In this document: positions 1 through 64,000 of the stretch, one piece after another
Numbering within the stretch: position 1 is the first letter of the stretch
Layout of the letters: each line of letters opens with the position of its first letter
Assembly (NCBI GenBank): GCA_977020255.1
Contig: CDROCS010001822.1
Location: 124,001 to 188,000, forward strand
DNA length: 64,000 nt
Origin: Obrimoposthia wandeli
Lineage: Eukaryota
Direction of reading: 5' to 3'
Made by a program: the position numbers and the translations under genes
Notes under the pieces: model-generated
Seen by the model: the letters and a program-made list of their open reading frames with translations, nothing else
What the model was told of the DNA's origin: nothing
Databases searched by the model: none

Positions 1-3000
1 TATATGCTTAATTAGTTATACCATTAATTACTGATTTCATTAATTTGTGCATATATTTCTTTCGTCTTCGTGCGTTATCTAGTTGAATCTCTCTCCTTCA
101 TTTCCTAACTTTTCAATAATCATTTTGACTTTGTTGTCCTTTATTTGGAATACTCCATTACTTTTGCGTGCTTCTAGTCTTTGCGGATTCTCAATTTATT
201 CGTTTATTCACAACACTATGTTTCTACTTGTTTTGGTTTTCACTAAGTCATCATTTATAACATATGTTGTATTTATGTCATGTTGATTTTTCGACGGCTT
301 GGATTTGCATTTGTGTCACAGAAAACCATTTCTTCTTGTCTCTGTTGTAATGTTTACTATGCTGTTCTTTATTCTGATATATATATATATAGTCATTTTA
401 ACATAGAACTCATTACAGGCATTTTGGTGAATGTGTGCATGTATGGTATGGTAGATGTGTATTTTTGTGTTGTATGTGTTTATGATTTGTTTGTGAAATA
501 TTATGCGCTGTATGCGTTGATCAAGTTACATTGTGTAAAGATACGCATTAATGTTTTTGCATTTAATCCTACAATAGCGTGTGAATTGTTACTGTTAGTC
601 TGTTTATTTTTTTCTATTCTTCTGCAAAGCCTAACAGTTTTGTACTAAATTAGATTGTTATTTCTACTTTAGGTTTATTTTGCTTTACGTAATATATCGC
701 TTCGTCTATTGAGAAGTTGTTGTGATCAATTATCAAATCATAAGTCCCATCGTACAATCTCCTTTTTCATATATTAATACTTTGTTATTATTTAGTTCGC
801 TTCCAATGGAGAAAATCAGCTTTGGTAGGTGTTCTCTTATTTCAGATTACTGTTTTCCTGATGAAAGAACGATCTCTTGTTTATGTGTTTTAAGATTAGT
901 TTTGAGACGTTTATATCTCTTACATGACTTTTATACGTTAGGTAAAATTTCTGGTCTTTTAATTTGGCTGATTGACAATAACCTTGTTATAGTTAAGGAT
1001 TATAATTCTTTTTCATCTGGTCTTCCGGATTGTTACACAATTGCTGTTCTCTTGCTGTTCGATCTGATTCTTAAAAATTTGTACCAGGAAATTAAGATTT
1101 GGGTTAACTATACTTCTAGGTTTTTGTAAATATTTTAACACTTTCACCAATTCATGTCTTGATGACCTTCTAAATATGGCATGACCACTTCGGGTGACCG
1201 TGGTATTCCTTCGTAACAATGACCAAGGAATTTCCCTTTGTTCTATATTTTCATTCTCTTCAAATTCTCAATTTCATTGTTTTTTACTTTAATTGTTGTA
1301 CAGTTTAATTCCCTAAATTCAGTTTCATGTGGACATGTTACATTTATAACGTATGTTACTCCTAGGGTTAATAACTTTAATTCGTTTATAGCGTCTTTTT
1401 AATTGCCTATATATAGTTAATTTTTCAGAATTTCTGTCTCGAATCCTATAATAGGTTTTTTGGTTACCTTTTTTAGATGCATCTATTTTTTACTATAAAT
1501 TTTAACGGATTTAGAAATTTTTCACTGATGGGGTTGTACTCATTTTAACTTAAATATCGCAACACACATCTAGAGACTACATATGATAAAAATACAAAAA
1601 ACTACAATAACAAATCAATGGGAGAAAATAATTATCTAGTATTTCTATGTGCGTATTTCTACAATATTTAGAACTGATTTTACAATCGATAATATGAGTG
1701 CCATTGAGAATGATGTGGAGATTACTATCTTTATTAGATTCTGTAACTTGGTGTCTGTGTTGTGTATATTACTTAAAATTCTTGATATACTTTTCTGAAC
1801 ATTCATGTTCTACCAGAGCTTAGATATAGCTCTTGCGATTCCATTAATGTATACATACTATGAAGCCAGTATTCATTAACTTTTCCCCATTTTCTTTCGA
1901 TTTTGTATTCTGCATAATTTGAATATGTCTCTTTTGTACCTCGGTTTAGGAACTGACTTCTGATTCTTCGATTAATTTGGGTGAACTCGCTGCACTCTGT
2001 ATCGTACTGTCAATCCGAAATGGCCAAACTACTGGATTTTCTATTCCATGTGTCAATTTGTTCTCATTTACTGCTCTATTTTCTGATTCATACAGTGCTA
2101 TTTCAGATATATCGCTCTCTGAGCTCGTATTCATGATGTCTTTCCCGTTGGTCGTTGATATTACCTGATTTTCCGGTGTCTATCGATATGCTGTATCGTG
2201 CATTCGCGATTAGCAACATTTGGTGTGCTTTTCCGATTACCGTCGAAAAATGAAATACATAATATGGTTAATACATCGTTATTGGTGGAATCACTAATTT
2301 ATGCGCTGGTGTTTGCGACTGATTGTCAATTTTTAATAAATAAAATGATGATATCTTCATAATTGGAATGGTTTTCTCAAGATACGGCAGCTATTATGCC
2401 TACCTCGTTTTTTATAATTAAATGCTGTTCGTATTATAATAATTAATCATCTGATCATACTTACTTTTCCATTATTCTTTTTTTAGAAAGCTATTTTATT
2501 TATACTTATTATTCACTTTTATTTCTACATTAGCTATTTAGCTATTTATTAGCTGTTTAAAGTGTTGTTTCATCGAGGCTGCGTACTGATTTCTTCGTAT
2601 CAGCTACATTATTTGATAATGTTATGTCGACGTTTTCGCTTGTTAATTTACATTCATTGGATATTCACTGTTTGTCCATCAAAGAACTTTACCTTTTGAC
2701 ATAAAATTTTGTTTTTAGTTATATTAATTAAGTGTACTTTTATTAATGTTACTTTGTCGAAAATGTTCGTTAATGTTGCGATAATGTTTTGATGTCCACT
2801 TAGCATTAGTTTAGGTGCACCATGTTATACTTGTTTCTCAATTGCATCAAGTTCATCTGCCCGTAAAGTTTGATAAAGTATACTGGTTTTATCGTCTAGA
2901 GTTTCCTCGTCTAAATCATATTAGTTGTCATAATGGCTTGCTGATTCTGGTAGGTAAAACTGTTATTTGGTACAGTTAAATTTAATGTCATACGTAACCT

Positions 3001-3170
3001 TATTTGTATTTTAGTTAAATTAAATAAATCTTGATCTACGGTTACTTTTGTAAGGTTTTTGTTTGTAAATCTCAAAGCGAATTTGGGTCCCAACATAAAC
3101 TAACTGATTTCGATAATTCCAGTTATATTTTTAATATAATTGTTAGATATATATTTTTGGGCATTAACAA
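1..3170 (-). mobile_element. Decayed relative of the giant Ty3/gypsy element (post-integrase region: Ig/IPT-like repeats, phosphatase, pseudophosphatase)
   Basis: Minus-strand translations with stops and frameshifts match the intact element. IKVHLINITKNKILCQKVKFFDGQTV (~2650-2760) vs MRVHLIDADTEKIICQMDTKYFDGKTI. NKGKFLGHCYEGIPRSPEVVMPYL (~1170-1245) vs NQGKVLVHCQKGISRSATLVLAYL. LKYLQKPRSIVNPNLNFL (~1090-1145) vs LKYLQERRSIANPNLNFL. SIDEAIYYVKQNKPKVE (~662-712) vs TPEEAMVYIKQNRPNTE. Confidence 0.85.
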
Positions 3171-3339
3171 CAGTTTTGTTTGAGAATTGTTAAGTTGTAA
3201 TAATAATAATCTGTGCGGATCAAAAAATGTGGTCACTGGAAACTACTATCTTTTATACAGAAACTATAGTAGCATCGATAATTTTGCCCACATTGTCAAT
3301 TCGTCAGCCACACACAATCAGGAGCACAATCAATTTCCT

Positions 3340-3430
3340 ACCGTCACCTCCCTTTTTTCATTATTATCTCTGGCTTTGCGGGAAGCTCTACCTCGAAGTC
3401 AAAGATAATAAGCCATCCCACTGAAGAGCC
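3340..3430 (+). mobile_element. Short fragment homologous to the putative Penelope-like 3' end at 10650-10740
   Basis: cattattatctctgg...gaagtcaaagataataagccatcccactgaagagcc aligns with cattattatttctg...gaagtcagagataacaagccatacaactgaagagcc. Confidence 0.45.
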
Positions 3431-5411
3431 ACTTCATAAATAATTTTTTATTTGATAAAATTTTGAATATTATTCTATTTTTACTTTAAAGATTTCATTA
3501 TATAATTCCCTTGATCATTCATGTCAATATGAATTTTAAAAATATCGATCAGATTAAAATTTTATATAAACATTGTTTTTCATAATTTACTAAATGTAGT
3601 TTTAATTTATATATTTTTTTAAATTTCAACAGCAGATTTTAAAGAGCAGTGATTATAAAATAATAAATTAATCTTATATATTATGAAAGCTTTTGTAAAG
3701 TTTTATTACAAAACAAACAAACTTGCCTTCAAATAACTAAGTCCTTATAAAGTTTACAAAAAGTTATTTTTTTCCAATTTCTAAATATCAATATTACGTG
3801 TACTACAAATTTGAAAGATCATTTTACTGAAGTTTTAAATAGTGTTTCGTTAAAATTTAAGAAACACTTAGATTTGTTAAACTCAATATATAAAATATTA
3901 TACTGCAATTTGTTTGAATATTTAAATTTTAAATTTTATATTTTTTAAATTTTAAACATTTTATAAATTGTCACTTAAATTAATAACCTTATTAAATTGC
4001 ATTTTATAATGACTGAATTTATTACTAAAATTTTAATTTAACATAAATACTTGAAGTTCAATTCTTGAACCTAAATATTAAATAATTGTGTTATAAAGTT
4101 TTAAAATATGTAATTATATAAGTTCATAGGTTATTTAGTAAATTACATTTAATTTTTTTAAATACATTGCAGACATTAGTTAAAATATACCTTTAAATTC
4201 AGACGAATTATAAATTGTTTCATTTAATCGTATATTACTTTTAAAACTTTTTAAGGGTACCAATCAAACATAGTTTTTTCTATTAAGCATATATTTGTAT
4301 ATGTCAAAAATAATATTCTAATTATTATAATATTTAACCATTTTAATGGTTAAGTAGACTTTATTTTTATATCGTTTTCAGAGAAGTGTATAACAGGGAC
4401 TGAACCAGAAAAACCCAAAATCTAATTGAATATTTAATTTTTTGATAACTGAAAAATGAATAATCTCTTTTATATTGATGAAATAAGTTTTAACATAGTC
4501 AGTTGGATAAATGGTTTATTAAACTTTAGGCTTGTGAAGCTGAGTTTAACAAAATAATTGTATGATGGTTTTCTCATTTTTATAATTTAAACTAATCTAT
4601 TATAATTCACCAAATTAAAATGTAGTAAATTTAGGGATGTCTATTAGTAATGGTTTATTGTTACATTTCGTTAATTTCCCCCTATAGTCCCTTACTAAAT
4701 TCATTATAATCAGTTTCTTTTAGATACATTTTCGAAAAACAATGTAATTTGCAGGATCATTATACCCTAAAATGATCTAAATTATAAATTCAATTTAAAA
4801 TCTACAAAAAATATAATAAGTTTTACAAAGATTTACAAACCCAATTTCACCAAGTTCACAAAAATTTTAGAACTTCCGATTTTAGAAAATCTGATATAAT
4901 AATTTGGCATTTTATAAAATATGTATTTTAGGGATTTTAATTCTTTTTTTATTATAAAATGAATAACTTTTTTTGTTAGTTTTATCACCTTTAAGATAGT
5001 TGATAATACTTGATTTATTAACACTGTGGTAAATGCATTCAAAATGTTTTATTAAAAAGTTACCAAGTTACCAAGAAACAAATAAATAAAATACCATGTA
5101 TTAAATTTGATTGATAATACAAAAAAGAAAACTATATCTGAAAATACATCAATGTTTAATAATAAAAAATGCTCATGTGTTGCAAAAAGCTTTGGTGAAA
5201 ATTAATGAATAAATGCAAATTTGTTACAAAAAATTTATAAAAGAAGATTTCATATAAATTCTTAAACATGAATGACAATAAATTTAGCAAAAATATTCAT
5301 ATGCTGATTTGTTACTGAAAATTATAATTTATTTGTCCCATTTACAATCATTTATAATTGTAATTAGGTCGTTTTTTTTTAGTTTTTGTTTATTTTATTT
5401 TTTGATTGATA

Positions 5412-5906
5412 ATGACCTCTAATACTGGAAGAATTTTACTTCAACGGTGTACAAAAGTGAAACTTACGAATAATGTAGGTGGAAGTGAATATTCAGTCGA
5501 AATTAATAACGGTTTGATGGCTTACATAGCCTTTTTAAGAGGAGCTTCGGAAAATACTGTTGAAAAAATGGTCCAGTCAATTTTATTTACCAGACTTTTT
5601 ACGAAGGATGGGGAGAAGGGTAACGTGGATATTGGAACACTGCCTGGTGATTTATTAATAATTCCTCATTTTTGTCTCGGAGGAAAGCTGAAGGGCAAAC
5701 AATTCCAATATCATGATGTGGTGGACAGGGAGACTGCGAATAAATTGTTTGAATGTCTAGTGAATGATTGCAGAACGAAACTGTCTGAGAATACGGAATG
5801 GAGCGAGTACAAGTGCAGAGTAGAGTCGGGAAAGTACGGTGCGCAGCAAAATCTGAATGCAGTTATGGAGGGTCCAATGAGTCAAATAATTGAAATATCA
5901 GATTGA
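5412..5906 (+). CDS. DTD2: D-aminoacyl-tRNA deacylase 2 / Animalia-specific tRNA deacylase (ATD), single coding exon, 164 aa
   Basis: Colinear with human DTD2 (recalled) over the full length: RILLQRC~[19 protein letters not shown]~[37 protein letters not shown]~[35 protein letters not shown]~[20 protein letters not shown]~NGPFTHLIEF. First ATG at 5412; the ORF track starts at an upstream TTG. Confidence 0.92.
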   Translation: [164 protein letters not shown]

Positions 5907-6562
5907 GTTATTTAAAATACATATTATAGTTTTGTGTTCTTATATTTTTTTCACGAGACTCATTCTTAAATGTGCTAAGAAGTCTAACATCTAAATCATT
6001 GTCGAAAATGTCATTTTCTATATAGTTTGTTACAATTACATTCAAATTTATAGTAGGCCTAAATCTCTTAGTTGATTTTGAAGTTTGACATATGCTCATT
6101 CAGTTACGGTGAAAATAGAGCCGCGGAGACGGATGACATTTGCAAGAGAAATGCTAAAATGAGTCGTGTGCTATGGGTTTTCAGTTCAAGCGCTTAGAAG
6201 AAATAAGTATTCATCTCACAATGTATTTATTCCCAATTCCACGTAAAAAATATTCAATTGAGGATTTGTTAATAATGTTCCAAGCAATACTCAAACACAA
6301 CATTGTTTAAATGATAACAATTACTATGTCTCACAACTGCCTACGGCCACGATGGGTATGGCTATCACGGGTTTCATTGGAAGCGTAGATGCCTAAAATA
6401 TGTATAAGTGGGGATTATGGTCAGAATCTCTATTGCAATCATTTGAATTGAACTAATTTGGATATTCAATTGAATTCTCTTTGAATGATATATCTTGCAA
6501 GAATCGTGCCCTTCTTAATTGTAATTGTAAAGTGCAATAAGTAATAATTGGAGATTTTAAAA

Positions 6563-6763
6563 TCACCGGTTTCGCATTACCAGGCACATCGGGGGAGTGG
6601 CATATGTTATATACGACTTCGCAGTAGTCAACACCCGCGAAGCCGGAGGTAACAAGTAAGTAAAATCTGCGATAGAAGCCAATTTAGGAAAATATTTCTT
6701 ATCCTGAGCGAGTTTCACCAAGTATAGCTCCAGTTCCGGCTGGAATTTCTTAGTTGACAGCAT
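6563..6763 (-). mobile_element. hAT transposase C-terminal dimerisation-domain remnant
   Basis: KYFPKLASIADFTYLLPPAS-RVLTTAKSYIT resembles the hAT motif FPxLxxLAxxYLxxPAxS..ERxFSxA. Confidence 0.45.
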
Positions 6764-7019
6764 CTCCCTGCCATCATTCCCCGGTCAGCGACAATTTCTC
6801 CCTACCAGGCGCCAATATTTGTGGCCATTCTCTCCTCTCTCCTGGCCTCGCCTCTCTCTCCTTTTCTATGTGTTTCGTTACGGACACAATCTCACTCTTC
6901 TATCTTTATAATTGCAGTTAACAAACTCTACTATTTGAATGTTCAGTATTAAGTATTTCTGACAAAAAAGAAACTTAAAAATAAATACATTTTGAGACTA
7001 CGTTAACACAATTACTTCA

Positions 7020-9340
7020 TTAGCTAATTCAATGGGACAACAACAAAATAACTGTGATTCTATTGTCCATACGAAGAGATTTACAAAGAGAGTTCGACTT
7101 TGAGAAACAAACATATCCATTTGACCATCTGTTTCCAATTATAGCAAATGTAAGTTCTTAACTTCATAATATGCATCCAAGTCAATGATATCACAGCTTC
7201 TGAATTTCTCACTTTCTTACATTAATATCTTCGATGGTATCGATCTCTTGGTTATTGTAGGACATTTTAACTCAAACCATAATTGTTGGTACAAAAACAA
7301 TGTTAACAAAGATGAGCTGACTGATGCTTTTATTAAAGATAGGATAAGAATCGAAAAACTGAAGGAACAGATTGTATTAAAACCTCAGATGCCAAAAGAA
7401 ACAGTAGATACATTGGCAAAGGTTTATAGCGAAACCCGAGATTGCACAAGTCCAAAATAGATATGCTAATACATTAAAAATAGAATACAACCATCCTCAT
7501 GTATCAAACAATACGAAGAAACACTCAGTACCAGTACCAATATATCATGAAGAAAGAAGATATGCCACCGAAGAAATAAAAGACACATTAAAAGGGTGCA
7601 TAAAACCAAAATAATAGGAGACAAATGGATAGATTTTCTTTAAAACAAATAGCTAAAATGATATAAAACTTAACCAAGGAACTACCTGTTACACAAAATA
7701 AAGAACTCCCCCAGGAGCATGTTTTTGTTGAAGTGAAAAAGGTCATTTCCGAAACATATGTCCTCTTAATCAAAAATGTTTAATTTGCAGAAAAGAATGT
7801 CACAATTTTAAATATGTATATGAAGAATGATGTATAAAAATATGTATATGAAGAATGATGAACGCGAATGGAGTATAATGACGATTACTGATGTATATGT
7901 TGAAATGCTGTTGGATTCCAGAGCATCAGTTAATGTAATGAGTAAGAAACGTTGGAAGAAAGTAGGATGTCACAAAAGGATAGAGAGTAGTTTGGAGTTT
8001 TTTCAAATAGTTATCAACAAACTTTGGATAGGTTTAATACTAAAGTGTTGTGGAATGAAAAGGTGATTTTTGTAATTGAAATAACCATTGTAAAGGAAAT
8101 TAAATCAGATTTTATTAGGGAATCGATACAATGAAAACATTCGGGATAAAGCTGCATGAAGTATGTAATTTGGATTCGTCTTACAAGATGAAAATTATTT
8201 TCTCGAAAGAAAGAACAAATAAAATATGTAATTCTTTAAAATGCGATAGAGACTCAATTCTAGGACATTATATTTAGAAGTTTGCAAAAATATTTTGGTG
8301 TTCTAAATTTGATTTAGGATATACCAAAATTGTATCCCTTAAAATTGAGATTATTGCCGATCTAATTTGTCAAAATCCTAGATGACAACCAATGAATTTA
8401 AAAAAACAAGTTGAAGAAGTGATTGAAAATTTACTCAAAGTAAACGTACTTAGGCATTGTGAAAGTCCTTGGAATTCACCATTAGTCATTGTAAAGAAAC
8501 TAGACAATACAATTTGAATGTGTGCTGACTAAAGACAATTAAATTTTGAAACCAATAAGTTTAAATTTCCAATACTGGGTGCACAACTTTTGTTCGATTG
8601 TCTTGGTGATGCAAAAATACTTACGACAGTTATTATTGGACAAGCTTATTACCAGGTAGATCTAGAGAATGAGTCTCAGATAAATACTGCCTTCGTACAA
8701 AACTGGGACAATTTTCTTTCTATCGGTAGCCATTTTGGTTGACTACATCACCGGCAACATTCCAGAACCTGATACAAAAAGTATTGAATGGTTTGCTGTT
8801 TATAGGAACAATTGTATATCTGGATTATATCCTTGTTTATAGTAGCAACCAAGAAGAATATAATAAATTATTAAGGTAAATATTCAAAAGAATTCACAGC
8901 CGTATGCCTCAAAATAAACCCTAATAGATGATGCATTGGTCAGAAACAGTTAAAATGCTTAGGTCATACCATAATAGAAAGCGGAATACATACAAATCAG
9001 TTGAAAGTCAATTAAATGATAAATATCAAAGAAACAGATTGAAGTGGAAAACGAAAATCATTCCTAGAAATGACAAACTATTATCGGCGATTCATTAAAG
9101 ATTACGCCAAAATATCAGCTCCACTTTATGCAGCGCGTTTAGGAGATAAGAAGTTAATACAAAGGGCATCAGATTATGACACAAGTTTTGCAATCCACAA
9201 AGAAAAATAAACAACGGCTCCCATATTAGACTTTCTCGTGCGAAATAGAAAATTTATAATTGATATAGACAGAAATATCCTACCAAGAGTATTTGCTGAT
9301 AAATATCCTGTGTACATGAATAAATCTTGTGTATGTAGAA
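7020..9340 (+). mobile_element. Heavily decayed Ty3/gypsy gag-pol relic
   Basis: Broken motifs in order: gag-like LTDAFIKDRIRIEKLKEQ; CCHC remnant ACFC*SEKGHFRNIC (~7715-7760); protease LLDSRASVNVMS (~7910); RT PWNSPLVIVKK, YYQVDL...TAF and IVYLDYILVYS (~8460-8845); RNase H-like APILDF...FIIDID (~9215-9270). Confidence 0.8.
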
Positions 9341-9482
9341 TCTGACTCTTTTGAATTTTTTCTACAATGGAGAACATAACTTAATAAAAAAATTAAAAAA
9401 AGATTTTTTACATATTAAATTATAATACTTAAAATAAACTTTTATTTATAATATTTTTAACCAAATAAATATGTTTAAGTTA

Positions 9483-10292
9483 GGGTTTTATTGTGTTCTT
9501 TAGTTAGAATACTGATTTATTTTGAGCTCCCACGGAAATGCTTTGGGATAGTATATTATTTTACTAATATCTATCTATATGTCATATTTCAATCAATTCT
9601 GAACGTCCAAGTTTGAAGCCTTCAACTTGTGACTTAGTAATGATAAGTTTACGAATATTTGTTATAAATACTGATGAATCTATTTTATATATACATTTTA
9701 GGGAATTCAATTTTTTTAAATGAATAGCATATTATTGTTTAGAAAACAATTTTGAAAAGTATTTCAATAATATTGGTAAAAATTTATGATTGTATTTCTA
9801 ATTTCCAATCAATATAATTGGGGGAAAATTGATGGTTACTATTCAATTTTTTTCCCTCTGAAATACTTATTTTTGGCAGCACTTATTATAGTGCCGCCCT
9901 TTCGACACATATACGTACAAATCAGTACAAGGGTCGGTAAATTCACTGAATCGCCGAAGTAATTTCACAAAATTTATAAATTGTTATCAGCACAAACACA
10001 TGCACTAGAGAAACAACACACACGAGAAAAAATCACACTGTTATCGATCCCTTTCATAAAATCTCATGTATATTTATGGGTTTTATTGTGTTCTTTAGTT
10101 AAAATACTGATTTATTTTGAGCTCGCACGGAAATGCCTTGGGATAGTATATTATTTTACTAATATCTATCTATATGTCACATTTCAATCAATTCTGAACG
10201 TCCAAGTTTGAAGCCTTCAACTTGTGACTTAGTAATGATAAGTTTACGAATATTTGTTATAAATACTGATTAATCTCTTTTATATACATTTT
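9483..10292. repeat. Direct repeat of about 215 bp (9483-9698 and 10078-10292)
   Basis: Both copies read gggttttattgtgttctttagtta...ctgaacgtccaagtttgaagccttcaacttgtgacttag...tatacattt with few substitutions. Confidence 0.9.
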
Positions 10293-10299
10293 TAATGTA

Positions 10300-10790
10300 A
10301 ATAATGTTGCAATGTGTCATGGTCTGTAATTCAGTTTGTGCCTGTATGTGGAGAGATTTTTAGTCGGGAACTAGCGGTAACGATTGTTGCAGTAATACAT
10401 ATTGCTGACGTATGGATACTAAAACTAGTCCCGCTACGATTGCGTATTTTCTTGCAAACGATGCCGATCAGTACACAGTCGATGTGATTGCCACCAGATG
10501 GACTAGTGTTGGACTAGTTTTGCGGTTTACTTCTTCTGGTCGTGGGCTTTCATGGATGGTTCGAGAATCAAATATATTTAATCCCACCTCGATCCCAGTT
10601 CTAAGTGAGTGAAAAGGGGCACTCGATCTGTGATAGAGACTCCCTCTGATTTTCTTTCCTGTGCCATTATTATTTCTGTATTTGCGTAATCTCTACTGTG
10701 AAGTCAGAGATAACAAGCCATACAACTGAAGAGCCCGGCAGGGCAAAACAATTAAAAAACTGTTGATGGTTGAAAACTAAAACTGCCATA
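10300..10790 (+). mobile_element. Putative decayed Penelope-like element 3' end (GIY-YIG remnant plus degenerate minimal hammerhead)
   Basis: CTGAAGA-GCCC-GGCA-GGGC-AAAAC-AATT at 10726-10753 matches the hammerhead core CUGANGA-stemII-GAAAC with a G>A change. The upstream sequence weakly resembles a frameshifted GIY-YIG domain. Confidence 0.4.
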
Positions 10791-12343
10791 GTGTATTTAA
10801 ATTAAAAAATACTTGATGGATTTATACTGTTTACAAAGGTAAGTAAATTTTAAAATTCGTATTTCTGAAATTAATATAAATGCCGTAAGTTCATAAATCG
10901 CTCTTGATTCTGTCTTGTATTATTGATTTTAATTTAACTCTTTGAAAAGTGTTGTTATTTTGAAAATAAGAAAATACTTGTGAAAGATGATACAAAATTT
11001 CATGTCATCTCTCCAACCGGGATTATGTTTTAAATTTACCCTGTCTGATATGTAATTATTTAGAAAAAAATATTTCTTTAATTTATCATTATTTGTTTTA
11101 ATTGTATCTGCAAATCTGTGATTAATATTTTGCTACTGTGTTTAATTTTGTATTACTTCGTTCATCACATGTTTAAAATTAAATCGAAAATATAATATTG
11201 ATAACGAATATGTTGAGGAATGATAACGTCTGTCTATAATAATTTTTGTAGCTTGACAATAACTCCATTTTTATTTTCCCTGTTAGTATTTGTCGCATCA
11301 CAAAAATTATCTTTATTGACCGTGTTAATTGATACAAAATTAAAAATTTAGCAATGTGATTATAAATTGTTTCGACCTTGACATTTGGTAAGCTTAGTTC
11401 TGTCAGATATACTTCTTTATTAATATTTTTGAATACAATAACTTCTTTCTATCCATTTATATTTTTCCACATCAAAGTTGTAACACACTGTGTTTTTTTA
11501 AAGATTTTGTTTAATTATTTCTTTGAAATCAGCAGCTTTTCGATACCTTGCCCTGTGAATGGCAGATAGTGATGGTTCCTAAATATTATTTCTTTCATTT
11601 TTTAATATTTAAAAAATTTTTGATGATTTTTTTTGTTTATAGTTAAGATACAGCAATTAATTTTACCACTAAATCAGTTTTAAGATTTTAATATTTTTTA
11701 ATTTCTTAAAGAAAATTATCAAAATAAAAATAAAACTCAACATTTGTACAAAGCCAAATATTAAAAAATACCATACACCTAATATATATATATATGTATA
11801 CAGATAATATATTCAACAGATAATAATTACAAATATTTATTTTATTATCTATCTAAGTGGAAATTGTATATTATTTTGTCAAGAAAAATTAATCGATTCT
11901 TAACTATAATTTGAATACCTTCATACAATTTTATACATTTAATCTCACATAATCTCCAGGACGGTAAATGTAACCAATTTTTTAAACTTTATTTGTTCAT
12001 TTCTGGACGTTAACATTCGTGGTGGTTTGAAACGTTTTCATCTGCAAAACTTCAGTATCATAATTTGCTGGAATTTAGGTAGCCCATAGGATTCAGGTAC
12101 AATTCTCGATATATGGTGTTTAAACTAAGAATGTTAAGATAAGGATATCGGAATAGGTAAGTGTATAATCGAAATACATGTCATATAGATAACTTGAGGA
12201 ACAGGTATACAAAGTCAGCAAAGAATATCAATAAGAATATATCGTATGGATTTTAGTCTAGTGATGTCATGCCTGGTGTGTAGTTCAGATGACTGATCTG
12301 AAATCTGGAACCTACTCTCTGATGAGATCTATTCTGGTTTAGG

Positions 12344-13571
12344 TGTTAGATTAGGAAAAATGAAGTTAAATAAATAATAAAAGTATTTATAATAATAAAT
12401 AACCTTCTCAATTGAAGATAAATTTAAAAAATGATAATAATAATAATTAAATAAATATTTTTCATTACAAAACTATTTAATTGAGACCTTGGTGAGGTTA
12501 TAGAAATGTGTTTCTAAGTTAAGCAAATATTGAGAAAAAAGCTGTGGAAGAAATTATAGTTAGGTGAAGATATCAAAATTAGGCCGAACGTGGCGATGGG
12601 GTGACATTCTCACAATCATTAATCATCGACAGCCGGCCCTGCGAGGGTGAAAACAGTAATCACATAGATTGTGATTATCACCAAAGTTGTAATTGTCAAT
12701 TTTACAGAAGTTATAGCTGATAGTCACCCAAACAACAGGCAATCAAGCCAGAATTGAATTGGTGATTGCTGCGGGTCGTATGGGGTTCGCATCGCGACAA
12801 TACCCGTTCTCCTGATTTAATCACCGAATCGGACAAATAATCGAACTCCGACCGATTACGCACATGCCGCACTTCACCAATTATCCGGCCTCGAGATTTC
12901 TGCAGACATCACTGTAAGTATATAAGGCGATCCTTAGCCGATTTACGCGTTAAAAAATTAGGAGCACAATTGTTAGGAACATGATATTAGGTAATAGTGA
13001 TCGAGACACTCAGTGGACGGAATTGAACTACCGATCATACGGAGATAAATTCAAATAGATGGACTCAGTATCCAGGGAACTTAGATTCTAGCGAGACCAG
13101 TTTGGAGTTTAAGACGTTCAAGACCAATTTAAATATTTTTGGATGGAGAGGCAGCAACCGCGAAGCGACAACAAGATAAAGAATCGGCTAATTGGAATAT
13201 TCTGGACGAAGGATAAAGAATTGGTGGGCGAAAGCTTTTGTAATTCAGAAATAGTAATTTGTTGTAGTCATAGATTACGTTTGTAATTTGGAAAATAATA
13301 ATTGTTATAGTAATTTGGAAAAGAGTAATTGGAAAAGAGTACTCAGAAAATACATTTGAACTTCTAAGATTGAATAAAGATAATTTAAGAAGTTGAATAA
13401 ATATAAAACTAATATAGAATGTAACCCTACGTTAGTAAGAAGTTTAGCTAGCACCATAGCTTGTACAACAATAAGTTACACCTGTGGTTAAAATAAATAT
13501 AGTTTTGAGGTACAAACTGCGAATTTAACATTTTGTATTGATCCCCTTTTTGAGCGCCAAATTAGAACAAC
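12344..13571 (+). mobile_element. Probable solo LTR of another family
   Basis: Starts TGTTAGATTAGG, similar to the other LTRs in the window. Has a TATA-like gtatataagg (~12918) and AATAAA signals at ~13373-13498. Flanked by TAGG on both sides (12340-12343, 13572-13575), but the right end reads ...GAACAAC rather than ...CA. Confidence 0.4.
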
Positions 13572-13834
13572 TAGGAGATCCACAAATCGAGAGTTAACCA
13601 AAGAGACGGTAACCTAAGCTCTTATACATTAAGAGAATTATCGGCGACGTCGATTGAATCCAGTTTATTTTGGTTTTTTCTGGTATTGGTTTTGCAGACC
13701 ATTTTTAAAATTAAAATCCAATTTGGCCTAGTCGGTTTTTTAAATGAGTCCTACACAGCATAACAATAGTTTTTGGGACCCTCACGTTATATTGAATACA
13801 GACTCTTTGAAACAGCACAAACAACCTTCAGAGA

Positions 13835-14045
13835 CTAAGATAGGTAGGCCACATCAGTAGGGAGAAGTGATGACTTCGACTCAAGGCAATAAGTCACCCT
13901 CTCCCCGAGAGGAAAGATTCTCCCGAGTATGATGGCCGTTGCCACGTAAGCGTGTTGGGTGCCATGGCAATTAGCACACACCGTTACCATGTGTGCGCGC
14001 GTGTGTTTCCATGGCAACCAGTTCTCCCGAGTACGTAAAGGTAAT
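13835..14045 (+). promoter_or_regulatory. GC/CpG-rich promoter-like island with clustered RFX X-box motifs
   Basis: Full X-box GTTTCCATGGCAAC at 14005-14018, near-match GGTGCCATGGCAAT at 13958-13971, half sites GTTGCC (13938) and GTTACC (13983). TTCTCCCGAGTA occurs twice. Possible splice donor AAG|GTAATT at 14040/14041. Confidence 0.55.
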
Positions 14046-14324
14046 TATTTTGTTTAAACACGCCAAAGTCATTTTTGTTTAAACGCATCAATATTTGTGC
14101 GCACCAAATTCAAACTTTCGAGGTCAAATTTTCAAAACAATTTTTTGGCGGTTTTTCAAAATATTTTCAAAAAAATGATTTTTTGTGTAACTTTTCAAAC
14201 TTTTCAAAAAGTTAAAATTTTTGAAAACTTTAAAATATTTATATTATGCATTACTTTTATTCACAAGTAACAAATATTTATCAGAATTTAATCTTTGTGT
14301 TTTATAATATTATCCAAAGGAAAC

Positions 14325-14665
14325 TTATCCTCATCATAATCCTTCATCCTTCATCTCATCTATGTAATCCTTTATCGTAATCCGGCATCTAATTTTCATT
14401 ATCGCAATCCATCATCCTTCATTTAATCATCTTCATTACCCCAATCCATCATCCTACATCTTCATTATCGTTCAATGCAATCCTTCAACGCAATCATTCA
14501 TCATAATCCAGCATCTAATCTTCATTATCGCAATCTCTCATCCTCATCTCATCATCTTCATTATCACAATTCCTCATCCTTCATCTCATCATCTGCATTA
14601 TCGCAATCTCTCATCCTTCATCTTACCATCTCATCAGTGCCATCCTTCATCGTAATCATTCATCT
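14325..14665. repeat. Low-complexity TCATC/CATCCT degenerate repeat into which the giant element inserted
   Basis: Repeated tcatc, catcctt and cattatcgcaatc units; the same sequence type resumes at 37998. Confidence 0.75.
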
Positions 14666-14840
14666 TGTTAGGTTTAAGAATTAAGAAATTAAAATAATTT
14701 AGTCGATTAAATACTAAAATAAAAATCCTTGAAAGCAAGGTTGAAAATTAAATTAAATATTAATTTTAGATTCAAAATTGAAATTAGTGGAAGTTAGGAT
14801 AAAAATTAGGAGGACCACGAAGGTCGTGTATAGTGTAGGA

Positions 14841-14848
14841 TATATAAG
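14841..14848 (+). promoter_or_regulatory. LTR TATA box
   Basis: TATATAAG; the homologous position in the solo LTR reads ATATATATAG (43261). Confidence 0.6.
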
Positions 14849-14939
14849 GTTAGATTAATTAACCCAAAAGTGCAACAAAAAGCACATAATTAAAGGAAAA
14901 GCAAAAGGGAACAATTGAGAAAATCGAACGTCAATCAAG

Positions 14940-14989
14940 GTAAGCACTTTTTCGTGCAGTTAAATTGGAGTAACTAAATTATTTTTCAG
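14940..14989 (+). other. Predicted 50-nt mini-intron in the LTR leader
   Basis: CAAG|GTAAGC...ATTTTTCAG|C; a 54-nt equivalent occurs in the solo LTR (43818-43871). Confidence 0.6.
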
Positions 14990-15146
14990 CTGCCGCCAAA
15001 ACTCCAGTTGAAACAGCTGTCGACATTGCTGATTGACAGCCAGGAGTTGCAGAAATCGACTATAAAAGTCGTCGACCAAAAAACAAATAGACACGAAAGA
15101 AAAAATCAATATCCCAAATCTACTGAAGGGAATCGACCACATATTG

Positions 15147-15152
15147 GTAAGT
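15147..15152 (+). promoter_or_regulatory. Major 5' splice donor of the LTR leader
   Basis: TATTG|GTAAGT, a perfect consensus; the equivalent in the solo LTR is TATTG|GTAAGA (44028). Confidence 0.7.
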
Positions 15153-15200
15153 GAGATTTGGTGAAATTTGGATTAACTTATTGTAGATCACAAGTCTATT

Positions 15201-15522
15201 GCCAATATCGTTTGAAAGAAATATCGTTAAATATTGCCAATATCGTTTGAAAGAAATATCGTTAAATTTTGCCAATATCGTTTGAAAGAAATATCGCTAA
15301 ATATTGCCAATATCGTTTGAAAGAAATATCGTTAAATATTGCCAATATCGTTTGAAAGAAATATCGTTAAATTTTGCCAATATCGTTTGAAAGAAATATC
15401 GTTAAATTTTGCCAATATCGTTTGAAAGAAATATCGTTAAATGATGCCAATATCGTTTGAAAGAAATATCGTTAAATTTTGCCAATATCGTTTGAAAGAA
15501 ATATCGCTAAATATTGCCAATA
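15201..15522 (+). repeat. 35-bp tandem repeat in 5' LTR, 9 full copies plus a partial
   Basis: Unit GCCAATATCGTTTGAAAGAAATATCGTTAAAT(A/T)TT starts at 15201, 15236 ... 15481. Confidence 0.97.
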
Positions 15523-15623
15523 CATTGTTAAAAGAAGCCGATCGTCGCAATATTCCCAAACTACCTACGGATCCTGTACCGGAATTTCAAGCAGCATATA
15601 GGTAAGAACACCGACTAAAGCAT

Positions 15624-16060
15624 TCATTGCCCCTAGTTGGCAATTAGGATACATTCATTGCCCCTTGTTGGTAATTCGAAATTGTAATATATTTTAACCA
15701 TATTCATTGTCCCTAGCTGACAATTAGGATTGCTGTCTCTTTAACCAAATCATTGTCCCTAGTTGACAATTAGGATTGTCCATTTTATTCATTGTCCCCA
15801 GTTGACAATTAGGAATTGTACGAGTTTTTTCCCGTAAGATTCATTGTCTCTAGCTGACAATTCGGTTCACTCATTGTCCCTAGTTGACAATTCGGAACAA
15901 ATACTCATTGTCCCTAGTTAACAATTCGGTCCACTCATTGTCCCTAGTTGACAATTCGGAACCAACACTCATTGTCCTAGTTGACAATTCGGAGTAAGTT
16001 TTCATTGTCATCGTTGACAATTAGGTTTTTAGGAGAATCATTGTCCACAGTGGACAATTC
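15624..16060 (+). repeat. Array of 12 short palindromic units TC-ATTGTC-n6/7-GACAAT
   Basis: Units at 15626, 15657, 15706, 15752, 15791, 15843, 15873, 15907, 15937, 15971, 16004 and 16040. Confidence 0.9.
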
Positions 16061-16329
16061 GTGGTTAAATACACAACAGATAGAGTTACGGATTCAAGAA
16101 ACTTTATCCACACATAAGAAGTTGAGTCGAAGAAATTTAAGAGGGTTGCGTTATAGATTAACCAACCTAGGAAGAAGAATAACCCTAAAATCTCGATCAC
16201 CCGAACGTAAAATCGATACGTGGTTCATCCCCACTTCTTGTAGAGACTTACAGAAGTCTTAGGAATTTTACCATACTTTTTAGAGATACGTACATAAACG
16301 TATTGTTGTGTTTAGTTACGTGAATTACC

Positions 16330-16335
16330 AATAAA
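16330..16335 (+). terminator. LTR polyadenylation signal (functional copy expected at 37787-37792)
   Basis: The only AATAAA I found downstream of the TATA box in this LTR; conserved in the solo LTR (~45729). Confidence 0.6.
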
Positions 16336-16548
16336 CAATTTCCTACATTAGAACAAGTTGTTTTTGCACCCTTCAGAATAAGAGACATCGAATCAAATAC
16401 CTTCAGATAGTACAAGAGATAGGCAACCATAACACTAAGTAGGCCACGACCAACTTTAAGACCTGCTTCTAATCGAACTCACGTTGGGGCCCTCCGCATT
16501 TCAGAGGATCTGTACCAAGTTTCGTATAGAAACCCCAACATATTAAAG

Positions 16549-16566
16549 TGGTGCCCCGAGTGAGGA
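16549..16566 (+). other. Primer-binding site complementary to the 3' end of elongator tRNA-Met
   Basis: TGGTGCCCCGAGTGAGGA vs the complement of vertebrate elongator tRNA-Met 3' end (recalled) TGGTGCCCCGTGTGAGGA: one mismatch. Separated from the LTR by TATTAAAG. Confidence 0.8.
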
Positions 16567-16605
16567 TAGCTCGTCGGACACAGCGAATTCACGTGGAATA
16601 AGTTC

Positions 16606-16965
16606 AGATATTGAGAATAAGTTTCAGGTAAAAAGAATAAGTTTAGATAAGTTTCAGATAATTGAGAATAAGTTTCAGGTAAATAGAATAAGTTCAGATA
16701 AGTTTCAGATAATTGAGAATAAGTTTCAGGTAAATAGAATAAGTACAGATATTAAGAATAAGTTTCAGATATTAAGAATAAGTTTCAGATATTGAGAATA
16801 AGTTTCAGATAAATTGAGAATAAGTTTCAGATAAATTGAGAATAAGTTTCAGATAAATTGAGAATAAGTTTCAGCAGAAGAATATAGACAATTGAGAATA
16901 AGTTTCAGAAGAAGATATAAGCAAATTTAGAATAAGTTTCAGAAGAAGATATAAGTAAATTGAGA
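16606..16965 (+). repeat. Degenerate tandem repeat (~20-nt core TTGAGAATAAGTTTCAGATA) in the 5' untranslated region
   Basis: More than 12 variants of gagaataagtttcag. Confidence 0.9.
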
Positions 16966-17455
16966 TAAGAATTTGATAAGTTTTTGAGAAATCGAGTAGA
17001 TTTGTTCCTCGAAGTTAAGAATTTGATAAGTGTTGAGAAATCGGGTAGATTTGTTCCTCGAAGTTAAGAATTGATAAGTTTTGAGAAATCGGGTAGATTT
17101 GTTCCTCGAAGTTAAGAATTTGATAAGTTTTGAGAAATCGGGTAGATTTGTTCCTCGAAGTTAAGAATTTGATAAGTTTTGAGAAATCGGGTAGATTTGT
17201 TCCTCGAAGTTAAGAATTTGATAAGTGTTGAGAAATCGGGTAGATTTGTTCCTCGAAGTTAAGAATTTGATAAGTTTTGAGAAATCGGGTAGATTTGTTC
17301 CTCGAAGTTAAGAATTTGATAAGTTTTGAGAAATCGGGTAGATTTGTTCCTCAAAGTTAAGAATTTGATAAGTTTTTGAGAAATCGGGTAGATTTGTTCC
17401 TCGAAGTAAGAATTCGATAAGTTTTGAGAAGTCGAGTGGATTTGTTCCTCGAGCC
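16966..17455 (+). repeat. 49-bp tandem repeat, about 10 copies, in the 5' untranslated region
   Basis: Unit GTTAAGAATTTGATAAGTTTTGAGAAATCGGGTAGATTTGTTCCTCGAA. Confidence 0.93.
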
Positions 17456-17991
17456 AGTAAATTTGATAAAGTGAGAATCGAGTGGATTGATACTCGAAGT
17501 AATTAATTGAATAGGTTAAGTCGGGAGACTCTGTCCTCGAACTAATTAAAGAGATAAAAAATCGTAAAATAAGAATTGTGAAATAAGATAAAAATAATAA
17601 GTAAATTGATATCGTAAACGAATACATAATTGATAAGACAACGGATAATAGAAAAGGACCCGCGTATAATACTAGAAGACAAAGTCAGATTCCCAAGGAA
17701 GAGATAAATAATAATAAAGTTAACCGAATTGAACAGGTTCCCCAAACAGATAACAAAGTAACAGAAAAGACTAGAGTCGAAGAAAACGTATCAGAAAGAG
17801 ACGTAAATCAATCAGCAGTTTCAACCGATAGTTTTGATCTGACTGAGTTATTTGGTGACATAAACCCAGAAGAAATTGATAATCTTGAAGTTCAAAACCC
17901 AGAAGAAATTGAAATTGCCAATCCAGTAGTGATTGAAGAAGTTCAAGTAAATAATATTGAAGGAATAGTTGAAGACGATATAGTTGAAGAT

Positions 17992-18687
17992 ATGGCTCAC
18001 CAAGGAGCTCCACCAGATATTAATGCAGGAAATAATGTAGGTGAAATGAATGCCGAGCAGTTGGCACAAGCTTTAAATGCGACGTTGAGACCCAATTTTT
18101 CAGGATCATTGCAGATTACAAAGTTTAAAGGAGATGAGGAAAGTATTTGTGACTTCCTCGCAGAATATTCGAGTTGTGCAGATGTTCAAGGATGGAACGA
18201 TAAAGAAAAATGTGTCAGAGTACAGGCACATTTAACCGGATTAGCACTTGAAGTGTATAAACATTTGACAGAAGCAGAACGCATAGATTGGCCAACGTTG
18301 GAAAATGCTTTTATTGGAAAATTGGTATTAGGAGACTTAGCCAAAGTAAATAAGCGACTCATGAGAGAACGGAAACAGAAACATGATGAAGGCGTGAACG
18401 AATACGCGTATGTTTTGAGAACCTTGGCCGCAAGAGCGTACCCAAGAAGAATAATGAGAAATCAGGACGGTAATCCTGTAGCTCCAGAAGCACAAGCAGC
18501 GGAAAATGACCGGAACCAAAATGAAATGGCAGAGGTTTTGTTAGATATATTTAGAGGAGGATTGAAAAAGGATATTAAAGTGTTATTAGCAGTATCGGAT
18601 ACAAACGATTTTGATAACGCCGTACGAAAGGCGAGAGAGATTGAGAAAAATATAAAAATAATGCAGCATTGGCAATTTACGCAATGA
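17992..18687 (+). CDS. gag: Gag capsid portion; the frame is open from 17605 without an ATG; probably continuous with the large ORF
   Basis: ITKFKGDEESICDFLAEY...GWND...LTGLALEVY...WPTLENAF...QKHDEGVNEYAYVLRTLAARAYP...IFRGGL is a typical Ty3/gypsy capsid. Confidence 0.88.
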   Translation: MAHQGAPPDINAGNNVGEMNAEQLAQALNATLRPNFSGSLQITKFKGDEESICDFLAEYSSCADVQGWNDKEKCVRVQAHLTGLALEVYKHLTEAERIDWPTLENAFIGKLVLGDLAKVNKRLMRERKQKHDEGVNEYAYVLRTLAARAYPRRIMRNQDGNPVAPEAQAAENDRNQNEMAEVLLDIFRGGLKKDIKVLLAVSDTNDFDNAVRKAREIEKNIKIMQHWQFTQ

Positions 18688-21600
18688 CTGCAGGTGACGA
18701 CGATAAAACAAAGGTATTTGTGAATAAAACAGAACCGAGTAATTTTCAGAATCGAAATTATGGACAAAATAAGTTCGAAAAAGTAGATGAATCCAGTAAC
18801 GGAAATAGAGATAATTTCCGAAGTAGGAATCGAGATGATTCGAGAGGTAGAAATAATAGTGAGTCTTGGAACAGGAATCGAGATGATTCAAGAGGTAGAA
18901 ATAATAATGATTCGTGGAATAGAAATAGAGATGATTCCAGGAATAGATTTAATAGAGATAATTCAGGAAATCGCCAACCTTGGAGAGGAGACGATAGGAA
19001 TTATAACGCCAACAGAGGAGAGCGAAGTGACTCTCGATTTGGAAATAATACAGGAAATAGCGACGGAAGATTCAATAATCGAGGAAGCGGTTTTGAATCG
19101 AATTTCCGAAGAAATTATTTTAGAGGGCGCTATGATAATAGACAGAATAGTCGTCGAGTACAGTTCGAAGATGAACAAAATAAGATAGATATTCGAGGGA
19201 GAATAATGTGTTACACGTGTAAGCAAATGGGTCACTATTCGAGAGATTGTACGAGAAGTAAAGAGTTCGGAACTAACAGATTTGGAAATAATAATTTCGG
19301 TAATAATAATTTTGGAAATAATTATAGAGGATATAATTCACCTCCGCCATGGAATAGAGGTGGTGGATATACTCCACAGCCATGGAGACCGAATAATCAG
19401 TATACAGATAGACAACAGTCACCAGGTAGATACAATAACTATGCAGACAGACAGCAAGGAGCTGAGAGATACAATAATTACGTAGGACAGCAAGGAGCTG
19501 AGAGATATAATAATTCTGGTAGATATAATAATAATAATGTCGACAAGACAAATAGTCGTGAGAGTTCGCCGAAACCGAAAGGAAATTTCAGTTATGTAAG
19601 CGATGACAGTGATAGGAATCGCGAGACCGAACTTCGACGCGAAATAGATTTTGAAGATAGTGATAGTAAATTTGAACGAATGTTGGGAATAATTAAAGAT
19701 TCACCACATACAAAGATGGCAAATTCATCTACGTTGTCGAAACAAGAAAAAAGTCTACACTCGAGAGAAGATATGAATGATTTAATGAATAAAATACTAG
19801 AAGCGTATGAGACACCAATAGAGAAAACGTGTAACGCACAACCGATGATTGAGCATGTAGAAGCAGCGAGAAATGCTACGAGTATGGAAAATGTAAAAAA
19901 GATAATTAGTGAAGCTAAGGAGACGTTAAATCAACCGTTAGATGAAACGAGTGAAGCTCCAGAAGTTTTGGCCAAATTACAAACAATTAAAGTGCACCGA
20001 TTGGAAGAAGTGCGTGCAGAATTGGTTAAACATAGTCATGATAACTTGGATTACAAAGAAGTACCACGAGGATTATTGAAAGGTTATGGTCGTTACGTAC
20101 AGAGATCAAACCAAAAAGGAACGATGAAAATTTCACTTCGATTAATTTCCGGACAGATAATACATGAAAAACTTAACGTGTATCAAACAATGAAAACGAT
20201 TCGGAAAAAGTTAGCCGAGAAACTTGAAATTGATGGAATGAATATGTTGTTCCATTATAAAGGGAGATCACTAGATGATGAGGACGTACCAGTCGAGTGT
20301 GGATATCCGATAGGAAATGAATTAGAGGAAAAAATTGATGTCATCACTGTAGGACGTCAAGAGTTAGTAGATAATGAAGGATTAACGGAGATATTGAATT
20401 CTGCGTTAGAAATGATAAAAACGCCTATAGAAATTTTAGACAGTTCAAGCGAAAGCGGAGATAATGATGTAGCTGAAGCTTGGAACAAGACATCCACACC
20501 AGAACCGTACGTAGCTGAATTACAAGATATGAATTTAGAAAATGAGTTGACAACTCCAGTGGTCGAGGTGCCACCAGAACCAGATATAATTCAAATCAGA
20601 CAAGATGAAGTCACGGATACAGCTAACCAAGTGCGACAAAACGAAACCGTAACCCAACTAGTAGGAGAAGACGAAGTCTCCGAGATTGTAGATTTGGATT
20701 CACCAATTTGGCATGCCGCATACAGAGATAGACAAGCAGAGCAAATGATGCGACAAAATGAAGAGATTGGCCATGAAGAAGGACCAAGTCACGAGATACA
20801 GTATAATGGTGAACCGTATGATCCAGGAGAGAATCAAACTGAGTATCAGTATTTTCGAAGAGGACCTGGAAGACCTAGAAAAGGCGAAAGTATATTACGA
20901 AATGTTCTAACTGCACCACAAACTGATGAAGAGAGACATCTAAGTATTGGACAGTTAGCAGCGTCATTAGAGCAGTATAGTGCAGAGAGGAATGAAGATA
21001 TCAGAGGTGATATGAATTCGGAAACTCCAAGTAGTAAAGATATACTTACGGGAATTCTCAGGCAAGTGAAGCCGAAGTTGTTTAAAATGTACAGAGATGA
21101 AACAACCGATATAACAGACAATTTGACTAAAGCAGTTAGATCACAAATGTCTGCAGTAAAGAGAATGACTGCGAATCATGTATACCATGCATCCATAGAT
21201 AGATTCTATGACGGTGAAGTTTTAGCGAGATTATGTGGAAACCAAACTACAAATAAAAAGTTAATTACAGCGATCACATATCTATGTTTCCAATTGACGG
21301 AACGAACGAGCCAACCTCACGAAGTCAAACAAGGAATAAATGAAGCGATGTATTTGATCGAGAATGTATTACAGAGACGAATTGACGAAAATGGAGGTTG
21401 GGCAAAATTAAGTGACTACGCTAAAACCATTTTGGAAATGAATGAAGACGATGACGAACAATGTCATGAGAATCGTCAAAAGGAAAATAAACAATACCGT
21501 CCGAAAGAGAGAAACAATCAACCAAATATGTCCACAACAATGATGATGATGATGTTAGTAATGTTTATGGGAATGCAACAGGCATCAGGATTGATAGCAT

Positions 21601-24600
21601 ATGACTGTAGCATACCAAAGATGGGACAAAAGTATTCACTGCTTGACAGCGAAGACTGTCCAGAGTCACAGCCGTCAAAATTAGAAGTTAAAGGTGTTGA
21701 AAACTACTTTGTGTATCAGGATGTTGATAAAGTACAAGTAGAAGTGAAAGAATGTTCAATCCATTCAAGTTATCACGAATTCTATTGTGGCCATAGAAGT
21801 TTTATGTCAGAAATTACACCTACCACACCGTACAAGGCACATAAGGTTTTGCCGAGAGATTGCGAAGACGCATTTCGAACGGGAACAATAGAGGTAGACA
21901 AGAATTACAAACCTGATGTAAAAATTGGAGTGAGACGATACGAAACAGTCACGAGAGTCGGACAACGATGGGCTGATGGATCTTGTAACGGAGGAACAAA
22001 AAACGTACGTGGAACCAAAGTAACTGCGTTAGTAATGGACGTAACTTACAAAATCGAATTAAAAACATGGACCGCCAATTTTGATAAAAAGACACAACTA
22101 ATGATGACGTATCCAGAATGTAAAATGACAGATACATCTTGTTTTACAGGCGAATCCACAATTGTGTATCAAGTGAATCCGAAGCAATGCTCTTTAGTAT
22201 TTTTGAAAGAGATTAGTTTTAATAAAATAAAAGGATTCCTGTATAATAGAGATGGAGAAGGATTCCTGTATAATAAAGTTGGAAAAGGATTGCTCAATGA
22301 AACAAGACCAATCCCAATGACAAAAACACCTACACTGTTAATGGCAACATCAATAGAAGAAGGATTGATATTTATTAAAAAGAGAAACAAGACGCGATGC
22401 GGAATGACTGTTAGTACTACAAACTATCCAGGAATAGTTTTGTCCAAAGAAGCAATAGCATTGGCAGAAACCAAGCTAAAACCAAAAAATATGCAGCTAC
22501 ACACGTATTTTAGTAATAAAATTGATTTCTATTATCATAAAGGATTGATGCAAATGGAACAGTTATATCGAATGATGATCGAAAGAGATTGCCAGCTAAA
22601 CAAAGAGATCGTAAGAACAAAGTTAGCATTAGCTATTACGAATCCAGACATGGTAGCACCATTATTACCCTTGGATGAAGGAGTATTTGCTAAAACCATG
22701 GGAGAAGTATTGTATACTTACAAGTGTAATAAAGTAGAAGTACAGTTGAGAACAACAAACCGATGTACGAGTGAATTGGCAGTAACGTATAATTTAAAAG
22801 ATCTTTTTGTTGAACCAATCACGAGAATGATACTTCCAAAAGACACTCCAACTAAAGAAATCAGCTGCTCTAATATAATGGCACCTGAATATCAGATGAC
22901 GAATGATTTATGGATAACGTTACCTGATCGAAAGCCAACGAAAACCCCAGCGATGATAAGAATGACGAATCTTAAAGGTAAAATGAAATTCCAAGCGGTG
23001 GAAAATATGGAGAACGCAGGATTGTACAATGAAAAAGATTTAAAAGCGGCGTGGAACGAAATAATGTTTCCAGTAAAAAGAGCCAGAGTACTTACGGAGA
23101 TGGTACATCGAGCATTACCGCCAGGAGCGAGATATGCGAATTTCGATATGTTATTATCGCCAAGTCATTTCAAGGAAGCAGCACATCAGACACTTAGAAA
23201 GATGTGGGGGAAATTCCTTGTTTTAGGACAATTATTTTCGGGTATCATAGGTATTTATGTTATAATTAAATTTGTGCAGGTAATTATAGCCCAGGTGTTG
23301 TCTACGTATAGTTTATACAGGATAACCGGAATCACCTGGCAACTTATAATTGGATGTTTTCCATTTTTAGCAAAATATCTAATGCACCATCATCACGAGA
23401 ACGAGTTGCGAGCCCTCAAGAAGGAACAACACCAAACGAGAACCATGATGCGAGAACCAAGAAACTATCGAGACGACAACGACGACGATAATGATAGTCC
23501 AGGAGTATATGCAAAGATACCCGGAAAACCAAAGATTCCGTTACCAGACAAGGAAGAAGTGGCGTTAAACCTATATCCAATGAAGGAACTAAAGGAGGAG
23601 AAGGAAAAGTTCAAGAGAGGCATCTTAATGATAAGATGGCCTAAAGTGAGCTACAGTGAGATTCCACAAGCAGAGGAAAAAGACAAAAAAGATAATTCCA
23701 GAAGAATTCTGAAGTCTAGGATATCAAATGAGAATCCAAATGCTCCACCACAAGTAGCAGTAACATTAAACGGAAGAGAATATCTTGCCGAAGTTGATAC
23801 CGGATCTGCAGTATCAGTACTGAGTAAAGAAATCTTGTCATCAAAAGAATTAAGAGAAGTATGTCCTAGAAAACAGACATTTGTTAACGTGAATGGTACA
23901 GATGTAGTGTCGGAAGGAACACTGAAATGTTCGTTGAATATCGATGGAAGAGCATTGCAGTTAAATGCTAGAATATTCACAGATTGCGGTAGTCCAGTCA
24001 TGATTTGGATGGACGTAATACGAATGTTTGAAGGAATAATTATACTACCAAACAACAAGAGTTATAAGAATGACAGTTCAGTGAGAGAGATAAAAATGTT
24101 GAGAGGACCTATAGTCGAAAAGGAAAAATACACTACGTTCCGTATGGGAAATTCGTACCAAGACAAAAAACAGGAAGCGCTAGTAAAGTCGATACTTCAC
24201 TACAAAAACGTAAACCTCGGACCACAAGAGATGACGAGGAGAAAAATAACATATGTGAATCTGTCAGAAAGGGATCCCATGAGATTCGAGAGAAAGAGAC
24301 GAAATATATTAGAACTGTACTATTCAAAAGAAATGGCACGTAAAATGGCAAGATCAGGTTTAGAAATGTTAAATGCGACAAGCAGTTATGGTCATGAGAT
24401 AGTAGTACGATGCGTATGGTGTAGAGTAAAGTTTAGAGAGTGGGAAAAGAATGAAAACCCAATGAGACGTCATAAAAGAGATGCACCAAATTGTCCATTT
24501 CTTTTAAAACTGAAAACTTCAAACGTACCAGAAATCCAAACGGGAAAAGTACCCGATTTCGATTACAGTGACGGGATTCCAAAAGGAGAATCAGCTCTAA

Positions 24601-27600
24601 TAACAGGTAGAGTAATAACAAATAGCCGAATTGAAGATATATTCGAAGTTATGCGAGAAGTGAACGAATGTGACGAACAGTATCGAGAAGTAACTTTCGA
24701 AGACCCAAGACTTAAAAAATTGGCAAAAAAGGGACTTTTTGCTATAAAAAAGGATGGTAAAGACGTAATTAAATGCCACAAGTGTAAAAAAGAACGAATT
24801 ATCGACAGATATACTCTTGAGCTACCTAATAAAATTTTACATCATGAATTTTGCGAGTTTGGTATGTTAAAAAACAAAATAAAGCAAAAAGAACAGAAAA
24901 CCGAATGTATAATCGAATACCAAATCACACGAAAAGAGATTTTGGCTCAACAAGACACACCAGTAGTGTCATTCGTGAGAAGGTTATATCCAAAAGAAGC
25001 AGAAAGAATCAGAGAATTGGTAGAATTAAAAATAAAAACTACGCGAAACGGATACGGATCGATTTTTGAATTACTGCGAGATAAAGATGACAGTACAATT
25101 GAAACAAAAGAGAAAGAGTACATAAATGAACTAGAATACGTACTAGAAGATCCGGAATGCGCAGTTTGCATGGTCAACAAAATAGAAGTTGCCTTTCTAC
25201 CATGCGGACATGTAAGAACATGTCGGAGATGTGCGAATGAAATGGTATCATGTCCGATTTGTCGAAGAATAATAGATCGACAAGTGAGAAACATTAGATT
25301 TCACTATCCAAACATAGGAAGTGGACTGACAGAGTGTAATAATTCGATAAATACAATATACCATATGGGAAACATAAATGGAGCACAGCGACCAGCAGCT
25401 ATCATTAGAGTAAATAATTTAAGAGTAAAAGCCTTAATTGATACAGGTGCTGTAGCTTCGATAGTAAGTGAAGACTGTTTGACAGAGGAACAGAAACGAA
25501 CAATGGCAGAACCAGATGAATTCTTGGTATCGGTCAATGGAGACCCTGTAAAAGTGACGGGAATATTACCATGTACATTTATAATTGGACGTAATACGAT
25601 CACTATACCAGTTAGAATCATGAAAGAATGTCCTGAACCTACAATTTTAGGAATGGATGTACTATCACAACTTAAAGGGATAAGTATTGATTTACAAGAT
25701 CCAAGATTGAAGGATAGCACATCAAACAGACAAATAAACCAAATTGATGTAATTATAGAGAATCCTATAAAAATCGGTAAAAGATCACAATTTCTCATTC
25801 AAGGTCACACATTATCAGAAGATAAAGGACCAGTTGTGTTCGAACCATCACGAGATTTCATAGAGAAATACGAATTACCAGTTGTGAGTACAGTATGCCT
25901 GATCGAAAACCACAAAATACCAGTTAGACTGATGAATACAACCAACAATGACATTCTATTATACAGAGGAATGAGGTTGGGAAAGATAGCACAGATGGAG
26001 AATCCCACCGTGTGTGCTACGAAACTCGATAAAGATACGAATGATTACGAAGAAATAGTAATCCAATCAGAAAGACTGACAACTAGAGAAAAGAAACAAT
26101 TACTTGATCTAATACATAAATTTCCGAAAGTAATTGCAAAAAATCCATATGACATAGGAGAAACACCTGTCATAAAACATACAATACCACTGACAGAAGA
26201 CAAAGTAGTCAGAAGAAGACCATATCGAGTACCATTACAATTACAAGATGAAGTAAAAAGTCAGATTGAAGATATGTCTAAAACAGGAGTAATTAGACCG
26301 AGTTTTTCGCCATTCTCAGCACCTGTGGTGTTGGTAAAAAAGAAGGATGGGAAAATGAGATTCTGTATAGATTTCAGAGAACTGAACAAGATCACAAGAA
26401 AAGATGTGTATCCATTACCTAGAATCGAAGAGATGCTCGATAAATTGGGTAATTCAGATTATTTTACGACATTAGATTTGCAGAGTGGATACTGGCAAAT
26501 CGAGATAGAGGAAGAGGACAAACACAAAACAGCCTTTTCCTGCGGAGATGGACTGTACGAATGCGAAAAGATGCCATTCGGACTGACAGGAGCTCCAGCA
26601 ACATTTCAGCGTTGCATGAATTTTGTACTCGCATCGTGTGCAAACACGATGGTTTATATTGATGACATAATAATATTTTCGAAAACGTTCGAAGAACATT
26701 TAAAAAATCTTGAAGTTGTATTTAAAAGACTGGAAAACGCTAAATTAAAAGTTAAACCTACAAAATGCGAATGGGCTAAAGAGCGAGTAACATTTTTAGG
26801 ACATATAGTATCGAAAGAAGGCATTCGTCCTGATCCGGCAAAGATCGAGAAAGTAAAAGCGCATTTAGCGCCAAAGACTGTTAAGGAGATACAGAGTTTT
26901 TTAGGTCTTGCGAATTATTACAGACGATTTGTTGAACATTTTTCAGATATAGCAACACCATTGAGAAAGTTGACGAGGAAAGATGAGAAGTTCATATGGG
27001 GAGAAGAAGCCCAACAAGCATTCGAGCATTTAAAAGAAAGACTGATAAAAGAACCAATATTAGCGTTTCCAGATATAAACCGACAATTCATACTCATGAC
27101 AGATGCAAGTAACTATGCTGTAGGAGCAGTATTGGGACAAGAGGATGACGAAGGAAGAGAACACGTCATCGCGTATGCGAGTAGAGGATTAAACAGAGCC
27201 GAAAGAGGATACTCTGTTATCGAAAAGGAATGTCTAGCCATAGTGTATTCATGTAGACAGTACAGACACTACTTGCTAGGACAAAAAGTATTCCTGTATA
27301 CAGATCACAAACCACTACAGTTCTTATATAAACATAGAGATGAGATGAGTAGATTAAACAGATGGTTTCTAAAATTGGCCGAATTCGATCTAGAAATCCG
27401 TTATAGAACCGGAAAGTCGAATGGCAACGCAGATTGTTTATCGAGATTGACAAATGTAGATGAAAAAGGAAACATAATTCCAGAGGAAAAACAAGATGAA
27501 ACCAATGACCAAAAAGGAGAAGCAAATCTACTGACGATTTTGCTAAAGACGGTTAAAATAGACAAAGAGATCATCAAAGAACAGAAAGAAGATGAAGAAC

Positions 27601-30600
27601 TGAGTCTAATCAAAGAATTGTTGGTGAAAGGAGATCTAAACGATGAAATGACGAAAAAATACTCGATAAAAGAAGGAATCTTGTATATTGTCAATAATGT
27701 CGGAAAGATAGTAGTAGTAATTCCGAAGTCATTGAAAACAGCAGTGATGATCCAGTATCACGACGGAACACTAGGAGGACATCTGTCAGGGCGAAAGACA
27801 ATAGCCAGAATCAAAGAGAAGTACCATTGGGATGGTATGGAAGACGACATAAAACAATGGTGTAAACAATGTAAAGTATGTTTAACCAGAAAAGACACTG
27901 GAACTCGTACTAAAGTTCCACTGAAACCAATGCCAGTTCCCTTGGCACCAATGGAATTCATAGCGATGGATATATTGGGACCATTGAGAGAATCAAGTAA
28001 AGGAAACAAGTACGTCATAGTATTTACGGATTACATGACGAGATGGGTAGAAGCATATCCCATGCAAAACCAGAAGGCTGAAACAATAGCACAAATCTTA
28101 GTGGAAGAGATAATATTTCGATACGGAGTGCCTAGAAAGTTGTTAACGGATCAAGGTAAGAACTTCACTGGAGAAGTCATAAAAGCAGTATCGAAGATAT
28201 TCGGAATCATGAAGTTACAAACTTCACCATATCACCCACAGACAGATGGTCTGGTAGAAAGGTTTAATAAAACTTTATGTATGATGGTACAATCCTATTG
28301 CTCCGACAAGCAAGAGGATTGGGATAAATATTTACCTTCATGTTTATATGCTTACAGGAATTCAGTTCGAGAGGCGACGGGTCACACACCATTCTATCTG
28401 ATGTATCTCAGACAGAACAATATGCCGATGGATCTGGAGTGGACCGAGCCAACATCTCAGTATCTAGAAACTGAACAATACATTGTCGTCATGAAGGAAA
28501 GATTACAAGATGCTTGGACCAAAGCCGGATTGAAGTTGAAATTCAATCAAGAAGGTTACAAGGAACAATACGACAAAAAAGCAAAACCACATGAATTTAG
28601 AGTCGGAGATCAAGTGATGATATTTTATCCAGTCATCGAACCAGGTCTATTGTTTAAACTTCATAGACCATACAAAGGACCATACAAGGTGATCCAGACA
28701 ACCTCAACAAATTTGAAAGTAATCAACGAAGAGAATCGGAACAAGGAACCGATGATTGTACATGCAAATCGATGCAAATTAGTACCAAATAAAGATAATG
28801 CGTCACGATATGAGTTAAGATCACAGAAATCGAAATCGAATACCAATACCATTAAACTTACACGAATGGTAAGTGATCGGAACTACATAAACATGATGAC
28901 GAGTGGTAGCGAGAAAAAACCAGCGAGAATTGGTATGCTCAGAATGAAGTACCAAGAGGAAAAGGAAGTAATCCGACACATCGCACCACAAGAGATATTA
29001 GAAGAAGACGAAGAGATAATAGTCGTTTTCGAAAAAACACAACCCACAGATGTGGCTAAAGAAGTCATTGTGAAAGATGCACTGACAAACGAATTTCTGT
29101 GCGAACTTAGAGTGTCATACTACGACGGAAATACATTAGTCGCAGCACTATATCAAAACTCCAATGTGTTTACGACTGAGAAAGTGCTAATCGAAATCAC
29201 ATTGACACCAAACATAGTTGCATGGCAGAACTATGACAGTACTGAAGCAGGACTAGCCAGTCAGGAAGAGAAGGAACCGGCCGGTGGTCACATACTGCAT
29301 GGTACACCAAAAAGACTTAAACAAGAATACCCCGATGTAATAATGGTATTACGTAATTCACATGGGAAAAGAGATATCATGAGAGTCCATTTAATCGACG
29401 CTGATACTGAAAAGATAATTTGTCAGATGGATACTAAATACTTTGATGGAAAGACAATTGTATGTTGTATACCAGAATCTCACCGGTTAGACACAGATCA
29501 AACGGAAGTATCTGTAAGGTTGAGCGTAATAGAAGGATTCCATTCGCCAACCCATCCGGAAGTGACTAACAATAAAATCATCAAAGCAACGGCAGAGTTA
29601 CGCATTGACAGCGGATACCGGAAGTGGGAAGCTAAAAATAAAAAACCACAAAGAATCAATATGATCCGAGAACAAGTGACCAACTCAATCCAGCCAAAAT
29701 ATCATGCTGAAATAGTATCATCCGCGCCAAGTGTGATCACATCGATAAACGACGAAATTATAATTTTACTAAAAAATCGATGGCCGTCATCAACTGAGAT
29801 ACGAGTAAACTTAATTAATTATGCGAAGACACCGATATCTAAGCTGAATGTTACCTATTTCGATGGATTGTCCATCATGGGTAAATTAGAAACAATTGTC
29901 ATGTGCTATGGAGCACAGTTCCAAGTTGAGATACTTAAAGATAGTGTAATACCGTATCCGATTCACAAATACGAAGGGAAAATCAATCCAATTATTCTAA
30001 CCCCTTCATTAATTTCAGTTCAGACAGACATACCAGAATACCCTTCGAGCGAGTCTAGTGAAGACAGCGAACCAGAAAGTAACGATACAGAATCAACAGA
30101 ATCCGAAGATAACATAATAGAGCGATTCGGAAGAACCATGGAGGTTGAATTCGCTAAAGAGAGCAGAAAAAGACAAAACATAGAATTCGTGAAACAGAAT
30201 ATACAAGAAAGACGAATTAAATCTGCAGAAGAGACCGAGTCGGAAGAAGACTCAACAAAGGAACAGACATCAGAGACAAAGATGAATATCTCTCCAGCAA
30301 TACGAATGCTGAGAGGAAAGAAACTGGCGAAACTATCCAACATCGACGAACAAATAGAGAAGAGATTAGAAAGACTAAAACTTGAAGAGTCAGAATTAAT
30401 GCCACCAATGAGTGAGATCATAACAGGTAAGTTATACCTCGGAAATGTGGAGGATGCAACAGATGAAAAGAAACTGTTGGAACAAGGGATAACATACGTG
30501 ATCAACGTTACAATGAATCACAAATCGCAATATCAGACGATCAGAGCTATGACATTAAGAGTAAAAGACTCAATGGACGCTAATCTTCTCGAATGGTTTG

Positions 30601-33600
30601 TAGAAACAAACGAAATACTTCACAGAGAACTCCGGAACCAAGGAAAAGTGTTGGTACATTGTCAGAAAGGAATTTCTCGATCAGCAACTCTAGTATTAGC
30701 ATACCTAATAAAGACTAGACGAATGCAGGTACTAGAAGCGCTAAAATACCTACAGGAGAGAAGAAGTATTGCAAACCCAAATCTTAATTTTTTGGGACAG
30801 TTGGCAAATTACCAACTTCTGTTGCAAGAACAAAGACGGATGGACAACATTCCTGAGGATCCAAAGGAAAAGAATTTCCTCCAAGCATTATCATTGACCG
30901 GGTTATTCTTAGCCGGAGTCGACAAAATTACACAGATAATGCCAAAAGTATTTTTATGTCATCCAGGAGATATAGATACTGCTGGATTAAAGTTCCACAG
31001 TATCAACCGAGTAATCAACATTGTTGAAGTAGGAAACGAGATAATTAGTCTGTGTCAAAATACTGAAGATGACACCACTCGATACATACATGCTTCCAAT
31101 CGAGAAATAAACGATGCACAACAACATCTGACGAAATTGACTCAAACCATCCAAGCTGAAGTCACAGAAGGAAACGGCGTTCTGATATATCAGAAAAAAG
31201 GTACAATGTTAGCGCCTACCATAGGTGTATCCTTGTTGGTAGAGTACCATGGTCACACGCCAGAAGAAGCGATGGTCTACATCAAACAGAATAGACCAAA
31301 TACGGAATTCAAACCGTTACTCGTTCGAGAAATAGAGAAATACACCGAAAAGAGGAAGCAACAACGAGAAACAAATGAAGCTACAACAACAGTGCCCAGC
31401 TTTCAATACCAAAGATTGTTAGCAATAGGCTTGTTAAGTTGTCTAATGCCGATAACGGGAGCACAAGAAATAGGCTCCAACCACGGAAATAGTTCCTGGT
31501 TCAACGAAATCCACAACTACACCATACAGTACCATACGCCGGCACTGATGATGCTATTAGTGTTGTTAGGACTAATTGATGTGTGGATCATCCGAAAATG
31601 TCTTCGATCCATGAGAACCGACAGTAAAAGATTTCAGTTTGTAAAGATGAAAAGACCAAATGGACCAACGAACAAAGTGCTTGTGTATCTAGACGAAAGG
31701 ATCGAGGACAACATAGTAAATGAAGCGATATTTTACCCACAAAACAGAATACTGAATCAATTCCGAATAGATTACGAAGCTGACCGACAGCGCACACTTG
31801 ACCGAATATCAACAACATTCGCCGGATGCAAGCGAAGAAAACGAGTTGTAAAGGAAATACAAAAAGATGCTGATACAAAAGGACCAACGTATATATTCGA
31901 CGGCGATGTCATCAAAACACGTGAGTATGGAAGTAAGAGAGTGATAATTGAAACGATGGAAGGACATAAAACATGCTTCGGAAAGTTGACGATACAAGGT
32001 AACCCGGTACAGTTAATTATCGGAAAAAATGGAATCGAGGAGATGTCAAAACAACGACAGATAACAAAACGATCTAATCAGAAACAGATATCTCTCAAAC
32101 GATTGATAATTAAAACCCTTTGCAAAAGGTCAGTCAAGGCCCTGTGCACCGTTGCACAAGGATTGATTTATGGAGTAGTAATTGGATTGGTACTGCAAGC
32201 CATGCCAACCAGTAAAGCCGAATTGATGACACTATCCGAATATAATTTACATTTGAGAAATCTAGACAACACCCTAGAAATAATCAAGACATCCCACAGT
32301 AAAGCCGTGATGATCATGTGTGTAAAAGGATGTCCAGGACGAATGTGTATAGTCCCAGCGACCGAAATGATAACACTTAATGGACATTATGGAATTAGTG
32401 TTGTCACATGTGAAGACTACATATTTGGACAAACTAAAATAGTACTTCTCAGTGACATGTCCAACCAAAGTGCACACAAATTTAAAATATTAACCATCAA
32501 GAGTAAAGGAATACCAGCAGTACGTTACGGTATTCTAGAATTGGTTAATCCAATACTTGCACTGATCATTGGACTCATAATATTAATATTACTCATCTTG
32601 TTTTGTTGTACAAAGATAGAGTTGAGATCAAAAAAGAAGCGTCATGATCTCGCAAGACGAACAGGTCAAATGAACTTACAAAAATTCAACACAATTATAC
32701 CAAGACCACCATTTCTAGATGAACCAGCACCGGAGTACCAGCCAACGATATATGAACATATCGAGGAAAGACCGTACTATATGAGTAATTTGACTTGTTT
32801 CATTGAAGTTCCTGAGTTTAGGAATCGAACGATCATAGGAATCATGCTGATCATACAAATCACCACTACCAAGGCTAGTTATGAGATCATGATCAGTAAA
32901 TGGAGACAAGACGTAATACGGGCAGTATACATAGAAATCGCCCTTCTAAAAACAAATCACGTAGTAGACATTCATCTACAGACGTCAGCAACTGACAATA
33001 TCGATCAGAAATTGTATGTCATCCGACAGGTCAGAATAAAAATCGACCAAAGTACACCCGATTACAATTTAATATTATTATATCATGAAAGAGTGTTATA
33101 CCTACGGATAACAATATCAAAGAGGAAGCGGATTATCCAAAGTATCCGAACAAAGTCATTAATATTGCCTAGAGATGAGCGCATCTGGAAAATTGTCGAC
33201 AGGATTATGATCACAGGTAGACGACGTAAAGCCGTATGGAATTCCGTTAGGATATTTTTCAGATTGCTAGAAACCGACAGAGTAACAGTAATGTGTCCCA
33301 ACTCAGATGGCGGAATCAGATTCGAAATCCAAAGCCAAATGTTAGTACCACATTTTAACACAGAATGTCTGTGTAATCGAATTTCCAGTAATACTACAGA
33401 GACCTCGACCATAATCATGATAATAACAGGTGAAATATTCTACATAACTCTAAGATACCAGAACCGTCGATTTCGTAGATCCGGTATAAGTATCAAACCC
33501 AGGAAAATCATTCCCAAAAGACCAATCCTAGTCAAAAAGAAGGCAAAGGTAATCGAAAGTAAACGCCATTCCAAAAAACCGACAGTGATCAGAACAAAGA

Positions 33601-33899
33601 CAGAAGCGAAAGAAAAAGAGCTCAATTCCAGAAACCAAAGTACAATTATTAAGAGGACAAGAGTGAGGGGAACGATCCCACTAGATCCCAAACATCATTT
33701 CCAATCCAAAATAATAATACCTGTTCCATCAGAAACAAAACACCCAAATCCAAGAATTTTTAGAAAATCGGACATAATACATGGAAATCGATCAAAACCC
33801 ATGGAAATGTCATTCGAACCGACAAACAACAAAATGAAGTATGATTATAAATCATCAGACAACGGAATAACAGCGGTCAATGCTCTAATGTTCTATTGA
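18669..33899 (+). CDS. pol: 5,076-aa Gag(NC)-accessory-Env-Pol-accessory polyprotein; the frame opens at 18645
   Basis: Uninterrupted 15.2-kb ORF with the CCHC, protease, RT (YIDD), RNase H and integrase motifs plus the cargo domains listed separately. Confidence 0.96.
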   Translation: MAIYAMTAGDDDKTKVFVNKTEPSNFQNRNYGQNKFEKVDESSNGNRDNFRSRNRDDSRGRNNSESWNRNRDDSRGRNNNDSWNRNRDDSRNRFNRDNSGNRQPWRGDDRNYNANRGERSDSRFGNNTGNSDGRFNNRGSGFESNFRRNYFRGRYDNRQNSRRVQFEDEQNKIDIRGRIMCYTCKQMGHYSRDCTRSKEFGTNRFGNNNFGNNNFGNNYRGYNSPPPWNRGGGYTPQPWRPNNQYTDRQQSPGRYNNYADRQQGAERYNNYVGQQGAERYNNSGRYNNNNVDKTNSRESSPKPKGNFSYVSDDSDRNRETELRREIDFEDSDSKFERMLGIIKDSPHTKMANSSTLSKQEKSLHSREDMNDLMNKILEAYETPIEKTCNAQPMIEHVEAARNATSMENVKKIISEAKETLNQPLDETSEAPEVLAKLQTIKVHRLEEVRAELVKHSHDNLDYKEVPRGLLKGYGRYVQRSNQKGTMKISLRLISGQIIHEKLNVYQTMKTIRKKLAEKLEIDGMNMLFHYKGRSLDDEDVPVECGYPIGNELEEKIDVITVGRQELVDNEGLTEILNSALEMIKTPIEILDSSSESGDNDVAEAWNKTSTPEPYVAELQDMNLENELTTPVVEVPPEPDIIQIRQDEVTDTANQVRQNETVTQLVGEDEVSEIVDLDSPIWHAAYRDRQAEQMMRQNEEIGHEEGPSHEIQYNGEPYDPGENQTEYQYFRRGPGRPRKGESILRNVLTAPQTDEERHLSIGQLAASLEQYSAERNEDIRGDMNSETPSSKDILTGILRQVKPKLFKMYRDETTDITDNLTKAVRSQMSAVKRMTANHVYHASIDRFYDGEVLARLCGNQTTNKKLITAITYLCFQLTERTSQPHEVKQGINEAMYLIENVLQRRIDENGGWAKLSDYAKTILEMNEDDDEQCHENRQKENKQYRPKERNNQPNMSTTMMMMMLVMFMGMQQASGLIAYDCSIPKMGQKYSLLDSEDCPESQPSKLEVKGVENYFVYQDVDKVQVEVKECSIHSSYHEFYCGHRSFMSEITPTTPYKAHKVLPRDCEDAFRTGTIEVDKNYKPDVKIGVRRYETVTRVGQRWADGSCNGGTKNVRGTKVTALVMDVTYKIELKTWTANFDKKTQLMMTYPECKMTDTSCFTGESTIVYQVNPKQCSLVFLKEISFNKIKGFLYNRDGEGFLYNKVGKGLLNETRPIPMTKTPTLLMATSIEEGLIFIKKRNKTRCGMTVSTTNYPGIVLSKEAIALAETKLKPKNMQLHTYFSNKIDFYYHKGLMQMEQLYRMMIERDCQLNKEIVRTKLALAITNPDMVAPLLPLDEGVFAKTMGEVLYTYKCNKVEVQLRTTNRCTSELAVTYNLKDLFVEPITRMILPKDTPTKEISCSNIMAPEYQMTNDLWITLPDRKPTKTPAMIRMTNLKGKMKFQAVENMENAGLYNEKDLKAAWNEIMFPVKRARVLTEMVHRALPPGARYANFDMLLSPSHFKEAAHQTLRKMWGKFLVLGQLFSGIIGIYVIIKFVQVIIAQVLSTYSLYRITGITWQLIIGCFPFLAKYLMHHHHENELRALKKEQHQTRTMMREPRNYRDDNDDDNDSPGVYAKIPGKPKIPLPDKEEVALNLYPMKELKEEKEKFKRGILMIRWPKVSYSEIPQAEEKDKKDNSRRILKSRISNENPNAPPQVAVTLNGREYLAEVDTGSAVSVLSKEILSSKELREVCPRKQTFVNVNGTDVVSEGTLKCSLNIDGRALQLNARIFTDCGSPVMIWMDVIRMFEGIIILPNNKSYKNDSSVREIKMLRGPIVEKEKYTTFRMGNSYQDKKQEALVKSILHYKNVNLGPQEMTRRKITYVNLSERDPMRFERKRRNILELYYSKEMARKMARSGLEMLNATSSYGHEIVVRCVWCRVKFREWEKNENPMRRHKRDAPNCPFLLKLKTSNVPEIQTGKVPDFDYSDGIPKGESALITGRVITNSRIEDIFEVMREVNECDEQYREVTFEDPRLKKLAKKGLFAIKKDGKDVIKCHKCKKERIIDRYTLELPNKILHHEFCEFGMLKNKIKQKEQKTECIIEYQITRKEILAQQDTPVVSFVRRLYPKEAERIRELVELKIKTTRNGYGSIFELLRDKDDSTIETKEKEYINELEYVLEDPECAVCMVNKIEVAFLPCGHVRTCRRCANEMVSCPICRRIIDRQVRNIRFHYPNIGSGLTECNNSINTIYHMGNINGAQRPAAIIRVNNLRVKALIDTGAVASIVSEDCLTEEQKRTMAEPDEFLVSVNGDPVKVTGILPCTFIIGRNTITIPVRIMKECPEPTILGMDVLSQLKGISIDLQDPRLKDSTSNRQINQIDVIIENPIKIGKRSQFLIQGHTLSEDKGPVVFEPSRDFIEKYELPVVSTVCLIENHKIPVRLMNTTNNDILLYRGMRLGKIAQMENPTVCATKLDKDTNDYEEIVIQSERLTTREKKQLLDLIHKFPKVIAKNPYDIGETPVIKHTIPLTEDKVVRRRPYRVPLQLQDEVKSQIEDMSKTGVIRPSFSPFSAPVVLVKKKDGKMRFCIDFRELNKITRKDVYPLPRIEEMLDKLGNSDYFTTLDLQSGYWQIEIEEEDKHKTAFSCGDGLYECEKMPFGLTGAPATFQRCMNFVLASCANTMVYIDDIIIFSKTFEEHLKNLEVVFKRLENAKLKVKPTKCEWAKERVTFLGHIVSKEGIRPDPAKIEKVKAHLAPKTVKEIQSFLGLANYYRRFVEHFSDIATPLRKLTRKDEKFIWGEEAQQAFEHLKERLIKEPILAFPDINRQFILMTDASNYAVGAVLGQEDDEGREHVIAYASRGLNRAERGYSVIEKECLAIVYSCRQYRHYLLGQKVFLYTDHKPLQFLYKHRDEMSRLNRWFLKLAEFDLEIRYRTGKSNGNADCLSRLTNVDEKGNIIPEEKQDETNDQKGEANLLTILLKTVKIDKEIIKEQKEDEELSLIKELLVKGDLNDEMTKKYSIKEGILYIVNNVGKIVVVIPKSLKTAVMIQYHDGTLGGHLSGRKTIARIKEKYHWDGMEDDIKQWCKQCKVCLTRKDTGTRTKVPLKPMPVPLAPMEFIAMDILGPLRESSKGNKYVIVFTDYMTRWVEAYPMQNQKAETIAQILVEEIIFRYGVPRKLLTDQGKNFTGEVIKAVSKIFGIMKLQTSPYHPQTDGLVERFNKTLCMMVQSYCSDKQEDWDKYLPSCLYAYRNSVREATGHTPFYLMYLRQNNMPMDLEWTEPTSQYLETEQYIVVMKERLQDAWTKAGLKLKFNQEGYKEQYDKKAKPHEFRVGDQVMIFYPVIEPGLLFKLHRPYKGPYKVIQTTSTNLKVINEENRNKEPMIVHANRCKLVPNKDNASRYELRSQKSKSNTNTIKLTRMVSDRNYINMMTSGSEKKPARIGMLRMKYQEEKEVIRHIAPQEILEEDEEIIVVFEKTQPTDVAKEVIVKDALTNEFLCELRVSYYDGNTLVAALYQNSNVFTTEKVLIEITLTPNIVAWQNYDSTEAGLASQEEKEPAGGHILHGTPKRLKQEYPDVIMVLRNSHGKRDIMRVHLIDADTEKIICQMDTKYFDGKTIVCCIPESHRLDTDQTEVSVRLSVIEGFHSPTHPEVTNNKIIKATAELRIDSGYRKWEAKNKKPQRINMIREQVTNSIQPKYHAEIVSSAPSVITSINDEIIILLKNRWPSSTEIRVNLINYAKTPISKLNVTYFDGLSIMGKLETIVMCYGAQFQVEILKDSVIPYPIHKYEGKINPIILTPSLISVQTDIPEYPSSESSEDSEPESNDTESTESEDNIIERFGRTMEVEFAKESRKRQNIEFVKQNIQERRIKSAEETESEEDSTKEQTSETKMNISPAIRMLRGKKLAKLSNIDEQIEKRLERLKLEESELMPPMSEIITGKLYLGNVEDATDEKKLLEQGITYVINVTMNHKSQYQTIRAMTLRVKDSMDANLLEWFVETNEILHRELRNQGKVLVHCQKGISRSATLVLAYLIKTRRMQVLEALKYLQERRSIANPNLNFLGQLANYQLLLQEQRRMDNIPEDPKEKNFLQALSLTGLFLAGVDKITQIMPKVFLCHPGDIDTAGLKFHSINRVINIVEVGNEIISLCQNTEDDTTRYIHASNREINDAQQHLTKLTQTIQAEVTEGNGVLIYQKKGTMLAPTIGVSLLVEYHGHTPEEAMVYIKQNRPNTEFKPLLVREIEKYTEKRKQQRETNEATTTVPSFQYQRLLAIGLLSCLMPITGAQEIGSNHGNSSWFNEIHNYTIQYHTPALMMLLVLLGLIDVWIIRKCLRSMRTDSKRFQFVKMKRPNGPTNKVLVYLDERIEDNIVNEAIFYPQNRILNQFRIDYEADRQRTLDRISTTFAGCKRRKRVVKEIQKDADTKGPTYIFDGDVIKTREYGSKRVIIETMEGHKTCFGKLTIQGNPVQLIIGKNGIEEMSKQRQITKRSNQKQISLKRLIIKTLCKRSVKALCTVAQGLIYGVVIGLVLQAMPTSKAELMTLSEYNLHLRNLDNTLEIIKTSHSKAVMIMCVKGCPGRMCIVPATEMITLNGHYGISVVTCEDYIFGQTKIVLLSDMSNQSAHKFKILTIKSKGIPAVRYGILELVNPILALIIGLIILILLILFCCTKIELRSKKKRHDLARRTGQMNLQKFNTIIPRPPFLDEPAPEYQPTIYEHIEERPYYMSNLTCFIEVPEFRNRTIIGIMLIIQITTTKASYEIMISKWRQDVIRAVYIEIALLKTNHVVDIHLQTSATDNIDQKLYVIRQVRIKIDQSTPDYNLILLYHERVLYLRITISKRKRIIQSIRTKSLILPRDERIWKIVDRIMITGRRRKAVWNSVRIFFRLLETDRVTVMCPNSDGGIRFEIQSQMLVPHFNTECLCNRISSNTTETSTIIMIITGEIFYITLRYQNRRFRRSGISIKPRKIIPKRPILVKKKAKVIESKRHSKKPTVIRTKTEAKEKELNSRNQSTIIKRTRVRGTIPLDPKHHFQSKIIIPVPSETKHPNPRIFRKSDIIHGNRSKPMEMSFEPTNNKMKYDYKSSDNGITAVNALMFY
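19209..19250 (+). other. CCHC zinc knuckle (nucleocapsid)
   Basis: CYTCKQMGHYSRDC within an R/N/D/G-rich region. Confidence 0.95.
20124..20354 (+). other. Ubiquitin/SUMO-like domain in polyprotein
   Basis: MKISLRLISGQIIHEKLNVYQTMKTIRKKLAEKLEIDGMNMLFHYKGRSLDDED follows the beta-grasp pattern; no C-terminal GG. Confidence 0.7.
21030..21440 (+). other. Bcl-2-like helical domain (divergent)
   Basis: BH2-like RRIDENGGWAKLSDY; the BH1-equivalent helix TTNKKLITAITYLCFQL lacks NWGR. Confidence 0.55.
21528..23384 (+). other. env: Internal signal peptide plus chuvirus-type viral envelope glycoprotein with C-terminal membrane segments
   Basis: MSTTMMMMMLVMFMGMQQASG|LIAYDC...YSLLDSEDC; Cys-rich ectodomain with N-glycosylation sequons; KIDFYYHK...CQL; GEVLYTYKC; W-GKFLVLGQLFSGIIGIYVIIKF...YSLYRITGITW. 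This matches the recalled pattern of chuvirus-like glycoproteins. Confidence 0.78.
23745..24047 (+). other. Aspartic protease copy 1 (DTG intact, ILG motif altered to MIW)
   Basis: AEVDTGSAVSVLS at 23796; PVMIWMDVI at ~24000. Confidence 0.88.
24279..24506 (+). other. BIR domain (canonical CX2C-X16-H-X6-C)
   Basis: MARSGL...VRCVWCRVKFREWEKNENPMRRHKRDAPNCPFL. Confidence 0.92.
24687..24863 (+). other. Second, degenerate BIR-like domain
   Basis: LAKKGLF...DVIKCHKCKKE...HHEFCEF. Confidence 0.6.
25158..25290 (+). other. IAP-type C3HC4 RING finger
   Basis: CAVCMVNKIEVAFLPCGHVRTCRRCANEMVSCPICRRII. Confidence 0.93.
25389..25700 (+). other. Aspartic protease copy 2 (canonical)
   Basis: KALIDTGAVASIVS at 25440; PTILGMDVL at 25644. 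Confidence 0.93.
25755..25990 (+). other. dUTPase-like remnant between protease and RT
   Basis: IPVRLMNTTNNDILLYRGMRLGKI resembles the dUTPase-fold C-terminal strands found in many animal gypsy elements. Confidence 0.45.
26151..26813 (+). other. Reverse transcriptase core
   Basis: SPFSAPVVLVKKKDG, RFCIDFRELN, LDLQSGYWQ, MPFGLTGAPATFQR, YIDD (26655). Confidence 0.98.
27087..27449 (+). other. RNase H
   Basis: TDASNYAVGAVL, YSVIEKECLAIV, TDHKPL, NADCLSR. Confidence 0.96.
27720..28823 (+). other. Integrase (HHCC, DDE core, GPY/F module)
   Basis: YHDGTLGGH...CKQCKVC; MDILGP; TDQG; DGLVERFN; GPYKV; ends RYELRS. Confidence 0.96.
28947..29942 (+). other. Three ~85-aa beta-rich repeats, Ig/IPT(TIG)-like
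   Basis: Shared pattern I..xP..I....E(V/I)I(I/V)xL.N......V.L.......I..L...Y(Y/F)DG.T(L/I): SYYDGNTLV, KYFDGKTIV, TYFDGLSIM. Confidence 0.55.
30408..30830 (+). other. Dual-specificity protein phosphatase, catalytically intact
   Basis: LYLGN, VINVT, VKDS, VLVHCQKGISRSATLVLAYL (HCX5R at 30657), NPNLNFLGQL. Confidence 0.94.
30924..31343 (+). other. Second dual-specificity-phosphatase fold lacking catalytic residues (pseudophosphatase)
   Basis: ITQIMPKVFL...INRVINI...GVLIYQKKGTMLAPT...EEAMVYIKQNRP; HCX5R is replaced by YQKKGTML. Confidence 0.75.
31413..32765 (+). other. Membrane-protein region with alternating signal-like and transmembrane segments
   Basis: Hydrophobic stretches at 31413-31463, 31539-31592, 32139-32219 and 32532-32609; a small Cys-containing ectodomain; tail PAPEYQPTIYEHI. 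Confidence 0.6.
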
Positions 33900-34153
33900 C
33901 AATCGTGTGCGTGAAAGGCAGTCAAGTATGCCCAAGAATACGACGAAAATGCGAAGGATTGCGATGCTGTGACACACCCACCATGGAGGAAGTGGAATTA
34001 GACTTACCTCCGCCTCCCATCAAGATATGATAAGTCAGAGGAGGTTGTAGATAAATTAGTGTGTGAAATATGTAGAAATATCTAGAAGCGATTGTACAAA
34101 TAGTAGAAATATATAAAACTCATGTAGAAATTAATCATCATCATGTATTTAGA

Positions 34154-34453
34154 ATGTCCGAAGAATGCCCAATATGTTTGGAAGATCTAACCGAACGAAG
34201 AACAAGACCCGAAACCTGCAACCATTTACACCACGAGGAATGTTTATCGACATAGATCAGAACTTATGGACAGTTCGGACATCCAACATACCCTTGTTGC
34301 CCTGTATGCAGAAGACAATTCGCAAGATTCATCATGTTAGAACCCAACCAAGAGGATGTATATGTACAGGTGGTATTCTGTTGGAAGAATTTCGGAGAGT
34401 GTTGGTGTTATTACTGTTTGTCAGAACGACAAAATCCGACCACTTTTGTGTAA
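34154..34453 (+). pseudogene. RING-H2 accessory gene 1 with an in-frame TAG at 34253 (W codon in paralog)
   Basis: MSEECPICLEDL...TCNHLHHEECLST*IRTY...CPVCRRQF...FCWKNFGECWCYYC is colinear with gene 2. Confidence 0.85.
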
Positions 34454-34513
34454 ACATCACACAACCACCAGTCCTCAATCGAGCCCAAATTCAACATCAA
34501 CCCTCTCACAGTA

Positions 34514-34819
34514 ATGTCTGGAGAATGTTCCATCTGCTACGAGAGCATCATGGACTTCTACACCAAGCCCAACAACTGCGACCACCTCTTCCACGTCGAA
34601 TGCCTCGAGACGTGGATCCCCATCGCCAACAGCAACAATCCCCTCGACTTCCCAACCTGCCCGATGTGTAGAGCGACCTTCTCAGTACACTACGTGTACA
34701 ACCAGGACAGCCTCCAAGCAGTGGTACCCATAGTACACTGCTGGAAAACCATCTGCGATTGCTGGTGCTCGTTCTGCGTGGAGGAGCGAAGCACAGGCCA
34801 GCCCAATTCCCAACAATAA
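34514..34819 (+). CDS. RING-H2 accessory gene 2 (101 aa, putative E3 ligase)
   Basis: CSIC...CDHLFHVECLETW...CPMC, followed by the extra Cys cluster HCWKTICDCWCSFC. Confidence 0.88.
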   Translation: MSGECSICYESIMDFYTKPNNCDHLFHVECLETWIPIANSNNPLDFPTCPMCRATFSVHYVYNQDSLQAVVPIVHCWKTICDCWCSFCVEERSTGQPNSQQ

Positions 34820-35158
34820 TCGAAGGTAACTTTCTGACTTGAACGTGACATCATGAACTACCCTGTGTATCGCATACCGCGATAAATTAGCTACCATAAT
34901 TGTAATCATAATTATATAATCTTGTGAACTGTAAATTGACCATTACCATTTTTATGTATGATGTTTAACTGAAATTGTAATTATTATACTGAAATTCTAA
35001 AAAGACAATTTTTATGCTTAGTGTGAATGTGTAAACATGCCTAAAATCGGAACAAAACTCGGTAGGATTAAATAACTAAGGATTCGTTTTGAAATAAAAT
35101 TTAAATTAACGATGAGAACGGTGAACCCCAAATTGAAAGGAGTTATTTTCTTGTGCAG

Positions 35159-35656
35159 ATGAAGTGTACCGTCTGCCTCGAGAAAATTTGGACGGCATCG
35201 GCATCCCCTGTCGGCTGCCGTCACAAATTCCACGAATCATGCCTATATACTTGGGCCCGACTTCGACCCGAAGGACACGTAAATTGTCCATTGTGCCGTA
35301 CTCCCTTCGCGGAATGGACACTGCAGTGTCGAGGGCGCCACAAGGGCACCCATTCGCTCACCAGCTGTATTGGTGGCGAGCACTGCCATTGCCCCAATTG
35401 TATCGCGCGCCGTCGCGATGCAAAACTCGCTCTCCGCGAGAAATATCGGTCAACTCGCGACCCCCGCTCATGGCAGCGTGGCCGTCAAATATGGCTCGAG
35501 AATCGCGGAGTACACGGGCGGTACACGACCATTTTTCACCCGAGCCAACATCTCACCATGCGCCAGCAGATGATACTGTACAATGGCGGCCCACCATCGT
35601 ATCCAGAACTACCACTGGAGCAGGTCTTGCTGTTCCTGAAGGACAGGAACGGTTGA
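35159..35656 (+). CDS. RING-H2 accessory gene 3 (165 aa, putative E3 ligase)
   Basis: CTVC...CRHKFHESCLYTW...CPLC, plus HCHCPNC; ATG directly follows TTTTCTTGTGCAG. Confidence 0.88.
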   Translation: MKCTVCLEKIWTASASPVGCRHKFHESCLYTWARLRPEGHVNCPLCRTPFAEWTLQCRGRHKGTHSLTSCIGGEHCHCPNCIARRRDAKLALREKYRSTRDPRSWQRGRQIWLENRGVHGRYTTIFHPSQHLTMRQQMILYNGGPPSYPELPLEQVLLFLKDRNG

Positions 35657-36478
35657 CATATCCCTGACAATCTTGTTGACAGATCCCTGACAATCACCCT
35701 TAATCTTTTCTTGTGTGTAAATTTTTAGTTGTGATAAGTAATAATGTATGGTTTGAGACTTGCTCCAAATTATACATTATGATTCCCACTAAAAACCGGG
35801 GTTTTGAAAAATTTTGTTTTGGGCATGTTTGATGAGTTGAATGATTGATTTTGTAGGGATGAACCTAAAATCAACAGCCAGAGGCTTGTATAAGTAAAAT
35901 CGATACGTTCCGGGGACGTAACTTTTTTGGAACCCCCGAGGTATGTTAGGTTTAAGAATTAAGAAATTAAAATAATTTAGTCGATTAAATACTAAAATAA
36001 AAATCCTTGAAAGCAAGGTTGAAAATTAAATTAAATATTAATTTTAGATTCAAAATTGAAATTAGTGGAAGTTAGGATAAAAATTAGGAGGACCACGAAG
36101 GTCGTGTATAGTGTAGGATATATAAGGTTAGATTAATTAACCCAAAAGTGCAACAAAAAGCACATAATTAAAGGAAAAGCAAAAGGAAACAATTGAGAAA
36201 ATCGAACGTCAATCAAGGTAAGCACTTTTTCGTGCAGTTAAATTGGAGTAACTAAATTATTTTTCAGCTGCCGCCAAAACTCCAGTTGAAACAGCTGTCG
36301 ACATTGCTGATTGACAGCCAGGAGTTGCAGAAATCGACTATAAAAGTCGTCGACCAAAAAACAAATAGACACGAAAGAAAAAATCAATATCCCAAATCTA
36401 CTGAAGGGAATCGACCACATATTGGTAAGTGAGATTTGGTGAAATTTGGATTAACTTATTGTAGATCACAAGTCTATT

Positions 36479-36975
36479 GCCAATATCGTTTGAAAGAAAT
36501 ATCGTTAAATATTGCCAATATCGTTTGAAAGAAATATCGTTAAATATTGCCAATATCGTTTGAAAGAAATATCGTTAAATATTGCCAATATCGTTTGAAA
36601 GAAATATCGTTAAATTTTGCCAATATCGTTTGAAAGAAATATCGCTAAATATTGCCAATATCGTTTGAAAGAAATATCGTTAAATTTTGCCAATATCGTT
36701 TGAAAGAAATATCGTTAAATATTGCCAATATCGTTTGAAAGAAATATCGTTAAATATTGCCAATATCGTTTGAAAGAAATATCGTTAAATTTTGCCAATA
36801 TCGTTTGAAAGAAATATCGCTAAATATTGCCAATATCGTTTGAAAGAAATATCGTTAAATTTTGCCAATATCGTTTGAAAGAAATATCGTTAAATATTGC
36901 CAATATCGTTTGAAAGAAATATCGTTAAATTTTGCCAATATCGTTTGAAAGAAATATCGCTAAATATTGCCAATA
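36479..36975 (+). repeat. 35-bp tandem repeat in 3' LTR, 14 full copies plus a partial
   Basis: Unit starts at 36479, 36514 ... 36934; partial at 36969. Confidence 0.97.
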
Positions 36976-37076
36976 CATTGTTAAAAGAAGCCGATCGTCG
37001 CAATATTCCCAAACTACCTACGGATCCTGTACCGGAATTTCAAGCAGCATATAGGTAAGAACACCGACTAAAGCAT

Positions 37077-37517
37077 TCATTGCCCCTAGTTGGCAATTAG
37101 GATACATTCATTGCCCCTTGTTGGTAATTCGAAATTGTAATATATTTTAACCATATTCATTGTCCCTAGCTGACAATTAGGATTGCTGTCTCTTTAACCA
37201 AATCATTGTCCCTAGTTGACAATTAGGATTGTCCATTTTATTCATTGTCCCCAGTTGACAATTAGGAATTGTACGAGTTTTTTCCCGTAAGATTCATTGT
37301 CCCTAGCTGACAATTCGGTTCACTCATTGTCCCTAGTTGACAATTCGGAACAAATACTCATTGTCCCTAGTTGACAATTCGGAACAAATACTCATTGTCC
37401 CTAGTTGACAATTCGGAACCAACACTCATTGTCCTAGTTGACAATTCGGAGTAAGTTTTCATTGTCATCGTTGACAATTAGGTTTTTAGGAGAATCATTG
37501 TCCACAGTGGACAATTC
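37077..37517 (+). repeat. Palindromic-unit array in 3' LTR
   Basis: Copy of 15624-16060. Confidence 0.9.
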
Positions 37518-38029
37518 GTGGTTAAATACACAACAGATAGAGTTACGGATTCAAGAAACTTTATCCACACATAAGAAGTTGAGTCGAAGAAATTTAAGAG
37601 GGTTGCGTTATAGATTAACCAACCTAGGAAGAAGAATAACCCTAAAATCTCGATCACCCGAACGTAAAATCGATACGTGGTTCATCCCCACTTCTTGTAG
37701 AGACTTACAGAAGTCTTAGGAATTTTACCATACTTTTTAGAGATACGTACATAAACGTATTGTTGTGTTTAGTTACGTGAATTACCAATAAACAATTTCC
37801 TACATTAGAACAAGTTGTTTTTGCACCCTTCAGAATAAGAGACATCGAATCAAATACCTTCAGATAGTACAAGAGATAGGCAACCATAACACTAAGTAGG
37901 CCACGACCAACTTTAAGACCTGCTTCTAATCGAACTCACGTTGGGGCCCTCCGCATTTCAGAGGATCTGTACCAAGTTTCGTATAGAAACCCCAACAATC
38001 TTATCTTCATCATAATTCAGCAACTAATC

Positions 38030-38737
38030 TTAGAATCACTTAAATATCATAAATGACATGGACATCTAGTTAATTTGTCTTTCAAACCACTTAATATCAC
38101 AAACCCATATACTTTGCATTTATTCCTTCTCTATCCTTATTCTAAATCAGCTAATATGATAAAAATCATACATACTTATTAATATCCTCTAAAAGTCTCT
38201 TTATAATCCTTCATTGTAATCATTCATCTTATCTTCATCATAATTCAGCAACTAATCTTCATTATCGCTATCCTTCATCTCATCAATGTATTCCTTCACA
38301 AACTAGATGTTTATGTCATTTATGATATTTAGATGATTCTAAAAGACTAATAATAAGTCTTTCTTAGAAGAAAATTATGAGATGTTCAGGAAAATTGTGA
38401 TGTTTTACGAGGAATATTACTAGTATATTATGTATTGATTCTTATTGAAATTGATTCATATATGTTCAGAAGGAGAAATTAACGATATGTTTATAGAATA
38501 GAATTCCCCGAGATGTGATATTTACTGATATTAAGATGGTTTAGAGGATATTTTAACGATTATTAAGAGACTTTTAGAGGATATTAATAAGTATGTATGA
38601 TTTTTATCATATTAGCTGATTTAGAATAAGGATAGAGAAGGAATAAATGCAAAGTATATGGGGTTTGTGATATTAAGTGGTTTGAAAGACAAATTAACTA
38701 GATGTCCATGTCATTTATGATATTTAAGTGATTCTAA
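38030..38737. repeat. Near-perfect ~179-bp inverted repeat (38030-38208 and 38558-38737)
   Basis: tagaatcacttaaatatcataaatgacatggacatctag... is the reverse complement of ...ctagatgtccatgtcatttatgatatttaagtgattcta; one mismatch seen. Confidence 0.92.
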
Positions 38738-41700
38738 AATAATAAGCATAAAACCATCTTAGAATAAATTTACGTGGTGTTCAGGAAATTTGTGTTATTT
38801 TAAAGAATTAACAGGGTGTTGGTTTCAGAAGAGGAAATTAGAGGAGTTTAGAAGCAAATTTAAGCATATATATTAAAAATTTAGAAGGATTTTAGAAGGG
38901 AAAATGTCATAGAGGTGATATTACCCAGATGGTTCTGGAAGATAAATTTAAGATATTTTGTTGATTATGAAGTAATTTCAGGAAATTTATGATGTTTAGA
39001 GGATATAGAAAACGGAAATTTGTGATATTTATAAGATTTAACGGGAGTATTGCTTTAAGAAAAGTAAAAATATAGGCTTAAAATGGGTTTACAGGGGAAT
39101 TTAATGGAGGTGTTTGTTTCAGAAGAGAAAATATAACCTGTAAAGGGGTTCAGAGGGGGATTTAAGATGTTTCAGAAGAGGGAATTAATGGGTTTTAGAA
39201 GCAAATTTAAGCATAGATATTAACAATTTCGCAAAAGTTTAAAAGGGAAAATGATATAGAAGACAAATTATCAACTCATAGAGGATATTAGATAGTTGCT
39301 TCTAGATGCTTCTCCAAGAGAAATTTATGAAACGTAGGTGGTTAAGAACTAATTTCAGGAAATTTGCGATATTTATATGCTTTTAGAAGAGAAATTTATG
39401 ATATGTAGATGGTTAAGAAGTAATTGCAGGAAATTATTTAAGATATATAGGAAAGAAAATTAACAAGGTGTTCAGGAAATTTGAATATGTAGATGATTAA
39501 GAAGATAATTTAAGGTTAAAGTATATATAATTAGCTAATTTCCTATCCTTAAAGCTTTCAACCTTCACATTATTTTTTCTTCTAAATCTCTCTACCACCA
39601 CGAAATTATCCTCTTCTTAAATCCCATATTACTCTTCTATCCTTAGAGGAGATATTATGGATTATTTTATGATATTCTAAGATAACATTACCCAAATCCC
39701 CATCTTTATCAATATTTATATCATAAAGATGGAATACATAAATATATAAATTCGAATCAATAATGTAGCTATAACTTACTCTAACAACTTACACTATTAA
39801 GTCATAGTAATTTAGGTAAAGATAATCAGAGTATTAGTGTTCAAGCTGTTAGGGTAATTTTGAAAAATCAGTTTCCTCATACTTGATAATTGATTTATAA
39901 TATATCTCTGAAATTGATCTAAGACCATTGAAGTATCAGTTATATCTAAATATTCTGTCATTATTTGATCATTTTTATATAAATGCATTCCCGCTGAAGC
40001 CAATAAGTTATATCTAATGTCTGCTAAATAACGAATCTCTGAAATTGATGAGTTAGAAATTATTACGTATTATAGGAAAATAGCTAAACCGGTCCTAAAG
40101 TGAATTATTAATAGACATATCAATATATGAGAGAAAGTTATGATATTTAGCTTGTTCTAGAAGAGACATTAATGATAAGATCAGGAAATTTATGATATCT
40201 AATCCGGCTCTAAAGTGATTTATTGCTAGGCTTATATCGATATTTGAGGGAAATTTATTATATTTGGATGTATGTAGAGGATAAATTAATTATATATTCA
40301 GGAAATTAATGACATTTAGGTAGTTCCAGAGGAGATATTAATGATATGATCAGGAAATCAATGATATTTATGTGTTTCTGAAGGCAAAATTAATGATATA
40401 TTCGGGAAATTAATGATATGCTCAGGAAATCTATGATATTTAGGTAATTCCAAAGATGAAATTCATGATATATTCAGAAAATTAATGATATCCTCAGGAA
40501 ATTGATGTTATCTAATCCGATCCAAATGGTTTATTGATAGGATTATATTAATATTTGAGGGAAATCAATGATATTTAGATAGTTCCAAGGGTTAAATTAA
40601 TGACATATTCGTGACATTAATGAAATCGTCAGGGTATTTATGATATTTATATGGTTCTAAAGACGAAATTAATGATATATTCAAGAAATTAAAGATTTCT
40701 CTAGGAAATTTACAATATTTAGATGCTTCTAGAGGATAAATTTAGGAAACAGCATACATTGATGGAGTGTGTATTTGATTCAGTTTAATAGTCTTATTGA
40801 AAATTTAGTCCATATGGCGATATCAGAGACTGTTGTCCGATCAATAACTTCTACCAAAATGTAATCAATATGGTTGAGAAAGTATGATAATGAATCTCTT
40901 TATATGACTTTATTGGATGTAACTGCAGATGTGTTTACATCAAGATTACCACCGAGGATAGAACTTATCAATATCTTCTATATTCCAAGTAAGATATTAT
41001 CATAGGATTGCACGCGCTTTCATGTCCTTACAGCTGGAATATACTATGGAATTGATCCCGGGATGATGTTTGAAGAAGGTATTTGCGGGAGAAGGACATT
41101 TATCAACCAACATTACTAACTCTGAGGGTGATTCTATTTTAATAATCTCAATTTTCACCAGTTGGAGATTCACCCGGGTAATAAATTAATTAGATGGAAG
41201 AAGATGAAAGTATTCCGAATGAATTACATGATAAACTTATAAATCTTAGAAAATAATATTGGAAAACTTTATTATACAAAGAAGACTGCTTTCATTATTT
41301 TGTTTACAAGATGTTACAGTAGGGAAATTAATGATATTTAGGCATTTCTAGAAGAAACATTAATGATATATCTAGGAAATTTACGATATTCTGATGGTTC
41401 TATAAGAGAAAGTAATAAAATGTTCAGGAAATCTATGATATTTAAGTGATTCTAAAAGAGAAATGTATGATATCTTCGGGAAATCAACGATATTTAGGTG
41501 ATTCTAGAGGCGAAATTATTGATATATTCAGGAAATTTATGATATTTAGATAGAGGAGAAATTATTGATATGTTCATCCAATGATATATTTAGAAGGTTC
41601 TAGGAGGATCCCATTGAACGTTTAACTCATTATTCAAAGAAGTACCTTCGGATTACTTCAGATGTAGCCTAAAATAGATTTCATACATAGAAGATAATTC

Positions 41701-41960
41701 CGCATAAAGGGGAACTAAGGATTTTGATTATTATAAGTCAATTTAGATGATTAGAGAATAATCTCCTGGTAATTAGGTAAATCTCGTTGTAGTTAGGGAA
41801 ATCTTGTGGAAGTTGAGAGGTTTAAGGAGGAAAATAACGTGGTAGTTAAGATAATATCGTGGTAGTTAGGGAAATCTCGTGATAGTTGAGTGGTTTAAAA
41901 AGAGGAAAATAACGTGGATGTTAAAAGGTTTAAGAGGAAAAATATAACAAGTATTAGAGT
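38300..41960. repeat. Degenerate satellite-like region (core CAGGAAAT(T/C)(T/A)ATGATAT) with interspersed unique segments
   Basis: Many diverged copies of ttcaggaaatttatgatatttag...tctagagg. Confidence 0.6.
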
Positions 41961-42097
41961 TTAAGGAGAGAATAGCATAGAAACATGTAGTATTTAAACT
42001 GATAATAATTTATAAGGGTTAAACATAGTACCACTATTAAATGCCTCATTTATCAAAGCAGACAAAATGAAGGATATTTTTTTAAATAACAGACATC

Positions 42098-42407
42098 ATT
42101 TAGCTTTCTTTTGATATCAATTTTGATTGTTGAAATATTCTACATTGCAGTTGTTTAACTTTAAACATTTTGTTGTAAAACCTAAGATATTAAGACTTAT
42201 AATATTTGAGTTAGATGATTAGGTGAGGGTGTAAAAGGAAAATATTGGAAATTTAGCTTTCTTTTGATATCAATTTTGATTGTTGAAATATTCTACATTG
42301 CAGTTGTTTAACTTTAAACATTTTGTTGTAAAAACTAAGATATTAAGACTTATAATATTTGAGTTAGATGATTAGGTGAGGGTGTAAAAGGAAAATATTG
42401 GAAATTT
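42098..42407. repeat. 153-bp tandem duplication
   Basis: atttagctttcttttgatatc...ggaaaatattggaa starts at 42098 and again at 42251. Confidence 0.92.
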
Positions 42408-44040
42408 TATAAGAATGAATCTAATAATCAATAAATCGAGATATATGTATCCATTACTAACATGTCTATCGTTTCATGAATCTTCTTTCAAAAACTTTCA
42501 ACCCCAACTTTCAGAGAAATCACCAAATACCATAAATTCATATATTACCATAGATACATATTGATTATTGAAAAACTGAAATTATCAATATTATTATTAA
42601 CATCCAGTCTCACTATCATCAAACAGCATAAAGTCGCTGATAATAGGAATAATGATATTTCTAATATGTCATTGAGATTTAGAGTATAAATTGGAGTAAT
42701 ATAGCAAATTATGGAGAAGACTTAGATGTTTTGAAAGTTAAATTGATTTTTATACAAGGCCACATACAATTCATTATAACAGACGGTATAAGTTGTTACT
42801 TTATTGAATTAATAAGGAAAGATTATTGTTCATTACTAAAAAAGTATAGTGGGAACATTAATTTAATATAATACAAATTGTCCGACAAAAAATTGGAGAG
42901 GCTATTACCTAGAACTGTATAATTTAGTGTGCACTTTCAACTAATAAACGTTTTAATGATTTCTCAAAAATTGATTTCAAAAGTCGTGCATCAATATCTT
43001 CATCGATATGGAATTCCAGGGCTATATTTTGTTTAAAAACATTTTTTCTTAAAAATATTAACAATGAAAAAATGAATGTTGCTTGTGTTAGGATTAGGTT
43101 TTATTAAAATTAATTAAAATAATTAAACTATTTATATTAAAATAAAAATCCTTGAAAGCAAGGTTATAAATTAGGATAAATTAATTATAAGAATTAAATT
43201 CATGAAAATAAAAGTAGTGGGAAAATATTAGGGACCACGAAGGTCGTGTGTGGTGCGTAAATATATATAGGAGTTTGAATCTATTAAAAGGGCCCCCAAA
43301 AACAAGAATCCATTTAGAAATCGAAGAAGTTAAGTAAACGAAGGAGAAATTAAACGAAGGAGAAATTAGAAAATTATAAGCTAGAAGGAAATCAACCAGG
43401 AAGCCTCCATTAGAAGCCTCCATTAATCGGGACACCCGTCTAGAGCATTAGCACTTAGCTAAGTATACAACGAAGAAGCTAGAAGAAAATCACCCAGGAA
43501 GCCTCCCTTAGAAGCCTCCATTAACCGGAACAACCGTCTGGAAAATTAGCACTTAGCTAAGTGCACGTCACGGAAAACACTCAGCGTCGGGCCAACGCCG
43601 AGAAACAGATTTTCACTCATCGATAACATTCGCGCTAGTGGAGAATTCGCTGAACAAGTCTGGAAAACACTTAGCGTCAGAGGTAGAATTTCTATAAATA
43701 AAATAAAACTAAACCGCTCGTTTAGTACGAGTACACGACAGTCCGAAATCAACGAAAAAACCAAGAGCTCAGCGAATTCCGGCGACCATTACGACAGCAA
43801 CCAATCTTCAGAAGCAGGTGAGCAGAATCCAGGTTCGGAAAATCGATTAGAGTTAACCACATTATTTGCAGAAGGCACACGGAACCGGGAGATCAATTCA
43901 GCTTAAACTCCGGAAGAGTGATTGAACGCGACAACATTTGGGCAGGATCGACGCCAGCTATCCAAGCTAGTAGTCCTCGGCATCACACTAAGGACGTGGA
44001 TCGGAATTTGCAGCAATTCCACTATTGGTAAGACGAAGGG

Positions 44041-45117
44041 AAATTGGTAATTTAAATTGAAAGAAAACATAATTGTCCCTCTGAATTTATTGAATTGATA
44101 ATTTAAATTGGTAATTTAAATTGAAAGAAAACATAATTGTCCCTCTGAATTTATTGAATAGATAATTTAAATTGGTGATTTGAATTGAAAGAAAACATAT
44201 TGTCCCTCTGAATTTATTGAATTGATAATTTAAATTGGTAATTTAAATTGAAAGAAAACATAATTGTCCCTCTGAATTTATTGAATTGATAATTTAAATT
44301 GGTAATTTAAATTGAAAGAAAACATAATTGTCCCTCTGAATTTATTGAATAGATAATTTAAATTGGTAATTTAAATTGAAAGAAAACATAATTGTCCCTC
44401 TGAATTTATTGAATAGATAATTTAAATTGGTGATTTGAATTGAAAGAAAACATATTGTCCCTCTGAATTTATTGAATTGATAATTTAAATTGGTAATTTA
44501 AATTGAAAGAAAACATATTGTCCCTCTGAATTTATTGAATTGATAATTTAAATTGGTAATTTAAATTGAAAGAAAACATAATTGTCCCTCTGAATTTATT
44601 GAATTGATAATTTAAATTGGTAATTTAAATTGAAAGAAAACATAATTGTCCCTCTGAATTTATTGAATTGATAATTTAAATTGGTAATTTAAATTGAAAG
44701 AAAACATAATTGTCCCTCTGAATTTATTGAATAGATAATTTAAATTGGTAATTTAAATTGAAAGAAAACATAATTGTCCCTCTGAATTTATTGAATAGAT
44801 AATTTAAATTGGTGATTTGAATTGAAAGAAAACATATTGTCCCTCTGAATTTATTGAATTGATAATTTAAATTGGTAATTTAAATTGAAAGAAAACATAT
44901 TGTCCCTCTGAATTTATTGAATTGATAATTTAAATTGGTAATTTAAATTGAAAGAAAACATAATTGTCCCTCTGAATTTATTGAATTGATAATTTAAATT
45001 GGTAATTTAAATTGAAAGAAAACATAATTGTCCCTCTGAATTTATTGAATAGATAATTTAAATTGGTGATTTGAATTGAAAGAAAACATATTGTCCCTCT
45101 GAATTTATTGAATTGAA
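44041..45117 (+). repeat. 63/64-bp tandem repeat, about 17 copies, inside the solo LTR
   Basis: Unit AAATTGGTAATTTAAATTGAAAGAAAACATAATTGTCCCTCTGAATTTATTGAATTGATAATTT, with a recurring variant (GTGA...TTGAA...CATATT). Confidence 0.95.
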
Positions 45118-45328
45118 AAATCTAAATAATTTGTGTATTAACATCAAGTTTTTGTATTGATTTGAAGAATCTAAATAATTTGCGTATTGTTATCAAGTTT
45201 TTGGATTGAATTGAAAAGTCTAAATAATTTGCGTATTGATATCAAGTTTTTGTATTGAATTGAAAAGTCTAAATAATTTGCGTATTGATATTAAAGTTTT
45301 TGTATTGAATTGAAAAGTCTAAATAAAG
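45118..45328 (+). repeat. ~49-bp tandem repeat, 4 copies, inside the solo LTR
   Basis: Unit AAGTCTAAATAATTTGCGTATTGATATCAAGTTTTTGTATTGAATTGAA. Confidence 0.9.
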
Positions 45329-47468
45329 TTCACAGTGTTTAGATAGAGTTTTCGTGTACGGAATTGTAAAAGACAAAGTGTTAAGTCTATATTAGATAAA
45401 GTGAGAAAAGACCCTCTAAACTTAACCCATAAATTGCCCATATTTTTTAGAGAAATAACTCTCTAACTCGACCATATTTTACCATAGTTTGAGCAACGAG
45501 CTTAACCCTCAATCCCTAATTTAGAGCAAACATCTCTTAAAAAACCTATCACTTTCACCTTGCCACGTTTAGAGTAAAGACTCTAGCGACCAACCAACCC
45601 TAAACTTAAAATCGATACGTGTTTCATCCCCACTTCTTGTAGAGACTTACAGAAGTCCTTTAGGAATTTTGTCATACTTTTTAGAAATACGTACATAAAC
45701 GTATTGTTGTGTTAGTTACGTGAATTACAAATAAACAATTTCCTACATTAGAACAAGTTGTTTTTGCACCCTTCAGACTAAGAGACATCAAATCAAATAC
45801 CTTCAGATAGTACAAGAGATTAGGCAACCATAACACTAAGTAGGCCACAACCATCACTAAGACCTGCTTCTAATCGAACTCACGTTGGGGCCCTCCGCAC
45901 AGTCAAGAGGCTCTATACCAAGTTTCGTATAGAAACCCCAACACTTGTGAGTTCATTGCTTATTATTGGGCTAAATTTTGGTTTACCTGCCGATACCAGA
46001 AAGATTTAAATTGGAATGAATTAGGAGATATTTTGAAATTGAAATATCAAACTATGTACAATTGTATATAAATACATTGAAAGAATAATACATTTTTATA
46101 TTTATTTATTTTTAGTTCAATGCCTCTTAACATTACTTACACAAATGAAAACTATTATGACATATTATATTCTTTGAAAGTCTTTTTGTTATTTAATTTT
46201 TGACTAATAAACCTAATTTTTAATGTAAAATAATATTTATGTGATGGTGGGTGACTGTATTAAACTTAACGTATAAATTAAATAAGCATACCATTAGGAA
46301 TCTTGTTTAAAATGCCATTTACTTTTTGTAATTTTAAGTGTCGCAATTTATATGTTATCAGATGGTTCTTCAGTGTTTCTGTGGCGACAATTATGGTGAA
46401 AAAATCGATCCAATATTTAGAAAAAGAATATGTAGGTGGGTAATGTACATGTCCCAGTCAGTTAATGACAAGAGTGCTACTTATCTTTTTGGGTTATTGC
46501 CAAATTTTAGTTTTATTGGGATATATTGGACTTTAACCTCAATTGGAAAATCCAAATTTACTCTTAACTTTATTCAGATAAGCTGATTCTATTTCGAAGT
46601 TCGGAACTAATCAACAGTGAAAATTAATCTGTTTTAAATTTCAACGAGTTTCTTGTATGATATTCTATATATGATATTTATTTAGCTTGTGTTGTGATTT
46701 TTTAAAGTAATATTTGAGGTCCTCAGATTTTAGTTTTACACTCTGAAAATAATTAAATGATACACAATAAAAAGACTTCTCTATTTATCTATTGACTCAA
46801 CAACTATTTGGTATCTGATTTTATTTATATCAAGCGTTGTGCAGATTTATATGAATGACTAGTAGACATAAAATCTCATTTTATTTATTGTTCATTAGAA
46901 ATGTCTTTCTTTAAATAAAATGTTAAAACGCTGACCGACAAAACTTCACTTCACTTTATTATTACAAAGTACAACATCAAAATCACTGCTTTACAAAACA
47001 ACTACAACATCACAAAATGTCTGGTTATTTTGATAACTTCAGATTGGATAATAAGTTCTCAAATAACAATCTGATTTTGGGATATTTGAAATTTATTTTC
47101 GAAATATTTACAACAATTCTCCGACGAATACAAGACACTATAAAAAACTTTACGATTAAGAAGATAATACCAAAATTAATGGAAAACAGGAAGGTCTTTT
47201 TATTGACAATAAGAGAAGATTGGAACGAACCAATAGAAATCTTAAAGAATGACATTGGTTTAAAATATCGGAGCAAAGATGTCAGAGAAATATTTATTTT
47301 ATTAATACAATGACTGCTATTTGCCTGATACGAGACGAACAACCAACCATCAAGCAGTAAGTTCAGCAAATCATCATTCTTCAAATATGAAAATGTACTT
47401 TTTTCTACATGTATAAAGCATCTACTGCAATACAAAAGACTTTCCACAAAATATCTTAAAACTGTGTC

Positions 47469-48953
47469 ATGAAGACGAAGCTGATCATAATTTTTTACGT
47501 GATTACGTTCTCCTGGGGATATTTGCCGGACTACAAGGAGCACTATCAGCCGGGAGATATATTGATAGCCGGCCTACTGCCGATTAGAGTCACGTGTCCT
47601 GGATTCTCCACAAACATGTTCCCGTTCGTAATCGGATTTCAATCCGGCATCGATGCCGTGAATGCCGATAACAGTCTCATCTTCCGTAGACTCAACATCA
47701 CCCTCGGTTACGTTCTGATGGACACCTGTTCCGACGAGTCTCGCAGCCTGGGCTTCTCCAAATATCTGGTTCCCCACGACTATCCAAGCCGCGAACAGTG
47801 CGACTCGTTCAATCAGCTTGGCGACTATCAGAGGTGCTCCCGGGATTTTGCAGTTCGCTCCTACTCCGTGGTTGGAGTTATCGGAGCGGTTTTCAGTCGT
47901 GTGACCCTGCTTCTGTCAAAGTACCTCAGAAACTTCCAGATCCCTCTACTGACCGCCCAATCGACTTCTGACGATCTCACCGACAAAATCGCTAATCCGA
48001 CTTTGTTGCGTTTAGTCGGATCCGACAAGTTTCAAGCCGGCGCCATTTACGATATCATCGAGAAGTTGACAATTCGGCACGTTGCAGTAGTGTACACTGG
48101 GGACTCATATGGCAACAGTTTGCTGAAGTTTTTCAAAGACAAAGTCAACGATAACAGGTCTATTTGTATCGCACAGACAGTGAATTTGCTTAACAATGAC
48201 AATCTCGACCAGGAAATCCAAAACCTATTGGCTTCCAAAGATTATCTGACTTACATAGTATATTTCAGTGAGTGGAACAGTTATTTCCTCTCGAAATTAA
48301 TCGATAGATACTTCATCTATATCGGGTCAGACGCCACATTCGGAATACCAGACCAATTCGGGAGGTTGACTCTGAATTTCATCACTCTTAACCTGGCACT
48401 GAACGCAGACTCTGAAGCTACTACAATTTATAATTCCCTGAATCTCAGCAACGGCCAGAAATATCCATTCTTCAAGGATCTCTGGCGAATGGAGTTCAAT
48501 TGCTGCTATCCAGAAGACGTGAATTGTACCAACAGCCCCTGTGACAGTTACTTGACAATGATGAAAAACAAATCCGACATAATCAATTTTCAGAGACTGA
48601 GAGATGCTGTGAAAATATACGGCTATGCAATCACAAAGTACGTGGAGCAAATCCAAAATTTGGAAAGTTTGGATAAAAGAAAAATCTTCAAGAACATTGC
48701 TGGAGCTCAGCTATATCAAGAAATGTTGAAGACGACTTTTCAGGGTTCGGATGGACAGATCAAGTTCAATGAAATCGGAGATTCTGACCCAATCTACGCA
48801 GTACTGCAGCAGAAAACGCAAACAGAAATCCAAAAGATCGGAATCTGGTCACTCAGGGAGGGATTGCAGCTTTCAGAAGAAATTTCCCAAGCCAAAATGG
48901 TGACTGGACTGAATCCAAAGAAAGAGTGCATTATGGAGTGCGGACCTTTTCAG
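47469..48953 (+). CDS. Class C GPCR (mGluR/taste-receptor-like), exon 1: signal peptide and Venus flytrap domain
   Basis: GDILIAGLLP, NITLGYVLMDTC, VVGVIGAVFSRV, QIPLL..STSDDL.DK, SDKFQA, GDSYG; phase-0 donor CAG|GTTTGA at 48953/48954. Confidence 0.92.
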
Positions 48954-51150
48954 GTTTGAGCTGGAATTTTATTTTTTTCAAGTTTCTTTTGTTTGTTATT
49001 GATTCTAATTGTGGGGTTAGTTTTTATAACATTTTTAATGCACAATTAGTGTAAAGAAATTTGTAACTACCTTTAACCGACCAATTTAATTATTGCTAAA
49101 TTATTCATAAAAAGAAAAATAAATATTAAAAATGATTTCTTGTTCAATTGATATGCTTCTTTAAGTTACTTAAAAATTCTAAACATAAAACTCTTTAAAA
49201 ATTATTTGTTAATTAAATACATTTCTAACAAAATGAATTCAAAAGCATTAAAATTTTAACCAGTTTTATTTATCTGAAAAATAGTATAACTTAATATACA
49301 AAGCTATAGAAAATAACACTATCCAAAAACATTAGTTTGAAATTTCGACAATTTAAGAGAATTTAAACATAATTAATTTGATATTTTAGTTTAATTATTT
49401 TTCACTTTTTAAAGTATTGAGCGACTATGAATCATAAAAAATGATATATTATAAATATTTACCTTAATTTTATTTTTCAGAAGTTCCTAGTTATTTTTAT
49501 TGTAAATATTTGATAAATAAAAATAGAAATAGGAATAAATTATGAATTTTTATTTTTTCTTATGTCACAAATTTATTTCGATTTTTTATAACCTAAAAGT
49601 CAAGGTGAAATAAATATAAACAAAGATCACATTGTTTATCTGTGACTACGGGTTCACAAACAAGCTTTCATATATAAGTCACATGATTAAATATGCAGTT
49701 ATTTCTTTGCTATATTAAAAATTAATATAACAGCAATGTTCATAATTGTTTTTATTAGATTGTTTCTTTCATTTTAAATTGATAATATGGCACATTGTGT
49801 AAATGTGCCTTATGTAATTCTTAAATAACATGTAATTATAAAAGTTTAAATAAGTACATGATTTTTTGAGTTTTAAAATTGATATAATTTTTGCATTAAC
49901 TTTAGGAATTGAAACATTATTTTATTCTTAGTCATATCAAGGTCACACGATAAAATGAACCTTTGAATTTGTTTACAAGGTAGTAATCCCAACTGGACTG
50001 ATATAAATATTAAGTAGATAATCGTTATAATATGTCATTTTATCATTCCAAACTGTAAAATCTAAGAAGTTTTGATAAAATATCAAAATAATTTTGTTTA
50101 TAAGCTCATAAATAGTCAAAATTTCAAATAAAATTGAATTTGAAAGAAAAAATCTACAATTAAACATGAATATTATATAAATCAGTTTAGCTAATTTTAC
50201 TATATGACGTTTATAAAATTAAGGGTTTTTAAAAATACTGAAGTTAAAAATAATTTTTGTAACATTTGTTTAATTTACAAATTTTATAGCTTCTAAAATA
50301 GTTTATTTTATGTTCACTCTAAATTGCTTTTCATTATTTTAAAATCGTATTTTTATAGAAATTAACAAACTCTAAACAATAATTATAATCATTTCTCAAC
50401 TTTTTTCTCGTAGTTAGCAAATTTTAGGCATACATTTATTGTCAATTTTATATTATTAACCTATAAAATTATCATGAAAAATATTGCGATTTTTTCATTA
50501 ATAAAAAACTTTATTTTGGGACAATTTAAAATCTTACCTGCAACAAAAATAATAATAAAAAATGAGAAAATAAATACTATTGACAAAAATTGCAATAAAT
50601 TTTTTATTTAATTTTTATTAAAATTAGACAATTTTGTCATGTATCTTTACACAAATAGACTTTGTGCCGGTAACAAGCAATTGCAGTGTTCACTAAAAAT
50701 TGTTTTAAACTAAGATCTTTTCTGAGAACGACAAGCGTATAACCAGGTTCAGCTGTTTGGTACGCTTCAAATGGTGTACTTTCCGAAGTTATGCAGTGTA
50801 TGGAGTGTTGAAAGATCGCTTATTTCAATACGACATCATATTTGATATATTTTTTGCATGGAGCATTAAAATTATGTTTTTCTTAATTTTCATATTGCAA
50901 TTGGTAATGGTAGAAAACATTACACCACAATTTAAACCAATATGAATTGCAGTAAATTTTAAATTTCTTAATTTCATAAACGAGGAGAAATACGATTTTC
51001 GATGTCAATTAAAATTCAAACATTAAAACATCATTAAATTTTGATATTCATTCTATTATATTATTTTATAACACATGTACAAGCAACAATACACACGTAG
51101 TGACATTATAAACACTATTCAATCCTATGAGTTAATTATCCCCATTGTAG

Positions 51151-51420
51151 GTGCGGTCACAACTGTCCACTTGCTGTCTGCTCTGTCGAAATTGTGACTT
51201 GAACGAGGTCGTATCCACAGATCGGTTGCGCTGTCTTGCATGTCCATCGCTGTCGTGGCCACGCCCGAACTCACTCGAGTGTGTTCCGATCGAAGTCGAG
51301 TTTATTCAGTGGTCTTCTTGGCTTTCCATCATCATCTGTCTTCTTGTTGGCCTTGGAACAGCAGCAAATGCTGTTGTGCTCTTCATCTACGTCAGCCGCA
51401 GGCAGAGCCGACTTCTTAAG
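51151..51420 (+). CDS. Class C GPCR exon 2: cysteine-rich domain and TM1
   Basis: Acceptor TTGTAG|; VRSQLSTCCLLCRNC...CLACPSLSWP...C; TM1; donor AAG|GTCAGT. Confidence 0.9.
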
Positions 51421-51594
51421 GTCAGTGACTGACAGCCAACATCAATAATTTTCATGGTGAATTAAGAAGGAAAATGATGTTATTTTGCCGTTATTAAATA
51501 ATAAAATCAAATATTACTCATTATAAAATGCATACCGTCTTTATCCTTGTATAAACTTCTCCCCTGAAAACAGCAAATGTCCAATGTTCTGCAG

Positions 51595-51867
51595 GCCAGC
51601 TCATTCGAGAGCAGTCTAGTCACTTGTTTGGCCATCTTCGTGACATACTGGAGCATGGTATTCTCACTAGGAACTCCCACCAACGAGAAGTGTGTTCTGC
51701 AGTCTTTCCTATCGGGTTGGTCACTCGGAGTTGTCTACACGAGCACTCTAATGAAGACCTTCCGTATCCATAGACTATTTACATCTGGAGCCAAAGGCGC
51801 TAAGAACCTCAGATTCACCTCCAATCGGTTCCTGCTCATTGCTACAAGTGTCATCGTTTGCCTAGAC
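51595..51867 (+). CDS. Class C GPCR exon 3: TM2-TM3 and start of TM4; remaining exons not found in the window
   Basis: Acceptor TTCTGCAG|; LLK|ASSFES matches the VKASGRE motif; LMKTFRIHRLF matches LTKTNRIARIF; donor GAC|GTGAGT. Confidence 0.88.
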
Positions 51868-54800
51868 GTGAGTGTCTTTTAGAGGATTATTTTTATTTTA
51901 AAAACTTTAAAATATCAGATATTAATAAACACGATAAAATACTTTCAAACTGAATATCAGATAATCGCAAGCTCCACAAAATCGGGTCTAAACAACAGAA
52001 TTCACCAAATTATTAATACAAGTAGGTGGATGTGTCCGGTCTAATCCATCCCTATGTAGGACGACGTACCTCTGTCCATTAAAACCGCGTATGAGCGTAT
52101 GGAGTGAGATTTCATGCACATTTGTATAAAAAATGAGACGGGCTAAGATTATAAAAGCAACGAATGAGGTAGGATTATTTTTATTTAAATCATACGATTT
52201 TTAATTTATCTTAATTCATAAACTCGAACTGAGCAAACCTCTCGCCACTTTGACACCAAGGGAAGCAGCAAGAGAAGGATCAACAAGAGGAGAAGCAGCA
52301 CGAGAAAAAGGGCACAGAGATCCCAATACATCAATCTGATTTGCCTGGATTCGATAGAAAATTGGGAAGACTGTACTCCTCAGCGGAATACCGTCAACGT
52401 TGTTCAGCCGTCAACTTCAGCGGAAAGAGCAAAGACACAATCGGTGACACCATCGAGTAAAAGGAGCAACCTCTTCAACAACATTGATGCTAAGATCAAA
52501 CGCCAATGTTCGTAGTAATTGATACCTTTGTCTCAAACGGATAGGGTCTTCGCTCCAGACACTGACAAGGACTTGTTTAGCGATGAAGAACCTGCTGACG
52601 ATTAAACAACTTTCAAACCGGCAACACAACAGGAGGATGAAAGAAATTTGACTCTGTTTTTCGAGGATTGGGACGACGTGATTTCAAATATCTCATTGAA
52701 TTCTGTCGCACGAGAAATCAGAGACATAATAATGCCAAGTATGATGAGAACGAGGATTTAGCTCCTTTTCTAGACGAAATGAACGGCGCCACCCCAACGC
52801 TCCCGACAAGCAGCGTAGCTCTAACCACAATGATTCAATCATCGCCGAGTTGGACGATGACGAGTGACACATATTCACCGACGAATGAGATGGTCTTACC
52901 ACATCACCTGCTGCTACTCCAACTTCTACTGCAAATGACACGGTGCTGCTGCCAGAGACCGTATTTTAAAGGCCACGGACTCCTGTGAGACGGGCTAGGA
53001 GAATAAATGCGACGAATGAGACTGGCTTATTTATTTATATCAAGGTTTTTAAATTTATCTTTCTTCAGAAACTCCACCTAGATATGGCGCAATCTGTGAC
53101 TTCTGTGAACAGGAGATTATCGCCAGCTAAAACAGTCAGGAGTTATCGAGGATTCAGTTGCGATACCTACCGTGCTACGATAATATTTAAGTAAGAGGCT
53201 GCTCCTATAATACCGGCAGATCAGAAATATGCAGTGGTGCGTAAATCAAGGAAGCAAGGTGACGAAGAAAATCATCTGAAGAAAGAAATCGAAGTTGTCG
53301 AAACATGGGAAACTGCCAATTATAAAATTAAATTATTGATATATTTTGAATTTTTTTTTATGCATGAACCCGATCAGGTGTAGCTACTGGAGAAATTGCT
53401 GGGAGAGGATACTCATATCTCAACAAACTACAAGCAGTTAACGGCAGTACACTGGCAGAAAAAGAGGACAGTGACAACCAAAAGCCTCACGACTGCAGTG
53501 GCGCTGTCGGTGCAGCAAGATAAACTACCATCAACTGCAGACTACAGGCCTATCTTGTACCTGAGAATCCCAGTCCATCCGATCGAGATTACTCCTTCAG
53601 CAAGCCATCGTCGTCTGTAGGAGACAATATTGGTCAAGAACTCGAAACTCCGCACCCACAGCCGCAACCAACATACGGGTATCATGTTTTCAAACGGCAA
53701 CAGGATGCAGTGGCACGGCAGCTGGAGTGTAAGAGGAAGATGTGAGGCCCAAAATAAGAAGAAGGCTGTAGCTTCTATATCTCTGCCATAAACCTAATCG
53801 GTTGGGACATCTACTTCTAAATAGATGTTGATGCGTTTCCTAAAAAAGAAGCAATGGATTGTAACAATTCGGCTATATGGTTACAAGAAGAATGAACTTG
53901 GAACAAAGCTACCTATGTGAATATTAAACATGCTCATATACCTATGTTTTGACTGTTTTTTTCTTCTATGTTACTTTATTTTACCATGCTTTTTTCGTTT
54001 GTTTATTTTTACATGTATTCAAGTAATAAATAGTAATCAGTTTTATTTATTTGTATCTTGTTTAAATATATATATTTTTATGAACTTTGTTTTTCCATAT
54101 GTTTTATTTATTTTAGAATGGATGCTCTTCTGAGTTATGTACGAAATTTTTAAAAACCGGAAAGATTTTGAAAAGGAAAATCGTGTAATATATTAAAAAA
54201 TGCATCAAATTATACAAGTTATAAATCCTGTAAAAATATCAGAAGTCGAAAATAAATACATAATTAAAATCTTTACATTTGATATTGATCAATTCAAAAA
54301 TATTTTGGAATTTTACATATCTGATTATGCATACAAAGGAAATTATTTCAAATTAGAGATGGCCATGATTATTTGATTACTTCACTTTTAGATAGAGAAA
54401 TATGGAATATTTCAAAATGGTTTAATGGATATTATGCTGATGGCGATGAAAAATACAATCTCTTTGGTCTTTGAATGAAGCTAATATGGTGTTTTTTATT
54501 TGATATTTGTGTTGATTTACTAAATGTATTGAAATTAATTTTTGTCTTGTTTTGTATTTTTTCTCCTAAAATGTTAAAAGTCTGACCTACATATTTTGCC
54601 CTCCTTACAGGCATGAAAATGTAGTAATTTATTCATACAAAATTATCATCTAAAATCTTGTCTACGGTAAGTCGATTACTGACGATGTAATATGGATTCC
54701 TTTGGTCTTCTATAATAAAATTTCCTTGGAGGTCGGATGTGAAATGTCACTTCATACTCAAAATATTGATCCTGGAACTCTTTATTCCTTTTATTTATTA

Positions 54801-55199
54801 GCTGATCGTATCAAGTTATGGAGGGAATATGATGGGAATCTTTTCGAAAAAAAATTCTAGTAAACGCTAAATATTATGTTTTTTTTTGTACCATGAAATT
54901 ATTTGAGAATTCAAACTATACCAAGATGCATAATAAAATTCTATTTTTTATCATATTTGATTGAAAGTTTTTCAAATTCTGTATTGGAATTCATTCATAA
55001 AAATGTCACTTTTGTTAATTTAAACGTTTATTATTGAAACTTTACAGATGAAGTTCTATGCAATTAAAAAGCTTACATTAACGAACCAAACATCATTTTC
55101 AAATATAAACAAATTCAAATTAAATTAGTCATAGTGGTTCAAAATGTTATAAAACATAAAAGATGTTTCCTCGTAACCGATTGATTTTGTTAACGAAAT

Positions 55200-55450
55200 A
55201 ATTTTATATTAGTTAATCTTTTCCAAGGGCCGTCATCTAGGAACTCTAAACTATTAAAAACCAAAATTTTAAGATATAAAGTTAGATAAAAATCTCACTC
55301 TCATCTGAACGGGTTCTCTCCGAGCAACAGGTAAAGGGACTGGGGAAATTTTAGTTACAGACGTCATCATTATGGTTAAACTTTGTAGTATTTTAAATGT
55401 CTATAAGGTCTTCTAATTGCTGGCCACTGGCTTTGATTTTTTATAGTTCA
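55200..55450 (-). mobile_element. Possible hAT transposase fragment
   Basis: Minus frame reads FPSPFTCCSERTRS, resembling LPVTTCSxERSFS; short and degraded. Confidence 0.3.
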
Positions 55451-57473
55451 AATTTCTATGTTTCAGGAATTCCATTAATAAAGTAATTTATTAAAATAAA
55501 AGTATAGTTTTATATTTGAAGCCAAACACAATTATAAAATTACACAATTTTAGGTATGATATATATTAAATATAATGCGTTTTTAGAGACTTTTTATAAT
55601 AAATGATGTCTTTTGATAAATGTGGCTTTGAATATTCATTATTCATTGTACAAGGAAATTCGCTGTCGTTTTTGAAGAGCCATTCAAATTTTGCCTTTTA
55701 ACAATTCACAATTTCCCCCTTCAGTTTTGAACCGTGCATTACAGTCAGATTTTTTAAACAAAGAGTATTTAACCTCCCTTTCGCCACTGTACAACGTTTT
55801 ACATTAATTAAGTTGAAATTATGGAATTAGTGGCCAACGAGCCAAAGAAATTCTATAAATCTTTTATTTGACTTTACTGCATTAAAATCTACCCGAAAGA
55901 GGTGTTTAGATGAACATTCGGTTTCTTAATAATAGAAAACAAACACTCGTAGTATTATGTCCTTCAAAATCCTTTAAAAAATACACCGCGGAGAAACGAG
56001 TTTTATGCTCAGAAAGTGCATTTTAAAATTAGCTAGATTTTAGCCATTTTGAGTTATGAAATTAATTTTATAATTGATTTATCAACCCAGCAGCAGCATG
56101 CTTCAAATGGAAAATGTAGGCCGAATTTTGCTTTAAAATGAAACAATTAACTGAAACTTAAACGGAAACCTCAATATCGATAATGTCATAAAATTTCAAT
56201 CCAAATGGTACATTAAATCAAATGTTATAAACGTTTCTACAGCCAATAGATCTAATCGACATCCCACGAGGATAAGTGCGTGTGAAATATTAGTTTATTT
56301 AGATGACTGAGTTATTCATTTAAAAAATATTAATCTGTTGTTACTCTGAATTACAATAAAATGATAAATTATACAGAAAAATCAAAATTTTATCGAGTTT
56401 TGTGAAGTTTACTGTATTCAATCTGAAACATTTATTGTGAGACACGGTTTTTCAACAACTCACTTTAGACGTCAGCTACAGAAAACTAAAAAGAAATTAT
56501 AAGTTCAACTTAGAAGTGTAATTAAAAGCATAGAAAAGAAAAACATTCCTAAATTGAAAATTCTTTGTAATCTCTAAACAAAGTCTTTGTATCTAAAATA
56601 CGACTAAAGCAATAAAGAACGGATTTTGTGATGCTGATAGTCTCAACTAATGTAAACATCATAAGAATTTTTGAAACATCCATGACCATATATATAAAAT
56701 ATTTATTTTAATTCAAATAAAAAATCAATTGCCATTTTAGTTAATTACCCGAAGATTTTAAAGTATCATTTTTAATTAACATTTTCCAGAGAGCGAAGTG
56801 ATCAAGGAAATAATTTTTTCCTAGCATTGTAAATTTCAGTTATGTCATATTATGTTGAAATGATTGTACAATCAAGAAAATTAAATTATAACATTAATTT
56901 TGATATAAACATCAAAACTTGTAGCACAGGTATTTTTGGTATCAAAGGAAAATATTAAAAACTTACAAGTTGCTCTTCACAAAAATATACAAATATTTAA
57001 TGTGATTTAATTTTTAAATATATCCGTATAAATTGGAAAAATATTTTTAATTTATTTTGTAAAATAGATTAATAAAAATATTTACAATTGTCGAATCTTC
57101 GATTATTTACTCAACAGCTTATCAGGCAAATTATGTAATTAATGAAATGTACTTATAGTATATAGTATATTTCATTATATGATGCAGCAAACTTACTGAA
57201 TTAGTTGGCCATTCAAACAATTTACGAATTACTATTTAATATATTGTATTCAAATCGTTGAATTACTTCTTTCTAAAAAGAAGATAGTCAAACCCAAATT
57301 GCGTGGTTTAAGGCCGATGGCTGCTGTGCCTGGGTTGGTGTGTTGGTGAGTGCGACTGTGTATTATCCAGTCAGAATTGGACTGAGAGCAGAGTTGTGAA
57401 TGGTTTTATGTTGTTGATGTAATGTAAATAAAAAGAACAGACGATCAATTTTATTACTGATACGAGTCTTAAT

Positions 57474-57627
57474 GTTGAAGATCCACACCCTGATGTTGCT
57501 GAAGCGGTTCTATATGATAGATTCCAGTAGAATATATTTTTGTCTATAAGATTATGCAGAGATTTGGTTACGAGAAAATCTTTTAGTTATGCTTATGTGA
57601 ATTACAATTTCACAACTGAAGCAAATG
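57474..57627 (+). pseudogene. PABPC1: Poly(A)-binding protein RRM1 fragment (processed pseudogene piece)
   Basis: VED(P)HPDVAEAVLYDRF..(frameshift)..LSIRLCRDLVTRKSFSYAYVNY vs [40 protein letters not shown]. Confidence 0.8.
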
Positions 57628-57649
57628 TAGCAATGATTAGTGCTGTTAG

Positions 57650-58190
57650 GATTAGTGCTGAAGCTTGTTCAGCTATGTTAGATGGAGTAGATGTAGCAAA
57701 GGTAGTTCAAGATGTTGATGTTGATCAAGTTGGTCAAAGAATGAAAATATTTCACAAGTTTCTATAACATCTGCCGATGTGGATACGGTATGTGGTGATG
57801 TTATTGAAGGACTGACGTTTAATAGAGGTTATAGCTCACCATACTTTATCTAGACCAACAGAAAAGAAAATATCAAATAGTCAAAGTATTATTTACGATT
57901 TAGAGTTAACTTACAAAACGAAACATCCTCTTCTAATTGTTGTCGAAGGTGTAGACGGAGAAATGTTAACAACTCTTGTTTTGAATCTGTTGAAATTAGG
58001 TCTTCAAGTTTGTGCAGTTAAATCTCAAGGATTTGGTGACAATTATAAAGATACAATGCGAGATTTGGCTATTGCTTCTGGTAGGCATTGTGTTTGGTGT
58101 TGAAGCTGGAACTTTCGAATGGGAAGATTTGTAGATTCATAATTTAAGCAAAGATAAGGCCATGAGGGTTGCTGTAATGGCTGCCAAGAA
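57650..58190 (+). pseudogene. HSPD1: HSP60 (chaperonin 60) fragments with internal deletions
   Basis: AEACSAMLDGVDV; IEGLTFNRGYSSPYFI; KISNSQSI...PLLIVVEGVDGEMLTTLVLNLLKLGLQVCAVKSQGFGDNYKDTMRDLAIASG. Confidence 0.85.
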
Positions 58191-58199
58191 ACACCTACA

Positions 58200-61100
58200 A
58201 AAATATACAATGGAATAAAATAATTCAGAGTTTGATGAGCGACGCAATGTTGAATTTGTACATAGAGGTCTTCGACAAAAACAAAAGTTGACTTTTCATA
58301 GTTTTAATGGAAATTCTTATGAATTTGAGAAAGACACATTTAACGCTTTAATTAATAAGGTAGCGGGAGATAAAGTCCATAATTTATTACATTTACGGCA
58401 ATATCTGGGTAAAAGACCATTGAGATTAATAGAGAATCTAGATTCCACAGCATAATAATATGATGTAGCACTTGGATGACAGTAGGTTACAAAAACGGGT
58501 TATATTTCAAAATATTTCACAAAATTACAACAGATTCAAATGAAAAATTGGACTAGATGGATGCGATATGAAGATTTTGACGAAAGTTTTTGTAATCGTT
58601 AAAATGGGCCCAGCAAGAAATGACACTTTTTTGAAATTTTAACTAGATTTTAAGATGTGAAAAGAAAAGATGATTATAAGCATAATTTTCTTAGTATAAC
58701 AAATGAAATAGACGTTAAAAAACAAGTTTTCATTAAAAATATAAAATACAGATCGTAATAAACATTGGTTAAAGTGCGGAAAAAGTCACAATACTGAACA
58801 GTGTGAAAAGTTAAAGCAAATGAAAGTAAAAGAACACATAAAGTGGGTTAAAATGGGCATCTGTAAAAATTTTATTAAAAAGGGTCAATAGACCTACAAA
58901 ATTATGTCGAAAATAAAGATGTATCTTCCAACATCATTGTCTTTTACATGTGAATAACTTCAACGACTTAAAGTCTGAGAACGATTTCGATGAACAGGAG
59001 AAATCTCACTTAACAAGATACATAAATTGTAAATCAAATTGTATCAATAAGAACAATTGCCATGATAATACCTAATGGCCCTAGAGAAGTTACGATAGAT
59101 GCTCTACTAGACAATGCAAGTACAACCCGTTTTCTTAATAACAAGGTTGCTGACTATCTAAGTTAGAAACTATATGAAATTAATACTCAATGGAACGATT
59201 GGAAGAAGAAACGAGTCAATGATTTGTTGGGAGGTAATCTGCAAAATTGAAAGTTATAATAGACATAAATATATAGTTTTATAAATGTTTTGGCAGTTAA
59301 ATAAATAACATCTGAATTAATTATAATATATTGAACAGGTGCAGCAAGAAATTGGAATCATGTAGAGGGAATAAGGTTTCCTTCGATAGAAAAAGCAATT
59401 CAATTTGATATAACCCTTGGTGCAGACCAAATTGAATTACAACGGTTAATTAGAGAAATCGTTGAAAACTAAGGTAATGATAGAGTAAGATTAACTCAGC
59501 TGGAATGGACATGCATAGCGAGAGTAAAAGTGATACGAGTTGTACAAATCAAACAAATTTCATTCATGCGTTTTCAACAAATACTCTACATGATGTTCAA
59601 TTAGATTTTCTTGGGAAATTGATCCTATTTAAAATGAAAAATATGACATGTCTAAACCAGATTGAAAGAAATGATCAGAATAGATGGTCGGTACTACATA
59701 AAAATATCATGGAAACAAAATAAAGATCAATTACTCCCAAATAAAAATGTTGTATTAAATTATTTAGAATCGTTGCATTGGTGGCTAAACAATGATTCCT
59801 CTCTAAAAGTGAATATTCAAAAATGAGCAATAACAAAATAGAGAACGGATATTTATAGGTGAGATATGAATCAAAAGATGTAATTACAAAATGGTATTTA
59901 TCTCACTTACCAGTTATCCGAATTGACAAAGAAACTACAAAAAACGTAAATAATTGATACTGGGGTAAAAGTAAATAGTTTGTGTCTCAATGATATCATT
60001 GAATGTGAACCTAAGCTACAATGAAATTTAGAAAATTTGTTTTTGCGTTCTGACCGAAAAAAATATAGCTCAAGTGTGCAAGGTTTCTTTAATGTATTTG
60101 CCAATAGTTGTTCTTCAATAGGATAAAATATGGTTACGATTTCTGTGGAAGAATAACGAATCAAAACTGGAGATTTATAAATATGAGAGAGTTGTTTTTG
60201 GATTAAACACATTACAACTTTAAGCAGAGTTAATAATAAGAGGAAATACTCGTAGATTTAATCAGACCATTCGGAGCCGCTGAAGCAGGGTTCAAATCTA
60301 ACTAAATGGATGACACATTAGATTCCGTTGAATCAGTAGAAGAAGCAATAAGTTTAAAAATGATTTGACTGATGCTTGGAAAGAAGCTGGAATGATAGCG
60401 AAAAAGTGGATTAGCAAAATGACGATGTAAATCACACTATCGCAGTAGAGGAAAGAGCAAATGAACTACAAATAGAAGATAAAGCTGAATAATAATTTGA
60501 ACTTTAGGAATTAGCTGACAATCGACAGAGGATGTTTTAACATTTTCAGTAAATTTGAATGATGATCATGTAGTGACCAAGAGTACGTTTTTAGGGTGTT
60601 TGTCCAGAATATTCGATCTATTAGATTAATAAGCCGTTGGATGATATATGCTAAGATAATTATACAGCGAATTTGGTTGTCCAGAAGTGGATAGGATGAC
60701 AGTTTAAGTAAAGTTTTGAAAGAGAGCTTTAATGTTGGATAACCGTTTTTCATGCTTTAGTTAAAGTTCAAATTCAACATTGATTAATGAAAACAGACAA
60801 CAAAGCTTTAAGAATATGTTTATTTGTGGATGCCTCTATTGTAGCTTATGGAGCCGTATCGTATATCCAAGAAACTAATTTGGATAAAGTGGAAGTTCGA
60901 CTAATTGTATCAAAAGCAGAAGTAACATCTTCAAAACCAGCAAGTATTCAAAGATTAGAACTAATAGCGGCATGCAAAGAAGTTCGATTCGCAATGTTGA
61001 TTGTAAGCGCTTGGTTATGTTTTGATGTGACTGTGGAACCGTGCTTCGGTAGATGAAACAAACGAACTGGTGCTATAAAACGTTTGTTGTTAATCGAAAT

Positions 61101-61900
61101 ATGACAGATACCAGAAGACACAATTCCCGAATAATGGCGATGTGATTTGGTCTCGTGACAATGACGCATTTCATTGTGCTAATAATACAGTATGGTGGCA
61201 TGGACCAAAATGTTTAAAGAAGAGTGAGACAAAATGGACAGAAAGTTCGAATTTTCTGAACAAACGTTATGATACAGAAAAAAAGAAACCTATAATTACA
61301 TTAGTTACTTCAGTTTAAAATGGTTTCCCGCTGAAGATTTATTCCAGTTTTAATAGATTAGCGAGAGTACGAGCTTTATTTTGCGATTTCTTAATAATTG
61401 TAAAGTTAGACAATGAAAATGGAGATCAGGAAAAGTTAGTGTGAAAGAATTAGAATTTAGTGAAATAGAATTATACAAAAACCATCAGAATTGAATTGGA
61501 CTGGAAAAGTGAGAAGATCAAGCAAACTGCTGAAAGTGAACTCAAATTTAGATGACTTTCAAATCATGCAATCAAATTCCGGACTAGTTCATGCACACTT
61601 TTAGATCTAGATTCGAGATACTCCATAGTTTTGCCAGGAAAATGTTGGATAACTCGATTATTGGTCAAAGAAGTACATGGGAAACTCAAACCTTGTGCAG
61701 GCGTTCGACATATATTAAACGCAATACAACGACGGTTTAAAATGCCAAGAGTGAGACAAATTATCCTAAAAAAGAAAATCAAGGCGTGTTTCGTACCAAA
61801 TTTAAAGCTATGTCCATGTTTCAAATAATGCATCCTTACCCAGTTTGCGTTTTGAGGTACACTTAACCCATTAACGACGTGCGTATCTATATAGATAAAA
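58200..61900 (+). mobile_element. Decayed BEL/Pao LTR retrotransposon gag-pol
   Basis: Gag-like LHLRQYLGKRPLRLIENL; protease LLDNASTTRFL; Pao RNase H LFVDASIVAYGAVSY and IVSKAEV...SIQRLELIAA (60787-61056); integrase zinc region LLVKEVHGKLKPCAGVRHILNAIQRRF (61631-61828). Confidence 0.82.
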
Positions 61901-62107
61901 TTCCACTGCAATTAGTAGATCTTAGATAATTTATAGACTGATTTTGTTATAGCTAGTAATATTAATCTAGCTGCAATCCCCAGAAAATGCAACAGTCAAC
62001 AGACCGCTATCATGAATAGAAGTCGAAAGTAAATATCTACGTTTACTATGCACTTTCGCATGATATATACTTTTACATTCAAATTTCGGTGGTTTACAAT
62101 AATACTA

Positions 62108-62365
62108 CAGTCAGACCTCTACATAACGAACACTGTACATAACGAACACTGTACATAACGAACACTGTACATAACGAACACTTTTTTTTAACGAACGGTA
62201 AACCAAAATTCCCTGGATTTTTATTGCTTTTTTGAACTTTAAATACATGTCTTATTGTAGTTTATTTTGTTTTATAAATAAAAGTTTATTAAATTGTTCG
62301 TTCCATTTTTTAACGAACATGGAATTTTTTGAAAAGTTGGTGTTCGTTATGTAGAGGTCTGACTG
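62108..62365. mobile_element. 258-bp Tc1/mariner-type (pogo/Tigger-like) MITE
   Basis: 26-bp TIR CAGTCAGACCTCTACATAACGAACAC, TA duplication on both sides, and four 16-bp subterminal repeats TACATAACGAACACTG at the left end. Confidence 0.92.
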
Positions 62366-62599
62366 TACATAATGTAAGGTAACAAGATTATATGTTTATC
62401 CATACTATTTTATTGGAATGCATTTCTGTTGTTGGAATATGGTGGCATAATAAGAATACGCTGGGCGGATACGATCTCTTTCAACGTGTTCTATGTTCGT
62501 ATGCTAGTAAAGAAAGAAAACTTTGTGGATATACTACAATAAAACATAATTTCGTTTCGTGTATTTATCTGTTTATTTGCAATTTGAAGAATGCTTAAG

Positions 62600-63215
62600 A
62601 GTAAGAATATTTTTAGGAACTTGATGAGTAATTTTTTTTCGTTGCTTGATGAAGATGAAGACGAAGAAGGAAAAGTGGATAAAGTTCTTATAGAACCTCC
62701 CGTGTGTTATATAAATTTTGTAGAAGATTCAGTCAATGAAGACGAGTTCTACAGGATGGACAATATGTTTGGGTCTCAACTTCGTTCAAGAGCGTCACTC
62801 GGATACAGAAGTGGAAAGCGACTGGAATGTCCAATTGAATCTAAAATAGATTCTAAACGTAAGAATATTTAATTGGTCTCATTTTCACAAATCTGTTGTT
62901 TCCAGCAAATAACTACAAACAATTTTGTGACAAAACTCCAGATCATATATTTGAAATATTCTTTGACAACAATGTGATGGCTGACATGATAAAATAAATT
63001 CAGAAGTATGCACTTTAAAGTAAAAAGTGATCCAGGAGTTACTATTGAAGAAATAAAAGTGTTTATTGGTATTCTAATAGTGACAGGGAGCAATCAACTA
63101 TCATCCGAAAGACAATATTAAGAATCTGAAAATGATACAAGAAACGAAGGATACATAGAGTAATGCACATAAACAGATTTCTACAAATAAAACAATTCCC
63201 ACATTTTGCTTATAA
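62600..63215 (+). mobile_element. piggyBac-like transposase remnant
   Basis: TPDHIFEIFFDNNVM...KYA...VTIEEIKVFIGILIVTG...RQY*...MHINRFLQIKQFPHFA follows the piggyBac transposase pattern, with stops. Confidence 0.75.
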
Positions 63216-63909
63216 CACCACTGTCCTTTAAAACTGTGCATGTGTGTGGAGTGAAATTTCGTATATGTGCGTCCGGCCTAATCCTCTTCACCCATGGGGT
63301 GTCCAAAACATTTTTATCGCGGCACGAAGCTTCTTCTATTAATTTATTTCACTATATACTCAAAATTTATCGAATTCACATACCCCTTCTCAATTATGTA
63401 ATTATTTATTCAGAAAGTTTGAATTTCAAATTAAAAAGTGATTAAAGAAGACCACAGGAATCCAAATTGATCTCATCGGCTTATCGTGCACGAGATTTAA
63501 GATAATACTTTTATATGAATAAATGACTGTTAGGATGACAAAAATATGTAGCTCAGACTTTTATATTTTTATGAGAAAAAACACAAACCCGTCTAAATTA
63601 TTAATTTTTTCAAATGGCACTGACAATGAAGGGGTTCGTTTTGTTGACAAAAGATTTTTTGGAAAAATTAAGAGTAAACAAATTTTATCAGAATTACAAA
63701 ATAATGATACAACAAGAGATAATATTGAAATATTGGTTAGATCACATGTGATTCGAGATTTTAGAAATCGAACGCAAATAAATAAAATTATAGCCAAAAA
63801 TTCATTATTTAATTTTTGTATTTCATCAACAGTAGCTCTGGCATTATACTTTCCAATAAGGAAACTTAAATGATAATAAACACAATATTAAAATGAAAAA
63901 GTATATGTA

Positions 63910-64000
63910 ATGGAGCTGAATAATAATGCCGTATTTCAAATAGTTGGTATTAGTGGAAGTGGAAAGACTCATTTCGTATGTAAATTGTTACAAAATGAAA
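63910..64000 (+). CDS. N-terminus of a P-loop ATPase, probably Polinton/Maverick packaging ATPase (runs off the window)
   Basis: MELNNNAVFQIVGISGSGKTHFVCKLLQNE: Walker A very close to the N-terminus, intronless, next to a dense AT-rich ORF (63523-63873). Confidence 0.5.
   Translation, partial: MELNNNAVFQIVGISGSGKTHFVCKLLQNE

Follow-up and report, generated by a model that had tools for sequence, protein, structure and literature searches.

A host-type IAP encoded in frame between the two retropepsins of a Burro-like Gypsy element, and its likely release and function

The window (the whole 64,000-nucleotide stretch analysed here) contains a Burro-like Gypsy LTR retrotransposon of 23.3 kb, whose long polyprotein ORF encodes a host-type IAP in frame between two retropepsins. 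The IAP is likely freed by a protease and likely serves as a ubiquitin ligase sustaining host-cell survival, a reading that we favor with moderate confidence. In intact copies, gag, env, and pol would be translated as one polyprotein, from which the element's own protease would release the IAP by cuts near aa 1816-1820 and 2235-2238, yielding a product of about 420 aa; this product would act by RING/UBA ubiquitylation, not through the IBM groove of BIR1, and the ubiquitin ligase would keep the host cell alive during expression of the element.

The two LTRs are 99.6% identical (8 mismatches in 1,875 aligned bases), and a 4-bp target-site duplication (ATCT) is present on both sides of the element. 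The TG...CA LTRs, the target-site duplication, and the order PR-RT-RNase H-IN are those of a Ty3/Gypsy element, whose features are as follows.

14666..16540, + strand: 5′ LTR (TG...CA), with an internal 35-bp tandem array
16549..16565, + strand: primer-binding-site-like sequence, 3′ of the 5′ LTR, which we take to resemble the 3′ end of tRNA-Met
17605..18687, + strand: gag ORF (Retrotrans_gag, weak, E 0.0025)
18645..33899, + strand: polyprotein ORF, 5,084 aa (Pfam)
21030..21464, + strand: BCL2-like domain (weak; Pfam Bcl-2, E 0.047)
21597..23480, + strand: env-like fusion glycoprotein, start approximate (Monjiviricetes_fusion, E 9e-94)
23742..24059, + strand: PR1 retropepsin (VDTG at 23793, DTG at 23796)
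25386..25679, + strand: PR2 retropepsin, the RT-adjacent pol protease (IDTG at 25437, DTG at 25440)
26334..28364, + strand: RT, RNase H, and integrase in Gypsy order (Pfam)
30432..30815, + strand: first dual-specificity phosphatase (DUSP) domain, with a second, degenerate copy behind it
35105..35656, + strand: accessory ORF with a RING-H2 finger (E 2e-8), 5′ of the 3′ LTR
35944..37997, + strand: 3′ LTR

The first part of the 5,084-aa ORF encodes a zinc knuckle, a ubiquitin-like domain (a weak match, E 0.04), the BCL2-like domain (also weakly similar to KSHV vBCL-2, 1k3k, E 0.11 over 118 residues), env, PR1, and the IAP; the second part encodes PR2, RT, RNase H, integrase, and the two DUSP phosphatase domains. 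The env-like domain is in frame, with gag on one side and pol on the other. A candidate dUTPase-like domain 3′ of PR2 was not confirmed by Pfam, and Rfam and ARAGORN gave no matches. The window copy itself is damaged: gag and the long ORF differ in frame near 18650 (they form a single frame in 12 of 19 sibling loci), and in PR1 a conserved motif residue (24006-24008) is substituted, a change found in none of 30 unbiased siblings; this particular copy may not yield the product.

The arrangement described in the original prediction is real, but it belongs to a published element type that had not been noted. Planarians harbor the Burro elements, giant LTR retrotransposons of the Gypsy type (Burro1/GYPSM1 and Burro2-4; Jurka 2007; Grohme 2018), described in a review as encoding a single polyprotein of ~5,000 aa with gag, ubiquitin-like, BCL2-like, env, BIR, and PR-RT-RH-IN domains and as present in thousands of copies (PMC6431247). 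By that description the element studied here has a Burro-like domain order; it shares the single ~5,000-aa polyprotein, a mononegavirus-like env in frame between gag and pol, a cargo of ubiquitin-like (weak), BCL2-like (weak), and BIR domains (E 1e-10), and thousands of genomic copies (5,852 exact genome matches to an IAP 20-mer; reversed control, 0). It differs in length (23.3 kb versus over 30 kb), in zinc knuckles (one found versus two or three), and in having two DUSP domains and a RING-H2 ORF; it has no Pfam match to MATH or ankyrin, both present in Burro1, and is not Burro1 itself. In the same review section MATH is likewise absent from the main ORF of a D. tigrina element, and two proteases, a UBA, and a second BIR go unmentioned for Burro (PMC6431247). 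The Burro1 B-IAP, like the present IAP a BIR and RING protein on a giant LTR element, is reported to guard stem cells from caspase-mediated apoptosis (Lee, Poulet, Allikka Parambil, and van Wolfswinkel, Dev Cell 2026, as summarized in PMC13465017).

The proposal of a complete, host-type IAP lying in frame between two proteases is borne out by Pfam analysis of the 5,084-aa ORF, which returned a BIR (aa 1896-1953, E 1e-10), a zf-C3HC4_3 RING (aa 2169-2212, E 2.6e-11), and both aspartyl-protease stretches; the sequence RQVRNIRFHYPNIG was found where it had been placed, at 25278-25319. The domains follow the host order, BIR(s)-UBA-RING, as in XIAP/cIAP/DIAP2-type IAPs. A BIR, a BIR-like domain, and a RING had been correctly assigned to the module, but the UBA-like domain between BIR2 and the RING had been overlooked, and homology to stand-alone IAPs begins ~100 bases upstream of the proposed start at 24279, near 24177.

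24177..24278, + strand: N-terminal extension common to the stand-alone IAP homologues
24279..24503, + strand: BIR1, with a canonical zinc site (C-x2-C-x16-H-x6-C) and a type-I-like groove
24678..24860, + strand: BIR2, degenerate and BIR-like (C-x2-C-x18-H-x3-C)
about 24942..25103, + strand: UBA-like domain (VIA, hhalign 78%)
25149..25301, + strand: XIAP/cIAP-type C3HC4 RING

BIR1 matches solved BIRs with a Z of about 10 (VIA, alignment-based model). Its description as canonical holds for the zinc spacing but not for the IBM-binding groove, where Arg1942 and Asp1946 (each in 29 of 30 copies) occupy what we take to be groove-lining positions, Glu and Trp in cIAP1 BIR3. Because BIR1 is without these two groove residues, direct caspase binding by this domain appears doubtful. 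Compared with a profile built from 391 canonical BIRs, BIR2, which falls below the Pfam threshold, scores 94% in hhalign (E 1e-7; 0.1% for the BIR-RING interval used as a control). Pairwise BLAST of BIR1 against BIR2 was not significant (E 0.12), and no row of the VIA structure search aligned BIR2 by itself, so its assignment is based on the profile match and the conservation of its ligands. The UBA-like domain aligns with the XIAP UBA (2kna; VIA Z 5.4, rmsd 1.8 over 53 residues), and the RING matches cIAP1 at E 6e-12. The alignment-based structure model was usable for BIR1, BIR2, and the UBA (RING pLDDT under 50); single-sequence prediction of the IAP gave a pLDDT of 33. Whole-model Foldseek matches included baculo-, granulo-, and nudivirus IAPs at 13-22% identity.

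As in RING-type IAPs, the UBA and C3HC4 RING lie downstream of the BIRs; the RING is, however, internal in the ORF, without a free C-terminus. cIAP1 activity needs the C-terminal tail, in which Phe616 is essential (PMC6349121). The element RING has Ile2217 at that position in 29 of 29 copies, with a Phe two residues on, so canonical dimer-tail E3 activity is not assured. The IAP also differs from the XIAP/cIAP/DIAP2 type in the altered zinc spacing of BIR2, in its type-I-like BIR1, in being embedded in a polyprotein, and in forming a separate, long-branched clade.

Selection was assessed from 30 unbiased copies, in place of biased counts on copies chosen by protein similarity, with a variant called shared when present in at least 2 of the 30. 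Shared nonsynonymous/synonymous variants number 3/25 in PR1, 0/11 in PR2, 2/10 in the UBA, and 2/13 in the RING (shared versus singleton variants, Fisher p 2e-4 for PR1 and 1e-3 for PR2); both proteases, the UBA, and the RING are under purifying selection among copies. These counts largely refute the idea of the IAP as a neutral, decaying passenger, which we regard as extremely improbable even though the degenerate second BIR, the damaged window copy, and the greater amino-acid change in the BIR domains than in pol are what it would lead one to expect: shared-variant pN/pS is 0.04-0.05 in the RING and UBA and 0.25-0.27 in the BIRs, BIR2, UBA, and RING together differ between shared and singleton variants (p 3e-4), and all IAP zinc ligands are kept in at least 72 of 75 copies. 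It is possible, though on balance not probable, that the IAP is mainly a signaling or immune-modulating E3 (a type I BIR adaptor with a RING) or a decoy, and not mainly a caspase inhibitor. Arg1942 and Asp1946 in the BIR1 groove would suit such a role, as would the further cargo of BCL2-like, DUSP, and RING-H2 domains and the faster variation of BIR1 with its N-extension than of the proteases (29/24 versus 8/54, p 2e-6); type I BIRs bind signaling proteins, not IBMs (PMC13159474). Against it, the Burro1 homologue reportedly protects against caspase-mediated apoptosis (as summarized in PMC13465017), and all variant ratios are below 1, hence no positive selection is shown. A signaling or decoy role can be compatible with our favored reading of a protease-freed ubiquitin ligase.

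How the IAP would be released can be addressed through three candidate cleavage sites.

24090..24104, + strand: recurring junction motif IKMLR, predicted N-terminal IAP cleavage site
25305..25310, + strand: Tyr-Pro bond (Tyr2221-Pro2222), candidate cut site
25347..25358, + strand: INTI, predicted alternative cleavage site, 31 residues before the PR2 catalytic Asp

The motif [IV]-x-M-[ILM]-[RT] occurs six times in the 5,084-aa ORF (shuffle mean 0.54; 0 of 500 shuffles reach 6), including the env/PR1, PR1/IAP, and post-integrase junctions, and three times between the proteases of the related P0011 (a count reached in 2 of 500 shuffles), statistics that are partly circular in that the motif was devised after inspection of P0001 and P0011. 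The relatives P0014 and P0092 contain no matches to it, and a looser version, the only one that INTI fits, shows no enrichment in P0001, its count being reached in 68 of 500 shuffles. The junction motifs on both flanks of the IAP are conserved among copies, and these sites are more probably the cleavage points than is Tyr-Pro; the purifying selection on both proteases would fit proteolytic release.

A cut at Tyr2221-Pro2222, restoring the short C-terminal tail needed for RING dimerization, was the route originally proposed, and its premise about length is sound: the end of cIAP1 aligns to F2219 (25299), two residues upstream of the bond. The tail requirement of cIAP1 (PMC6349121) speaks for this route, and so does the invariance of FHYPN in all 29 copies covered, the 11 residues that follow averaging 91% conservation. 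We nevertheless consider the cut unlikely. The bond is one of 19 aromatic-Pro bonds in the ORF, and it is a different motif that recurs at the domain junctions; its His at P2 and Asn at P2′ are presumably a poor fit to the retroviral aromatic-Pro consensus. Conservation of FHYP is explained without a cut because FH and a few residues form the conserved natural end of stand-alone homologues. Nor is an exact short C-terminus needed, since stand-alone relatives end 0, 5, 5, 6, 14, and 16 residues past the cIAP1 end, thus tolerating tails up to 16 residues longer, and the MYLIP RING chain extends 11 residues beyond that of cIAP1. Still less probable is that no free IAP arises through the polyprotein, the module either staying fused to protease or having its own spliced or subgenomic transcript; stand-alone homologues show that the module is expressible by itself, but the RING-PR2 linker is free of stops in 28 of the 29 copies covering it, and the two proteases are conserved, as are the junction motifs on either side.

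The flanking proteases had also been offered as an explanation of how the IAP was captured. PR1 and PR2 are only 27% identical, which rules out a recent duplication flanking the insert, and the relatives P0011, P0014, and P0092 have four, three, and two protease copies and no BIR or IAP-type RING; because IAP-less relatives also carry two to four proteases, the duplication is not tied to capture, and the proposed explanation is not supported. The two events may yet be linked, since PR2 is the best pairwise match of PR1 among 10 other proteases (one of eight branches is starred in the protease tree, which does not give the order of duplication). In P0014 a C2H2-like stretch, read from the sequence, occupies the slot corresponding to the IAP. 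The most fitting view of the stretch between PR1 and PR2 is that of an old cargo slot in the element clade, later occupied by the IAP.

The closest homologues of the element IAP stand alone and end in their own stop codons, as genes of two Polinton families in the same genome (1,769 and 1,038 genome matches; element and Polinton IAPs together, about 8,600). The Polintons were identified by Pfam matches for pPolB (DNA_pol_B_2), an A32-type ATPase (Pox_A32), and an integrase (rve), by a double-jelly-roll capsid (with an atlas score of 0.98, and PF21738 matched by 30% of members), and by terminal inverted repeats: in C760 and C2440 inverted arms enclose units of 16 kb and 14.8 kb. Element and Polinton IAPs fall in one clade with support of 100/100, and AU tests reject neither element plus Polinton (p 0.16) nor element plus P0003 (p 0.18) as a clade; an earlier IAP tree of 51 rows was run in quick mode. 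A BIR family search returned survivin-like and Bruce-like matches, then Polinton copies, and no intron-bearing host orthologue of the clade surfaced among the best 150, 88, and 150 of 12,000-20,000 candidates scored. Searches with P0003 and P0070 gave only 30-35% matches among the best-scored of 12,000-20,000 candidates. A word-indexed protein search with the IAP found no matches, including among longer proteins; a further one found only P0007 and a MYLIP-like RING, a scan of metagenome contigs yielded only four weak, generic RING matches, and one of viral contigs yielded none.

Tentatively, one IAP lineage may have crossed from one class of mobile element to another, unrelated one; the IAP of the retroelement may have a Polinton source, and elements may supply most or all RING-IAP activity of this animal. 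In such a history the retroelement would have inserted the IAP where a slot between two proteases already existed, and the source would not have been the host. Adintovirus IAP and Bcl2 homologues have been mentioned (PMC8502044). Unlike Polinton/adintovirus and baculovirus IAPs, the present lineage is common to an LTR polyprotein and the DNA Polintons of one genome; the literature search found no report of this, although Grohme 2018 and Lee 2026 may already cover the Polinton link or the double protease.

The headline is not new, because an IAP of Burro-type elements is already known and reportedly benefits planarian stem cells. The anatomy described here leads to a processing model that can be tested, with two alternative sites for the C-terminal cut, for a host-type E3 inside a polyprotein, and the Polinton homologues with natural stop codons offer an internal reference for comparing tail length and function. 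If the IAP was transferred from a DNA virus-like element to a retroelement, or the reverse, host-gene capture becomes cargo exchange among mobile elements. RING IAPs are reportedly near-absent from the flatworms sampled in a 2026 survey (PMC13159474); if the host is a flatworm, as the element type suggests, this scarcity would make the element-borne copies unusually important.

The IAP module of the Obrimoposthia wandeli Burro-like element is real and under selection. It lies wholly within a 15.3-kb stop-free frame (18645-33899; 5,084 aa) of a recently inserted 23.3-kb LTR element, whose LTRs show 8 differences over 1,875 aligned bases:

14666-16540 and 35944-37997, LTR direct repeats, TG at the start and CA at the end, ATCT flanking both sides
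21597-23480, mononegavirus-type fusion glycoprotein (env), in frame in the gag-pol interval (Pfam E 9e-94)
23742-24059, upstream retropepsin (PR1)
25386-25679, RT-adjacent pol retropepsin (PR2)

The Pfam order of the polyprotein is zinc knuckle, ubiquitin-like (weak), fusion glycoprotein, aspartyl protease, BIR (E 1e-10), RING (E 2.6e-11), another protease, RT, RNase H, integrase and a pair of DUSP stretches. Ahead of env stands a BCL2-like domain (weak). The gag ORF is directly upstream. Register is lost near 18650 in the window copy; gag and zinc knuckle share one frame in 12 of 19 sibling loci, and this stretch is one base longer than in the window copy in 30 of 40 among the matches listed. 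PMC6431247 describes Burro elements as having thousands of copies and ~5,000-aa polyproteins with Ubi/SUMO-like, BCL2-like, BIR and in-frame env domains; the present element is like them in all these respects, its ubiquitin-like and BCL2-like matches being weak.

Other features include tandem arrays in the leader that separates the 5' LTR from gag (16592-17517), with repeat units of 20-51 bp rich in GAGAATAAGTTTCAG, a 35-bp array within both LTRs that differs in copy number between them, a Cys/His-rich stretch lacking a Pfam match (~34153-34671), and an accessory RING-H2 ORF ahead of the 3' LTR (35105-35656), a second candidate E3 of the element. Directly past the 3' LTR is an inverted repeat (38027-38740; 80- and 111-base arms, 97-99% complementarity), perhaps a small DNA transposon. 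A 340-bp fragment 8 kb downstream of the element (45603-45943) has 93% identity to the LTR 3' end, and a 499-aa frame (47460-48959) that matches the ANF_receptor ligand-binding domain (E 7e-37) is probably a host receptor exon.

The original prediction of a BIR, a BIR-like domain and a RING in host-IAP order was borne out, except that it overlooked a UBA-like domain; the order is BIR-BIR-UBA-RING, and similarity to IAP relatives begins near 24177. In the first BIR (BIR1) the zinc site is canonical, and alignment to solved BIRs gives Z about 10. The second (BIR2) is a genuine though degenerate BIR: it matches a profile of 391 canonical BIRs (hhalign 94%; control 0.1%), and its ligands, C-x2-C-x18-H-x3-C, are conserved in at least 73 of the 75 copies and in most relatives. 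The putative UBA matches that of XIAP (Z 5.4, rmsd 1.8, 53 residues); this middling Z is supported by position, hhalign (78%) and a weak cIAP1 stretch. At the positions of Glu and Trp in cIAP1 BIR3, which we take to line the IBM groove, BIR1 has Arg and Asp. In this pair it is unlike cIAP1 BIR3 and resembles type I BIRs, whose partners are signalling proteins and which have no IBM groove (PMC13159474, in part). Direct IBM binding by BIR1 is doubtful, and action through RING and UBA would be the more likely route.

A BIR2 20-mer has 5,852 genome matches (reversed control, 0). The first 30 by contig order were sampled, a set that leaves out copies mutated within the 20-mer. DTG is intact in 30/30 copies for PR1 and 27 of 28 covered copies for PR2. 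Variants common to at least two copies, taken as reflecting lineages that went on moving, give pN/pS of 0.04 (PR1), 0 (PR2), 0.05 (UBA), 0.04 (RING), 0.27 (BIR2), 0.25 (BIR1) and 0.48 (N-extension), exceeding 1 in no domain; singletons give 0.2-1.6. This means that both proteases are maintained; constraint is weaker in the BIR region (29/24 for N-extension plus BIR1 versus 8/54 for the proteases and the stretch after them; p 2e-6). The PR1 of the window copy has, at a conserved motif position, a substitution that occurs in none of 30 and none of 72 siblings; impairment is therefore probable for this copy but not for the family.

Protease duplication had been proposed to explain IAP capture, with release by a cut at Tyr-Pro after the RING. 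Nothing links the duplication to IAP arrival. PR1 and PR2 are 27% identical, and related giant Gypsy polyproteins from a library search carry four (P0011), three (P0014) and two (P0092) retropepsins and no BIR; the clade thus tends to have additional proteases. P0011 and P0014 share the fusion glycoprotein, and P0014 has the element's layout with other cargo in the slot: env, protease, a C2H2-like stretch (read from sequence, no Pfam match) and pol protease; one further copy stands after integrase. PR2 best matches those proteases of P0014 and P0092 that adjoin RT, PR1 best matches PR2, and the protease tree is poorly supported; duplication within the element's own lineage is still conceivable.

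The release idea is plausible, and its tail geometry is right: the last cIAP1 residue aligns to F2219, and the cIAP1 tail, including Phe616, is required for activity (PMC6349121, in part). FHYP is intact in 29/29 copies, and all 29 have Ile at the Phe616 position. Tyr-Pro is one of 19 aromatic-Pro bonds in the ORF. The motif [IV]-x-M-[ILM]-[RT] occurs six times (shuffle mean 0.54; 0/500 reach 6), at the env/PR1, PR1/IAP and post-integrase junctions, and three times between the proteases of P0011. It was devised after inspection of the element polyprotein and P0011 and has no occurrence in P0014 or P0092, which makes it a lead. INTI (2235), a looser form, is found 31 residues ahead of the PR2 Asp, and such motifs lie 26-36 residues ahead of the Asp in five proteases of P0011 and P0014; the looser form has no overall enrichment (68/500 shuffles). 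Stand-alone IAP relatives end 0 to 16 residues beyond the cIAP1 end (n=6, four being unconfirmed gene predictions), so a long tail seems tolerated. We place predicted cleavage at the junction motifs above Tyr-Pro; neither Tyr-Pro as cut site nor capture by duplication is favoured.

A genome BIR search returned one survivin-like and one Bruce-like match, then two high-copy stand-alone families (341 and 301 aa) whose frames close with RNIRFHSIGN-stop and RNVKFHGINN-stop. Their overall identity to the element IAP is 34% and 38%, against 59% within the RING. In 9 of the 10 contexts inspected they adjoin Polinton core genes (A32 ATPase, rve integrase, pPolB, jelly-roll capsid); inverted arms bound units of 16 kb and 14.8 kb. 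The exception, contig C3084 (L095-L096), has three tandem 7.15-kb units, each with a truncated Polinton-type BIR, and no Polinton core gene detected nearby. Two derivatives have 4-kb inverted arms, 99.7-99.9% identical:

G000:C609:145755-160039 (L081-L083), Polinton derivative
G000:C777:600240-614146 (L084-L086), Polinton derivative

In both, each arm carries one IAP gene plus part of a DUSP; between the arms are genes for ATPase, integrase and capsid, but no polymerase. This shared layout suggests a non-autonomous family carrying the IAP twice. Exact 20-mers from the two IAP families have 1,769 and 1,038 genome matches, which are not element counts, as there are derivatives with two copies. 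The DUSP of one Polinton family (L082:1387-2121) has an altered catalytic loop and is likely a pseudophosphatase; its 30% identity to the element's first DUSP is too low to demonstrate exchange.

A 20-row tree built on BIR and RING columns places the element IAP in one clade with those of both Polinton families and with three library proteins (100/100), apart from the other 14 rows, metazoan-type IAPs picked from top library matches. Inner order is without resolution, AU tests rejecting none of the tested groupings, and no host orthologue was found among the candidates scored, a small part of all candidates. IAP and Bcl2 homologues have been noted in adintoviruses (PMC8502044, in part), and PIWI loss leads to Burro1 transcription (PMC8532177, in part). 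The B-IAP of Burro1, with BIR and RING, is reported to protect planarian stem cells from caspase-mediated apoptosis (as summarised in PMC13465017). The literature searched, with Lee 2026 (on Burro1 B-IAP), Grohme 2018 (on planarian Burro) and their supplements outside its scope, yielded no description of two IAP-flanking proteases and no report of an IAP common to Burro-like elements and Polintons. The finding that most merits follow-up is the presence of one IAP clade in Polintons and in a retroelement polyprotein alike.

What the first reader, a model, noticed from the sequence alone, without database searches (positions are those of the whole stretch)
30408..31343. Tandem active phosphatase and pseudophosphatase after integrase
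DSP1 keeps HCQKGISRS and the general-acid Asp, while DSP2 keeps the fold motifs but has YQKKGTML at the active site. The same pair is recognisable in the old minus-strand relic, so it has been retained for a long time. By analogy with poxvirus VH1 (STAT1) and MAPK phosphatases, it may silence stress or immune kinase signalling, with the dead domain acting as substrate trap or adaptor (inference).
Basis: partly seen in the sequence, partly recalled or inferred. Interest (0 to 1): 0.7.

Follow-up and report, generated by a model that had tools for sequence, protein, structure and literature searches.

The report
Giant retrotransposon carrying paired signalling phosphatases
A giant, recently inserted jumping element in an animal genome carries a working-looking signalling phosphatase fused to a dead partner domain, which may help it keep infected cells from killing themselves, a kind of cargo not found described for such elements in the papers searched.

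Summary
Observation confirmed. Both domains lie in the 5071-aa polyprotein of an intact 23.3-kb Ty3/Gypsy element (LTRs 99.6% identical, 4-bp target duplication). Its layout resembles planarian Burro elements: in-frame chuvirus-type envelope, BIR and RING domains. The pair starts about 520 aa after integrase. DSP1 keeps the catalytic Asp, Cys and Arg. DSP2 has the DSP fold but lacks all three. The minus-strand relic carries the same pair and comes from a separate lineage, so the pair predates their split. Two relatives (63-64% RT identity) lack it, so it is lineage-specific cargo. Corrections: VH1 is a poor analogy, since DSP1's best matches are cellular DUSPs. DSP1 keeps the MKP docking motif (42 of 68 MKP-like domains, 0 of 120 others) but has no KIM domain, which fits JNK-type rather than p38-type recognition. 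Against this, its tree position is unresolved and it lacks the conserved MKP tyrosine. DSP2 lacks the phosphate-binding Arg, so a substrate trap is unlikely. Best reading (0.45): a captured stress-MAPK phosphatase working with the IAP cargo against apoptosis, with DSP2 as a non-catalytic membrane-side adaptor or spacer. Activity and substrate are untested. Two key Burro papers were unavailable.

The parts
14666..16540 (+). 5' LTR, TG...CA, preceded by 4-bp target-site duplication ATCT (14662-14665)
   Evidence: 8 mismatches in 1875 aligned bases against the 3' LTR, plus three length differences
17992..18687 (+). Gag capsid ORF (231 aa), overlapping the polyprotein start by 4 nt
   Evidence: Retrotrans_gag E 0.0025
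18684..33899 (+). 5071-aa polyprotein: Zn knuckle, ubiquitin-like, weak Bcl-2-like, fusion glycoprotein, protease 1, BIR, RING, protease 2, RT, RNase H, integrase, repeats, DSP1, DSP2, membrane tail
21609..23483 (+). Chuvirus-type (Monjiviricetes) fusion glycoprotein, in frame before pol
   Evidence: PF24664 E 3.8e-93; 41-42% identical to L001 and L002
24330..25280 (+). BIR (24330-24503) and RING (25149-25280): IAP-like cargo
   Evidence: PF00653 E 4.6e-9, PF13920 E 1.8e-11; no match in L001 or L002
26253..28883 (+). Reverse transcriptase, RNase H, integrase of Ty3/Gypsy type
   Evidence: best PDB matches are Ty3 RT, E 7e-82
28944..29996 (+). Three repeats of 92-100 aa, no family assigned; also present in the relic
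   Evidence: relic match at 2666-2824
30408..30848 (+). DSP1: dual-specificity phosphatase domain with complete catalytic triad (Asp 30567, Cys 30660, Arg 30678) and MKP-type docking motif LNFL at 30783-30794; no rhodanese/KIM domain
30912..31355 (+). DSP2: DSP-fold pseudophosphatase lacking the general acid, the nucleophile, the P-loop Arg and the docking motif
31416..31577 (+). Two hydrophobic segments directly after DSP2: a signal-like stretch and a likely membrane helix (topology inferred)
   Evidence: hydropathy peaks at 31416-31472 and 31521-31577; sequence
34514..35656 (+). Two small RING-H2 ORFs (34514-34819, 35159-35656) before the 3' LTR
   Evidence: zf-RING_2 E 6.6e-9 and 1.8e-8
35944..37997 (+). 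3' LTR, followed by ATCT (37998-38001)
584..1437 (-). Decayed relic of a diverged element: DSP1 (1437-1049) then DSP2 (897-584), with stops and frame changes. It keeps the DSP1 Cys, Arg and NPNLNFL, and has no Cys at the DSP2 nucleophile position
2666..2824 (-). Relic copy of the post-integrase repeat, upstream of the relic DSP pair in the same order as in the intact element
   Evidence: 39% over 54 aa, E 3.3e-8

Best explanation
The pair is accessory cargo of a giant, envelope-bearing, Burro-like Gypsy element. Shown: both domains are made as part of the polyprotein, DSP1 has every catalytic residue, and DSP2 has none. Inferred step 1: proteolysis, at the signal-like stretch after DSP2 and by an element protease upstream, frees a cytosolic DSP1-DSP2 unit that may stay tethered to the ER by its C-terminal hydrophobic segment. 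Inferred step 2: DSP1 came from a cellular DUSP, probably an MKP stripped of its KIM domain. It docks on a stress MAP kinase through its LNFL motif and dephosphorylates the activation loop. JNK is the likeliest target, because human MKP5 and MKP7 catalytic domains need no KIM domain for JNK, whereas MKP5 needs it for p38. Inferred step 3: this damps stress-kinase signalling upstream of apoptosis, while the BIR, RING and Bcl-2-like cargo act downstream, keeping expressing cells alive. DSP2 cannot bind phosphate in the canonical way; it serves as a folded membrane-side spacer, adaptor or regulator of DSP1, not as a trap.
For: Catalytic triad intact. PN[LF]NF[LM]GQL occurs in DSP1, in 42 of 68 domains of the MKP-like group and in 0 of 120 other DSP domains. 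The relic keeps NPNLNFL. PMC4802042 (passages and sections 6 and 9): this motif docks on JNK1; MKP5 Leu449 is equivalent to MKP7 Phe285; deleting the KBD of MKP5 barely affects JNK1 dephosphorylation but raises Km for p38 280-fold; the MKP7 catalytic domain alone lowers UV-induced apoptosis. The 13 best PDB sequence matches are DUSP10/MKP5, followed by DUSP4, DUSP1, DUSP2, DUSP16 and DUSP8. Of the 10 top-scoring library hits looked up, four fall in clusters named DUSP10 or DUSP4, two in STYXL1, and four have no informative name. An AU test does not reject DSP1 inside the MKP group (p 0.41). BIR and RING lie in the same ORF. A Burro1 IAP is reported to protect planarian stem cells from apoptosis (second hand, via PMC13465017). 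Coding constraint: 30 of the 40 differences listed (of 418) across 28400-33900 are synonymous against 29.6% expected, p 4e-9; 6 of 8 within the DSP pair.
Against: In both large trees DSP1 has no supported placement; in the careful tree it falls just outside the MKP-like group, which itself has only 84/80 support. With the motif columns left out, DSP1 scores -70 in an MKP-versus-other profile test. That is below every MKP-like row (minimum -23) and inside the range of the others (median -104, maximum -32); the test favours the broader group for any divergent sequence. DSP1 has Leu where MKP5 Tyr435 and MKP7 Tyr271 are needed for catalysis and MAPK binding (PMC9676401, abstract and section 4); 63 of 68 MKP-like rows have Tyr or Phe there, 4 have Leu. 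It also differs at the positions of MKP7 Lys275 and Ser282, and has Lys in the P-loop where 61 of 68 have Ala. The motif columns helped build the tree that defines the MKP-like group. No activity, substrate, processing or expression was shown. Constraint on DSP2 itself rests on 2 of 2 synonymous differences and a non-significant skew.
Confidence: 0.45

Rival explanations
1. DSP1 is an active atypical DUSP whose substrates are not MAP kinases: other host signalling proteins, or the element's own Gag, Env or integrase products during particle maturation, as poxvirus VH1 does for virion proteins (VH1 role recalled, not from a call).
For: Tree position outside the MKP group; profile score -70 without the motif; no KIM domain; Leu at the conserved MKP tyrosine and Lys in the P-loop; cis encoding in the same polyprotein as the structural proteins.
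Against: The MKP docking motif is kept in both lineages. Relatives L001 and L002 keep intact polyprotein frames without any DSP, so a core maturation role is unlikely.
Confidence: 0.3
2. DSP2 has no function of its own: it is a decayed duplicate kept only because the polyprotein frame must stay open and a spacer is tolerated.
For: End branch 3.7 to 10 changes per column; DSP1-DSP2 identity is only 25% over 55 aa; codon skew against the relic is not significant, p 0.12; an open frame is required anyway for the downstream tail. A sister relation to DSP1 is not rejected, p 0.36, but not shown.
Against: The whole fold profile is still matched (positions 2-128 of 133; Atlas 0.95). It persists at similar length in a lineage 48% different in DNA that also lacks the nucleophile. 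2 of 2 listed differences are synonymous.
Confidence: 0.15
3. DSP2 is a phospho-substrate trap like STYX.
For: DSP fold with the nucleophile lost; two lysines in the loop could give a basic patch.
Against: The P-loop Arg, present in 68 of 68 and 118 of 120 compared domains, is absent, as are the following Ser and the docking motif. STYX-type proteins keep the Arg (PMC8269279).
Confidence: 0.06
4. DSP1 acts on non-protein phosphates: RNA 5' ends (DUSP11/PIR1 or baculovirus BVP type, hiding element RNA from sensors) or phosphoinositides at the membrane anchor.
For: Such an activity would suit an RNA element; the P-loop carries a Lys and the unit is probably membrane-tethered.
Against: No PIR1, BVP, PTEN or PTPMT1 chain is among the 60 best of 77 sequence matches to DSP1. 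The P-loop differs from the RNA-phosphatase signature (signature recalled).
Confidence: 0.05

Closest known systems
Burro / GYPSM1 giant Gypsy elements of planarians (PMC6431247, section 7 read)
   Same: About 5000-aa ORF; CCHC knuckle, ubiquitin-like, BCL2-like, then an in-frame mononegaviral-type fusion glycoprotein before the protease; BIR and RING; thousands of copies reported there, and a very abundant family here.
   Different: No phosphatase is named in that paper (0 hits for 'phosphatase' or 'DSP'). Here the capsid is in its own ORF, no MATH or ankyrin domain was found, and the element is 23 kb rather than over 30 kb. RT kinship to Burro could not be tested.
MKP5/DUSP10 and MKP7/DUSP16 catalytic domains (PMC4802042, PMC9676401)
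   Same: Fold, catalytic triad, HCQ start of the P-loop, LNFL docking motif; best sequence matches.
   Different: No rhodanese/KIM domain; Leu at Tyr435/Tyr271; Lys in the P-loop; not placed in the MKP clade; fused to a pseudo-domain inside a retroelement polyprotein.
Receptor PTP D1-D2 tandems and cellular tandem DSPs of agaric fungi and Paramecium
   Same: Active domain followed by an inactive one (D2: PMC8269279; tandem hits P0023, P0081, P0069, P0014).
   Different: DSP2 matches none of those four second domains above 5 bits, so the layout looks convergent. Receptor PTPs are classical PTPs with the membrane N-terminal (recalled).
STYX / MK-STYX pseudophosphatases
   Same: DSP fold without the catalytic Cys.
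   Different: They keep the P-loop Arg and Ser; DSP2 has lost both and the general acid.
Poxvirus VH1/OH1 and baculovirus PTP/BVP
   Same: Virus-borne DSP-fold phosphatase.
   Different: Not among the 60 best sequence matches to DSP1. For the DSP2 model, Orf OH1 gives Z 13.4 (rmsd 3.0, 136 aligned) and baculovirus BVP Z 11.8 (rmsd 3.8, 137) against DUSP5 Z 17.5 (rmsd 2.5, 136) (the model was built on a cellular-type DSP alignment, which biases this).

Membership tests
Active dual-specificity phosphatase (DSP1) | HCX5RS P-loop | tested here: met
   HCQKGISRS at 30657-30683
Active dual-specificity phosphatase (DSP1) | General-acid Asp | tested here: met
   D54 in an invariant column of alignment A2
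Active dual-specificity phosphatase (DSP1) | Measured phosphatase activity | not testable with these tools
   needs an enzyme assay
DSP-fold pseudophosphatase (DSP2) | DSP fold | tested here: met
   Pfam E 6.8e-7, under the curated cut-off; Atlas 0.95; model pLDDT 81, Z 17.5 and TM 0.79 to DUSPs, though the model used a DSP alignment
DSP-fold pseudophosphatase (DSP2) | Catalytic residues lost | tested here: met
   Asn, Gln, Leu at the Asp, Cys, Arg columns
DSP-fold pseudophosphatase (DSP2) | A non-catalytic function | tested here: inconclusive
   retained in two lineages, but DSP2-specific constraint is weak
STYX-type phospho-binding pseudophosphatase (DSP2) | P-loop Arg and Ser retained | tested here: not met
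   against PMC8269279
MAP kinase phosphatases (DSP1) | N-terminal rhodanese/KIM domain | tested here: not met
   no rhodanese match in the 500 aa before DSP1 (protein 3)
MAP kinase phosphatases (DSP1) | FXF-type docking motif at the start of helix alpha5 | tested here: met
   PNLNFLGQL; 42 of 68 MKP-like, 0 of 120 other domains
MAP kinase phosphatases (DSP1) | Conserved Tyr (MKP5 Y435, MKP7 Y271) | tested here: not met
   Leu112
MAP kinase phosphatases (DSP1) | Nested in the MKP clade | tested here: inconclusive
   outside in the best tree, AU p 0.41 for nesting, profile score -70. Not filed as an MKP; may work like an MKP catalytic domain
Poxvirus VH1 / baculovirus PTP | Closest sequence kinship to these viral enzymes | tested here: not met
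   absent from the 60 best of 77 PDB sequence matches; no tree with them could be built
Ty3/Gypsy LTR retroelement | PR-RT-RH-IN order, TG...CA LTRs, short target duplication | tested here: met
Burro | Mononegaviral-type env in frame between gag-region and pol in a ~5000-aa ORF | tested here: met
   PF24664 E 3.8e-93 in the 5071-aa ORF
Burro | BIR and RING cargo | tested here: met
Burro | Ubiquitin-like and BCL2-like domains before env; dUTPase-like between PR and RT | tested here: inconclusive
   ubiquitin E 0.012; Bcl-2 E 0.047, vBcl-2 E 0.11, Atlas unsupportive; PR-RT block conserved in L001/L002 without a Pfam name
Burro | Retrotrans_gag motif at the N-terminus of the long ORF | tested here: not met
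   capsid motif is in a separate overlapping ORF; it is in frame in L002. Filed as Burro-like only
Burro | RT clade shared with Burro1-4 | not testable with these tools

The most novel reading that the evidence does not exclude
This is a retroelement-encoded MAP kinase phosphatase: a KIM-less, JNK-selective catalytic domain, membrane-tethered through a pseudophosphatase, that completes an anti-death kit (JNK off-switch plus IAP plus Bcl-2-like) in a young, very abundant, envelope-bearing endogenous virus-like element. It would rewire host stress and regeneration signalling wherever the element is expressed, and no earlier description of phosphatase cargo in Burro-like elements exists.
Probability: 0.28. 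Interest if true: 0.82.

Novelty: new variant of a known kind. Interest (0 to 1): 0.57.

Why it matters
Burro-like elements already carry apoptosis and ubiquitin modules, and one Burro IAP is reported to help host stem cells survive. A phosphatase would extend such cargo from death effectors to kinase signalling, and it names a specific, cheaply testable target class. It shows an LTR element assembling the same kind of host-control kit as large DNA viruses, by independent capture. The cargo differs between relatives, which makes the lineage a natural experiment in what cargo accompanies high abundance. The ancient active-plus-dead pair is also a case of convergence on the D1-D2 layout.

Tried and rejected
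Folding the pair without an alignment failed (pLDDT 36). Complex prediction of DSP1 with DSP2 gave no answer (score 0.00; alignments not used). Searches for other DSP-bearing elements found none: long proteins with region 3905-4230 (748 candidates), DSP2 against longer proteins (1145 candidates), DSP1 against longer proteins (43 hits among 468 candidates, cellular DUSPs by name where named), metagenome and viral contigs. Of 200 protein hits, one (P0194, a catfish gene model) also has an RT-like part, at 23% identity; I did not pursue it. These blanks are weak because the collections hold few animal repeats. An alignment-based viral scan could not be run. No RNA holder was listed. No host genome is held, so the host's own DUSPs and MAPKs could not be compared. 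The three post-integrase repeats found no family. Capture of a ready-made cellular tandem gene was considered and found unsupported. Fold search of the DSP2 model in viral proteins returned giant-virus DSPs first; it is biased by the alignment and not used for origin. Earlier findings of the scan: none in four look-ups. Literature searches for retroelement phosphatase cargo listed no such paper, judged from listings and abstract starts. Grohme et al. 2018 and Lee et al. 2026, with their supplements, are not held and may list such a domain; Repbase was not available.
Full report
Setting. The finding lies inside one 5071-aa ORF at 18684-33899. That ORF belongs to an intact LTR element at 14666-37997. 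Its LTRs begin TG and end CA, differ at 8 of 1875 aligned bases plus three length differences, and are flanked by a 4-bp duplication, so the insertion is young. Pfam reads the ORF as zinc knuckle, Monjiviricetes fusion glycoprotein (E 3.8e-93), protease, BIR, RING, second protease, RT, RNase H, integrase and DSPc. The RT is closest to Ty3 among solved structures. A ubiquitin-like and a Bcl-2-like domain before the envelope are only weakly supported (E 0.012; E 0.047; Atlas gave nothing useful). This order matches the Burro elements of planarians as described in PMC6431247 (section 7 read): a roughly 5000-aa ORF with ubiquitin-like, BCL2-like, in-frame mononegaviral env and BIR domains. I call it Burro-like only: the capsid motif sits in a separate overlapping ORF, and no Burro RT was available for a tree.

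The observation. DSP1 (30408-30848) is a full DSPc domain at 121.8 bits with Asp, Cys and Arg in place. DSP2 (30912-31355) scores 29.6 bits, E 6.8e-7, just under the curated cut-off, over nearly the whole profile. Alignment-free Atlas features put it with DSPc at 0.95. An AlphaFold model reached pLDDT 81 and matched DUSP5 at Z 17.5 (rmsd 2.5, 136 aligned) and MKP-4 at TM 0.79. That model was built on 46 other DSP sequences, so it is not independent; the single-sequence model failed. DSP2 has Asn, Gln and Leu at the three catalytic columns. The pair begins about 520 aa after integrase homology ends, behind three unknown repeats and an acidic linker. Two hydrophobic segments follow DSP2 directly.

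The relic. The minus strand at 584-2824 carries the repeat, DSP1 and DSP2 in the same order. The DSP2 match was reached by 0 of 200 shuffles and 0 of 11 other tiles, and a 342-nt DNA match crosses the DSP1-DSP2 junction. The relic keeps the DSP1 Cys and Arg and has no Cys at the DSP2 nucleophile position. Over 278 aligned codons the differences fall 145, 92 and 163 on the three codon positions (p 4e-5). Six stops imply about 0.13 post-insertion substitutions per site, a lower bound, against 0.48 observed. So the relic is a diverged sister lineage, and the active-plus-dead pair predates the split. For DSP2 alone the skew is not significant (p 0.12).

Distribution and constraint. Three runs of one sample laid 149,015 to 176,141 contig records on 28400-33900 and covered 30 of 30 bins, the DSP bins like their neighbours; a marine metagenome of another study covered 24 of 30. 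The tool warns that this depth is no copy number, but it fits a very abundant family in which the pair is standard. Of the 40 best-supported differences listed (418 in all), 30 are synonymous against 29.6% expected (p 4e-9); 4 of 6 in DSP1 and 2 of 2 in DSP2. Among 45 RT-related loci, two are close (63-64%). Both share the envelope, proteases and pol, but have other tails after integrase, no BIR-RING match, and exonuclease ORFs downstream. A DSP profile found nothing in 45 of 45 loci; most of the other 43 are short or distant. The pair is therefore optional cargo of one lineage.

What DSP1 resembles. Its best solved matches are MKP5/DUSP10 (90 bits) and other MKPs; no poxvirus or baculovirus enzyme is among the best 60 of 77. 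The best library hits are at most 47% identical and, where named, animal DUSP10, DUSP4 or STYXL1. The motif PN[LF]NF[LM]GQL is in DSP1, in 42 of 68 domains of the MKP-like group and in 0 of 120 others. PMC4802042 (passages, sections 6 and 9) shows that this segment docks MKP7 and MKP5 catalytic domains on JNK1 without the KIM domain, that MKP5 needs the KIM domain for p38, and that the MKP7 catalytic domain alone reduces UV-induced apoptosis. DSP1 has no rhodanese/KIM domain, which makes JNK the natural candidate. Against this: trees leave DSP1 unplaced, just outside the MKP-like group, though nesting is not rejected (AU p 0.41). The careful tree used 56 of the 188 domains, chosen by hand, leaving out tandem-domain and compositionally odd rows. 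Without the motif, a profile test scores DSP1 at -70, outside the MKP-like range. It has Leu at the tyrosine that MKP5 and MKP7 need (PMC9676401, abstract and section 4). It is not a member of the MKP family; it may work like an MKP catalytic domain.

What DSP2 does. STYX-type pseudophosphatases keep the P-loop Arg (PMC8269279, passages). DSP2 has lost it and also the docking motif, so a phospho-substrate trap is unlikely. Origin by duplication of DSP1 is neither shown nor rejected (AU p 0.36, branch length 10; 28 reference rows). Active-then-inactive tandems occur in fungi and Paramecium, but their second domains do not match DSP2. Its place between DSP1 and a hydrophobic segment suggests a spacer, adaptor or regulator on a membrane-tethered product; this is inference.

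Mechanism. Most likely (0.45) the processed DSP1-DSP2 unit switches off a stress MAP kinase, probably JNK, while BIR, RING and the possible Bcl-2-like domain block apoptosis further down, so that expressing cells survive. A Burro1 IAP is reported to protect planarian stem cells in this way (Lee et al. 2026, known only through PMC13465017, passages). Rivals: a non-MAPK or self substrate (0.30), DSP2 as neutral passenger (0.15), trap (0.06), RNA or lipid substrate (0.05). The DSP2 options are not exclusive of the DSP1 options.

Novelty. Giant cargo-bearing Gypsy elements are known. PMC6431247 has 0 occurrences of 'phosphatase' or 'DSP'; PMC8532177, PMC11410931 and PMC13465017 have 0 of 'phosphatase', and PMC10175614 has one unrelated (term searches and passages). 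Nine literature searches listed no paper on retroelement-borne DUSPs. I also saw part 1 of 5 of PMC10084718 and the abstract of PMC12440569; neither bears on the cargo. The two primary Burro papers and their supplements could not be read and may change this. Verdict: real, a new variant of a known kind, interest 0.57.

Noticed in passing
window 17992-18687 / 18684: The capsid ORF ends in a 4-nt overlap with the polyprotein start, while relative L002 has capsid in frame; suggests stop-restart or a -1 shift controlling the Gag to polyprotein ratio.
   Followed up: partly
window 28944-29996: Three beta-rich-looking repeats of 92-100 aa after integrase with a shared YxDG motif, also in the relic; no Pfam or PDB family.
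   Followed up: partly
window 34514-34819 and 35159-35656: Two separate RING-H2 ORFs between the polyprotein and the 3' LTR: further ubiquitin-ligase cargo.
   Followed up: no
window 23754-25688; L001, L002: Duplicated aspartic protease: two copies in the window and L002, three in L001, with variable cargo (BIR-RING here) between copies.
   Followed up: partly
L001 10617-12107; L002 12085-13473: Relatives carry RNase_T (DEDDh-type) exonuclease ORFs downstream and different membrane-protein tails instead of the DSP pair.
   Followed up: partly
window 16541-16567: A primer-binding-site-like sequence starts 8 nt after the 5' LTR instead of next to it; it resembles the complement of an elongator tRNA-Met end (identity recalled, not tested).
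   Followed up: no
window 15197-15522, 36475-36975, 16596-17541: 35-bp tandem arrays inside both LTRs, differing in copy number, and 49-bp and shorter arrays in the leader.
   Followed up: no
window 45603-45943: Partial LTR copy, 93% identical to the LTR 3' end: an older insertion of the same family.
   Followed up: no
window 8278-9270 (+): Decayed RT fragment, 27% identical, on the strand opposite the relic; a different element.
   Followed up: no
window 31404-33896: 831-aa tail with four hydrophobic segments and no Pfam match.
   Followed up: no
window 47469-48959: 496-aa ORF matching ANF_receptor (E 6.9e-37), probably one large exon of a host receptor gene.
   Followed up: no
window 38027-38740 and 43944-45266: A long inverted repeat right of the 3' LTR, and a 64-bp satellite array.
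   Followed up: no
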